Source of the DNA: Macrostomum lignano
Taxonomy: Eukaryota
Direction of reading: 5' to 3'
Length of the DNA: 64,000 bases
Assembly: GCA_002269645.1 (NCBI GenBank)
Contig: NIVC01002479.1
Span: 62,001 to 126,000, forward strand
In this document: in pieces, positions 1 to 64,000 of the stretch
Position numbering within the stretch: position 1 is the stretch's first letter
How the letters are laid out: every line of letters begins with the position of its first letter
The notes under the pieces: model-generated
The model's database searches: none
The model's input: only the letters and a program-made list of their open reading frames with translations
What the model was told of the DNA's origin: nothing
Program-made: the position numbers and the translations under genes

Positions 1-3000
1 TGCTGGAGTATCAACAGCAGCTAAACGATCTTCGCGAGAAAGTTCGTATCACGGAGGAGCTTAAATCTGCGATCGAGACCGACTCCAGTGATTTGACATC
101 TCGGCTAGCTGAAGTGAATCAGCTGTTAGAATCTAAAGACGAAGCGCTTACAAAATCTAGCGACAGAATCCAAGAGGTGAAGTCGAGAAGGAGATGCTGG
201 AAGAGAAGCTGCGTTCGCTACAGGAAGAGCACGACCATGTGTGCGAGTCGAAATCGTCGAAGGAGAAGGAGGTGGAGGAGCTGCGATCGCGGTTGTCAGA
301 GTTACAGAACGAAGCAGTGTGCTCTTCTGAGAAAGCTACTGAGCTTGAAGCACAGGTGCTGGAGTATCAACAGCAGCTGAACGATCTTCGCGAGAAAGTT
401 CGTACCACGGAGGAGCTTAAATCTGCGATCGAGACCGACTGCAGTGATCTGACATCTCGGCTAGCTGAAGTGAATCAGCTGTTAGCATCTAAAGACGAAG
501 CGCTTACAAAATCTAGCGACAGAATCCAAGAGGTGAAGTCGAGAAGGAGATGCTGGAAGAGAAGCTGTGTTCGCTACAGGAAGAGCACGACCATGTGTGC
601 GAGTCGAAATCGTCGAAGGAGAAGGAGGTGGAGGAGCTGCGATCGCGGTTGTCAGAGTTACAGAACGAAGCAGTGTGCTCTTCTGAGAAAGCTACTGAGC
701 TTGAAGCACAGGTGCTGGAGTATCAACAGCAGGTGAACGATCTTCGCGAGAAAGTTCGTATCACGGAGGAGCTTAAATCTGCGATCGAGACCGACTCCAG
801 TGATTTGACATCTCGGCTAGCTGAAGTGAATCAGCTGTTAGATCTAAAGACGAAGCGCTTACAAAATCTAGCGACAGAATCCAAGAGGTGAAGTCGAGAA
901 GGAGATGCTGGAAGAGAAGCTGCGTTCGCTACAGAAGAGCACGACCATGTGTGCGAGTCGAAATCGTCGAAGGAGAAGGAGGTGGAGGAGCTGCGATCGC
1001 GGTTGTCAGAGTTACAGAACGAAGCAGTGTGCTCTTCTGAGAAAGCTACTGAGCTTGAAGCACAGGTGCTGGAGTATCAACAGCAGCTAACGATCTTCGC
1101 GAGAAAGTTCGTATCACGGAGGAGCTTAAATCTGCGATCGAGACCGACTCCAGTGATTGACATCTCGGCTAGCTGAAGTGAATCAGCTGTTAGAATCTAA
1201 AGACGAAGCGCTTACAAAATCTAGCGACAGAATCCAAGAGGTGAAGTCGAGAAGGAGATGCTGGAAGAGAAGCTGCGTTCGCTACAGAAGAGCACGACCA
1301 TGTGTGCGAGTCGAAATCGTCGAAGGAGAAGGAGGTGGAGGAGCTGCGATCGCGGTTGTCAGAGTTACAGAACGAAGCAGTGTGCTCTTCTGAGAAAGCT
1401 ACTGAGCTTGAAGCACAGGTGCTGGAGTATCAACAGCAGCTGAACGATCTTCGCGAGAAAGTTCGTATCACGGAGGAGCTTAAATCTGCGATCGAGACCG
1501 ACTCCAGTGATTTGACATCTCGGCTAGCTGAAGTGAATCAGCTGTTAGAATCTAAAGACGAAGCGCTTACAAAATCTAGCGACAGAATCCAAGAGGTGGA
1601 AGTCGAGAAGGAGATGCTGGAAGAGAAGCTGCGTTCGCTACAGAAGAGCACGACCATGTGTGCGAGTCGAAATCGTCGAAGGAGAAGGAGGTGGAGGAGC
1701 TGCGATCGCGGTTGTCAGAGTTACAGAACGAAGCAGTGTGCTCTTCTGAGAAAGCTACTGAGCTTGAAGCACAGGTGCTGGAGTATCAACAGCAGCTAAA
1801 CGATCTTCGCGAGAAAGTTCGTATCACGGAGGAGCTTAAATCTGCGATCGAGACCGACTCCAGTGATTTGACATCTCGGCTAGCTGAAGTGAATCAGCTG
1901 TTAGATCTAAAGACGAAGCGCTTACAAAATCTAGCGACAGAATCCAAGAGGTGAAGTCGAGAAGGAGATGCTGGAAGAGAAGCTGCGTTCGCTACAGGAA
2001 GAGCACGACCATGTGTGCGAGTCGAAATCGTCGAAGGAGAAGGAGGTGGAGGAGCTGCGATCGCGGTTGTCAGAGTTACAGAACGAAGCAGTGTGCTCTT
2101 CTGAGAAAGCTACTGAGCTTGAAGCACAGGTGCTGGAGTATCAACAGCAGCTAAACGATCTTCGCGAGAAAGTTCGTATCACGGAGGAGCTTAAATCTGC
2201 GATCGAGACCGACTCCAGTGATTTGACATCTCGGCTAGCTGAAGTGAATCAGCTGTTAGCATCTAAAGACGAAGCGCTTACAAAATCTAGCGACAGAATC
2301 CAAGAGGTGGAAGTCGAGAAGGAGATGCTGGAAGAGAAGCTGCGTTCGCTACAGGAAGAGCACGACCATGTGTGCGAGTCGAAATCGTCGAAGGAGAAGG
2401 AGGTGGAGGAGCTGCGATCGCGGTTGTCAGAGTTACAGAACGAAGCAGTGTGCTCTTCTGAGAAAGCTACTGAGCTTGAAGCACAGGTGCTGGAGTATCA
2501 ACAGCAGGTGAACGATCTTCGCGAGAAAGTTCGTATCACGGAGGAGCTTAAATCTGCGATCGAGACCGACTGCAGTGATCTGACATCTCGGCTAGCTGAA
2601 GTGAATCAGCTGTTAGCATCTAAAGACGAAGCGCTTACAAAATCTAGCGACAGAATCCAAGAGATGAAAGTCGAGAAGGAGATGCTGGAAGAGAAGCTGC
2701 GTTCGCTACAGAAGAGCACGACCATGTGTGCGAGTCGAAATCGTCGAAGGAGAAGGAGGTGGAGGAGCTGCGATCGCGGTTGTCAGAGTTACAGAACGAA
2801 GCAGTGTGCTCTTCTGAGAAAGCTACTGAGCTTGAAGCACAGGTGCTGGAGTATCAACAGCAGCTGAACGATCTTCGCGAGAAAGTTCGTATCACGGAGG
2901 AGCTTAAATCTGCGATCGAGACCGACTCCAGTGATTTGACATCTCGGCTAGCTGAAGTGAATCAGCTGTTAGATCTAAAGACGAAGCGCTTACAAAATCT

Positions 3001-4200
3001 AGCGACAGAATCCAAGAGGTGGAAGTCGAGAAGGAGATGCTGGAAGAGAAGCTGCGTTCGCTACAGGAAGAGCACGACCATGTGTGCGAGTCGAAATCGT
3101 CGAAGGAGAAGGAGGTGGAGGAGCTGCGATCGCGGTTGTCAGAGTTACAGAACGAAGCAGTGTGCTCTTCTGAGAAAGCTACTGAGCTTGAAGCACAGGT
3201 GCTGGAGTATCAACAGCAGCTAAACGATCTTCGCGAGAAAGTTCGTATCACGGAGGAGCTTAAATCTGCGATCGAGACCGACTCCAGTGATTTGACATCT
3301 CGGCTAGCTGAAGTGAATCAGCTGTTAGCATCTAAAGACGAAGCGCTTACAAAATCTAGCGACAGAATCCAAGAGATGAAAGTCGAGAAGGAGATGCTGG
3401 AAGAGAAGCTGTGTTCGCTACAGGAAGAGCACGACCATGTGTGCGAATCGAAATCGTCGAAGGAGAAGGAGGTGGAGGAGCTGCGATCGCGGTTGTCAGA
3501 GTTACAGAACGAAGCAGTGTGCTCTTCTGAGAAAGCTACTGAGCTTGAAGCACAGGTGCTGGAGTATCAACAGCAGGTGAACGATCTTCGCGAGAAAGTT
3601 CGTACCACGGAGGAGCTTAAATCTGCGATCGAGACCGACTCCAGTGATTTGACATCTCGGCTAGCTGAAGTGAATCAGCTGTTAGCATCTAAAGACGAAG
3701 CGCTTACAAAATCTAGCGACAGAATCCAAGAGGTGGAAGTCGAGAAGGAGATGCTGGAAGAGAAGCTGCGTTCGCTACAGGAAGAGCACGACCATGTGTG
3801 CGAATCGAAATCGTCGAAGGAGAAGGAGGTGGAGGAGCTGCGATCGCGGTTGTCAGAGTTACAGAACGAAGCAGTGTGCTCTTCTGAGAAAGCTACTGAG
3901 CTTGAAGCACAGGTGCTGGAGTATCAACAGCAGCTAAACGATCTTCGCGAGAAAGTTCGTATCACGGAGGAGCTTAAATCTGCGATCGAGACCGACTCCA
4001 GTGATTTGACATCTCGGCTAGCTGAAGTGAATCAGCTGTTAGCATCTAAAGACGAAGCGCTTACAAAATCTAGCGACAGAATCCAAGAGGTGGAAGTCGA
4101 GAAGGAGATGCTGGAAGAGAAGCTGCGTTCGCTACAAGAAGAGCACGACCATGTGTGCGAATTGAAATCGTCGAAGGAGAAGGAGGTGGAGGAGCTGCGA
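1..4200 (+). repeat. Coding tandem repeat, 357-bp unit (119 aa), about 12 copies
   Basis: ATGCTGGAAGAGAAG recurs at 194, 550, 905, 1258, 1614, 1968, 2325, 2682, 3037, 3394, 3751 and 4108. Spacing is 357 in intact copies and 353-356 in copies with deletions. Confidence 0.97.
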
Positions 4201-5121
4201 TCCCGATTGTGTGAGTCGCAGATGAAGTTACTTGAAAGTGAAGAGGCTTTATCGAAGATTTCTGAGGAAAACGCTCATCTAAGTGACAAGCTTGATAATG
4301 AAGTGAAATCTGCTGCGTCCTCCACAGCCAAAGTTGAATCGCTAAACGCGGAAGTTCTTCAGAAAGAATATGAGATTATAGCTTTTCAAAATTCTATTTC
4401 GTCAGCGGAAGCAAAGATAGCTGCTTTGGAATCTTCTTTTGCCAGTTTATGCGATGAAAAATTAAAGCTTGAAAATGAATTTCAGCTTAAGGCATCGCAG
4501 TACGTTGAATTGGAGTGTCGAATCCGTAACCTTGAGGCTTGGAATAGCTCGACTAAGTCTTCGTTGGATTCGAAAGTAGCTGAACTTGCCGCTATGGAGG
4601 AACTGCTCAAGGAAGCAAACACTAAGCTAGACGGCGCTTGCGCTAACGCTTCCGCTCTTGAGAGTGAGCACTCCGAGATGCAGCGTAGAAATGTAGAATT
4701 GTCCAACGCTCTGGCAACTAAAGTTGTTGAGCTAAGCCGAGCCGAGGAGCATAGAGACGCAGTACTTTCTGATCTGTCCGATGTTAAAAAACAGCTCGCC
4801 GACTGCAGCCAGGAGTTAGTCTCAAGTCGCGAGCTGTTTCAAGCGGAGATCCACCAACTTAATGATGACATCAAGTTCAAAGAGCAATCGATCGCCGAGA
4901 CAACCGCCAGTCTGGCTGCTGCTCGGCAGGAAATCGAAAAATCAGTTAGCGAAGTGTCTACGCTGCAGTCTCGGCTTGATAACACCAAGATGAAGGTTGG
5001 ATTTCTGGAGACCGAGTTGGCCGCTTTTAAGGCGTTTGACGCCAATTCTGAATGCGCCCAGCAGGATTGTCCAAATTTGCCTAAGCTGCGCGACTCCAAA
5101 GCAACCATTTCTGGTCTTGAG
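1..5121 (+). CDS. Large coiled-coil protein, long repeat-containing exon (5' end outside window; apparent frameshifts in the 5' repeat copies)
   Basis: E/K/L/S-rich heptad sequence. ORF 3019-5160 is intact, and upstream ORF fragments are the same 119-aa unit broken by single-base deletions. The exon ends at GAG|GTTAGA (donor at 5122, phase 0). Confidence 0.8.
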
Positions 5122-5374
5122 GTTAGAATCGATTATATCCAACATGCTTTACTAAAGTAGTATAATACGAGCTAGTATATATATAAATACAACTTGTTCA
5201 TGACTCGGTGCTTTTCATGCACTCCCCCAATTTTCGTTAAGAATCTCGCCTAATTCCCCTAAAGAATATTCCTCAATTCCCCTTAATAATCTCCGTCGAT
5301 TAAGAATTCATATCCTTCCTCCCCCAAATAAGATTCAGCTATGCGCCAACGCTAAACAACGATACATATTGCAG

Positions 5375-5668
5375 GTTCGACTGCGCCAGCTCAGCAAGAT
5401 GTATCGCAGTCTGCGACCAGCCAACGCACCCACAGCCGCTGCCGCCGCTCAGCCGACCGCCGCAGCTTCGACTGCCACGCCTGAACTCGCCACGGTCGCC
5501 GCCGTCGCTGCCGCAGTCCCAGCCGCCACCCTCCGGTCGCGTCAGCCGACTCAGTCGGCTACTAACGCTGCTTCCAGCGTCGGCGGAGTCAACTCGCCGC
5601 GCTCGTCGCGTCGTCGGACGTCAGCTGCGCCGGAAGAGGAGCGGCCGCCCAACTGCAAGACGTCTTGA
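5375..5668 (+). CDS. Terminal exon of the coiled-coil gene (Ala/Ser/Pro-rich tail)
   Basis: Acceptor ttgcag|GTT at 5374/5375 is phase 0 and matches the donor at 5122. The joined read is ISGLE|VRLRQLSKMYRSLRP...CKTS*. Confidence 0.75.
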   Translation, partial: VRLRQLSKMYRSLRPANAPTAAAAAQPTAAASTATPELATVAAVAAAVPAATLRSRQPTQSATNAASSVGGVNSPRSSRRRTSAAPEEERPPNCKTS

Positions 5669-5771
5669 ATATCTACTGAGTTGGTCATTGCTGAATCCGT
5701 GTGGTATGGGACTGACGTTCTTTGTGGGCACCATTGACTCTGCCACTCTTGTCTTGTCTCCCTCTTCCTTT

Positions 5772-6496
5772 ACTCTGCCACCCCGCTCTGTGACTCTGCC
5801 ACCCTCTCTATGACTCTGCCACTCCGCTCTATGACTCTGCCACCCTCTCTATGACTGCCACCCTCTCTATGACTCTGCCACCCTCTCTATGACTCTGCCA
5901 CTCCGCTCTATGACTCTGCCACCCTCTCTATGACTCTGCCACCCCGCTCTGTGACTCTGCCACCCTCTCTATGACTCTGCCACTCCGCTCTATGACTCTG
6001 CCACCCTCTCTATGACTCTGCCACCCTGATCTATGATTCTGCCACCCTGATCTATGATTCTGCCACCCTTTCTATGACTCTACCACCCTCTCTATGACTC
6101 TGCCATCCTCTCTATGACTCTGCCACCCTGATCTATGATTCTGCCACCCTGATCTATGATTCTGCCACCCTTTCTATGACTCTGCCACCCTTTCTATGAC
6201 TCTGCCATCCTTTCTATGACTCTGCCACCCTCTCTATGACTCTGCCATCCTCTCTATGACTCTGCCACCCTGATCTATGATTCTGCCACCCTGATCTATG
6301 ATTCTGCCACCCTTTCTATGACTCTGCCACCCTCTCTATGACTCTGCCATCCTCTCTATGACTCTGCCACCCTGATCTATGATTCTGCCACCCTGATCTA
6401 TGACTCTGCCACCCTCTCTATGACTCTGCCACCCTCTCTATGACTCTTCCACCCTCTCTATGACTCTGCCACCCTGCTCTATGATTCTGCCACCCC
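5772..6496. repeat. Minisatellite, 20-bp unit ACTCTGCCACCCTCTCTATG
   Basis: Direct tandem copies with few variants (CTGATC, CTTTC, CCGCTC). Confidence 0.95.
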
Positions 6497-7544
6497 ACTC
6501 CATATTCTTCGGCGCATCTAATCTAATCCAATCGATACACGATTGCATGCTTAAATAGTTTCTAAAGTACGACCACGGAAGTAGTTTCGGAAGTAAGAAT
6601 TCGTTTATTGCATCCATTGTTTGAAAAAAGAAGCGTTTTTCCTACGATTTTTCCCCATAATTTTGTTCCCTTTAGATTTTCTGTTTCTAAGTGAGGAATT
6701 CTTGACGAAATTCCTTATAATTTGTCCTCGTTTAAACATTGCTGCGACTTTATTATCTTGTGTTGCTATTCTGTTGCTAACCACTTTTACAGCTAGAATC
6801 TTTATTTTGTTTTAAGTCTCTACAAGCTTATTACAGGTACTCTGTTCTGCAAAAAATAACGAATTCCGGTCAGAATTTATTCGTAAGCATTTCTGGGTCA
6901 ATAAATACAAATATGTGCATTTTAAATTGACTATTCAGCTCTCGAAAGCCATTTTTGCATAATTAGCTCCATTCATTTATATCTCTATTGCCCGATTCTA
7001 TTTATACTACTGCTATTGCTAAGTAGGTATACGAGTACAAGATTTTGCGTACCAACAAAGTTAAATTACATATGTATAAGATACTCGGCAGTTTCTCCAG
7101 CCGCATTTATTCATTAATAATTTTTCAGTTGAAAACACTTACAAGTCTCGTCAGCCAGTCTTGTCGAGTTCGATTTCATAACTAAGCTCCTATTTTTTTA
7201 CTTTTGCTCTTAATTCACTTTTTAATTGCCGAATTTATTGATTTCTCACGTTCTGTGCGTTTAATTTTCGATTTGAAAACATCTTCGTGATTTAATAAAT
7301 ACACACAACCAGCTTAATAAATTGCCATTTGTCACAGCTAGCATTTCTGAGCTGAGTTGGTTTCTTTTTAAATTGCTTTGGTGCAGTAATGCAGTTTAGT
7401 CAGTTCTTAGGTTCTAGTCATTTAGGAAAACTATACAAGCGTACAATTGATTAATATCCTGACTGATTTCAGCTTTAAACTTGACACAAAGATGCGTAAT
7501 GACAAGTGGGGTGAGCGGTAAATGCGTCCGACCGTCGCTTTTCC

Positions 7545-8318
7545 CAGTGTTGGGCGCGATACTTTAAAAAAGTATCGTTTTAAAGCGATACTCCGATACC
7601 GATACTCTAAAAGGTATCGGCGATATTTGTTGGTCCGATACCAAAATTTAAGTATCGCGCGATACTTCATTCCGATACTTGGTCCGATACATCATTTTTT
7701 CGCGTTTTCTCACTTTTCTGCATCTATCAAGCCAAAAATGAAGAAAAAGCTCTTAGCTACTTAATTTTTAGACACTAGAGACTCTAGTAAGACGTGGCTG
7801 ACCAGAGAAGAAGATTAAATGGGCAAAATATTGTTATAAATTTTCATTATATTTATATTAGCATTTGCACCTACATAGTACATTAAGATGAAAAGACTAC
7901 ATGATAGATGATACAAAAATAATAATGCGCATGATATGTAAAAACTCCAACAGATGTTACTTGACTTTCACTAATATCATTTCAGAATTCAATTCAGAGC
8001 GGCTCGAGTGGGATATGCTGGTTGCCCCGGAGAAGTACCAGCAGCCTCATGAGGGTCGAATCGGCCAGTGGAGTGCGCTTTGCACGGAGAACGTCCTTTC
8101 TTTACTTCCTGTTACTTTCTTTAATACTTTCTAGGCTTTTTAGTCAAATTTATTACTATTAGTTTGATTAAATGTATCGGATTATCGGACTTAAGAAAAT
8201 GTATCGGCGATACCAATTCAAGGTCCGATACTGAGAAAAAAAGTAACGAGGTCCGATACTCCGATACTCAAATGGTATCGGCGATACTATCGGAGTATCA
8301 GACCTGTGCCCAACACTG
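7545..8318. mobile_element. Non-autonomous hAT-like DNA transposon (MITE), 774 bp
   Basis: Perfect 11-bp TIRs: CAGTGTTGGGC (7545-7555) and GCCCAACACTG (8308-8318). The flanking 8-mers GCTTTTCC and GCGATTCC match at 6/8 (decayed 8-bp TSD). Both subterminal regions are dense in CGATAC/GTATCG motifs. No transposase. Confidence 0.75.
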
Positions 8319-8664
8319 GCGATTCCGCAAACGGCTACATTAAATTTGCGGTTTTGCACACGAACATTGGCTTCGGGCTTTGCCATGTACGATTAGGTCA
8401 ACGTCCTATGGCACTGTGTCTGAGCAGCTAGCTCAGCGGTAAACCCGCTGAGATTTTCCCGACAGTTTTTTCCTAGCCGATGTTAGCGTCCACCCTTCTA
8501 CGCTCGTAGAGCCCCTGCCCCCTGAATTCACTGGATCGGGAGCCCTTTTTCTGCCTCCTGCCATAAAAACATTCTCGTAAATAAGAATGTGATGTACACG
8601 CGTACATATACACGCCTGAGTGCTAATTTGCTCGTATGTGCATGTATGAAGCATGTAAGGACTG

Positions 8665-8853
8665 TAAGGGGGTTGCCACACACCCTCAATTACCCCAGCT
8701 AATGCTGGCACCCATTTTACAGCTGGGTGAACTGAAGCAATGCAGAGTTCAGTGTCTTGCTCAAGGACACAAATAGTTCCGAGTGAGTGGAGAATCGCAC
8801 CTCCGAAATTTAATTCGTGAGCCCGACGCTTAAACCACTAGGCTACAACCCTT
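8665..8853 (-). mobile_element. tRNA-headed CORE-like SINE, copy 1
   Basis: Minus strand reads an A-box TAGCCTAGTGG, a degenerate B-box GGTGCGATTC, then TGTGTCCTTGAGCAAGACACTGAACTCTGCATTGCTTCAGTTCACCCAGCTGTAAAATGGG, which resembles the MIR/AFC CORE domain. Homologous to 22030-22296. Confidence 0.75.
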
Positions 8854-9448
8854 CCTTATGGGCACGGATGCATCGATCCAGGAGTCGCGGCGCAAGAGTC
8901 ACACGGAAAAATCTCTTACTAAAAATCTCTAATTGGCTGCATTGATGTACGAATACGATTCACTGCACCCATGAGGGCCAACTCCAAAAGCTCAGATAGT
9001 GTACATGCCTGACGATTAGAAATTCAGGGCCATCGATGTACACTCTGGGAGCGCTTTTTAGCGCCGCAGGCATTCATTTTGGCGCCCCGAAGCAAAACTA
9101 CTGATTTCCATATCAGGTCATACCGTCATGGTGTTGTTGGGGGGGACAAAGCTTTAGGATGTCCCCCCATAGATTTTAATGGGGGAATATGTCCCCCTTG
9201 CCCACCCCCCCCTCGGTAGCGACGCCCCTGCTGTGGTTATTACGCAGCTGAATAGACGCGTCACCATGATCAGGTCCAATTGCAGTTGCAGCGGCTGGGC
9301 CTTTGGTTGCCTCACCTTGGCCAACTGGCAAAAACCGAAGACAAACTCTTATCTAATCTCAACCGATTTGTTTCCGTGCACGCCATTAAATTTTATTTAT
9401 AGCTTTAAAACAAGAAAGTTTTGTAATACAAACAAAAGCTTTGTACAG

Positions 9449-9736
9449 TTAGTATTTCAACTTTCCTAGGTAGAATTTGCGCAGCACAGCTTTGAAGTTC
9501 ACGTACCGGTGGATCAAGCGGAACTCGTTAGTTGCATCCCGGCCGGCCACTTCCAGCAGCTTGTCTTTGCCGCCTGGGTGGAATTTTAAGTAGCTGGTAA
9601 CGTCGAAGACTAGGCCTTCTAACGCAATCCAGCAGCTGTTCTCGTCAGTGTGAAGCCTCAGTTCATCGAACGAGATCCACTCTGTGCTGCTTACCGATTT
9701 CCGCGATTCTTGGAAACTTTTCCATTGCTTGTCCAT
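9449..9736 (-). CDS. Cytochrome b5-like heme-binding domain protein (95 aa, CYB5R4 N-terminal-like, no membrane anchor)
   Basis: Motifs CWIALEGLVFDVTSYLKFHPGG...AGRDATNEFRLIH...FYLGKL, including HPGG and the second axial His. Confidence 0.9.
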   Translation of the reverse strand: MDKQWKSFQESRKSVSSTEWISFDELRLHTDENSCWIALEGLVFDVTSYLKFHPGGKDKLLEVAGRDATNEFRLIHRYVNFKAVLRKFYLGKLKY

Positions 9737-12700
9737 TTTGCCGGCGTCGGCATTTTTCTCCTTTGCGCGTGTGGAATCTACGGTTTTTTCCCTTCATTGT
9801 ATCACGCTGGCGCGCGTTAGATGCACGATTTACTGTGCGTCTAATGTAGGTGTCTATGGCAATTTTCTATCTGAGTAAAGGCAACAAGCGTGCGTCTAAC
9901 GCGTGCGTGTAATGCACGGAAAGTGAGTATATTTTAATAAGTATACTTCTGCTACAAGTACAACGAACGAATAACAGGGAACTGTGTAAACAAGGTAGAC
10001 TGCGTAGACGATTACCTATCATTGACAGGGAAAGTGAATGAGGATGAAGGCGTTCTGCATTTGGAAGTTCAGTGTGGGAAAATTATTACTCATTGTTATT
10101 ACTCACTCTAAGAATTGAACGTGCAGTTGTTGACAGTGTTGTAGAAGTTATAAACCACAGTTGGTTTCTTCTTGGCGTCATCACTTGGCGTCCCACCAGC
10201 AACGTCCGACGTGTCAGAAATAATCAGTGACTGGCTCATGACGGTAGAAGAGTCTTTCATAATCACGTCTTGCATGGAATCATCCTTGTGTAGTGCAGAA
10301 GCCAAGCTAGATTATCAGGCTCGTTCAGAATGTCGTCAATTTCATTGGTGGACAAGCCGGAAATCATTTCGTTTGGAAATTTGCTCAGATTCAGAAGTCT
10401 GACTTTAGTTGGTGGCTCAGCCATATTCTCTCACAAGTGATTTTAATTTAACAGCTTCTTATTCCCTTCTTCGCAACACTCAATCAACTTGCGTGCCTTT
10501 CACGCATTTTTGTCTATGGTTAAGACAAATTAACTGAGCGTGCATCTAACGCGCCATCTAAAGTATTAAGCCAACGTAATACAATGCAACTCATACATCG
10601 ATTTTGCGTGCTTAAATGGTCTATGCACGAGTGCGCGCATCCTACAATCTTTACCGCTTTGCAGTTTGTTTATGGTCGTAAGTTAATGGTAGATTGTGTA
10701 TATATGGTTTTGGAGGTAGACAATTATTAATTTTTCACGAGCGACTACAATTAATCATTTTCTATAACAAAATCATATGCACAAGCACATTGTCATGTAT
10801 TTTTAGTAGCCTTAATTAAATAATGAGCGTACAGCATGCTTGGCACAATGAATATAGTTATATGGGTTGCTGTGCTGTAAAATCGATACCACGAATACCA
10901 TGTAGATTCATAGAAATCTGCAGGATACCAATTTTATCTATTGTTCGACAACTAAATGGCTATACATATAACATGTACATGTGTTACAATGCAAATGTGG
11001 GTTGGAGTAAAGTAACGTGAAACAACAATCAAGGGCGAATTAAATATCGTTAAGTAGTCGTCCTTTGGTCGTGATCCGTGTACATGTACGAAGCGTAAAC
11101 AACTGTAGATCTAATGTGCACTGTATGCTGCCGTAGAACTACAGTTTACAATGTATACATTTGTATGTAATTTGGAGAAACCAATAAAACCTATAATGCC
11201 AAAAATTAATGTGTATGAAAATTTTGTACTGATCATAAACACCTTATAAGGGTACAGCTAGTATAGCTGCATGTATGCATTCAATGTAATGCAGAGGAAC
11301 AGTATTTGAGATGTAAGTTTACAGCGAGTACCCAATTGCATAAACAAAAAATGTAATAATTTTTAAATGTAGAAATTAAAGCTTATTTATACATGCAGTG
11401 CATTTATGACAACAAGATATTTAGCAGCGCGGTTGCTTTTTTGGCGGATTTTTTTGAGAACCAGAAAGACTGAAGGACTGAAAAAATACCATCATCAAAT
11501 TTTTCATCAGAATTCAGGCCAATGTGCCATCTACACACATGCATACGCGCCCGGCAATTAAGTTGCCAGTGTCTGGCCTTATGCTGAGGCCCGAGGTACT
11601 CGTTATTACGACGTAAATTAAATCAGTTTGGTATCAACAGAGATCACTAAAATTATATCTGTTACCTAGTACTTTAGCAAGTGGTAAAATTAATTTCGAA
11701 GCTATCAAAATATAATTTAATAAAGACTTACCGCTTATTTGCTATCAATTTGTTATAAACATTTCTTGCTATAGAAATTACCAGAGTCGGATCAAATTCA
11801 GTTTTTTCAATTTTATTCAAGTTTATTGGATTTTTTAGGCAGCCAGCGTCACTAATGTTTATAAAACGGTAAATAACGAAGTTAATTCGTCGCAAAATGA
11901 ACAATAAAAATGTAAAAAGTACACATCAAAGATCCAGCAGCCTCCTCTTTATCCTTAGATTTTAAGAATGGCAATAGACATGATGATAGCTATTAGCTGC
12001 GCTGCCCAACAAGTGACTGTTTAAAAAACTTTTGCTTCTTATTCTGAATTTTATTACTTCCTCTATTTTTCAAATAAGCTTAAGCGCCTTAGTTTGTCAT
12101 TTATTTTCGTATAGAACTCAGTGCATACCATGAACTGCATTTTTTAAATGATCACTATAAACCACAGTTTTTATGTCAATGTAGACATGTGAATGAAATA
12201 TAAATTTATTTAAGTAGTTTCAAAATGTAATATATTTATTATGCAAAAGTCTTAATTTTTTTAAACCCTAAAATACATAAATTGTAACTTTTTCATTTAT
12301 AAATCATTTAGACTTTTTTGATGATTATGCTTTTAAGACATATTACTGATATCCTTTCTCATATAAATTTAAACTTACTTTATGTTTTGTTTTAATTGCA
12401 GTGGGATATTCCTATAATGCTCAGATGTTATATTTATTTTGTGGATTTGACCCCAATATTAGGTAGTATTATCGAAAATTAATTTTACCAGACGTTATAG
12501 AACAATATTTTAAAAATATTATTAGTTTTTGTATTGTACTGTACTGTGCACTAATATGGTTTGTCAGACGCTGTCGGTGCAACCACAACCGGATTGTTGG
12601 GATCGTTCACGGAGATTTCAACGCGGGTATATAAAAATACATATTCACTAGTATATATGTATACACATGTATATATTATTTAATTATGTTATATAATTAG

Positions 12701-12855
12701 TACAAAGATAAATTATTTCATTAATAGCTCCTTTGGTGTAGCGAAATAAGATCCATTCTGTAACACTATTGTGAAGCTGAAAAAAACTTTAACCAAAAAA
12801 CCGCATTAATAAATAAATTATACCAAACTCCGTTTCAAGGTACCGGACCGCCGCA

Positions 12856-15800
12856 ATGCTGAGTCGCGAGCACACCCAGCTGCCCGGGCCGGTACTGAAG
12901 CCCAGCAGCATGCTGGTAAACGGCGTCCTGCAGCGCCCGGCTACCGCCTCCGGCTATCTGGAGACGCATCCGAAGCACTACGTGACCGGCCTGCTGGACG
13001 AGCGACAGTCGATGCAACCAAAGCTGGTTGACAGGCCGATGACAGCAGGCGGCGCCCTTTCAGTAGCTGAGGTCGCTGGCAGCGTCGTCAGCTCGGCCGA
13101 GGCGCGTCGCTCTGCCCGACGTCCGCGATCGCCTCGCGCCGAGGCGAGGACCTTTCGGCAGCAGCGCAGGCCGACCATTGACCGGACGGACAACCTGCAG
13201 GCCATAGACAAGTACTTTCTCAACCGGGTCGAGTACGAAAAAATTGGCTCAATTCTGCGCGGCAAAGTCGAAGAGCACATCGACCTGGCCAAGCTGAAGA
13301 AGGTCAAGAAGATCTTCGCTCAATACTCGAACGAGTCAATCGATCTGAAGATGTTCAAGGAAGAGATGAGGCGCCTGCTCAACTTGCCCACCGCGAAACT
13401 TAACCAGTTGGACGCTCTCTTCCAGAAGATCGACTGGAGCAGCAACGGCTACATCAGCTGGGACGAGTTCTGCACCTACATGCAGTTGGAATTCCAAGAG
13501 AAAGAGAGCCAATACTTCAAGGACAAGGAGATCAAGTTTATCTTGCCCGCCAGGGTGAAGACCACAATCCACCGAGACGCCATCGTGCGCATCGTCGGCC
13601 TCAGCGACGGCAGTTTCGCCTGCGCCAGCTCAGACGGTCTCGTGTCTTTCTGGAACTCGCAACTCGAATTAAAGCGCAAAAGATCGATTATTACGCCGGA
13701 ACAGACGCAGCGAACCAAGCAGAAGTGGATAACTCACTTTATGATCATCAATGAGTTCACAAAGATTGTCGTGTCTACCGGCGATCGCGAGTTAGAGTTC
13801 TTTGAGCTGTCGAACTTTGAGCCGTACTGCAAGCTGACCGGCCTGTACTCGGTGCCCCTCAACCTGGACTACACTTGTCACAAGAAGACCGACTCCAACG
13901 AGTCGATGCTGTTCTGGGGCGACGAAAACGGCTGCGTGAACATCCTTGTGCTGCACAAGACTGGCGAAAGTCTTCGAACTTGGAAAAAGAAGCCGAAAAG
14001 CGAAGGCATCGCGGCGGTGACGCTGGAGCGCGCACTGGACAGTGGAGGCCTGGTCGAGTACATCCGCTGGAAGGTGCACAACGACTGGGTGGCCCAGATC
14101 CGATTCGACGAATTTCTGCGTCAGGTGGTCAGCTGTTCGAACGACGAGTCGACGGCTTTGGTGATCGGCTGCAGCATTGGGTCGACGCTTGTGGATCACC
14201 ACGATGGCTCGGGGGCGGCCGCGCGCGACAGCGACGCGATGGCTGCAGCTGGAGCGGGAGCCGGTGCCGTCCAGGCGCCGAAGGCTCAGCCAGGCAGCTT
14301 CATCTCGCCGATCATGCAGCCTCGGCTGCGCAAAGCCACCGACCAGACAGTCTTCTATGTGCACAAAGGGGTTCGCACGTTCGACATCTCCAAGCAGAAG
14401 AACATCCTGGTCACGGGCGGGATGGACCGCATTATTCGCATTTGGAATCCGTACGTCAATTCGAAGCCGATCGGCACCCTTCAAGGCCACAGTGCGCCAA
14501 TTGTCTACCTGACTATTGCGGCTGACGAGAACCGGCTATTCAGCGTCTATCAGGACAAGTGCATCGAGGTGTGGGACATCCTGGACCAGAACCGTCTGCT
14601 CACTATCCGTCCTAAGGGTCACAAAGTGCGCGGCGACTTGCAGAGCTTTCACTATTCACCGCAGAGCAAATCCCTGATGCTGGCCACCACAGACGTTGTG
14701 TCCATCCTCAACATCAAGGTGAAGCAGAAGGTGCAGGCGGACATCCCTCTGACGCACAAGGAGGCCATCACCTGCGCGATTTACAATCCGACTTTTAAGC
14801 ACGTCATCAGCGCTTCAGAGAACTCCGTAGTGAAGGTCTGGGAGGTGGAGAATGGCAAAAAGGTTTTTGAATTCACCAGCCACGTAGGCTCGGCCACCAC
14901 CTGCCTCTGCCTGGACTTCACAGGCCGCCGCTTGGTTACTGGCTCCCGGGCTGGCAGCATCCGGGTTTGGAATTACAATAACGGCCACTGCCTGCGCGAG
15001 CTGCACCTGCGATCGAGCGACCGACACAGCCGCTCCGAGGTCACGGCGGTTCTGTACATGGAAGTCAGCAAGAACCGCTTTATTGTCGCTGTCGGCTGGG
15101 ACCGCAGAATCAGCCTGTTCATGGACGACTGCGGCGAGGCCGTTCAGTCTGTGCAGTACCCGGAGAACTACTGGAAAGACGACAAGCTGCGAGGGCACAC
15201 CGAGGACATCCTGAGTGTGGCGTCCAGCCCGCCCAACCACCTGGCCACCAGCTCCTACGACGGCAGCATCATAGTCTGGAACACGGTGAGCGGCCACGTC
15301 TACTGCAAAATCCCACCACCGCCGCCGCCGTCAGACTACGAGGACGAGTGCCTTGATGGCGACCTGTCGGTGACGCGCGTGCTGTTCCTGCGCACCAGGG
15401 CGGGCAACAGAGAGGCGGCGAGCCTCCTGGCCTCCGGACCCCGGGGTCGCATTCACCTGTGGAACATCTACCAGGGCGGCAAGCTGTACTCGCAGTTTCA
15501 GAACCACCCCGGCCACGGCCACATGGTCTCCGCCATGAGCGTCGACGTCAATGACACGATCCTGGTTACCGGAGACCGGTTCGGCCACGTCTCCATCTGG
15601 AGCATCTACGAGTACGCGCTGCACGGTCCCGAGAGCCTCTGCCCGGAGCTGCTGTTCCGCTGGCGCGCCCATACGGAAACTGTCAGCCAAGTAGACGTGG
15701 TGACGCTGATGCAGAAGCGAGTCTTTGTAGTCACAGCGTCCGAGGATTTCACCGTGCGAATTTGGACGCGCCGAGGCGAGTACGTTGGCACCTTTGGCCA

Positions 15801-16095
15801 ATCCACCGAGTGGAGCCTATACAATGAGGACTCGTTCGGGCCGCTAAAGGTGCCGATTGATGTGCTCGTTGATCCAAAGTCCATGCCGGAGCCACTAGCC
15901 ATAAAAGAGCTGGATAAGGAAAAAACAACACTGGATGAGAATGGAGCAAGCGGCGGAAGTGTCACCGGACAGCCGCAGCAGCAGCAACAGCAGCAGCCAC
16001 AACGTGGGTGGCACGAGACCAGCGTCCACGTCGCGCCCCTGGACACCCCGCCAATGTGGCAGGAGCTCCGTGCGTCCCTGCCATCGACGGGGTGA
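12856..16095 (+). CDS. EF-hand + WD40 repeat protein (WDR49/WDR64/WDY-like), main exon
   Basis: 1079-aa ORF with an EF-hand (LFQKIDWSSNGYISWDEF) followed by many WD repeats (LVTGGMDRIIRIWN, GHSAPI, LATSSYDGSIIVWN, TASEDFTVRIWT). The annotated stop is probably not the real end. Confidence 0.9.
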   Translation: MLSREHTQLPGPVLKPSSMLVNGVLQRPATASGYLETHPKHYVTGLLDERQSMQPKLVDRPMTAGGALSVAEVAGSVVSSAEARRSARRPRSPRAEARTFRQQRRPTIDRTDNLQAIDKYFLNRVEYEKIGSILRGKVEEHIDLAKLKKVKKIFAQYSNESIDLKMFKEEMRRLLNLPTAKLNQLDALFQKIDWSSNGYISWDEFCTYMQLEFQEKESQYFKDKEIKFILPARVKTTIHRDAIVRIVGLSDGSFACASSDGLVSFWNSQLELKRKRSIITPEQTQRTKQKWITHFMIINEFTKIVVSTGDRELEFFELSNFEPYCKLTGLYSVPLNLDYTCHKKTDSNESMLFWGDENGCVNILVLHKTGESLRTWKKKPKSEGIAAVTLERALDSGGLVEYIRWKVHNDWVAQIRFDEFLRQVVSCSNDESTALVIGCSIGSTLVDHHDGSGAAARDSDAMAAAGAGAGAVQAPKAQPGSFISPIMQPRLRKATDQTVFYVHKGVRTFDISKQKNILVTGGMDRIIRIWNPYVNSKPIGTLQGHSAPIVYLTIAADENRLFSVYQDKCIEVWDILDQNRLLTIRPKGHKVRGDLQSFHYSPQSKSLMLATTDVVSILNIKVKQKVQADIPLTHKEAITCAIYNPTFKHVISASENSVVKVWEVENGKKVFEFTSHVGSATTCLCLDFTGRRLVTGSRAGSIRVWNYNNGHCLRELHLRSSDRHSRSEVTAVLYMEVSKNRFIVAVGWDRRISLFMDDCGEAVQSVQYPENYWKDDKLRGHTEDILSVASSPPNHLATSSYDGSIIVWNTVSGHVYCKIPPPPPPSDYEDECLDGDLSVTRVLFLRTRAGNREAASLLASGPRGRIHLWNIYQGGKLYSQFQNHPGHGHMVSAMSVDVNDTILVTGDRFGHVSIWSIYEYALHGPESLCPELLFRWRAHTETVSQVDVVTLMQKRVFVVTASEDFTVRIWTRRGEYVGTFGQSTEWSLYNEDSFGPLKVPIDVLVDPKSMPEPLAIKELDKEKTTLDENGASGGSVTGQPQQQQQQQPQRGWHETSVHVAPLDTPPMWQELRASLPSTG

Positions 16096-16335
16096 CGAAT
16101 TGGTCTCACCTCCGGGTATGCAGCCTGGGAGAGCTGTCCCCCAACGTTGGGTTGGCGGTGGATGGCGGTTTTTACAGCGTAAGTCGGTCTGCGGAGGAGC
16201 CCTGCGCACCGGGACTCGGGTCCCCACGCTCTCTGGCCACCCGCCGCAGGCCGCAAATTGGATTCCGCCGTCTACTGCCCGCCCGCGCAGGGTCAGCGCC
16301 CCGGCTGCATGGGGCTACGCCCCCGGTCCTATTAG

Positions 16336-16499
16336 CTACGTCTAGCTACAATGTCCGTGACCCGAAAAAGAAAGAAAGAAAGAAAGCAGCCACAACAACA
16401 GCAGGTGACATTTTTACAGAAGCAACAAAAGTTGCTGGACGACACGGAGATCAGCGCCATGGTGCGGGAAAAGTCCTATGTCGATGGCAAAGGAAAACG
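16336..16499 (+). CDS. WD40 gene, penultimate coding segment (5' boundary uncertain)
   Basis: Same frame as the main ORF. Reads ...QPQQQQVTFLQKQQKLLDDTEISAMVREKSYVDGKGKR and ends at donor AAACG|GTGAGG (16500). Confidence 0.55.
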
Positions 16500-16679
16500 G
16501 TGAGGACTAAGTTCTGGATAACCCTTTTCACCCTACTGATCTCTTAATTTGGTAGAAATCTTTTGTTAACTTGTAGTATATATGAATAGAATCAGATGAA
16601 TTCCTGCTCGAAATCGGCAAACTACTTGCCACTCATTGCCTCGAATTCTATACCACCTTACTGGATTCTCATTGCCTGG

Positions 16680-17845
16680 CAGATATAAATAGCTCTGAGC
16701 TTGATCTCTTACTCCTCGGTCCTCGCTTATTGGCTGACAGATGCGCATAGCTTTGAATTCTATCTCTTACTAGACGCTCATTGGCTGAAAAATGTGCATA
16801 GATCTGATTTCTATACCCTTCTCGACTGGTTTTGTCTCGCATAGAGGCGCCTAACCGCAGTACCCCTGTGAAACTTGTCTCTGCCTGGCCGAAAGCTTGT
16901 AATGAGTTAGTAGGCTGGGTTGGAGGGTAATAGTGGATCAGGAAGGGCTGTGGGTAGCTGTATAGGAAGGCAGGCCTATACCTGTCCCAGTTGGTGCTCT
17001 GACGGTCCCCCTCGGAGTGCCCTCTGAGCGAACAGCCAGCGACCCTATTAAAGCTGGGGTGTGCCAGAACCAGGACTGAGTCTGAACAGGACGAGACCGT
17101 TGGCACGGTCACAATAGAAAAGGCGGGTTGGCGAAGCAAAGGGTGAAACAGTCCCGGCGATTGCCCTCCTGCCGCTTCAAAAATAAGAGACTGTCTTGGC
17201 ATTGTGTACCCGGGGTCTGGTAGGTGGGGAGGCTCCTCCGGGTGGCCACGGCCGTGGGGAGGTCTTCGGACCATTTTTGGCATATTCTAACCCAGGAGAA
17301 GGCACGGGCTGCCCCCGAGGTTCACTTAACCCCTGCCAGCCCCGGGTAGGTTTAGATAAGCCAATTGGGTTTGGGGTAGGCGTACGCTTTGAGGGTCGGG
17401 GGTAGGGCCCGCTCTCGGCCTGACTGGCGCCGCTTGCCCGGCTCGATGTACAATCCTCTTAGCTCTAATTAGAATCTTAGTGTACATTAGTACACTCCCA
17501 ATCTGGAATCTATATTTCTCTAGTGGCGTAAGAGCCTGTCCAATGGCTGAGGCGCCGGATTACTTATTTAGTTAGTTATACCCTTCTCGACGCTAATTGG
17601 CTGACAGATGTGCAAAGCTCTGAATTCTATCCCTTACTAGACGCTCATTGGCTGACAAATGTGCATAGATCTGATTTCTATACCCTTCTCGACGCTAATT
17701 GGCTGACAGATGTGCAAAGCTCTGAATTCTATCCCTTACTAGACGCTCATTTGGCTGACAAATGTGCATATCCCTAATTTCCATCCCTTACTAGACGATC
17801 ATTGGCTGCAGCAGATGTGCATAGCCCTGAATTCTATCCCTTACT
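16680..17845. repeat. Intronic minisatellite, ~51-bp unit (102-bp A/B dimer, core ATTGGCTGACA), interrupted by a retroposed insert
   Basis: Units lie at 16680-16826 and resume in register at 17577-17845. Confidence 0.85.
16827..17576 (+). mobile_element. Non-LTR retroposed insertion (non-coding LINE derivative or SINE), 750 bp
   Basis: Flanked by an exact 15-bp duplication TATACCCTTCTCGAC (16812-16826 and 17577-17591). The 3' end has a hairpin GGCGTAAGAGCC...GGCTGAGGCGCC followed by a TTA/TTAG simple-repeat tail. Confidence 0.75.
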
Positions 17846-17966
17846 CAATCAAAGCTTATTGGATGACCCTTGTAGATATTTTTATTGAACCATTTTTGAT
17901 AGTTTCGAAATGATATTTTTTAAAACATACTGCACCTAATTTAACCGCCACCCTCAATTCGCCAAG

Positions 17967-18135
17967 GCTTCGAAACGAGCGTTTAACGCCGAAACTGGTA
18001 GACCGAGGCGGGCCCAGCGACTTCCAGACTCTGCGCCTGTTTGCCCTTACCGAGGTGCCCAAAGGCCCGGGCGAGGAGGGAAAGAAGTCGCTAAAAAAAG
18101 ACAATCCCTACTCAATGTTCGAGGCGGCTAGTTGA
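17967..18135 (+). CDS. WD40 gene, terminal exon
   Basis: Acceptor gccaag|G is phase 2, matching the donor at 16500. The join reads GKGKR|LRNERLTPKLVDRGGPSDFQTLRLFALTEVPKGPGEEGKKSLKKDNPYSMFEAAS*. Confidence 0.65.
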
Positions 18136-20029
18136 GCTTATTATTTGTAATTTTTATAGACAAAACTCAATTGCGCCCTTTTGCTACTAAGTCTTGCTTC
18201 CTCAGCAAGTAGTTCACGCGTAGCTATAGTGTCAAAATTCGCTCAAATTTTTCACGCTCTGCAATTCTGCACATCTGTCAAATTTTTGTTTTTTTAGTGT
18301 TTGTTACGAAAGCACCATGTTGTCGTGTTGTGGACAGAGAATAGCCCTATATGGAATTCGGAAAGCTAATTAGACAACAGAGATTCGAACCACGGACTTC
18401 AAAAGTAAATGTACTGCACATTCTCGACGAAGAACCGTTACCTTTTTGTCTAGGACAGGTCAAAAAGAGTTTTGTGGTTAGTGGTCAAGTTCGTGGAATA
18501 AATCTTTCGATTTAAATGCTCAGTAAATAGTTGTACACATAGAGTTACCCCTTTTGAATCTCGATCTCGGCTACATAAATATTTTTTTGTTAATTTACAC
18601 TAAATTTGTATTTAAATTCCACCAGAATCTCGCGGTTTTTTGCCTTTCTAAGAAACGAAATGCTGTTCTCTTTTTCACTTTCTGCTTCGCCTTTCTCTTC
18701 AGACTTGCTTGGCCATCCTGGTAAACTGCAGAGGCCGAAAGCATAGCTATTTCTGTTGTTTGCTCTTGTGCTGCAGAACAAATGATGCAGTTCGTACACG
18801 ATTTTTTCTGCTTTTTGCTTGCGTGAGAATGACGGCATTGGCATGTCAGCTTATTTAAGATTTAATTTTCAAACCGAGATTTTTTGTTATTTTAAACAGT
18901 TAAACAGATATTGCTTCCTTAATTAACAAACACAGAGATAAAATCGGCCTTCAAAGTTTTATTGTCCAGAATTCACGTGTTAAAAGTACATATTTTAACA
19001 CTTGACTGAATCCAGTCAATACAAAAACAAAGAATGGATATTCTCGTAGTGTATAATTTGTGTACGTGTACTTCTATTTTAACAGTCCTTGTATAAAATA
19101 TACTGTAGAGTTACAAGTACAAACACAAATGTAGGATAGTCTAAATTGTCAGTCAGAATATCTATTTTATTATTTAATATTTATAGTTGCATTCAAAAAC
19201 TAATACGAGCGTATTAATGAACTCTAACAGGTATCACTGCTTACAAAAAAACTTTTGTCCCTTAATTTGTTTTTGTAACCGGAGAGCGCGCGTCTATTTG
19301 ACGGTGTTGCAAATAAAAAAATAACAAATTAAGAAATGAATATTACTGTTTGAGCTGCACAATCTGTTAGTAGACACGCTTGTTTTATTAATAAAAATTA
19401 AGTAAATGTGTTTCAATGTTTATCTTTATCTTGAATGCTTTCTCTACCGTATTCACACCTTAAGGAAGCTGAGCAATGAAAAAAACGGAAAAATATAAAA
19501 AAATCTAAGTATTTTTATAGAAATACTATAAAACCTGTTCAGGAAAAGAATTGCGATAAAAATTAGGTAAAATTCTTCTTTAAAGATAAATAATATAAAT
19601 GTATAAATATTGGGTCAGGCATTCAGTGATGAAAGTAGCTCGTATACAACATGGATTGTTCAAATATCTTGGAATTTGAATCTCAAATCTTGCGTTTAGA
19701 ATGAAACCAGGAAGAAGTCCTGCAAATTTTAAAAGTTCAAAATATACAAAGTTAAGTTAAGCATTAGCCTGTAGAGCTTTAATTCACTTGGAAGTTACAA
19801 GAATTATCCATAGTTTGATCAGCAGATTAGCAAATAAATAAATATAGCGATTATAAATGTAAAGAATGCTTTAGATAAATGTTTCACTTTTTATCGTCGA
19901 TGAGCTATTGGCACAGACTGAGCAATGAAAGTTTACAAAAAACCATCACCCTAATAGTAAGTAAACAAGTGATGTCTGCCGAGATATTTTTGTGAAATTA
20001 AACTTTATTTTTTAACTTTCTGTTACAAA

Positions 20030-20370
20030 CTTTAATTAGTTAACCCTCTGCTTAAACGTACATTAGCTAAACCTCTGCTTAAAAGTACATTAGCTAAACC
20101 TCTGCCCCAATGTACAGTAGCTAAACCTCTGGCCCAATGGACATTAGCTAAACCGCTGCCCCAATGTACATATATATTAGCTAAACCTCTGCCCCAATGT
20201 ACAGTAGCTAAACCTCTGCCCCAATGGACATTAGCTGAACTTCTGCCCCATGGATGAAGGAATACTATAGTGTATATAGTGTATTCCTTCATCCATGCTC
20301 TGCCCCAATGTACATTAGCTAACCGTCCGTCCAAGCGTACATTAGCTAAAATTTCTGTCCCAATTTACGA
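20030..20370. repeat. Degenerate minisatellite, 27-bp unit TACATTAGCTAAACCTCTGCCCCAATG
   Basis: Direct tandem copies, e.g. TACATTAGC at 20059 and 20086. Confidence 0.85.
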
Positions 20371-20565
20371 GTACATTAGCCAACACTCTATCTAAATGTA
20401 GATCAGCCAACCCTTTCTTCAAATATTAGTCAACCCCCCGCCCTTAAAAGTACACGCGCGATTACGTCATCAAATTCGCATTAGCAGTATAAAAGGTCAG
20501 GCACAATCAATACCGATCAATAAAATTCCGCCTGTTATTCCACTTTTGCGCCGTCGAAATGCGCG

Positions 20566-20721
20566 CTAAGAAAGATTTTCCAGATATCGAAGTGCGTCCT
20601 TCTTTGTGATGACGCCCAATAAGCGACCGTTTCGCGTTACCAGAGTCTGTCTGAGGCCCAGTTTGCGAAACATTTCCAAGACAACAAACATTGGCGTCTG
20701 GTCCGTAACAGCGATTGGCGC
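20566..20721 (-). CDS. CLCN3/4/5: CLC-3/4/5-type Cl-/H+ exchanger, exon 8 (CBS2, stop)
   Basis: [51 protein letters not shown]; acceptor ctgccag|GCG, phase 0. Confidence 0.9.
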
Positions 20722-21290
20722 CTGGCAGTTTAGGATAGGAAAAATACTGCAGTTGGCCTTGGGAATATATATGAGCCCCAAGGTACAGAGTATACATGCA
20801 TGAAGGTGAAACAAGCGATCTGCGCCACTGTGTACGGTCGCTTTTGCTAGTATCCTAAGGAAAATGATGTTATAAAGTAAAAAAGCATCAGACCTGAAAG
20901 CCGGCTGTCCAGCCTAAGATATTAGCATCCCTTGTGAGCTTTGGCATTGAAGCCTCCCTCTCGTAAGCCATGGCTTAACCCTAACTCTCCGTTTGATCTA
21001 CCTTTGGCTTGGCCCAAAATTAAAATATCTGTCGATAATTTAGCACACATTGGGAAAATTTATTTGTTTTAATACGCTCGTACTCATAAAACCTTTTCAC
21101 AAAAAGTTGTTAAAACTTGCAGACGTTTAGAAAATGCTTCCCGTGTCTTACTAAACACAGCGGCCCTTGGGCGAAAGACTAGCCAATACTAAATGTGCAG
21201 ACTACAGTTACCTCTGGGTTTCCAATCCAGATGTGACACTTTAGAGCTCCATGGAAGAGGGGGAGGTCCCGCAGTCCAGTGGGCACTCAC

Positions 21291-21436
21291 CAGATCCACA
21301 ATGCGGCTCAGGTTCAGCTGTTTCGGCGAGTTCCGCCTGTTGGGTGCCGCCGGCTGGTCAGCGAAGGCAGCCGGGGTGTCCGCAAAGTACACCACGGACT
21401 GGCCGACTATGCTGTCGTCTTTCTTCCTGTAGTATT
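21291..21436 (-). CDS. CLCN3/4/5: CLC exchanger, exon 7 (CBS1-CBS2 linker)
   Basis: AI-E-YYRKKDDSIVGQSVVYFAD...KQLNLSRIVDL; ctgcag|AA acceptor (phase 1) and CTG|GTGAGT donor (phase 0). Confidence 0.85.
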
Positions 21437-22029
21437 CTGCAGTAGAGTAACGGTAACGGCACTGTATTGAGCATTTTGGATTTCGTGAAATATACAAATC
21501 ACATGGACTATGGCATGGCATGGTACTTGTGGTATTCTAAGAATGGGCTAGGATAAATTAATGGCCTGATATTCTAGGAATGGAATGAATGAGAGTTTCT
21601 AAGAAACAGCAAAAACGGGAATTTATGGGAATGGGAGAAACAGGATAAGAATGTAGCTCGTAATGACTAATATTTTCTAGGAATTTGCAATAACCGGGAT
21701 TTTCTAGGAATTTACAATAATGTGTTGGTTTGTGACTGGTCTTGACTAGTCAATAACCAGTTTTAAACCCTTCTCTCCTCTGCCCCCGCCTTGTGTCGCC
21801 TTGCGTACTTTCTCTCTCCCTCTGTCCGCGCTGTGGGGTGGTGGCCTGGTGGGGTGGGCTTTAGCTTCTGCGCCGTCGCCCCTTTTATTGGCGTCTCGCT
21901 CAGTTGACTCAGCGTTTTTTTGGCTGCCTGCGTGAGCTCAAATTTCTTTTTAGAAATGCGCTTAGAATTGTGTTGGGATTGGGTTTAATGTGATTTTTTA
22001 TAGAGAATACGATAAACGGTACATCAATA

Positions 22030-22296
22030 TTTATTAATAATAATAACAGATTACGCTTGCCTTAATGGCCAGATGTGCAACCGACAGCTCAGCCGCAGCT
22101 ATCGCATCTGAAGGTTGCGTACGGCTGTTCAGTCCAAGGACTGGGGGGGAGGTCGCCACACACCCTCAATTACCCCAGCTAATGCTGGCACCTCAGGTCT
22201 TGCTCAAAGACACAAATTGTATCGAGTAGGACGAGAATCGAACCCCTGACCTTTCAGTCGTGAGTCCGACGCTCTAACCACTGGGCTACAGTTCCC
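22030..22296 (-). mobile_element. tRNA-headed CORE-like SINE, copy 2 (full head-to-tail, internal CORE deletion), in CLC intron 6
   Basis: A-box TAGCCCAGTGG, perfect B-box GGTTCGATTC, GTGTCTTTGAGCAAGAC, a body shared with copy 1 (GCCAGCATTAGCTGGGGTAATTGAGGGTGTGTGGC) and a (TTA)n tail. Confidence 0.8.
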
Positions 22297-22404
22297 TCAA
22301 TTATTGCAAGGAATTCATAGAAATTAGTTGGGTTTCTAAATAGAATAAAGATTAACAGAGGTTTGTTAGAGTAGAGTCACAAGTGAGAACATTGAAAGCC
22401 TCAC

Positions 22405-23023
22405 CAATGGCCATCACCAGATCCCGCCTAGTAACAAATCCTATCAGATAGTGATAATCGGCTGATAGCACCACCGGAAAGCCGTTCACTTGGCACTCGG
22501 CCAGCAGCCGGTTGATCTTGTCGACAGTGTCTTCAGCCTGGCGCAGCACCCGCAACGGCCGGCGCATCACGTCGCCAGCAAGGGCGGAAGCGTCGTCCAC
22601 ATCAGCGGCTGCCGCATCGGCTGCCGGCCGCTCCCAGCTGGCCAGGAACGGGTAGCCGTTCAGCCGGATGTGCGCCTCGTAGATGCCGCCGCCGCCGCTG
22701 AGGCCGTCGCCGACCCACTTGCTGGTGAGGGCGGCGATCATCAGCGGCAGGCTGTACTCAAGGCCGCCGGTCAGCTCCAGCATGATGGCCACCAGAGACA
22801 GCGTCATGCGGGTCACGCCGCCAAGAGCGGCCGCTGCGCCCACCATGGCGTACAGGCCGCTGTTGACACACGGCTGGCCCTGCGCCACCGCGGCCGCGCT
22901 GCACAACCGGTTGAATGGGAAATAGGCGGCGTTGGGCGCGGCCAGCTGCTCGAGCAGGCTGCCAACAATGCGACCGGCGATGGCACCGACAGCCAGGGAG
23001 GGAATGAACAGGCCGGAGGGGAC
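22405..23023 (-). CDS. CLCN3/4/5: CLC exchanger, exon 6
   Basis: [18 protein letters not shown]...[32 protein letters not shown]...CBS1 NGFPVV; cccgcag|GTC and ATTG|GTGAG junctions. Confidence 0.92.
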
Positions 23024-23064
23024 CTGCGGGCAGAGGGGACGTCAAGGAATACTAAATACATGCA

Positions 23065-23370
23065 GACATGGATTTAAAACCTGACGCTCAAGGACTACTA
23101 AACAAACATGGATTGGAGAGGTGAAGAGGGTGGTCAGGGACTACTAAATAAACATGGATTAGAGAGGTAAAGAGGGCGGTCAGGGACTACTAAATAAACA
23201 TAGACTGAAGAGGTAAAGAGGGCGGTCAGGGACTATTAAATAGACCTGGATTGAAGAGATGAGCAGGGCGGTCAGGAACTAAATGAACATGGATTGGAGG
23301 TGAAGGGTGGGTCAGGGACTACTAAATAAACACGGATTGGACAGTTGTGGGCAGCAACGGTCAGGGGCTA
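23065..23370. repeat. Intronic minisatellite, ~46-bp unit (CLC intron 5)
   Basis: ACATGGATT...GGTCAGGGACTACTAAATA repeated, e.g. at 23106 and 23152. Confidence 0.85.
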
Positions 23371-23657
23371 CTTAATATGCATGAACAGGGCTTGCCTTGA
23401 AAAGCGAATGGACATTCTTTGTGACCGCTCTATCATGTTCATACTGCGTCTTCCTGTGACAATGAGTGTTTTTAATTAAAATTTTAATAAAAACTTTTCT
23501 TTGAACTTTAGCTCTAGTTCTTCTGCTACTACTTGTACTGAATCGGCAGTAGTGTAAACAGGATATCAGCATGTAATAAATTTCGATACCAAATTGCCAA
23601 GTTTTCAGACAATATGTTGTGTTAAATACTCTATGAAGGCAAAATTTTCTGAATCAC

Positions 23658-23939
23658 CTTAATGCCAAAGGTGAACACGGTGGCCACAATTTTGAACAGG
23701 TAGGCAATGCTCAGCTTCCACAAGGCTGCATCAAGGCGGGCATCGCCGGCCACCACGACGGCGGCGCCTGTGCCAGTTGTCGCCGTACCGTTGACCGCCA
23801 CGGCGCCAAAGTCGCACAGTTCGCTGACATCCTCGGGACCGCAGCGGCTGAACAGCAGGCGGACAAGGCGGGCCGTCCCCATCCGGGTATAGGGATTAGG
23901 GAAGGCCGCCAGGGCTGTGAGGCTGGCCACTGCTGCCAC
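23658..23939 (-). CDS. CLCN3/4/5: CLC exchanger, exon 5
   Basis: VAAVASLTALAAFPNPYTRM...LWKLSIAYLFKIVATVFTFGIK; ttaccag|GTG and AAG|GTGATT junctions. Confidence 0.9.
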
Positions 23940-24037
23940 CTGGTAAAGTGAATTGGCTGATTTTCAAATGCTGTTTTCTCTACTGCCTGCGAGTGAGTAG
24001 AAAGAAACGGACATTATTTAAAATCACATCAATCAGA

Positions 24038-24385
24038 CAAAGCATCTGAATGATGAAGCATCTGAATGATGAAGCATCTGAATGATGAAGCATCTGAATG
24101 ATGAAGCATCTGAATGATGAAGCATCTGAATGATGAAGCATCTGAATGATGAAGCATCTGAATGATGAAGCATCTGAATGATGAAGCATCTGAATGATGA
24201 AGCATCTGAATGATGAAGCATCTGAATGATGAAGCATCTGAATGATGAAGCATCTGAATGATAAAGCATCTGAATGATAAAGCATCTGAATGATGAAGCA
24301 TCTGAATGATGAAGCATCTGAATGATGAAGCATCTGAATGATGAAGCATCTGAATGATGAAGCATCTGGATGATGAAGCACCTGA
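24038..24385. repeat. Intronic minisatellite, 16-bp unit TCTGAATGATGAAGCA (CLC intron 4)
   Basis: Near-perfect tandem copies; explains the [16 protein letters not shown] ORFs. Confidence 0.95.
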
Positions 24386-24435
24386 ATGACGCTACGAACA
24401 CACGAAAGATAAAGCATCTGATCCTTCAAACCAAC

Positions 24436-25161
24436 CTCAGCGATGGGGTGTCGCCCTAGCGCTCCCAGCTTCCGCCTTCGGCACAGCCAGACGTTCGCTT
24501 TGACAAAACCGGCCCCAAACAGGCCGCCCAGAATGCCTAGAAGTACAAACGGGCCAACCTCCAGGGCCGACCATGCAGAGCGGTAATTGACAGCGAACAG
24601 CACGAGATGATCGTTGCCAAACGGATTAACCAGCTTCAGCACCGAAGCTGCCACCATGCTGCAGAAGAAGCTGCGCCACAGAGTCTTCAGTGGGAAATAG
24701 TAGCTGGCCTCTTCAAGGCTGAACAGCACGCCGCCAAGCGGGGCACCGAATGCGATGCTCACCCCGGCTGCCGCCGCGGCAGACAGAACCTCCCGCTTCT
24801 TGGCCTCGTTGCGGTTGTACTTGGGAAACAGCCTGGCTATGATGTTGCCACAGCAGGCCGCCATGTGCACCATGGGGCCCTCCTTGCCCAGGCTGAGGCC
24901 CGATGCCACGGCCAGCATAATACCCAGAGATTTCACTAGCAGAGTCCACCAGCCCAGGTAGCCGCGAATGACAAATCCGGATAGGATGGTCTTAATCTCC
25001 GGGATGCCCGAGCCGCAGGCGTACGGGGCCAGGCTGCGGACCAGAGTGGCAGTCAGCAGGGCAAACAGAAGAGACCAGGTGACGTACAGCGAGTACTGCA
25101 GTGCATAGTTCTGCGGATCTGTGGCGCTCGCATCGAAAATTAGCTCCGGCCAAGGATACCA
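24436..25161 (-). CDS. CLCN3/4/5: CLC exchanger, exon 4 (selectivity filter and both key glutamates)
   Basis: GSGIPE, GKEGP (gating Glu) and GGVLFSLEE (proton Glu) indicate a 2Cl-/H+ exchanger; ttttccag|TGG and GAG|GTTGGT junctions. Confidence 0.95.
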
Positions 25162-25189
25162 CTGGAAAATAATGCGGAACATCAGCTTT

Positions 25190-25745
25190 GATTGGATAGA
25201 AGATAGCTCGATACTGATTGGACGAGAGCTAGTTCGGATGCCTATTATATGGGAGCTAGTTCGATGCTGATTGGAATGGGAGCTATTTCGATGCTGATTG
25301 GATGGGAGCTAGTTCGATTCTGATTGGATGGGAGCTATTTTGATGCTGATTGGATGGGAGCTAGTTCGATGCTGATTGGATGGGAGCTATTTCGATGCTG
25401 ATTGGATGGGAGCTAGTTCGATGCTGATTGGATGGGAGCTAGTTCGATGCTGATTAAAGGTAGCTAGCTCGATGCTGATTGGATAGGAGCTAGTTCGATG
25501 CTGATTGGATGGGAGCTAGTTCAATGCTGATTGGATGGGACCCAGTTTGATGTTGATTGCATGGGAGCTAGTTCAATGCTGATTGGATGGGAGCCAGTTT
25601 GATGCTGATTGGATGGGAGCTAGCTCGGATGGTGATTGGATGGGAGCTAGTTCAATGCTGATTGGGTGGGAGCCAGTTTGATGCTGATTGGATGGGAGCT
25701 AGCTCGGGTGCTGATTGGATGGGAGCTAGCTCGGGTGTTGATTTG
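25190..25745. repeat. Intronic minisatellite, 26-bp unit TTCGATGCTGATTGGATGGGAGCTAG (CLC intron 3)
   Basis: Tandem copies that degrade toward both edges. Confidence 0.92.
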
Positions 25746-25847
25746 ATGATCTCAGTACTCAGTACCGTAGGACGCAACTAATCTCATAGTTTTAATTGAA
25801 TTAAAACAAAATTAGTTGCAATATTACTGCCTGGAGCAATCCCCCAC

Positions 25848-26005
25848 CTGTTGACAAGCCGCCTCTTCATTGGCTGCGTCCATTGCAGTGTCATTCGCCG
25901 ACCAGCAGCACTGCTCCCGGTTCAGCCAGAATGCACCGGGGCAGATTCCTTCGCGCAGGTCAGACATCCAGGCCGTGCCAACATCCACTATGCCGGCCAC
26001 GAGAC
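25848..26005 (-). CDS. CLCN3/4/5: CLC exchanger, exon 3
   Basis: G-LVAGIVDVGTAWMSDLREGICPGAFWLNREQCCWS...ACQQ; ctgctcag|GT and CAG|GTGGGG junctions. Confidence 0.9.
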
Positions 26006-26029
26006 CTGAGCAGGAGTTGGAGTTGCTTG

Positions 26030-26550
26030 CAATGCTCACCGGCAGCCATCACTCCTCACCGGCAGCCATCACCCCTCACCGGCAGCCATCACCCCTCACC
26101 GGCAGCCATTACCCCTCACCGGCAGCCATCACCCCTCACCGGCAGCCATCACCCCTCACCGGCAGCCATCACCCCTCACCGGCAGCCATCACCCCTGACC
26201 GGCAGCCATCACCCCTCACCGGCAGCGATCACCCCTCACCGGCAGCCATCACCCCTCACCGGCAGCCATCACCCCTCACCGGCAGCCATCACTCCTCACC
26301 GGCAGCCATCACCCCTCACCGGCAGCCATCACCCCTCACCGGCAGCCATCACCCCTCACCGGCAGCCATCACCCCTCACCGGCAGCCATCACCCCTCACC
26401 GGCAGCCATCACAACTCACCGGCAGCCATCACCCCTCACCGGCAGCCATCACCCCTCACCGGCAGCCATCACAACTCACCGGCAGCCATCACCCCTCACC
26501 GGCAGCCATCACCCCTCACCGGCAGCCATCACAACTCACCGGCAGCAATC
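26030..26550 (-). repeat. 20-bp tandem repeat made from the exon 2/intron 2 splice junction of the CLC gene
   Basis: Minus-strand unit GATGGCTGCCG|GTGAGGGGT, with 26 junction-like sites at a 20-nt period. Confidence 0.93.
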
Positions 26551-26731
26551 GCGATCAGGCCAACGCACAGCCATCCGGAGAGGCCGTCAACAAGGACTGA
26601 CAGGCGACCCCGCCAGGTCTCCCTCGCTCGCCTCAGCAGCTCCCTCCGGCGCCGCCTGTGCCTGCCGATGTCCTTCAGCCAGTCGATGGTTTCAAAGTCG
26701 TCGTATTGGCCGTCGTCAGTGGCTCCAGTGT
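26540..26731 (-). CDS. CLCN3/4/5: CLC exchanger, exon 2
   Basis: D-TGATDDGQYDDFETIDWLKD...GLSGWLCVGLIAIAA (compare YDDFHTIDW of CLC-3); 192 nt, phase 1-1. Confidence 0.9.
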
Positions 26732-27389
26732 CTGGTATGCAATAATCACATAGTGCCAGCTGTCAGCTTTATTCGTTGATTTTCAATCTTCACGGTCGAT
26801 AAACAACTGAAGTAGGACTCTGCATTCGTTCCTTACCTGCCTACAGTTCGTTTCTAAGAAAGTCGAGTGTAGCATCCTACTTTAATTGTCCATGTCCTCA
26901 CCAAAAATCCTCACAACTCCAGCTGGCATACTTTACAGCAAGATTCATGCAACCAAATACGCATAGCAGGATTTACATATTTTCCAGGTGAGTTTTATTT
27001 AGCGTCTGATTAGGGCATCTGTAATATAAGTGGTGCCTAGAGAATCTTACACGAAAAAAAGTTTTGCATTAATGATAGGTTAATAGGTCTGCTAGGGGCA
27101 GAATCTACAATAGTTGGAGTTTGTGCTGGCACTATATAGTTTAGAGATATTGCACAGCCTTTAATAACAGAGTAAATGTGATACCAGACCAAACGAAAGA
27201 AATTTGAGAATGTCTGTTGTCAGAAGAATTATACAAGCATTGAAGCTAAGGTTTACTGGAATTATCAGAAAGGGTAACAGGGCAACTTGTGGCAGAGAGG
27301 GGGCTACATATTATATAGCTAAGTTATGCCAATTTACGAGCGTAGATCCAGCTCCATAGAGTCATAGCCAACATTGCCAACAGACTTAC

Positions 27390-27630
27390 CTGAGTGTGCA
27401 GTGCCAGGAAACTTGGCTGTCTGATCCCTAAGCAGTCCAACTGATGCTGCTGCATCTTCTGTCTCTTCTTCTGCGGCGCTATCTTCAGAATCCAAACCCA
27501 CTGGCCGAGGTGCAGGTGCAAATGCTTGATAGCTGCCAGCAGTTGCATCTGCTCCTGCTGCAGATGGAAGGCTAGCAACTAGGGAATCAGTTTCCTGCCT
27601 CCCAATGCCTGACTTTGCTGCCTTAGGCAT
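27390..27630 (-). CDS. CLCN3/4/5: CLC exchanger, exon 1 (disordered N-terminus)
   Basis: MPKAAKSG...GTAHS with donor TCAG|GTAAGT in phase 1, matching exon 2. The eight exons total 2520 nt = 839 aa plus stop. Confidence 0.7.
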
Positions 27631-30600
27631 TGGGCATTGGGCTAGAATTCCCTGGCTATATCATTCACTTACTGCTGCTGAAGAGTCTGAAGCCTAACAA
27701 GTGCTGAAAAAAATGCAAAATAATAAGCTTTGCAATTTGATCATTATAAGCTAATGGTAGCTAAACTGCATATGGCCTGTGAGTACTAATGCAGCCATAC
27801 TTAAATCTCTAAGCTACCTAGTTAGGTGGTTGGTTGGTGGCTTTATACAATTAGCTAGCTAGCTTGCTAAGCCAGGGAGATCTACTAGGCTCACTCACAC
27901 TAACTGATGTGCATCTCCCAATGCCCCTTATGTACTATTTGCCTGTGTATAAGAATAAGATAAAATAATAAACTTTACTTTCTTTCTTTACCTTGCTTAA
28001 AATTATAAATTGCAAGCCACTGAAGGCTATAGGCCTACAATACCTAAAGATCACAAATATATAAGCCATCTAATTCTAATTGTACTAAGTTACAATTCTA
28101 AGCTAAACTGTAAGTTCTTTGACTTAATACTTGGTACTATTACAAATAATTTCACAAGGTATGATATTAATGTTCAAATTATTAAATAGAGTATTTCAAA
28201 TCTGGAGTTTCTGTGGTCCTAGAAACTCGTTTTTACTTGTTGGATAAAACTTGAAATAAGTGCTTAGGGTCTAGCCTAAATAGATTTTATAAAACTTTAT
28301 TTGCATATTTAAAGTATAAATTAAAGTTTATAGTTATAAGTTATTAGCTACAATTAAAATCATAGTCCAAAAGATTGAAGCATTGAAGTCAAAAATGAAA
28401 ACACAATAAGCAAAACATTTATCGGCTGACTGACCATATTTTAAAATTTTTGGTCCGATCTCTGATGGGCAAAGTTTCATTGAGACTATACTAACTGTCT
28501 TTTAATAATAGACCTTTATCGATTCTTTAGTTGCTTCTGTCTACAAGTCTACAACAATGTAAAAGAAAAGAAAAAATATTAGCAAAAAGCGTTTATCATA
28601 CATAAATCTGTAAAAACGATAACATGTCTACTATATGTAGTAGCAGGCATGTAAAACAAGGCATAAAGAAATACATGCAGCTTGGAAAAGTATATATCGA
28701 TTACATGTTAAATATTTATAGCCAAACATTCACACAGAAAATTTGTTGCTCTTGTTGTAATTTCATTGAGGTAATATAGAAAATGTCTGCCGTTTGCTTT
28801 TACATGGATATATACACCATAAATTGCTTTTAAAATATTGATACGTTATTATAAATAAATCGTTTAGGTACTAATTCAAGTTTGCGCACGTTTGAGTTTC
28901 GTACACAGTCAGTAGTAGTCTAGCAAGCGTCGTTTGATCGTCAACGGCACAGCAATCAGATTAATTATCATAGGCGTCGTTATTAATAACATTTGTAACA
29001 CTTGGCTACCACAAAGCAATTTTAGTTGATTAAACTTCAAATGATTGTTTTATTTGACCCTCAAGTCAAGGTCGAATGCATAGGCCCTACTGCATTTATT
29101 ATTTATATTGCCCAATTTAAAGTAATTTAACTTTTAAGACTTTATAACTTAACTATAATCTATATTGTTAAGTAAGCAAAAGGCCAAGGCCAAAGACTTT
29201 GGCTTTTGTTTGGATTACATTATATTATATTATACACTGCTATCCTACCTAGCATTCTTCTAGGCCTAGCAGTATTCATACTAGTTTTGGATATTGCAAC
29301 ACACAGCAGCCCATCTAGGACTATACCTATAGCAATAGGCCCCTAATGTAGTGATTTCCTGACAGATATTTAGACGGATGATTCAAATAAAGAAGTATTC
29401 TGTTTAACAAAGATATTGTTTGCTTTTGTATATAGGAAAAACTTTTCAGTAATTTTAGGTGTCCAAGGCTTCATTTTAAAGTTAAGACATGCGTAAATAT
29501 ATGTAACTGATATTTAGGACTCAGAGACAAAAGAAATCAATGCCATGTAGCCTAGTGAAAAAAATATCTGAAGTATTATTAGAGCCTTTTTTGTTTTAGT
29601 CCAGACACAATTCTAGTGCAATTTTTGCCAAATATAAACATTGACGAGTAGCACTCGCAATGTCAATTAAAAGCAAATACTTTTAGCAGAGCAGGAATTT
29701 ATTTTTTGACTTAGAGTTGAGCAGAAAATATGCAAGCATGCTTTAAACACAAAAATGTCTATAGGCCTAGAGTCAGCACAATATTATATGTGTAATATAT
29801 TATTGTTGATGAGATGGGCATATAAAGGTGTAGAAATTATTTTCTGTTCAAAAAGATCTTTATAAAGTTCAGAAAATTCCTTTTAAACTTAAAGCAGAGT
29901 AGTAACACTGCAAACTTTTGTGTTGCTAAACTGTAGTATTTGGCATTTTTTTCTTCAATTCAACCATAAAAAATGAAAACTTTTGGATCAAAAGAAAGTT
30001 CCCAGATGTGTACAAAAATGGCTAAAATACAGTCTGCATTGAATATCTTTGTTAAACAGAATAGGCCTACTCCTTTATTTGAATCGTCTATCTGAATATC
30101 TTTTGGGAAATCACTATATATGGCAATATAACAGGCAACAGCCAAATCCAAGATTTTTTGTATATCAAATATGCAAAATCTGGCAATATCTTATTTTTTA
30201 GTTTCCTGCATTAAATTATTTTGACAATAAATTTTAAATAAATGAACCAAAACAAGTTTACTAAAGCATACTTAGGACATATATATCTTTAAACTTTGAC
30301 TCATGGTGCATTTTAGTAAACTTATTTTGGTTTGTTTGTTTAAAATTTGGTATTAAAATAGGAGAAGGGAAACTAAGCCATTGCTCAAAATCCCTAATTG
30401 AGCTAGGCTTTATATGTTTTGGCAGATAATTATCTAGTCTAGAAAACCTACTAATAAATTAATAATCTATCATATTGACAATTCAACAATTTCATATTTT
30501 TCACTAAAACAAATATTGTGTAGGCCTAAATAGCCCTAATAAAGCATTGAGTCAAGATCTATAGTCAAATTGGCCTTTACCATTGAAATTTCTAGTATAT

Positions 30601-31640
30601 AATATCTGATGCATATTGTGCAAGTTTTTATTTTTTAAATATAAACCTAAATAGTAAGTTCTAACATAAAATGTAATTATAAAATAGGCTAGGCTCTAAC
30701 AATAAACTATTTCAACTTTTAATCAATCTTTATATTAATTGAATAAATATATATGATTAGTGGCTAAATTTCTACAGGCTAATAGACCATACTGATACAC
30801 ATATGATACACATTTGTAAAGTTTTAACAAACTTCTTGTTGTCTTAAGTTAGCCTTATTTCCCTTAGTAAAGAAACAACTTCTTGTTTTATGCTCAATAT
30901 GTTTACTATAAAAGGAAAAAGAAATTAGACATTGGATATAGCTAAAAAAATACTATAGCCTTCTTATGCATTTTAGGCCTAGTAAAGCTAACTTTTTCTA
31001 GCATAGTTACATTAGTTTTGACTGTTTTGGTTGTATTAAACTTATTCTTATTAATAGTTAAAGGAAAAAATGCTAAAACTATATATTGAACATAAAAATT
31101 TATTGAATAAAGTTATATTATTAAAGAATAATATTTATAGAAAAACTGTATGCTTGCAAAAAAAGAGGCTTCTTGCAATGGATATTCTATTCTAATGTTT
31201 GGAATAAGCATGCCTAGCTAATAAGCATAGGTATAACAAATGGAATACAGGTCTACTTGCTATGCAACATGGGTCTAGAAAAAATTCTCAGTCAAGCTGA
31301 AATTATACACTAGCCTTTTATATTATAGGAATGTCATAACATCATCTTTGATTTTGACAACCTAAATTTGTTTTGTTTTATGTCTTATAAAGATTTAAAC
31401 TGTTTTTTTTGTCTTTTTCCTTGAAAGCTTGAAATTAGGTCTAAGATCAAGATTTGAGAATGTGGTGAAGTCTTAATACTTTTTTAAATTTCTGCATAGA
31501 CTATGAGCTACATGGATTTTTTATGAGTGTTAATCTTGTTTTGCTGAGACAATTTTTTTTTAATTTTCAACATGTTTTCATCAGCTGCAAAGTCAGCTTA
31601 GCAACAGTAATTGCAGAGTAAGTTTCCCAATCATTTCCAG

Positions 31641-32033
31641 GCTCTCAATCCCTGTCTATTCCCACCGAACTTCGCCCAAATTGGGCAGCAATTCACCGAG
31701 GCATTCTATGGCACCCTGCAGACTAACAAGGAGCAATTGGTGAACTTCTATCACGACCAGGCTATGCTAACCTACGAGGGTAGCCAGGTCCAAGGCAAAG
31801 CTGGCATCCTTGAAAAGTACAAGTCGTTGTCGTTTCAACGGATCGCCGCTGCGGTGACCAATGCCGACTACCAGCCAATGGAGAATGGCGTGCTCATCGC
31901 TGTCAATGGCCAGCTGAAAGTGGACGATTCGCCACAGGCGTTGGCCTTCTGCGAGTCATTTTTATTGCGCAATTTTGGCGGCAATTTCGCCATTGTGAAT
32001 CACGTGTTTCGGCTTAGCATTCATAATTTTTAG
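31641..32033 (+). CDS. NTF2: Nuclear transport factor 2 (initiator Met not encoded here)
   Basis: ALNP...FAQIGQQFTEAFY...FYHDQAMLTYEGSQVQGKAGILEK...ADYQP...VNGQLKVDD...NHVFRLSIHNF*; acceptor atttccag| at 31640. Confidence 0.9.
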   Translation, partial: ALNPCLFPPNFAQIGQQFTEAFYGTLQTNKEQLVNFYHDQAMLTYEGSQVQGKAGILEKYKSLSFQRIAAAVTNADYQPMENGVLIAVNGQLKVDDSPQALAFCESFLLRNFGGNFAIVNHVFRLSIHNF

Positions 32034-32239
32034 TAGGCGTTTGCTTTGAAATGTGTTGACTTTTCGAATGAAAGCGTTTGTCATTGTGAAGACAGTGTAG
32101 GCATTTCATGATCTACTCAAACTCAATGTTAGGATTTAGCGTCAGTGATTAATTAGTAAACCAGAAATTGCACTTATCTTAGACTCGCAGTGCTGCACAA
32201 GCTGAGGTGAAAAATTAGGTGTGTTAATTGTCCCAACCA

Positions 32240-32810
32240 GAAAATCAATAAACCTACACGGGCAGGTAGGTTTATGACCCAGCAAGAAAATCGATAAAAC
32301 CTACAAGGATGTACGGGTTTATGACCCTCCCTTATTAAATCGATAAACCTACAAGGCTATACGGGCTTTTGACCCCGCCCCTTATTAAATCGATAAACCT
32401 ACAAGGATATACGGGCTTATGACCCCGCCCCTTATTAAATCTATAAACCTACAAGGATATACGGGCTTATGACCCCGCCCCTTATTAAATCTATAAACCT
32501 ACAAGGATATCCGGGTTTATGACCCCGCCTAGTAAATAGATAAACCTACAAGGATATACGGGTTTATGACCCCCCTTATTAAATCAATAAACCTACAAGG
32601 ATATACGGTTTATGACCCCGCCTAGTAAATCAATAAACCTACAAGGATATCCGGTTTTATGACCCCGCCTAGTAAATAGATAAACCTACAAGGATATACG
32701 GGTTTATGACCCCCCTTATTAAATCAATAAACCTACAAGGATATACGGTTTATGACCCCGCCTAGTAAATCAATAAACCTACAAGGATATCCGGCTTTAT
32801 GACTCAGCCA
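32240..32810. repeat. Minisatellite, ~47-50-bp unit (ATAAACCTACAAGGATATACGGGTTTATGACCCC)
   Basis: Tandem copies, e.g. CGATAAACCT at 32341 and 32391. Confidence 0.9.
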
Positions 32811-34222
32811 GAAAACGATAACGAAGCTGAAAGTAATAATTCCATTTTTAATTTGGACAGCCAATGTGCATTAATTGAACTGTTATTTGAACATAAGAAT
32901 AGAAAATACATGCTTTAGTAGTTTTACTTCAATCAAGCCTGTTTATTGCCGGTTAATATACTTATGTTATACATAGAAATGACTTTGCTTTGTGTATGCA
33001 TCCCCAATGCCAGTATTTCTGGCTGGTAAATCATAAACTTTGGTCTAACTGCTCGTGTTTCTATTTTTATTAATTAAGAAGATTCGCCAAAATGTTAAAC
33101 GTCAATGCAATTAATAATTCAGTAGGTCTTTTATTATGCCTATCCGCTGGCTGCACCGTATCCTTTATCTCTATAATTTTGCCATCGTAATTTCTAGTTC
33201 GTCTCGGTTGAAACAAAAAATACAATATATTATGCACATACACGGCTTGTCAGCTACCGTCCGTGGCTGCAATGCTTCTATATACTGTAGAAATTCAAAA
33301 ATGTGTGCAAGGTTATTGCCATAGTCTTTTAATTGGCGAAAGAGACTACAGTTAGATAGACTTCGTGGATTATGAAATTTTGACCAGAATGCACTTTCGA
33401 GCTTGTTAAAGTGGCCGAGGTTGTCAAACAACATCATCCCAATTGGCCCTCAAGGCTGTGAATCGCACGACGAACCCCTGGGTCCCCAATGTTCCTGCAC
33501 ACAAGCCCTAAAGGAATGTTGAATCGAACCAGGGGTCAGACAGATTTACTTCTCTGCCTCCCCCTACGGTTTCTCATCTTGAAGAGCTTTAAGTTAATCA
33601 AAAAAGTTGTCGGCTGACAGTAAATCAGGGACTCAGCGCGCCACTTTTGGATGCCGTAACTTGCGCATACAGATGTCCACCACAAACAAGGTTTCACAAT
33701 TTCCCATCAGATTTTGACCGGTACATGTAAGTGATTGAGATTGGCATTTAGCAGTTTCTCTATTGCTCATACTAATCTGTTGGGCCTATTCACATTGCAG
33801 ATAATGTCAACTGTGCAATAGTGCGTTCATTTTGTGTCGCTTGAGTTCAGTATAGTAAGTTTTGTCTCATTTAGCATACTTGATATGAGCCGGCTTTTAC
33901 CAGTTTAGCTTGCTTACCAGTTTTCTATATCTATTGATGGTGAGACGTCTATTAAACATGATGCTTTATCAGTATCCTCTGCACTGCTTTCGGTTTCGGC
34001 GCCTTGATCGAAAAAGTAGTGCAGTGCACTCGCATGCATTTCGGAGTCATAGACATTGTACTGATTGAGCATTCTGTTGTAGAGTGTTATATCTCCCGCA
34101 TAAGTAAAATAAGTCAATCGTAGTAGAACACTACTATAAGTAAGCTAATGCATGCATGCGCACCTAAAAGATGAATCATGTTACTAATTTTAGCAACCAA
34201 CCAATCACGTGTGACCTACAAT

Positions 34223-35207
34223 TGTCAGTTCAAACCCCACCTACGATTCATCATTTGCTTGAACTCAGATGGACCCATCAAACTATCTAAAAATAGCTCA
34301 GCTACGGTAATGAATCATGCGCGCTTACACTAGACCAGTTGCTTAACTTTCTACCCTGTCATGCTTGACAACAACCAAAGCGTGACCTTTTGACATTTGC
34401 GAAAAAGGTGATGGACGACCTCACGAGGGGTCTGCTTCTCTATAAATACAAGTGGTCCGAAGCGGACCCGGAGCCAACTCCCGACGATAGGAGAAGCTCC
34501 AAAGAGGAAGCCTTAGGAGGACTTCCTGATCACCAAGTCAATCGAGACTCGGTCGAATTGTTGCGGTAAGCCTTTCTCATTTGCACCAGTTGTTGTTGAG
34601 TCGACTCACTATTGTTATAGTGTTAGAGTCTGTTGAGACTCTTGAGTCCATTTGAGACTCCATTGGCTGTAGTCACCCGAAGGACTTACCCTAATAGATC
34701 TTAGAGGATCTATTAGAGATTACCGGGGCATTACCTAGAGTGCATAGAGGCACTACTAGAAGGCTAAGGAGAAACCGCTATTTGGCGCAGGGTACTCATT
34801 GTTTGATACGAGGCCTCTGATTGGTCCTGACTGCAGATACCGGCCGGAAGTCACTTCATCGGAAGTACAAGAAAACCAAGACCAGGGCAACAGGAGAACC
34901 AAGGCGCCTGATCTACGAGATCAAAGAGAGATCCAAGCGAGATCTACAAGAGAACTCCTGAAGAGATATCTCCAATCGAAGTCAAGGTAAGAAGTACCTT
35001 TATCTGATAACTGGGTTGTTGCCTAGCTAAGTAGCTAGAAGTGAGTGTTCTTTGGTTACAGATAAGTCTGGTAATAAGGAACACATCACTGTACGTGTAA
35101 GTTCTGTGGTATATTCTGCTAGTGGTCCTTGATTTGACAATACAAGATTATTAAAGCATACCATTAATGATTATTATGCATCTGATGTTGCACAGAAGCT
35201 TCTGACA
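34223..35207 (+). mobile_element. Possible solo LTR
   Basis: TGTCAG...CTGACA ends with flanks ACAAT/AGAAT (4/5), TATAAATA at 34441, internal GTAAG donors and ATTAAA near the 3' end. Boundaries are uncertain. Confidence 0.3.
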
Positions 35208-36237
35208 AGAATACATTCGTCCAGAAGGCACAAAATATATGGTGCTCTTTCATATTGTCGATAAACTTATGAAATTACATCACTAGACTGAGTCAACAAG
35301 GGCACAAAGTGACGTCCATGCAATGACCAAATCGAAAGCTAGAGGTTTTTTTTAAAGTTCACGTTGTAACGAATAAACGCTGATTAGGATTTAGGATTAA
35401 CGATAGCCCAACACTAGTGAGTGGTCCTTTAGTAGTGCAGTTAGAACATTATCTGAATATTTTATTGCACAAGACGTACGCAGTTGTTGCACTGCGACAC
35501 TTGCAGAGGGGATGATGGTGTATTGGTTTGTCTGACTGTAATTCTAGCATGTACACTCTCCGTACCTTGGGGCTTGGCACTTGAAGCCCAATGGTATTGC
35601 ACGATATTTGATAGATATTAAATAAACTTATATTTTAAGCATAGATCTTGTGAGTGGCCAGGGTACATGCGCATAACTGTTAAATTAAACTATGGTGTAT
35701 CAATGCGTATAATTTCTCTTAAGACATCCAGAGCCAAACTAGAAAGCAGAGTGCATTATAACACAACAGATAATATATTTAATATTAATACCAATACACG
35801 GATATCCATCTCGCCTGTGCATAAAACATTGAGGGAATGTTAGGGAAAATATGATACGCAAATATTAGCGAAATATACGGAAATATACGAAACCAGTTTC
35901 ACAATATTTATGTTAAATACTAAGAAAGTTCCTATCTCAGCCGTGCATATTTTGTTAAAAAAATTTAGCCCTTCCCAAATTTTTTCTTCAAACTAACTGT
36001 CCCGTCCCACTTGCAGAGGCTTGTACAGTAAAATATAATGCAGTATAGACACTAATATAAATAATCTAAATATAGAGGCTATGAATCGACGCTTAGCGTA
36101 CATGAAGATTTTCAGTCGGCTTGTTTATTGAGGAGTTCTACACAATTGCCAATTACGAGCGTACTTTCTTCAATACTTCTTCAGCTCTTAACTACTTATA
36201 GTAGCTGTTAAAAAAATTCAAGAGCGCCGAGTCGCCA

Positions 36238-36832
36238 TCAATCCAGTCGGCCGGTGGCCCGCAGCGGCAGCATCGGGATCTGCACTTCCGCCCGGGCACC
36301 TGCAGCTGCTTCCGGGCCGACGGCGGACTCCACCGCGTCACTGGCGTGCCAGTTGGAGGCGGCTGGCAGCGTGGTGCCCCCGCCGAACCCACTGCGGCCG
36401 CCCAGCATCTGCCTGGCGCCGCCGCCACCGCCGCCGCGGCCCTGAGCTCGAAGCTCCGACCGGCAGCAGCCGCAGCGGCTAAATGTCAACCGGAACTGAC
36501 GCCGGAAATTGCGACTAAACGCCGTGTACAGCAGGGGATTAACGGCCGAATTGGCGTAGATCATCGCCATCACGACCGTCTTGGCCGTGTCCGGCCGGAT
36601 CGGCTGGTAGCCGGCGATGCGGAACACCACCTCCAGCAGCTTGGACAGGTAGCACACAAAGTACACAATCACGCAGGCAATCAGCATCTTCACCACCTGC
36701 TGCCGGCCGGCTATCGCTGGATTGTCGCTGCGCTTCTGTCGACGCTTCGGCTTCTGCTGCTGCTGCGGCTGCTGCTGAACAGTGATGGCACTTGGGCCGC
36801 TCATTGCAGCGGAGCTAGGAACGGCCTGGCTC
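36238..36832 (-). CDS. Class A (rhodopsin-type) neuropeptide GPCR, exon 3 (ICL3, TM6, TM7, C-tail)
   Basis: RQQVVKMLIACVIVYFVCY...MIYANSAVNPLLYTAFSRNFRRQF (NPxxY, helix 8); acceptor caacag|G, phase 2. Confidence 0.9.
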
Positions 36833-36849
36833 CTGTTGGGGGGGATGGG

Positions 36850-37917
36850 GAACAGGATGGATTGCTAGTCTAGCCAATTAGGGATGATGGAACAGAATGG
36901 ATTGCTAGACTTGCCAATTAGGGATGATGGAACAGAATGGATTGCTAGACTTGCCAATTAGGGATGATGGAACAGGATGGATTGCTAGTCTATCCAATCA
37001 GGGATGATGGTACAGAATGGATTGCTAGACTAGCCGATTAGGGATGATGGAACAGAATGGATTGCTAGACTTGCCAATTAGGGATGATGGACCAGGATGG
37101 ATTGCTAGTCTATCCAATCAGGGATGATGGAACAGAATGGATTGCTAGACTAGCAAATTAGGAATGATGGAACAGAATGGATTGCTAGACTAGCCAATTA
37201 GGGATGATGGAACAGGATGGATTGCTAGTCTATCCAATCAGGGATGATGGAACAGAATGGATTGCTAGACTAGCCAATTAGGGATGATGGAACAGGATGG
37301 ATTGCTAGTCTATCCAATCAGGGATGATGGAACAGAATGGATTGCTAGACTAGCCAATCAGGGATGATGGAACAGAATGGATTGCTAGACTAGCCAATTA
37401 GGGATGATGGAACAGGATGGATTGCTAGTCTAGCCAATCAGGGATGATGGAACAGAATGGATTGCTAGACTAGCCAATTAGGGATGATGGAACAGAATGG
37501 ATTGCTAGACTAGCCAATTAGGGATGATGGAACAGGATGGATTGCTAGTCTATCCAATCAGGGATGATGGAACAGAATGGATTGCTAGACTAGCCAATCA
37601 GGGATGATGGAACAGAATGGATTGCTAGACTAGCCAATTAGGGATGATGGAACAGAATGGATTGCTAGACTAGCCAATTAGGGATGATGGAACAGGATGG
37701 ATTGCTAGTCTATCCAATCAGGGATGATGGAACAGAATGGATTGCTAGACTAGCAAATTAGAAATGATGGAACAGAATGGATTGCTAGACTAGCCAATTA
37801 GGGATGATGGAACAGAATGGATTGCTAGACTTGCCAATTAGGGATGATGGAACAGAATGGATTGCTAGTCTAGCCAATTAGGGATGATGGAACAGAATGG
37901 ATTGCTAGTCTAGCCAG
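36850..37917. repeat. Intronic minisatellite, 40-bp unit (GPCR intron 2)
   Basis: ATTGCTAGACTAGCCAATYAGGGATGATGGAACAGAATGG in tandem; fills almost the whole intron. Confidence 0.95.
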
Positions 37918-37965
37918 CACTGACGATCAAGGAATAAAAAAGGTTGCTTATCTATCAGCCCTCAC

Positions 37966-38334
37966 CTGGCAACCGCCTGCTGCTGCTGTCCAGCGCAGTT
38001 GATTCTAAGCTGAGCGTGGGCGCCAAACGAGCCAAACAGAGCGGCGCTCATTCGGCTGTAGAGCACCACTTGCAGGCACAGGGGAAGAAAGTAGAACACG
38101 GCCAGCTCCGCCATGCCGATGGCGTTGCTGATCCGCATCTGCTCGGCCAGGGTGTCCGCGTATCTGGACACACAGCGCCTGTGCATCTGCGGCGGCACGG
38201 GCATCACGGTGAGGAATACGAGACTCTGTGAGGCTAAGCCGAGGCCGAGAAACCAGCAGCAGGCCAGGGTTAGGATGGTGCGCCGACGAGAGAACCACAG
38301 GTGGGCGCGCATCGGGTGGACAATGGCCACGTAG
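37966..38334 (-). CDS. Neuropeptide GPCR, exon 2 (TM4-TM5)
   Basis: R-YVAIVHPMRAH...CCWFLGLGLAS...FYFLPLCLQVVLYSRM; cccgcag|C and AG|GTGAGG junctions. Confidence 0.9.
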
Positions 38335-38399
38335 CTGCGGGATAAATCGTTTTAAAGCGATCATTTTCGCACCTTTTATCGTAATTACTGTCTGTACAC

Positions 38400-38740
38400 A
38401 CCCCAATCTGCACCCACCTCAATCCGCACCCACATCACTCCGCACCCACCTCACTCCGCACCCACCTCACTCCGCACCCACCTCACTCCGCACCCACCTC
38501 ACTCCGCACCCACCTCACTCCGCACCCACCTCACTCCGCACCCACCTCACTCCGCACCCACCTCACTCCGCACCCCCTCATTCTGCACCCACCTCACTCC
38601 GTACCCACCCCACTCCGCACCCCCTCATTCTGCACCCAGCTCACTCCGCACCCAGCTCACTCCGCACCCACCTCACTCCGCACCCACCTCACTCCTCACC
38701 CACCTCACTCCGCACCCACCCCAATCCGCACCCACTCCAT
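38400..38740. repeat. Minisatellite, 16-bp unit CTCACTCCGCACCCAC
   Basis: Tandem copies near the acceptor of GPCR intron 1. Confidence 0.9.
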
Positions 38741-39477
38741 TCCGCCTGCAAGCATTCAGTATACCGAAACATTAAAATTGTAGATATTTTGCCGAAAGTT
38801 AATTTTTTTATCGTTGCTTCACATACGAGCTACAGTAGATTACATTCTTCTGTACTTCATCTATACAGCATTTTTTATCCATGGACTAAAAGTTATTAAA
38901 TACGCAGCCTGCAGCATGCCACAGCACTGCCAGAGGAAGGCCTTTGCAAAGAATTTGGCTTTTGTGGAAGCTGCTGGCAGTCTGGCCAACAGTCCCAGAG
39001 ACTCGTCAAATTGTCAAATTCTTACTGCCGCCGCTGCTGTTGCTACGCCAAAAACCGAATCGCTCTCCATCTGGCCGCCAGAATACCAATCTTCCCCTAA
39101 GCTCTGGCCATTATTTGCCTTCGCGCATTTCAGCTTCCTGAGGTTTCTGGGAAAGACATCTCTCAGGGTTCGATTCCGCCGCTTGTGCTGCGCTGCCTGG
39201 TTCAGGGGTTCGTCTTTGGTCCCTTGGCGACCTCCGGCCGTCAATAATGGGGCAATAATCACGTTTCACTGGGGGGAGGGGGAGGTAGCTTAGCGATCCA
39301 TCAGCGAATTAGCATCAGCTGCCCGCCTGGCCTCTGCATGCTGCCTTGGCCTTTGTTCGGTCCAACATTCCCCAGCAGTTAAAACTCAGTTATTGCAAAC
39401 TAAGTTCGCTGTAACCCTCCCGACTGTAAAGCTCCATTGTACCCGGGTTCGATTCCGCTCGCTGCCAAGTTAAATTG

Positions 39478-39693
39478 ACTAGCTAACTAACTAACTGAAT
39501 AACTGACTAACTAACTAACTAACTGAATAACTAACTAACTAACTAACTAACTAACTGAATAACTAACTAACTAACTAACTAACTAACTGACTGACTAACT
39601 AACTAACTAACTAACTAACTGAATAACTGACTAACTAACTAACTAACTAACTGAATAACTAACTAACTAATTAACTAACTAACTGAATAACTG

Positions 39694-39724
<31 letters not shown>

Positions 39725-39791
39725 GAATAACTAACTAACTAATTAACTAACTAACTGAATAACTGACTAACTAACTAACTAACTAACTGAA

Positions 39792-39881
<90 letters not shown>

Positions 39882-39965
39882 GCTAACTAACTGACTAACT
39901 AACTAACTAACTAACTGAATAACTGAATAACTAACTAACTAATTAACTAACTAACTGAATAACTG

Positions 39966-40000
<35 letters not shown>

Positions 40001-40027
40001 GAATAACTAACTAACGAACTAACTAAC
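39478..40027. repeat. (CTAA)n microsatellite with CTGA/ATAA variants
   Basis: Direct reading. Confidence 0.97.
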
Positions 40028-40689
40028 TTTTTGCCCCTTTGAACTTTTAAATCGCTTAGACTTCAGCTTATAATGAGAGTAACTAAGGCCTCAGCACTTC
40101 AGGTGAGAGCTGATACTGGGCGATCTCTATGCTTAAAAAAAGGAGAAACCTTTCGCGATTTGAGTAGATTCTGAGAGACCTTGCCGGAAAAGCTTTTACG
40201 AGCTACTACGAGCACTTATAAATAAGCACCTGAGCATTATTGCTGCGAAAAAGCTCACTGCACCCTTATGTCTGACCGCGCTGAGCACATCCTGTCCGTA
40301 CAAGCAGCAAGTGAGCAATGCGCTTCGGAGCTGCAGCAAGTCTCGCCATCAATCAACATAAAGGAGCCGTTCTGGGCGCAACCCGGATGTCCGGGCGGCT
40401 GCCTCCACTTTTCTCCTCTCCATAATCGGCATTTACGATTGCTAAAGGCCTATTTAGCGTCTCCGGAGAGCAAGAACTTGCTTAGCTTAGTGCTTTTACG
40501 CTAGCCACTGCTCGTAGTACGTGTAATTAGCTATGAAAATGAATGCTAATACGAGAGCCATTGATTTTCTTGATTTTCTTTGAACTGGCTGATGCAGTTC
40601 AGAGAAAAACTGCATTTTGCATTTTGGGAATTTTGGCCACACGTCTCAATTGGAGGGTAATTTCCATTGATGCATCACTTCTCCGCCTC

Positions 40690-41765
40690 TCAGCTCCCTC
40701 TCCATCTCTCTCTCCCCCTCTCCCTCTCTTCCTCTCTGTCTCCCTCTCTATCTCTCTCTGCCTCTCCCTCCATCTCCCCCCTCTGTCTCTTCCTCTGTCC
40801 CCCTCTCTCTCCCTCTGTCTCTCCCTCCGTCTCTCCCATCTCTGTATCTCCCCTCTCTATCTCTCCCATCTCTGTCTCTCCCCTCTCTGTCTCTCCCATC
40901 TGTCTCTCCCATCTCTGTCTCTCCCATCTCTGTCTCCCCCTCTCTGTCTCTCCTATCTCTGTCTCTCCCATCTCTGTCTCTCCCCTCTCTGTATCTCCCC
41001 TCTGTCTCTCCTATCTCTGTCTCTCCCCTCTCTGTCTCTCTCCTCTCTGTATCTCCCATCTCTGTCTTTCCCATCTGTCTCTCCCATCTCTGTCTCTCCC
41101 ATCTCTGTCTCTCCCCTCTCTGTCTTTCCCATCTGTCTCTCCCATCTCTGTCTCTCCCATCTCTGTCTCTCCCCTCTCTGTCTCTCCCATCTGTCTCTCC
41201 CATCTCTGTCTCTCCCATCTCTGTCTCTCCCCTCTCTGTCTCTCCCATCTCTGTCTCTCCCCTCTCTGTCTCTCCCATCTCTGTCTCTCCCCTCTCTGTA
41301 TCTCCCCTCTGTCTCTCCTATCTCTGTCTCTCCCCTCTCTGTCTCTCTCCTCTCTGTCTCTCCCATCTCTGTCTCTCCCCTTTCTGTCTCTCCCATCTGT
41401 CTCTTCCCTCTCTGTATCTCCCCTCTGTCTCTCCTATCTCTGTCTCTCCCCTCTCTGTCTCTTCCCTCTCTGTCTACCCTCTCTGTATCTCCACTCTGTC
41501 TCTCTCTCTCCCTCTCCATCTCCCTCTGTCTGTCCCCCTCTCTCTCCCTCCGTCTCTCCCTCCGTCTCTCCCATCTCTGTCTCTCCCTCTGTCTCTCCCC
41601 TCTCTGTATCTCCCCTCTCTGTCTCTCCCCTCTCTGTCCCTCCCATCTGTGTCTCTCCCCTCTCTGTCTCTCCCCTGTCTCTCTCCCCTCTCTGTATCTT
41701 CCCTCTCTGTCTCCCCTCTCTGTCTCTTTCTCCTTCTCCCTCTCCGTCTACCTCTCCCTCTTCCT
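40690..41765. repeat. CT-rich degenerate microsatellite (TCTGTCTCTCCC-type)
   Basis: Polypyrimidine low-complexity tract. Confidence 0.95.
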
Positions 41766-42334
41766 TTCTTAGTTATCTATCTTGCATCCGTTTCTCTCTC
41801 TTTCTCGCCAATTGATGCGTAATTAATTTTATTACGTGTATACTTATACACTTGTACTCACAAAGTTTTTTACGTTTTTGACGTTAAATATTGGGCAATA
41901 GAGTACTATATGGTATAGAAGTACGATGTAAATATACAGTCACCTTTCTTCCATCTCTGTCATAACAATCTATCAGTCTATCAAGCAGGAGCTGCGGACT
42001 TCCGCGGTGCGCCCATCAGAGAGAGGCCCTGTCTACATTGCCAACCGTAAATCACCCGCGCGCACTGGGTCAAGACTGCAGATGAAGGGCAGGCAGGCTT
42101 GCCTAGCGCTTCCGTTTCTTGAGTTCTGGCAGCGCGGGACCGGAAGGCCGCTAAACCAGAATGGAAAGTGATCGTCACTGAGTGGACTGGGGTTGCAGGG
42201 AGTGCAGCAATAGACACCAGATCCCCCTGGGCCATTAATGGAGGCTCTGTCTCTGCCATATTTGGAAATCGAAGTCGAATGGACTGATGCTTGATTCACG
42301 CCAAGTAGCTATCAATTCCACTTTTAGGCAGACT

Positions 42335-42595
42335 GACCCGACCAGTCACAATGCACCCACTCAGACAGTCCCACTTCTGACGCGGCAAAGATCAAAGAGA
42401 CCCGACCAGTCACAATGCACCCATTCAGACAGTCCCACTTCTGGCGCGGCAAAGATCAAAGAGACCTAACCAGTCACAATGCACCCATTCAGACAGTCCC
42501 ACTTCTGACGCGGCAAAGATCAAAGAGACCCGACCAGTCACAATGCACCCATTCAGACAGTCCCACTTCTGGCGCGGCAAAGATCAAAGAGACCC
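42335..42595. repeat. 64-bp tandem repeat, 4 copies
   Basis: GACCCGACCAGTCACAATGCACCCA... at 42335, 42399 and two further copies. Confidence 0.9.
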
Positions 42596-43467
42596 AGCTT
42601 GGTATATTGGAAATATATGAACGAATCTTGCACCAATACAAAATTGTCACAAAATCAGTAATTGAATGTTTTTTGCATTTATTAGCTAGGTTTTTTCTAA
42701 TGCAACCTTATTATCATGGGTACACAATCTCCAGACTAATTATGCTATATAAATTACACAGAGTACAAAATACAAAACTGGGATAGCAAGATCCTGAAAT
42801 GAACTATTATCAGCATCTGAGCTCGTCTTGGCGAAAATTTGGAAAGCTAATCATTAGCAGCATATTTCCTCTGAGCTGACCGCTCCGTGTGCGATGGCGG
42901 CTCCCTGACCGGAATAGGCGACAGAAGCCATATTTCCAGCTCAATTTCTAGTAAAAATGGGAGCATTGTAAAATCCTTCCTATTCGTATCCGGTAGCTCC
43001 TTTCGCTCCCCCCGTTTCTCCTTCTTCCCAGTAGCCTACTGGGATCTCTCGATCCTAAGGCGCGATGGTTCGCCTCCGGTAATTTGCTAACAAAATCCAT
43101 ATTTAGAAGGTAATGATGGGGGTCGAGCTTTTCCGTGTGTGTTTGTGTGTGTGGGTGTTTGTGTGTGTTACGCCAACATTGATTCACAGCGCTCTCTGTT
43201 GAGCAGAACCGACTCTTTCTGCCAGTGATGCTGCATGATGGGGGATGGGGCTGAGGGTGTCACCGCTCGGGTGTCCGGCTTGCTCTGCTAGCAGTCTCCT
43301 GAGCTCAAATTACTGCTGCAAAAATGCCATTTTTGACGTTTTTAGGTTAAGCTTTTGTTAAAGTATTCATCTCTTGCTGTTGTTGCTCCTGACGCTGCTC
43401 GATCCGGACACAGTACATCACAGGCACGGTTCTGGACCCTGTCACTGACTCCTGACAATGGTTTTAG

Positions 43468-44130
43468 CACCTCTGACACTCATTCTATCACCTCTGACAC
43501 TCATTCTATCACCTCTGACACTCATTCTATCACCTCTGACACTCATTCTATCACCTCTGACACTCATTCTATCACCTCTGACACTCATTCTATCACCTCT
43601 GACACTCATTCTATCACCTCTGACACTCATTCTATCACCTCTGACACTCATTCTATCACCTCTGACACTCATTCTATCACCTCTGACACTCATTCTATCA
43701 CCTCTGACACTCATTCTATCACCTCTGACACTCATTCTATCACCTCTGACACTCATTCTATCACTCTGACACTCATTCTATCACCTCTGACACTCATTCT
43801 ATCACCTCTGACACTCATTCTATCACCTCTGACACTCATTCTATCACCTCTGACACTCATTCTATCACTCTGACACTCATTCTATCACCTCTGACACTCA
43901 TTCTATCACCTCTGACACTCATTCTATCACCTCTGACACTCATTCTATCACCTCTGACACTCATTCTATCACCTCTGACACTCATTCTATCACCTCTGAC
44001 ACTCATTCTATCACCTCTGACACTCATTCTATCACCTCTGACACTCATTCTATCACCTCTGACACTCATTCTATCACCTCTGACACTCATTCTATCACCT
44101 CTGACACTCATTCTATCACCTCTGACACTG
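43468..44130. repeat. Minisatellite, 21-bp unit TCTATCACCTCTGACACTCAT
   Basis: About 31 near-perfect copies. Confidence 0.97.
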
Positions 44131-44596
44131 ATTCTTTCACGCAAACTTATTTTTACACCTCCTTTCTGGCACAGATTTTGGCCACCGGTAATGTCTTCCA
44201 TGATCCTTTTCCAAATCTGAGCTCCCATATCTCGGGCAGTCAGCAGCTACTCAATGTGAGAAGCTACTCAGTCAACAACTCCCGAAAATAAGTCGCATCG
44301 ATCGCGTCGGATAACAACTTGAGTAAGAAGGCTGGCTGGCACAGAGACGAGAGCCAGAGCTGCCCCAGGCTAATTGGCATGCAGGTCAGGATTTGCTCAC
44401 TCGATACCGGACCAAAATGTACCACTAACCCGAATGAATACTCGTATAGCTGCGCTGATTGCTCCCGATGAGCTGTCCGTCAACTGATGCAGCTTGCGCT
44501 TACGTGCACAAATATTAATGACTTGCTGACTGGGATTAGGGAGATTAGCAGCTAGCTGGCGGTTTGCACAATTGTGCTCGGCATTATGGAACCTTT

Positions 44597-45125
44597 AATT
44601 CGGATTCAGATTCGGATTCGGATTTGGATTCGGATTCGGATTCGGATTCAGATTCGGATTCAGATTCAGATTCGGATTCGGATTCAGATTCGGATTCGAA
44701 TTCAGATTCGGATTCGGATTCGGATTCGGATTTGGATTCGGATTCGGATTCGGATTCAGATTCGGATTCAGATTCAGATTCAGATTCGGATTCGGATTCA
44801 GATTCGGATTCGAATTCAGATTCGGATTCGGATTCGGATTTGGATTCGGATTCAGATTCGGATTTAGATTCAGATTCAGATTCGGATTCAGATTCGGATT
44901 CAGATTCGGATTCAGATTCAGATTCGGATTCTGATTTGGATTCGGATTCAGATTCGGATTCAGATTTAGATTCGGATTCGGATTCAGATTTAGATTCAGA
45001 TTCGGATTCGGATTCGGATTCGGATTCGGATTCGGATTCAGATTTAGATTCAGATTCGGATTCGGATTCGGATTTAGATTCAGATTTAGATTCGGATTCG
45101 GATTCAGATTCGGATTCGGATTCAG
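44597..45125. repeat. Hexanucleotide microsatellite (GATTCG/GATTCA)n
   Basis: Direct reading; produces spurious SD/ES-repeat ORFs. Confidence 0.95.
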
Positions 45126-45862
45126 GCTTTCTCTTGATTTGATTCAGACCAGAGCATACTTGCGCTCTCTCGCAGCAGTTTCTCAGTCCGATTTTCACAG
45201 AGTAGCGAAGGCTGCATGTGCCGGAGCGGGCAACCCGAACCGCCTACCAAAGTGTCGGCAAGGCTGAAAGCAACGCGCAGTGGCAACTCCCAGCAAGTGG
45301 AGCTCTGCTTAGAAAGCGATTGTCTGCAGAACCCCCCCCCCCCCCCCAGAATGCTGCTACTATTGATCTTTCTCGCGCACAAGCAACAGCGGCAGGGAGG
45401 GTAGAGGCAGCTGGGCCTCATCGCAGCTCCCCCTGTCCCCAGTAACCATAAATGCAAACTCGAAGACGAAACCCTGAAAGAGGAAGGATTAGCCGTTTCC
45501 GTCCCTTACGTTCCCTCCCTCCCTCCTTCGCCATCATTCCCTCTCCTCTCAGGGCAAACTCTACAGCCAGTGAAGGTAAAAAATGTAAAAAAAAGTCCCC
45601 AGCAACGAGAGACCTGTCCCTTGCATCTGGTCGAGCTCCCGTCGGCCCTCCGGACTCTCTCTAGCAGTGGGCAGACAGAAGTTTACAAAACTGCTGGTCT
45701 GAGTGTAGGATGGCGGGACCATGACAGCTGGGCAGTGACTTGTACTGCCGCAGATTGCGGTCGGATCCCCGATTGTGTGCATCAGCTGCTTCGCATAGCG
45801 CTATGCATAGTGACACTAGCTTGGCACATTGTTATGTCTGTAATACATCATCTCGAATTGTA

Positions 45863-47180
45863 AGCACAGTATGGCACACCTGACACACAGTATGGCATAC
45901 CTGACACACAGTATGGCACACCTGACACACAGTATGGCATACCTGACACACAGTATGGCATACCTGACACACAGTATGGCACACCTGACACACAGTATGG
46001 CATACCTGACACACAGTATGGCATACCTGACACACAGTATGGCACACCTGACACACAGTATGGCATACCTGACACACAGTATGGCACACCTGACACAGTA
46101 TGGCATACCTGACACACAGTATGGCACACCTGACACACAGTATGGCATACCTGACACACAGTATGGCACACCTGACACACAGTATGGCATACCTGACACA
46201 CAGTATGGCATACCTGACACACAGTATGGCACACCTGACACACAGTATGGCATACCTGACACACAGTATGGCACACCTGACACACAGTATGGCACACCTG
46301 ACACACAGTATGGCATACCTGACACACAGTATGGCATACCTGACACACAGTATGGCATACCTGACACACAGTATGGCATACCTGACACACAGTATGGCAC
46401 ACCTGACACACAGTATGGCACACCTGACACACAGTATGGCATACCTGACACACAGTATGGCACACCTGACACACAGTATGGCACACCTGACACACAGTAT
46501 GGCATACCTGACACACAGTATGGCATACCTGACACACAGTATGGCATACCTGACACACAGTATGGCATACCTGACACACAGTATGGCATACCTGACACAC
46601 AGTATGGCATACCTGACACACAGTATGGCACACCTGACACACAGTATGGCATACCTGACACACAGTATGGCACACCTGACACAGTATGGCACACCTGACA
46701 CACAGTATGGCATACCTGACACACAGTATGGCACACCTGACACACAGTATGGCACACCTGACACACAGTATGGCATACCTGACACACAGTATGGCATACC
46801 TGACACACAGTATGGCATACCTGACACACAGTATGGCATACCTGACACACAGTATGGCACACCTGACACACAGTATGGCACACCTGACACACAGTATGGC
46901 ATACCTGACACACAGTATGGCACACCTGACACACAGTATGGCACACCTGACACACAGTATGGCATACCTGACACACAGTATGGCATACCTGACACACAGT
47001 ATGGCATACCTGACACACAGTATGGCATACCTGACACACAGTATGGCACACCTGACACACAGTATGGCACACCTGACACACAGTATGGCATACCTGACAC
47101 ACAGTATGGTATACCTGACACACAGTATGGCATACCTGACACACAGTATGGCATACCTGACACACAGTATGGCACATCTG
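45863..47180. repeat. Minisatellite, 19-bp unit CAGTATGGCAYACCTGACA
   Basis: About 69 copies with a binary C/T variant. Confidence 0.97.
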
Positions 47181-49100
47181 ACACACACATTAAAGCATAT
47201 CCGACACATATTAAAGCACACCTGACACACATATTAAAGCACACCTGACACACACATTAAAGCACACCTGACACACATTAAAGCACACCTGACACACATA
47301 TTAAAGCACACCTGACACACATTAAAGCACACCTGACACACACATTAAAGCACACCTGACACACACATTAAAGCACACCTGACACACACATTAAAGCACA
47401 CCTGACACACATATTAAAGCACACTTGACACACACATTAAAGCACACCTGACACACATATTAAAGCACACCTGACACACATATTAAAGCACACCTGACAC
47501 ACACATATTAAAGCACACCTGACACACACATTAAAGCACACTTGACACACATATTAAAGCACACCTGACACACATATTAAAGCACACCTGACACACACAT
47601 TAAAGCACACCTGACACACATTAAAGCACACCTGACACACACATTAAAGCACACCTGACACACATATTAAAGCACACCTGACACACACATTAAAGCATTA
47701 AAGCACACCTGACACACATTAAAGCACACCTGACACACATATTAAAGCACACCTGACACACATATTAAAGCACACCTGACACACACATTAAAGCACACCT
47801 GACACACATATTAAAGCACACCTGACACACACATTAAAGCACACCTGACACACACATTAAAGCACACCTGACACACACATTAAAGCACACCTGACACACA
47901 CATTAAAGCACACCTGACACACATATTAAAGCACACCTGACACACATATTAAAGCACACCTGACACACACATTAAAGCACACCTGACACACATATTAAAG
48001 CACACCTGACACACATATTAAAGCACACCTGACACACACATTAAAGCACACCTGACACACATATTAAAGCACACCTGACACACATATTAAAGCACACCTG
48101 ACACACACATTAAAGCACACCTGACACACACATTAAAGCACACCTGACACACATATTAAAGCACACCTGACACACATATTAAAGCACACCTGACACACAT
48201 ATTAAAGCACACCTGACACACACATTAAAGCACACCTGACACACACATTAAAGCACACCTGACACACACATTAAAGCACACCTGACACACATATTAAAGC
48301 ACACCTGACACACACATTAAAGCACACCTGACACACACATTAAAGCACACCTGACACACATATTAAAGCACACCTGACACACATATTAAAGCACACCTGA
48401 CACACACATTAAAGCACACCTGACACACATATTAAAGCACACCTGACACACACATTAAAGCACACCTGACACACACATTAAAGCACACCTGACACACACA
48501 TTAAAGCACACCTGACACACACATTAAAGCACACCTGACACACATATTAAAGCACACCTGACACACATATTAAAGCACACCTGACACACACATTAAAGCA
48601 CACCTGACACACATATTAAAGCACACCTGACACACATATTAAAGCACACCTGACACACACATTAAAGCACACCTGACACACATATTAAAGCACACCTGAC
48701 ACACATATTAAAGCACACCTGACACACACATTAAAGCACACCTGACACACACATTAAAGCACACCTGACACACATATTAAAGCACACCTGACACACATAT
48801 TAAAGCACACCTGACACACATATTAAAGCACACCTGACACACACATTAAAGCACACCTGACACACACATTAAAGCACACCTGACACACACATTAAAGCAC
48901 ACCTGACACACATATTAAAGCACACCTGACACACACATTAAAGCACACCTGACACACACATTAAAGCACACCTGACACACATATTAAAGCACACCTGACA
49001 CACATATTAAAGCACACCTGACACACATATTAAAGCACACCTGACACACACATTAAAGCATACCTGACACACACATTAAAACATACCTGACACACCTGAC
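47180..49100. repeat. Minisatellite, 21-23-bp unit CACCTGACACACA(T/C)ATTAAAGCA
   Basis: Abuts the 19-bp array and shares the core CACCTGACACACA. Confidence 0.97.
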
Positions 49101-49149
49101 ACTCAAAACCCCCCGCCATTCGCTCCCGTATAATCCGGCTTGCACTCAC

Positions 49150-49514
49150 CGCTCAACGCACACGGTTGTCAAGGTGATTACCGACGTATAAAACGCAGCG
49201 GTCATGATGAAGCGCAGCAGCTTGCAGGCGGCCAGCCCGAGGAACCAGTGCTGCGAGGCCAACCGGAAGCCGATTTCCGCCAGAGCCAGCAGCAACGACA
49301 GCAGGTCGGAGCAGGCCAGGTTGAGGATGTACAAATTCGTCACCGAGGCGCGCATCCTCTTGTCCATCAGGATGGTGACGATGACCAGGCTGTTGCCGAA
49401 CAGTCCCACCAGCATGATGGCCAGGTACAGCGCCGAGACCAGGACGGTGGCGCCAAGAGATGTGGCGCCCACGCTGACAGGCGCGCTGCCATTGAGAACC
49501 GGAGTGGCGTTCAT
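49150..49514 (-). CDS. Neuropeptide GPCR, exon 1 (N-terminus, TM1-TM3)
   Basis: MNATPVLNGS (N-glycosylation sequons), GLFGNSLVI, NLYILNLACSDLL, CKLLRF...TTVCVE-R. Donor GAGCG|GTGAGT is phase 2 and completes ERY with exon 2. The three exons total 1329 nt = 442 aa plus stop. Confidence 0.92.
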
Positions 49515-49929
49515 TGTTTCTCGACGCTTGACTTAGAGGAAGCTGCTGCGTTTCAGGGTTCGATGAGGTCCGCTGGGGCGCTGGACACAGCTGCTGCAGC
49601 TTAGCTTTTATTTTAAGCCCGGTGGGGAGCTGCGAGAGAGACGGCCTGGGCTGGCTGGGATTGGTCCGGCTGCCCTGCCGGCTGTCATGACCTGCAGAGA
49701 CAATTCGAAGGTGTCCTCGACAAGCAGCTAACAAAAATCGATAATCATTGTCGCAAGGCCTTTTCAGAAGGCAAATATCTACACACCTGACTCAGCGGGG
49801 GATGTCATGGCAACAGGCAGCGTCCGAAACACTGTAGACAAATTGAGCCGACATGCCCAGAATCTCAACCGGAAGGGTCACGTGTCACACTATCTGACCG
49901 ATCCGTCTTGAAAGTCTTCAATATTGTCT

Positions 49930-51045
49930 ATGGCAAGGAATGCGACCACGCAGCCAAGTCTTGAATTTATCGAATTATCGTCTCTTTGACTGCGAAACCG
50001 AAATTATAGAATTGGGCAAGAACTTTGTCAACACCCCTTACACTGGACGAGCTTCAATCCCCAACATCAACTTGGACAAGCGGCGCTCTCACGGGGACTT
50101 TTTTGAAATCCTAGACAAGATCAGTATTCCAAGAATCATACACACAACATGCCAAGCCTTCAGGAGCAGGAGAGAATGGCACTGAAGACTCTTCGAGGCA
50201 ACAGCAGCATCGTCATTAAACCTGCCGACAAGGGCAGCAATATAGTCATCATGAAGCTCTCCAACAGGAACCTTCTACCAACCTCTTGACTTCGCAATGA
50301 GCACCCAGACCAGTGCCATTATCAAAACCATTTTTCAATACTCGCAATTTTTTATCTCGTCTCGGACTGCAGCTCGGAAAGTTACGTGAGTGCCAAATTT
50401 ATCGATCTCTTCCTACAAGACTCCTTCATCCGAGACACGGACCCCTTTCCAAGCTGCTGTCAATCATTTGATTTTTGACTAAGACGAAAATGCCTTTCTG
50501 GTTACAATGGATGTTGAATCCCTGTACTCCAATAATCCTACTGAGAAGGGGACGGACGTCATTAGAGATGCCTTTCAAAAAGTTCCGCAAACCTCAAGGC
50601 CACGTAACCATCTACTTGTGCACCTGGACATTAACTTCAACGAAAAAGATTTTGTTTTTCAACGACGCGCGCTATCTTCAAGTCAAAGGCACATGCATGG
50701 GAAAGGCCTTTGCGCCATCCTACGCCAACATCTTTATGTCTGCCTAGGAATCCGTCCCACTCACGGTGCAATACAGCAGAGAGAAGCTTCACTTCCTGGA
50801 CTGCCGGGTCAGTCTGATTGACGAAGTCAATAACACAAAGAGACTTTCGTGCTCGATCTACTTCAAACCCACCGATTCACGCCAGCTCTTGCATCCGGAG
50901 TGATTTCACCCAAAGCAAACATTCAAGGTTATGTTGAAAGCTCAGTTCCTCCGTTACGCTCGTACGCTCGCCGTTGCACGTTTAAAGACGACTTTGATGA
51001 AGCCAGCAGAAGCCTAACAAGCATCCTGAAGATTCAAAGTTGCTC
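49930..51045 (+). mobile_element. Decayed Penelope-like element reverse transcriptase fragment
   Basis: Frameshifted motifs in RT order: LRGNSSIVIKPADKGSNIVIM, FLVTMDVESLYSN, YLQVKGTCMGKAFAPSYANIFM, LHFLDC, YFKPTDS. No YxDD motif was seen. Ends in (ATCT)n. Confidence 0.8.
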
Positions 51046-51056
51046 TGATTGCTTAA

Positions 51057-51682
<626 letters not shown>

Positions 51683-52483
51683 CATCCGTTTTTATAAAGA
51701 AAACTTCACATTCTAGCTTTCTTAAGCCTCTGGAAAAACTCTAATCAAGTCAAGTGAGTTTAGACCTGTCAGCTTAAAATTGTAAGGTCAAAGTTCGCGA
51801 TGAGATGCAGCTTTCAATCGGATTTGTCAATCAGACTCATTCGTCTTTTCAGTCAAATTTCTCTAATGAATTGTCATCATTAGACAATGCTAATCAGCTT
51901 TGTAGGCAGAAAAGAAAACATTTTGCGATTCTTGTTGACTTTTGTTCGATTTTTAACGCACTTGGAACAGCATCAGAAGCACACTACTGCTAGTGGCAGC
52001 AACAGTTTCTGACTGCTTTTTCTGTAGTTTTTACTTTTCTAGGTTTTCCGGGGACCGCATCCAGATTACAGCATCTAAATTTGTTCGTGGTCGAGCAGGT
52101 GGTCGAGAGCGGCCTGCTTGACAACGCCGAGAATGTATCAGAGTGTACAGTGGCCCTGACTTTCAAATCGTCCGGCATGTACACACTCTGCGCCTTGGGG
52201 GTTGTGCCCAAGTTGTGGCTAACTTCTTATTCAGCAAATTCTACTGGGCCTTGAGTCCATTACTACACCGCCCACGAAAGACTTCGGGCATCGGTTGCCT
52301 GCAGTGTCTCTGATGACTAATTCCGACAGCCAATGGCAGGCGCTCAAACCTGAGCAATATGAAGGAAAATTCAATTTAAAAAAATCCCAATTTCTGGGGG
52401 ATCATTGCAGCGGCGGCGCTCTCAGCTTTTTTGTAAAGCATAGAAAAAAACTATTAAGACTATCAACCGTTAAGCGTCGCACA

Positions 52484-53846
52484 ATGCATTCTGCGTCACT
52501 AACGTTAATTGCTCTCCTGACCGTGTCCTGCTGCCTGCTAGGTGAGCATTTTCTAATTATAGTCGCTAATTAATGCACTAATTAAGTTTTTCTTAATAAA
52601 ACTATTTGTATCTATTTCAGAAGTATTGTCTGAGACAAGTTACAATACGAATGGTAAGCCGCAGCTGCAGTCATAATTTCTTTCGTTTCACGTACCCTTT
52701 TTGTATTGATCGTTTGGCTTACAGATGAGGAACCTCACCTTGGGAGACAGGCAGATGGACACCATTGGTACAGGTATTGCTGGTCTGCGAATTGTCTAGT
52801 TACATTTCATGCCTATGCCCAACCTGTGCCCAACTTGTACTCAATCTATACTCAACCTACACTCAACCTGTGCTCAACCTATGCTCAACCTGTGCTCAAC
52901 CTATACTCAGCATACTCATGCTCAACCTATGCTTAAACTGTGCTCAACCTATGCTAAACCTATGCTAAACCTATGCTCAACCTGTGCTCAACCTATACTT
53001 AACCTATGCTCAACCTGTGCTCAACCTGTGCTCAACCTATACTCAACCTACACTCAACCTATGCTCAACCTGTGCTCAACCTGTGCTCAACCTGTGCTCA
53101 ACCTGTGCTCAACCTATACTCAACCTACACTCAACCTATGCTCAACCTGTGCTCAACCTGTGCTCAACCTGTGCTCAACCTATACTCAGCATACTCATGC
53201 TCAACCTATGCTTAACCTGTGCTCAACCTATGCTAAACCTATGCTAAACCTATGCTCAACCTGTGCTCAACCTATACTTAACCTATGCTCAACCTGTGCT
53301 CAACCTGTGCTCAACCTATACTCAACCTACACTCAACCTATGCTCAACCTGTGCTCAACCTGTGCTCAACCTGTGCTCAACCTGTGCTCAACCTATACTC
53401 AACCTACACTCAACCTATGCTCAACCTGTGCTCAACCTGTGCTCAACCTGTGCTCAACCTATACTCAGCATACTCATGCTCAACCTATGCTTAACCTGTG
53501 CTCAACCTATGCTAAACCTATGCTCAACCTGTGCTCAACCTGTGCTCAACCTGTGCTCAACCTATACTCAGCATACTCATGCTCAACCTATGCTTAACCT
53601 GTGCTCAACCTGTGCTCAACCTATGCTAAACCTATGCTCAACCTGTGCTCAACCTATACTCAACCTATGCTCAACCTGTGCTCAACCTATACTCAACCTA
53701 TGCTCAACCTATACTCAACTTGTGCTCAACCTAGCAGGCAGTCGCCGAGCGTCGGTCCCATGACCTGGGAGGACTTCGTACTGGATCAGCTAATGATGGA
53801 GCGCCAGTATCCAGCAGCCAAGAAGCGGTTCGTGACGGACTGGTAG
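52484..53846 (+). CDS. Small secreted prohormone-like peptide, 82 aa, 4 exons (52484-52541, 52621-52653, 52725-52773, 53738-53846)
   Basis: All junctions are canonical and in phase (CTAG|GTGAGC, tttcag|AA, ATG|GTAAGC, ttacag|AT, CAG|GTATTG, tagcag|G). Product: MHSASLTLIALLTVSCCLLEVLSETSYNTNDEEPHLGRQADGHHWYRQSPSVGPMTWEDFVLDQLMMERQYPAAKKRFVTDW*, with a signal peptide and a KKR site. Confidence 0.75.
52815..53733. repeat. Intronic minisatellite, 11-bp unit CTCAACCT(G/A)T(G/A) (peptide gene intron 3)
   Basis: Tandem copies with higher-order blocks; the last unit ends in the acceptor. Confidence 0.95.
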
Positions 53847-54049
53847 AGCAGCAAGATAAAAGCTTTCACCTTGATTAGCAGATCCCAGACGACTTAATGA
53901 AATCATTAAACCTGCAGAGAGGATCTATTAAAGTCAAAACTCGAAAAAAATGACGAGTCAGTCAATAGGGATAATGATATTTTAATTTTTTTAGAATGTC
54001 AGATCTCTTAATCCTTTTAAAAATATACTCTGTCTACGGTGGTGATATT

Positions 54050-55335
54050 GAATGATAACACCGGTTTATCTGTGAGAATATTGGATGATAACACTAGTTT
54101 ACCTGTGAGAATATAGGATGATAACACCGGTTTACCTGTGAGAATATTGGATGATAACACAGGTTTACCTGCTAGGATATCAAGTAACCCCGGTTCACCT
54201 GTTGGGATATCAAGTAACCTCGGCTCACCTGTTGGGATATCAAGTAACCCCGGTTCACCTGTTGGGATATCAAATAACCCCGGTTTACCTGTTGGGATAT
54301 CAAGTAACCCCGGTTCACCTGTTGGGATATCAAGTAACCTCGGCTCACCTGTTGGGATATCAAGTAACCCCGGTTCACCTGTTGGGATATCAAGTAACCT
54401 CGGCTCACCTGTTGGGATATCAAGTAACCCCGGTTCACCTGTTGGGATATCAAATAACCCCGGTTTACCTGTTGGGATATCAAATAACCCCGGTTTACCT
54501 GTTGGGATATCAAGTAACCCCGGTTTACCTGTTGGGATATCAAGTAACCCCGGTTCACCTGTTGGGATATCAAATAACCCCGGTTTACCTGTTGGGATAT
54601 CAAGTAACCCCGGTTCACCTGTTGGGATATCAAATAACCCCGGTTTACCTGTTGGGATATCAAGTAACCCCGGTTTACCTGTTGGGATATCAAGTAACCT
54701 CGGCTCACCTGTTGGGATATCAAGTAACCCCGGTTCACCTGTTGGGATATCAAATAACCCCGGTTTACCTGTTGGGATATCAAATAACCCCGGTTTACCT
54801 GTTGGGATATCAAGTAACCCCGGTTTACCTGTTGGGATATCAAGTAACCCCGGTTCACCTTTTGGGATATCAAATAACCCCGGTTTACCTGTTGGGATAT
54901 CAAGTAACCCCGGTTTACCTGTTGGGATATCAAATAACCCCGGTTTACCTGTTGGGATATCAAGTAACCCCGGTTCACCTGTTGGGATATCAAGTAACCT
55001 CGGCTCACCTGTTGGGATATCAAGTAACCCCGGTTCACCTGTTGGGATATCAAATAACCCCGGTTTACCTGTTGGGATATCAAATAACCCCGGTTTACCT
55101 GTTGGGATATCAAGTAACCCCGGTTTACCTGTTGGGATATCAAGTAACCCGGTTCACCTGTTGGGATATCAAATAACCCCGGTTTACCTGTTGGGATATC
55201 AAGTAACCCCGGTTCACCTGTTGGGATATCAAATAACCCCGGTTTACCTGTTGGGATATCAAGTAACCCCGGTTTACCTGTTGGGATATCAAGTAACCCC
55301 GGTTTACCTGTTGGGATATCAAGTAACCCCGGTTC
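54050..55335. repeat. Minisatellite, 30-bp unit AAGTAACCCCGGTTCACCTGTTGGGATATC
   Basis: About 40 copies, with degenerate copies at the 5' edge. Confidence 0.96.
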
Positions 55336-55934
55336 ATCGGCTTCGCACTGCTGTAAAACAGCTGTCAATGAAGCCGAATGCAGGTCAGGCTGCAAGGTAG
55401 CAAAGCTCCCCAGTCGCCAAGCTAAAGGCTCGTTAGGAATGATAAACACAGAACGGCAGCTGTGTATCCAACGGAACAAGGTCCTGCGTACTAATCAGGC
55501 AGCTGGTACCCAAGCTTATGAATCGAATTAAAAAAAATGTTCGATTCCACTAAGAGAGATTTGCAGAATTCGCTGTGAAATTCGATAATAGAGAAGGCAA
55601 AGGCAAATTTAATATTCAGCTGAGGATCTGATTGCCATATTAAGTAAGGATTGCTTTCATTGGATTCAGCGAACACGATTGCTACATTCGGGTATCGGAT
55701 TTTAGAACAAAATTTAATTTGCAAAGCAGACTTATTCTCCTCCAGTATTGCCGTGATATTTATAAAATTTTGTACGTTTCTGTGCTTTCTAAAATAATTT
55801 TAGCATCTTTAATAATTTAGCCAACAATTCACTACTACCACTACTACATATAGTAGATGATCGCTAAAATTCGAACTAAAATCTTTCGAAGTAGTGACTC
55901 TAGAATGTTTTTTACAATATGATTACTATGTCCA

Positions 55935-56438
55935 ATGTCCCCGCCTTATGTCTAATGCCCAATGCCCCCGCCTGTCTAATGCCCAATGTCCCCGCCTGTC
56001 TAATGCCCAATGCCCCCGCCTGTCTAATGCCCAATGTCCCCGCCTGTCTAATGCCCAATGTCCCCGCCTGTCTAATGCCCAATGCCCCCGCCTGTCTAAT
56101 GCCCAATGTCCCCGCCTGTCTAATGCCCAATGTCCCCGCCTGTCTAATGCCCAATGTCCCCGCCTGTCTAATGCCCAATGTCCCCGCCTGTCTAATGCCC
56201 AATGCCCCCGCCTGTCTAATGCCCAATGCCCCCGCCTGTCTAATGCCCAATGTCCCCGCCTGTCTAATGCCCAATGTCCCCGCCTGTCTAATGCCAATGC
56301 CCCCGCCTGTCTAATGCCCAATGTCCCCGCCTGTCTAATGCCCAATGTCCCCGCCTGTCTAATGCCCAATGTCCCCGCCTGTCTAATGCCCAATGCCCCC
56401 GCCTGTCTAATGCCCAATGTCCCCGCCTGTCTAATGCC
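55935..56438. repeat. Minisatellite, 24-bp unit TGTCTAATGCCCAATGYCCCCGCC
   Basis: About 21 copies. Confidence 0.96.
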
Positions 56439-56989
56439 CAGTGTCCATGTCCGCCTAATACCCACAATGTGCCCTTTATCCCGATGTTCAATGCCCCCGA
56501 AGATCAATATTTGCCTGGTAAATTCTAAACTAAATTTTCAGATATTAGAAGAAGAGTCAGCAGCCGCCTAGGGAGTCGACGAAAGCCTCTCGGGAAATTC
56601 ACAGCTGCCCATGAGAACCAGCTGAGGCCCGGCTCGAACGGGTGACTGGATGCAGTCGTCACACACGCAAGGACAACGAGAAATTCTTTTCGAGGAAATG
56701 AAAAAATAAATTTTAACAGCGAAGCTGCTGAAGAACACTGGCTGACAGCTTGGAGCCAACAACAAGCAGCTGACAAAATCATTGGATTTCGTTGCTTTAG
56801 CGAGATTTATGAGAAGCTATATACTACAATAGAGTGCGCTGGTGATAGCAACGAGAGACGGAGCGGAGAGATTAGACAGATGAGACGGATATTGGATTGG
56901 TGAGAGTATGGACGGAGACGGGGAGATGCAAAAGGGAAATTGATCAGGGAGGGCAAGATTATGGGAGAGAAAGAGACAAGGGTAGGTTA

Positions 56990-59040
56990 GAGGAGAGAGA
57001 CTGGCAGAGACAGGGAGAGACAGGGAGAGACAGGGAGAGACAGGGAAAGACAGGGAGAGACAGGGAGAGACAGGGAGAAACAGAGAGAGGCAGGGAGAGA
57101 CAGGGAAAGACAGGGAGAGACAGGGAGAGACAGGGAGAGACAGAGAGAGACAGAGAGAGGCAGGGAGAGACAGGGAGAGACAGAGAGAAACAGAGAGAGG
57201 CAGGGAGAGACAGGGAGAGACAGAGAGAAACAGAGAGAGGCAGGGAGAGACAGGGAAAGACAGGGAGAGACAGGGAGAGACAGGGAGAGACAGAGAGAGA
57301 CAGAGAGAGACAGGGAGAGACAGGGAGAGACAGAGAGAAACAGAGAGAGGCAGGGAGAGACAGGGAAAGACAGGGAGAGACAGGGAGAGACAGGGAGAGA
57401 CAGAGAGAGACAGAGAGAGGCAGGGAGAGAGACAGGGAGAGACAGGGAGAGACAGGGAGAGACAGGGGGAGACAAGGAGAGACAGGGAGAGAGACAGGGA
57501 AAGACAGAGAGAGACAGAGAGAGGCAGGGAGAGAGACAGGGAGAGACAGAGAGAGGCAGGGAGAGACAGGGAAAGACAGGGAGAGACAGGGAGAGACAGG
57601 GAGAGACAGAGAGAGACAGAGAGAGGCAGGGAGAGAGACAGGGAGAGACAGGGAGAGACAGGGAGAGACAGGGGGAGACAAGGAGAGACAGGGAGAGAGA
57701 CAGGGAAAGACAGAGAGAGACAGAGAGAGGCAGGGAGAGAGACAGGGAGAGACAGAGAGAGGCAGGGAGAGACAGGGAGAGACAGGGAGAGACAAGGAGA
57801 GACAGGGAGAGAGGCAGGGAGAGACAGAGAGAGGCAGGGAGGGGCAGGGAGAGACAGGGAAAGACAGAGAGAGACAGGGAGAGACAGGGAGAGACAGGGA
57901 GAGACAGGGAGAGACAGGGACAGACAAGGAGAGACAGGGAGAGACAGGGAGAGACAGGGAGAGACAGGGAGAGACAGGGAGAGACAGGGAGGGAGAGACA
58001 GGGACAGACAAGGAGAGACAGGGAGAGACAGGGACAGACAAGGAGAGACAGGGAGAGACAGGGACAGACAAGGAGAGACAGGGAGAGACAGGGAGAGACA
58101 GGGAGAGACAGGGAGAGACAGGGAGAGACAGGGAGAGACAAGGAGAGACAGGGAGAGAGACAGGGAGAGACAGGGAAAGACAGAGAGAGACAGAGAGAGA
58201 CAGGGAGAGACAGGGAAAGACAGGGAAAGACAGAGAGAGACAGGGAGAGACAGGGAGAGACAGGGAAAGACAGAGAGAGACAGAGAGAGGCAGGGAGAGA
58301 GACAGGGAGAGACAGGGAGAGACAGGGAGAGACAGGGGGAGACAAGGAGAGACAGGGAGAGAGACAGGGAAAGACAGAGAGAGACAGAGAGAGGCAGGGA
58401 GAGAGACAGGGAGAGACAGAGAGAGGCAGGGAGAGACAGGGAGAGACAGGGAGAGACAAGGAGAGACAGGGAGAGAGGCAGGGAGAGACAGAGAGAGGCA
58501 GGGAGGGGCAGGGAGAGACAGGGAAAGACAGAGAGAGACAGAGAGAGGCAGGGAGAGAGACAAGGAGAGAGACAGGGAGAGACAGGGAGAGACAGGGAGA
58601 GACAAGGAGAGACAGGGAGAGAGACAGGGAGAGACAGGGAAAGACAGAGAGAGACAGAGAGAGGCAGGGAGAGACAGGGAGAGACAAGGAGAGACAGGGA
58701 GAGAGACAGGGAGAGACAGGGAAAGACAGAGAGAGACAGAGAGAGGCAGGGAGAGAGACAGGGAGAGACAGGGAGAGACAGGGAGAGACAGAGAGAGGCA
58801 GGGAGAGACAGGGAGAGACAGGGAGAGACAAGGAGAGACAGGGAGAGAGACAGGGAGAGACAGAGAGAGGCAGGGAGGGGCAGGGAGAGACAGGGAAAGA
58901 CAGAGAGAGACAGAGAGAGGCAGGGAGAGGCAGGGAGAGACAGGGAGAGACAGGGAGAGACAAGGAGAGACAGGGAGAGAGACAGGGAGAGACAGAGAGA
59001 GGCAGGGAGAGAGACAGAGAGAGACAGGGAGGGACAGGAA
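56990..59040. repeat. Purine-rich (GAGACAGGGA)n satellite
   Basis: 10-bp unit with variants and block duplications. Confidence 0.96.
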
Positions 59041-59526
59041 GTGACAGGGGCAGACAGTGTTAAAGGGACAGACAGGCCTGGAAGCGGTGGCAGGCGTCGA
59101 TGCAGTGACGGGTCCAATTAGAATAAAACTGGTCCCAGAACGGCAAACGCGCCAGCCAGTTCAGCTGGGATGCAGATGTGAATGTCTGCCAGAATCAGGC
59201 GCACATCTGAGCAGACAGGCAGGTGAGCCAGCTACTTCCAGCTCAAATCTGTGGCGGTCCACTTTGCGTGTCAGCCGGGATGAGCAGCCCATTGCCCCCC
59301 GAATTATCCTGACCGCTTCTTTTTACCGCGGGATTTTCAAGCACCCTTGCGATCCGCTCCTGTAAAAGGTGCGCTGACTCCAACCTTTGTCACGAGAAAA
59401 TCATTCTAACCCTTCCTGAGCTCGAGTGGGGAAGAACCCACACCGGCCGGAAGGACTGATTTAAGAGCTAATCTCTTAATTGGAACTTGCTGTTCTGCCC
59501 GATAATTTAGCTTTCACCGAAGTGCT

Positions 59527-59690
<164 letters not shown>

Positions 59691-60138
59691 GGGAATCCTG
59701 GGAATCGATATCGCATGAATTTCGAGTCGGCCAGTCAGGCCGCATGCCGGCTGATCTCCCCATTTCCCAAGTCTGTCGTCAGGGCCTGCTCCCCCTCCCA
59801 GATACAGATCCCCAAGCGGGCTTCCACTTCCCAATGAAGCTGTCAACCCCAAACCGCCTTCTCCATCATATCCAGGCTCCGAGCCGCTGCTTCGAGGGAT
59901 CCGGCCACGGGGGCAGCTCAGAAATGATGCATCCCCTCAGCATCGCCTCAGGCTCAGCTGCCGGGCTGACTTCATGGCTGCAGCTGGCATTCGGAGATCA
60001 GGGCAGCCCCGGGACAAATTTTGCTGCAGTCATTTCTTTTGGGCTTCTTTCTGCTTTTAATGGAAGCAAAAAAGCTCGGGTTTGTGATAAAATTGTGACA
60101 AACATGTTGGAGGAGCAGATTGACCTAACAGGTGTAGA

Positions 60139-60748
60139 GGGAGAGATGGGAGAGGGAGATGGGGAGAGGGAGATGGGAGAGGGAGATGGGAGAGGGAGAT
60201 GGGAGAGGGAGATGGGAGAGGGAGATGGGAGAGGGAGATGGGGAGAGGGAGATGGGAGAGGGAGATGGGAGAGGGTGATGGGAGAGGGAGATGGGAGAGG
60301 AGATGGGAGAGGGAGATGGGAGAGGGAGATGGGAGAGGGAGATGGGAGAGGGAGATGGGAGAGGAGATGGGAGAGGGAGATGGGAGAGGAGATGGGAGAG
60401 GGAGATGGGAGAGGGAGATGGGAGAGGGAGATGGGAGAGGGAGATGGGAGAGGGAGATGGGAAAGGGAGATGGGAGAGGGAGATGGGAGAGGGAGATGGG
60501 AGAGGGAGATGGGAGAGGGAGACGGGAGAGGGAGATGGGAAAGGGAGATGGAGAGGGAGATGGAGAGGGAGATGGGAGAGGGAGATGGGAGAGGGAGATG
60601 GGAGAGGGAGATGGGAAAGGGAGATGGGAGAGGGAGATGGAGAGGGAGATGGGAGAGGGAGATGGGAGAGGGAGATGGAGAGGAGAATGGGAGAGGGAGA
60701 TGGGAGAGGGAGATGGGAGAGGGAGATGGGAGAGGGAGATGGGAGAGG
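60139..60748. repeat. (GGGAGAGGGAGAT)n 13-bp satellite
   Basis: Direct reading. Confidence 0.95.
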
Positions 60749-61131
60749 GTACTGCAGCAATGGGTTTGCAGCGTGAACACCAGAGGGACCGAACCGGTCT
60801 GTTATCTCAGCCAAGTCAGATGCTATAAACCTCCACCCCTGACCCCTTCATCCAGAACGTTGCAGACTCGTGCCCGAGATGCATTTAACTGTCCCCATTC
60901 ACTCCATATAGTACTATCCTAATCTCTTTTTGGCTGACCATTCCAGAAGCCATAAAACTCTATCCTTGTCATTGGGGGGCATGGGGGTCTGCATCGATGC
61001 GATTGGCTCTCCCTCATCCTCCCCCTTATTTTCATCCCCGTTATTTAAAAAGCCAACAGAGATTTGCAAGCGGCCTGAGGTGCCTCATTCTGTTTCTCGA
61101 TCCCCGAAGCGCTTGAGCGATTCTCCAATTC

Positions 61132-61186
61132 ATGGCCAGCTTCATTGCTAAGCAACTAGTTGGCAAGCAGATGGACAGTGTTAAAG
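61132..61186 (+). CDS. cpx: Complexin (synaphin), first coding exon; remainder not found in window
   Basis: MASFIAKQLVGKQMDSVK-G followed by a perfect donor AAAG|GTAAGC. Matches the invertebrate complexin N-terminus (MAAFIAKQMVGNQLSAVKG type). Confidence 0.8.
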
Positions 61187-61409
61187 GTAAGCATGCAAAT
61201 TTTGTTTTATTTTACGAACAACAGGATTTATATTTGTGAAGATTAAGAAAATTTGAAAATTTGAACGAATAAAAATTTAGAGATATGAGTAATCGAATCT
61301 TGTTGATTTATGCTCACGCGGCGCTGAGTTCGCGATAAAATACAGGAGGCTACTCATGACTTTAATGTGCGCCGATTGAGCACAGGGAATTTAGAGTGAA
61401 CGGAAGACT

Positions 61410-62690
61410 GGGGGAGAGAGTGAGATAATAAGAGAATGAGATAGAGAGACAGTGAGAGAGTGAGAGAGTGAGACAGTGAGACAGTGAGTCAGTGAGAGAG
61501 TGAGAGAGTGAGACAGTGAGAGATTGAGAGAGTGAGAGAGTGAGTCAGTGAGAGAGTGAGAGAGTGAGACAGTGAGAGATTGAGAGAGTGAGAGAGTGAG
61601 TCAGTGAGAGAGTGAGACAGTGAGAGGCAGACAGTGAGAGGCAGACAGTGAGAGAGTGAGAGAGTGAGTCAGTGAGAGAGTGAGACAGTGAGAGGCAGAC
61701 AGCGAGAGGCAGACAGTGAGAGGCAGACAGTGAGAGAGTGAGAGAGTGAGAGAGTGAGACAGTGAGTCAGTGAGAGAGTGAGAGAGTGAGACAGTGAGAG
61801 ATTGAGAGAGTGAGAGAGTGAGTCAGTGAGAGAGTGAGAGAGTGAGACAGTGAGAGATTGAGAGAGTGAGAGAGTGAGTCAGTGAGAGAGTGAGACAGTG
61901 AGAGGCAGACAGTGAGAGGCAGACAGTGAGAGAGTGAGAGAGTGAGTCAGTGAGAGAGTGAGACAGTGAGAGGCAGACAGCGAGAGGCAGACAGTGAGAG
62001 GCAGACAGTGAGAGAGTGAGAGAGTGAGTCAGTGAGAGAGTGAGACAGTGAGAGGCAGACAGTGAGAGGCAGACAGTGAGAGAGTGAGAGAGTGAGTCAG
62101 TGAGAGAGTGAGACAGTGAGAGGCAGACAGTGAGAGGCAGACAGTGAGAGAGTGAGAGAGTGAGTCAGTGAGAGAGTGAGACAGTGAGAGGCAGACAGTG
62201 AGAGGCAGACAGTGAGAGGCAGACAGTGAGAGAGTGAGAGAGTGAGTCAGTGAGAGAGTGAGACAGTGAGAGGCAGACAGTGAGAGGCAGACAGTGAGAG
62301 AGTGAGAGAGTGAGTCAGTGAGAGAGTGAGACAGTGAGAGGCAGACAGTGAGAGGCAGACAGTGAGAGAGTGAGAGAGTGAGTCAGTGAGAGAGTGAGAC
62401 AGTGAGAGGCAGACAGTGAGAGAGGCAGACAGTGAGAGAGGCAGACAGTGAGAGAGGCAGACAGTGAGAGAGGCAGACAGTAAGAGAGGCAGACAGTGAG
62501 AGAGGCAGACAGTGAGAGAGGCAGACAGTGAGAGAGGCAGACAGTGAGAGGCAGACAGTGAGAGGCAGACAGTGAGAGGCAGACAGTGAGAGGCAGACAG
62601 TGAGAGGCAGACAGTGAGAGGCAGACAGTGAGAGGCAGACAGTGAGAGGCAGACAGTGAGAGAGGCAGACAGTGAGAGGCAGACAGTGTT
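61410..62690. repeat. Compound GAGAGTGA / GAGAGGCAGACAGT satellite in complexin intron 1
   Basis: Direct reading. Confidence 0.93.
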
Positions 62691-63194
62691 GGTGACACCA
62701 GGCGGGTGGCGACACGTCTCTCTAATGCGAATAGCGGAAGTAAAAGGAGTGAATCAGGAAACGAGCGAAAAGCGAGAGGCAAAGGAGAAAACCGAGTTAG
62801 TAAATGGGGGTCAGGCCGCGTTTCCCCCAAGGGGGATTTTGCTCGGCGCTAAATGGCCGAGAACGGAGCGGCGGTGCGCAGGTTAATCCCATTTTTTGGT
62901 TGTTAAGCCTCGTGGTTTCTCGTGTCAAATCCGAGTGCAGAGAAAAGCCCAGCCGTCTCAGGCGGACCCCGGCGCGCAAGTCACAAACAGGATGGGGGGG
63001 GGAATAGCGACTGGCTGAGTTACCGGCTGGATTTGGCTGTTTCATTATCTAACTCATTTATTAAACTCCTGAGCAGAGCGGGTTGATAGGGCTTGAGGTG
63101 ATAATTTCCGTATGTTTTTTCCTGGGAATTTATGCCGGAAAAATAGTAAGACAAAAATTCTAAGGATAAAGAGAGCGGAGAGAGACAATACATA

Positions 63195-63820
<626 letters not shown>

Positions 63821-64000
63821 CGGCAGATCTCTCCATGCAATTCCGCTCAAACAGATAAAGTAAGCAGCAAAGCCATGAAACAGGCCGATTTTCAGCTGTT
63901 GATAATCGATCTGAGGATAAATTTCAGTGAGATTCGGCTTTAAAGCTTGGAGGAAATTATCCCCTCTTCCGCTTCCATCCCACTGTCCCCGCAGGCGCCA

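What the first reader, a model, noticed from the sequence alone, without database searches (positions are those of the whole stretch)
52484..53846. Hidden 82-aa micro-exon prohormone not matching any family I recognise
Seen: four small exons (58, 33, 49 and 109 nt) with consensus, phase-compatible splice sites, not resolved by the six-frame track. The product has an h-region LTLIALLTVSCCLL, likely cleavage after VLS, an acidic spacer, HL-GR (possible amidation plus monobasic site), a Gln-initiated QADGHHWYR (possible pyroGlu), and KKR releasing the C-terminal pentapeptide FVTDW. It could be a neuropeptide or a reproductive/seminal peptide.
Basis: partly seen in the sequence, partly recalled or inferred. 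Interest (0 to 1): 0.7.

Follow-up and report, generated by a model that had tools for sequence, protein, structure and literature searches.

The report
Unannotated small secreted-peptide gene, flatworm
The four small exons are really there and join into an 82-residue secreted-looking protein with no known relatives in the flatworm Macrostomum lignano, but whether it is transcribed and cut into hormone-like peptides could not be tested here.

Summary
Exons 52484-52541, 52621-52653, 52725-52773 and 53738-53846 have GT/AG borders and compatible phases.

The window is Macrostomum lignano, a free-living flatworm. At the observed splice-site strength this is the only ATG-exon/short-intron/exon/short-intron chain in 128 kb. 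Shuffled sequence gives 0-0.15 such chains. The N-terminus is a textbook signal peptide. Introns 1-2 are AT-rich, and 53738 is the first usable acceptor after the 920-bp minisatellite in intron 3.

Codon usage is only marginal. No transcript, paralogue or homologue could be found. The one real match is a probably chimeric UniProt model that reuses 23 codons of exon 4.

The cleavage-site content (one KKR, one Gly-Arg) is close to chance. All three lone Arg residues are followed by Gln, which is suggestive.

Best reading: a real, unannotated, lineage-restricted secretory peptide precursor (about 0.65). The prohormone function is plausible but unproven (about 0.3). A peptide-type GPCR gene lies head-to-head 3 kb away. 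If real, this is a new member of a known kind, of modest interest.

The parts
52375..52483 (+). Putative 5' flank or 5' UTR. It holds a TATA-like TTTAAAAA at 52375 and an acceptor-like site gcttttttgtaaag|CAT, with 52439 as the first base after the AG, which could take a spliced leader. The start context is cgcacaATGc, with A at -3.
   Evidence: There is no ATG between 52360 and 52484. The out-of-frame ATGs at 52333 and 52359 open 6-codon uORFs. The in-frame ATG at 52313 has a poor context. The transcription start is inferred, not shown.
52484..52541 (+). Exon 1 (58 nt): start codon and signal peptide MHSASLTLIALLTVSCCLL; ends in phase 1.
   Evidence: donor TAG|GTGAGC, 9.75 bits; Kyte-Doolittle 11-residue means of 1.7-2.3 over residues 4-23.
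52542..52620 (+). Intron 1 (79 nt, 24 % GC).
   Evidence: The acceptor tgtatctatttcag|A scores 6.7 bits.
52621..52653 (+). Exon 2 (33 nt): EVLSETSYNTN, holding the end of the signal peptide and the likely cleavage after VLS.
   Evidence: donor ATG|GTAAGC, 9.11 bits. The -3/-1 rule is met by Val-Leu-Ser|Glu, as read directly from the sequence.
52654..52724 (+). Intron 2 (71 nt, 42 % GC).
   Evidence: The acceptor cgtttggcttacag|A scores 6.77 bits.
52725..52773 (+). Exon 3 (49 nt): DEEPHLGRQADGHHWY plus 2 nt of the Arg47 codon.
   Evidence: donor CAG|GTATTG, 4.45 bits, the weakest site. If the intron is read through, the frame stops at 52806, giving ...HHWYRYCWSANCL*.
52774..53737 (+). Intron 3 (964 nt), almost entirely an 11-bp minisatellite (CCTATGCTCAA, about 82 copies, 52812-53733).
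   Evidence: No acceptor of 3 bits or more lies inside the array. The first one after donor 3 is at 53738.
53738..53846 (+). Exon 4 (109 nt, 60 % GC): (R)QSPSVGPMTWEDFVLDQLMMERQYPAAKKRFVTDW and the stop TAG at 53844-53846.
   Evidence: One search gives a codon log-odds of +9.6 in this frame against -18 and -25 in the other two. One search covers the acceptor. Codons 55-77 are reused by UniProt A0A1I8FR89.
53847..53932 (+). Putative 3' UTR with ATTAAA signals at 53905 and 53927. The downstream 300 nt are 34 % GC.
   Evidence: The poly(A) site itself is not shown.

Best explanation
This is a real but unannotated four-exon gene of Macrostomum lignano. It encodes an 82-residue pre-pro-peptide that seems restricted to this lineage.

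How it most likely works (inferred, not shown):
- The N-terminal 23 residues direct the protein into the ER and are removed after Val-Leu-Ser.
- This leaves a 59-residue acidic, cysteine-free polypeptide that is disordered in its first half.
- The flatworm's PC2-type convertase cuts it in the regulated secretory pathway, at Lys-Lys-Arg77 and probably at the three Arg-Gln sites (R38, R47, R69).
- Gly37 is converted to a C-terminal amide and the new N-terminal Gln residues cyclise to pyroGlu.
- The predicted products are ETSYNTNDEEPHL-NH2, pQADGHHWY, pQSPSVGPMTWEDFVLDQLMME, pQYPAA and FVTDW.

What is shown: the exon structure, the splice signals, the hydrophobic N-terminus and the motifs. What is inferred: transcription, secretion, cleavage and bioactivity.

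My probabilities are about 0.65 that the gene is real, about 0.55 that its product is secreted, and about 0.3 that it is a processed signalling-peptide precursor. The confidence given for this explanation is for the package 'real secretory peptide-precursor gene'.
For: - The exon chain is unique in 128 kb at the observed site strength; shuffles give 0-0.15.
- Donors 1-2 and acceptors 1-2 are as strong as those of the neighbouring, homology-supported GPCR gene, whose sites score 9.6-11.7 and 5.5-7.8 bits.
- Exons are 52, 33, 53 and 60 % GC. Intron 1 is 24 % and the 3' flank is 34 %.
- 53738 is the first acceptor of 3 bits or more after donor 3, and it opens a 36-codon frame ending in a stop.
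- Exon 4 has coding-like codon usage only in the predicted frame.
- The whole CDS scores better than 96.5 % of same-length non-coding samples.
- A lies at -3 of the ATG, and ATTAAA follows the stop.
- The hydrophobic core LTLIALLTVSCCLL is 14 residues long, too short for a membrane span, with V-x-S before the cut (sequence). AF2 puts a helix at 4-27, disorder at 28-56 and helices at 57-81.
- A tribasic site occurs in 3.3 % of shuffles. All three lone Arg are followed by Gln, P = 5e-4.
- M. lignano has a nervous-system PC2 homologue (PMC4490696).
- Planarians carry many lineage-specific 'spp' prohormones (PMC2953531).
- The gene's absence from GenBank annotation is expected. That annotation dropped transcripts judged non-coding and those overlapping annotated repeats (PMC5730564). 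TransDecoder's default minimum ORF is 100 aa (my knowledge).
Against: - No transcript evidence could be obtained.
- No homologue or paralogue turned up in 1.84 billion representatives or in the window.
- Codon log-odds for the CDS is -0.9. This is far below the +37 +/- 12 of known exons (trained on the same exons, so that figure is inflated), and 3.5 % of non-coding samples do as well.
- Exon 3 scores better in another frame.
- Donor 3 and acceptor 3 are only moderate.
- Dibasic plus Gly-basic sites arise in 10.5 % of shuffles. RQ x3 falls to P = 0.054 once all dipeptides are allowed.
- There is only one copy of each putative peptide and no repeated peptide motif.
- An in-frame ATG at 52313 would bury the hydrophobic segment if transcription starts further upstream.
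- The thresholds in the chance test were chosen after the fact.
Confidence: 0.45

Rival explanations
1. It is a chance ORF chain. The exons are fortuitous open segments between fortuitous splice-like sites in repeat-rich intergenic DNA, and no such mRNA or protein exists.
For: - There is no transcript, annotation or homologue.
- Codon usage is marginal, and exon 3 scores better in another frame.
- Intron 3's sites are moderate.
- Micro-exon models are flexible, and at looser thresholds such chains are common in shuffles (5 with and 23 without the signal-peptide filter at donor >= 5 and acceptor >= 4 bits).
Against: - At the observed site strength the expected number per window is 0-0.15, and this is the only hit.
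- A signal peptide, the exon/intron GC contrast, the first-acceptor rule, exon-4 codon usage, a good start context and ATTAAA after the stop all coincide.
Confidence: 0.3
2. The gene is real and its product secreted, but it is not a neuropeptide. It would be one of the fast-evolving, taxon-restricted secreted proteins of gland or reproductive tissue, such as prostate or seminal fluid, adhesive or epidermal glands. It would act as an intact 59-residue protein, or after a single KKR cut.
For: - There is no conservation outside the species, which fits rapidly evolving reproductive or gland proteins (my knowledge of Macrostomum seminal-fluid and reproduction-related gene studies).
- The C-terminal half is predicted helical at pLDDT 74-80, so it may be a folded or amphipathic module rather than a spacer.
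- There are no repeated peptide copies.
- The cleavage-site content is near chance.
Against: - The product is cysteine-free, small and half disordered, which is more typical of processed precursors.
- KKR plus three RQ sites are present.
- A Gly-Arg amidation signal is present.
Confidence: 0.2
3. Exons 1-3 are real but the 3' end is different. One option is that intron 3 is retained, giving a 54-aa product that ends ...HHWYRYCWSANCL with a Cys-x4-Cys pair. The other is that 'exon 4' belongs to, or is shared with, a downstream gene, as in UniProt A0A1I8FR89. That model starts at ATG 53760 and leaves at 53827|53828.
For: - Donor 3 is the weakest site, at 4.45 bits.
- Read-through reaches a stop after 10 codons, at 52806.
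- A published gene model uses the same frame of exon 4 for 23 codons and then splices onward.
- M. lignano has many polycistronic or read-through transcriptional units (PMC5730564).
Against: - The A0A1I8FR89 donor GCG|GTTCGT scores only 2.4 bits.
- The rest of that protein is not within the remaining 10 kb of the window, and it fuses a secretory-gene exon to a cytosolic RNA-binding-type protein, so the model looks chimeric.
- 53738 is the first usable acceptor and keeps the frame open to a stop, with good codon usage.
Confidence: 0.1

Closest known systems
Planarian 'secreted peptide prohormone' (spp) and npp genes (Schmidtea mediterranea; Collins et al. 2010, PMC2953531)
   Same: Both are small flatworm precursors with a signal peptide, basic cleavage sites, Gly-basic amidation signals and N-terminal Gln peptides. 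Many have no relatives outside a narrow lineage and were missed by standard gene prediction.
   Different: There is no sequence similarity to any of them; they are in UniRef and the HMMER search found nothing. None of the known flatworm C-terminal motifs (RFamide, RLamide/MRLamide, PWamide, GGIRY and others) is present. No peptide here has been seen by mass spectrometry, and expression is unknown.
Schistosome micro-exon genes (MEGs)
   Same: Both are flatworm genes for a small secreted protein with a signal-peptide exon followed by very short exons.
   Different: By my knowledge of the family, MEGs are built mostly of many symmetric micro-exons of 6-36 nt that are multiples of three. Here only one exon (33 nt) is symmetric, the 49-nt exon is not, and 167 of 249 coding nt lie in ordinary first and last exons. 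There is no sequence similarity.
GnRH / AKH / corazonin-type precursors
   Same: The product is a small precursor with a Gln-initiated His/Trp/Tyr-containing segment (QADGHHWY) and a longer C-terminal 'associated' part.
   Different: In that family (my knowledge) the pGlu peptide directly follows the signal peptide and ends in Gly-Lys-Arg for amidation. Here the Gln is 16 residues past the predicted cut and is followed by Arg-Gln without Gly. There is no HMMER similarity.
UniProt A0A1I8FR89 (M. lignano 'HABP4_PAI-RBP1 domain-containing protein', ML2 assembly model)
   Same: Its first 23 residues (MTWEDFVLDQLMMERQYPAAKKR) are identical to codons 55-77 of exon 4, in the same frame.
   Different: It starts inside exon 4, ignores exons 1-3, and leaves through a weak donor (2.4 bits) to exons that are not in this window. 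It is most likely a chimeric prediction.

Membership tests
Peptide-hormone / neuropeptide precursor (generic class) | Cleavable N-terminal signal peptide | tested here: met
   The 14-residue hydrophobic core LTLIALLTVSCCLL has Kyte-Doolittle means of 1.7-2.3. Val-x-Ser precedes Glu24 (sequence). AF2 gives a helix at 4-27. These are heuristics only; SignalP was not available. The n-region lacks Lys/Arg.
Peptide-hormone / neuropeptide precursor (generic class) | Peptides flanked by mono- or dibasic convertase sites, beyond chance | tested here: inconclusive
   KKR77 and three Arg-Gln sites are present. In shuffles a tribasic run has P = 0.033, any dibasic site P = 0.43, and RQ x3 P = 5e-4, which becomes 0.054 for any dipeptide.
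Peptide-hormone / neuropeptide precursor (generic class) | Amidation signal (Gly before a basic site) | tested here: inconclusive
   There is one Gly37-Arg38. Such a pair arises in 28 % of shuffles. His at P4 fits the monobasic-site rule (my knowledge).
Peptide-hormone / neuropeptide precursor (generic class) | Spliced mRNA expressed in neurons or endocrine cells that express PC2 and the amidating enzyme | not testable with these tools
   No flatworm transcript collection was reachable.
Peptide-hormone / neuropeptide precursor (generic class) | Conservation of the bioactive segment in related species | tested here: inconclusive
   There was no homologue in 5.8 billion or 1.84 billion protein sets. 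Macrostomum relatives and Logan assemblies of M. lignano seem absent from them: the WD-repeat control found only one NCBI M. lignano protein.
Known flatworm neuropeptide families (FLP/NPF/npy, npp, spp, mpl, ppp, ppl) | Family C-terminal motif or detectable precursor similarity | tested here: not met
   There is no RF/RL/PW-Gly motif in the sequence. Pfam gave 0 families, and there was no HMMER hit to any annotated prohormone.
Schistosome-type micro-exon genes | Most of the CDS made of symmetric micro-exons (multiples of 3, 36 nt or less) | tested here: not met
   The exons are 58, 33, 49 and 109 nt with phases 1, 1 and 2. Only the 33-nt exon qualifies.
GnRH/AKH/corazonin superfamily | pGlu peptide directly after the signal peptide, ending in Gly-Lys/Arg | tested here: not met
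   Gln39 lies 16 residues after the predicted cut. QADGHHWY is followed by Arg-Gln with no Gly (sequence).
HABP4/SERBP1-type gene (as in A0A1I8FR89) | Exon 4 spliced to exons encoding the HABP4_PAI-RBP1 domain | tested here: inconclusive
   Only residues 1-23 of that model map to the window. Its donor scores 2.4 bits. Pfam did not recover the named domain at E <= 0.01.

The most novel reading that the evidence does not exclude
The peptide gene and the divergently oriented, equally unannotated peptide-type GPCR gene form a co-located ligand-receptor pair that shares one 3-kb intergenic control region. The GPCR's ATG is at 49514 on the minus strand, 2970 bp from the peptide ATG. On this reading one of the predicted peptides, for example ETSYNTNDEEPHL-NH2 or pQADGHHWY, is the receptor's cognate ligand. 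That would define a new, flatworm-specific peptidergic signalling system found from genome position alone.
Probability: 0.04. Interest if true: 0.7.

Novelty: new member of a known kind. Interest (0 to 1): 0.3.

Why it matters
If real, this gene adds one orphan secreted or signalling peptide to a regeneration and reproduction model animal whose neuropeptide set is poorly catalogued.

It also shows a systematic blind spot. Short ORFs under 100 aa, split over micro-exons and interrupted by a minisatellite intron, are removed by the filters used for the public M. lignano annotation (PMC5730564). A class of such genes may therefore be missing.

The adjacent orphan peptide-type GPCR gives a cheap, direct functional test. 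If the gene is not real, the case is a useful calibration of how convincing a chance micro-exon chain can look.

Tried and rejected
1. Homology. The word-indexed search, full HMMER over 1.84 billion representatives and Pfam found no family.

2. The second HMMER hit, P0002 (E = 6e-4). It is a 13-residue match (SYNTNDEEPHLGR against SFNDGDEKPHLGR) to a motif repeated six times in a protein made of 'Helicase associated domain' PF03457 repeats. I rejected it as a chance motif match inflated by the repetition.

3. Transcript and paralogue look-ups. Four contiguous ORFs of the locus and its neighbour are not on record.

4. Absence of the 82-aa protein from the databases. I do not count it as evidence against the gene. 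The WD-repeat control found a single NCBI M. lignano protein and no Logan-derived M. lignano fragments. The neighbouring GPCR is also missing.

5. Literature. Searching full texts for six fragments of the peptide gave only an irrelevant Plasmodium paper. No M. lignano neuropeptide catalogue is in the held library, and McVeigh et al. 2009 is not held.

6. Paralogue within the window. There is none.

7. Structured RNA. Rfam gave no match over 49.5-56 kb.

8. Alternative frame for exon 3 (MRNLTLGDRQMDTIGT...). It gives only a 24-aa product with exon 4, so I rejected it.

9. Acceptors inside the minisatellite. None reaches 3 bits.

10. Locus L001, fetched as 'the same contig'. It turned out to be a 94-99.5 % identical duplicate. 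Its copy of the peptide locus is about 36 kb beyond the 10-kb flank limit, so the comparative test could not be run.
Full report
**What is in the sequence**

- The exons are 52484-52541 (58 nt), 52621-52653 (33 nt), 52725-52773 (49 nt) and 53738-53846 (109 nt).
- All introns are GT...AG, and the phases are 1, 1 and 2.
- The 249-nt CDS translates to MHSASLTLIALLTVSCCLLEVLSETSYNTNDEEPHLGRQADGHHWYRQSPSVGPMTWEDFVLDQLMMERQYPAAKKRFVTDW*.
- Introns 1 and 2 are 79 and 71 nt.
- Intron 3 is 964 nt and is almost entirely an 11-bp minisatellite (CCTATGCTCAA, about 82 copies, 52812-53733).

**Where the window comes from**

The only significant database match to the peptide is UniRef100_A0A1I8FR89 of Macrostomum lignano. 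Its first 23 residues equal codons 55-77 of exon 4.

A control search used the 1079-aa WD-repeat ORF at 12856-16095. It hit NCBI 'BOX15_Mlig030421g10 [Macrostomum lignano]' at 100 % identity. The organism is therefore this free-living flatworm.

Its genome is known to be over half repetitive, with 15 % simple and tandem repeats and large duplicated blocks (PMC5730564). This matches the dozens of tandem arrays in the window.

The fetched contig piece L001 (GCA_002269645.1, NIVC01001992.1) is not the window itself. It is a duplicate at 94-99.5 % identity. Across the WD exon the two copies differ at 14 synonymous and 1 non-synonymous codons.

**Is the exon chain more than chance?**

I scored the splice sites with a generic metazoan PWM (frequencies from memory, window background).

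| Site | Score (bits) | Percentile |
|---|---|---|
| Donor 1 | 9.75 | 99.7th of all GT |
| Donor 2 | 9.11 | 99.5th of all GT |
| Donor 3 | 4.45 | 89th of all GT |
| Acceptor 1 | 6.70 | 98th of all AG |
| Acceptor 2 | 6.77 | 98th of all AG |
| Acceptor 3 | 4.78 | 95th of all AG |

The homology-supported GPCR gene next door has sites of similar strength to donors 1-2 and acceptors 1-2.

- **Chain scan.** I scanned both strands for ATG-exon / short intron / exon / short intron / open exon, with sites at least as strong as observed. Only this locus came up, with or without a signal-peptide filter. Block-wise Markov shuffles gave means of 0 and 0.15. At looser thresholds chance chains become common. 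The thresholds were set post hoc, so this argues for reality without proving it.
- **Base composition.** Exons are 52, 33, 53 and 60 % GC. Intron 1 is 24 % and the 3' flank is 34 %.
- **Acceptor choice.** After donor 3, the first acceptor scoring 3 bits or more is exactly 53738. It opens a 36-codon frame that ends in TAG. ATTAAA follows at 53905 and 53927.
- **Codon usage.** I trained on about 6.3 kb of known exons in the window. Exon 4 scores +9.6 in the predicted frame against -18 and -25 in the other two. The whole CDS scores only -0.9. Non-coding samples average -27 +/- 14, and 3.5 % of them reach the observed value. Known coding sequence averages +37 +/- 12. Exon 3 scores better in another frame.
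- **Overall.** I put the probability that this is a real gene at about 0.65.

**The start codon**

ATG 52484 has A at -3. A TATA-like TTTAAAAA lies at 52375. An acceptor-like site whose first exonic base is 52439 scores 4.2 bits and could take the spliced leader that many M. lignano mRNAs carry.

An in-frame ATG at 52313, in a poor context, would add 57 residues and bury the hydrophobic segment if transcription began further upstream. This is unresolved.

**The product**

- Residues 6-19 form a 14-residue hydrophobic core, and V-L-S precedes Glu24 (sequence).
- The 59-residue remainder is acidic (10 D/E, 6 K/R, 3 H) and has no Cys.
- Single-sequence AlphaFold2 gives a helix at 4-27, a disordered stretch at 28-56 and helices at 57-70 and 72-81, with mean pLDDT 65.6.

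In composition-preserving shuffles a dibasic site plus a Gly-basic pair occurs in 10.5 % of cases, so these two are weak evidence. A tribasic run occurs in 3.3 %.

For RQ this has P = 5e-4. Allowing any dipeptide to reach three copies gives P = 0.054. Cleavage after Arg would expose Gln for pyroGlu formation, so every Arg in the mature part sits in a plausible processing context.

M. lignano has a PC2 homologue expressed in the nervous system and needed for development (PMC4490696). Planarians have dozens of lineage-specific prohormones (PMC2953531).

**Relatives**

There are none.
- Pfam gave 0 families.
- The word-indexed search found no candidate.
- Full HMMER over 1.84 billion representatives gave two hits.
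  - The first is the A0A1I8FR89 self-overlap.
  - The second is a 13-residue coincidence with a motif repeated six times in a PF03457 'helicase associated domain' protein. I reject it.
- No paralogue lies in the window.
- No Rfam family matches between 49.5 and 56 kb.

**Why it is unannotated, and why that says little**

- The GenBank annotation of Mlig_3_7 kept only transcripts judged coding by TransDecoder, and it removed transcripts overlapping repeat annotation (PMC5730564).
- An 82-aa ORF is below TransDecoder's default 100 aa (my knowledge), and its intron is a minisatellite. It would fail both filters.
- The neighbouring GPCR is missing from the protein databases too.
- The WD-repeat control found no Logan-derived M. 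lignano fragments. The databases therefore do not sample this species' transcripts.

**The A0A1I8FR89 model**

This model starts at ATG 53760 inside exon 4, in the same frame. It leaves through GCG|GTTCGT (2.4 bits) to exons that are not in the remaining 10 kb of the window. I read it as a chimeric prediction.

At most it hints that a gene finder saw coding potential in this frame. It also defines a rival in which exon 4 is shared with a downstream gene.

**Neighbourhood**

A three-exon rhodopsin-type GPCR lies on the minus strand at 49514-49150, 38334-37966 and 36832-36238. It has an ERY motif across the first junction and an NPLLY motif.
- Its best solved relatives are the cholecystokinin-A, somatostatin, galanin and orexin receptors, at E = 1e-28 to 1e-24.
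- Its best database relatives are insect 'galanin/QRFP-like' and 'somatostatin-like' receptors at 24-38 % identity.
- Its ATG is 2970 bp from the peptide gene's ATG, in divergent orientation.

This may be coincidence. It also suggests a direct ligand test.

**Comparison with known kinds**

The gene works like a small flatworm prohormone of the 'spp' type. It is not a member of any named family.
- It has none of the flatworm C-terminal motifs.
- It is not a MEG: only one symmetric micro-exon.
- It is not GnRH/AKH-like: the Gln is not at the signal cut and no Gly follows the peptide.

**Verdict**

- The locus is most likely a real, unannotated, lineage-restricted secretory peptide-precursor gene. 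Prohormone processing is plausible but untested.
- The novelty class is a new member of a known kind, and the interest is modest (0.3).
- RNA-seq junction counts and comparison with the duplicated locus would settle it quickly.

Noticed in passing
window 36238-49514, minus strand (exons 49514-49150, 38334-37966, 36832-36238): There is a three-exon rhodopsin-type peptide GPCR of 442 aa, with ERY and NPLLY motifs and CYLS in place of CWxP in TM6. Its closest solved structures are the CCK-A, somatostatin, galanin and orexin receptors. No M. lignano protein in the databases matches it, so it is probably unannotated. It lies head-to-head with the peptide gene.
   Followed up: partly
L001 (NIVC01001992.1, record 68767-92813) against window 4956-26550: The fetched M. 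lignano contig is a duplicate of the window region, not the same locus. It is 94-98 % identical in non-coding DNA, with indels, and 99.5 % identical in the WD-repeat exon (14 synonymous to 1 non-synonymous codon differences). This fits the species' hidden polyploidy.
   Followed up: partly
window 53760-53828: UniProt A0A1I8FR89 ('HABP4_PAI-RBP1 domain-containing protein') begins with 23 codons of exon 4 and then continues into sequence absent from the window. It is likely a chimeric gene model of the older ML2 assembly.
   Followed up: partly
window 52774-52808: If intron 3 is not removed, the frame ends ...HHWYR-YCWSANCL*. This is a Cys-x4-Cys C-terminus with Asn-Cys, as in the ring of vasopressin/oxytocin-type peptides, but without the Pro-x-Gly tail. 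It is probably a coincidence.
   Followed up: no
window 52139-52209 and 8975-9047 (minus): A 74-bp dispersed repeat, 81 % identical, lies about 300 bp upstream of the peptide gene's ATG. Another copy is near the cytochrome-b5-like gene region.
   Followed up: no
window 1-5160: A long coiled-coil ORF is built on a 356-bp tandem repeat (11.8 copies at 98 % identity, 1-4210). The array is broken by frame changes between copies, so this is either a repeat-expanded coding exon or an assembly artefact.
   Followed up: no
window 22352-25182, minus strand: A voltage-gated chloride channel (CLC) gene has an N-terminal exon ORF that runs into a 16-bp tandem array (24040-24389), read as [16 protein letters not shown] repeats. 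This is probably an intronic array adjoining the exon.
   Followed up: no
whole window: The window carries dozens of micro- and minisatellite arrays with periods of 4-356 bp, including 45874-49095 (23 bp x 146), 56995-59057 (10 bp x 202) and (ATCT)157 at 51060-51686. They produce many long spurious ORFs in six-frame views.
   Followed up: partly
window 31611-32033 and 12841-18132: An NTF2-domain ORF and a CFAP337/WDR64-type EF-hand plus WD40 gene are present. The latter has a 3.2-kb first exon and two small 3' exons, and equals BOX15_Mlig030421g10 at 99.8 % identity.
   Followed up: partly
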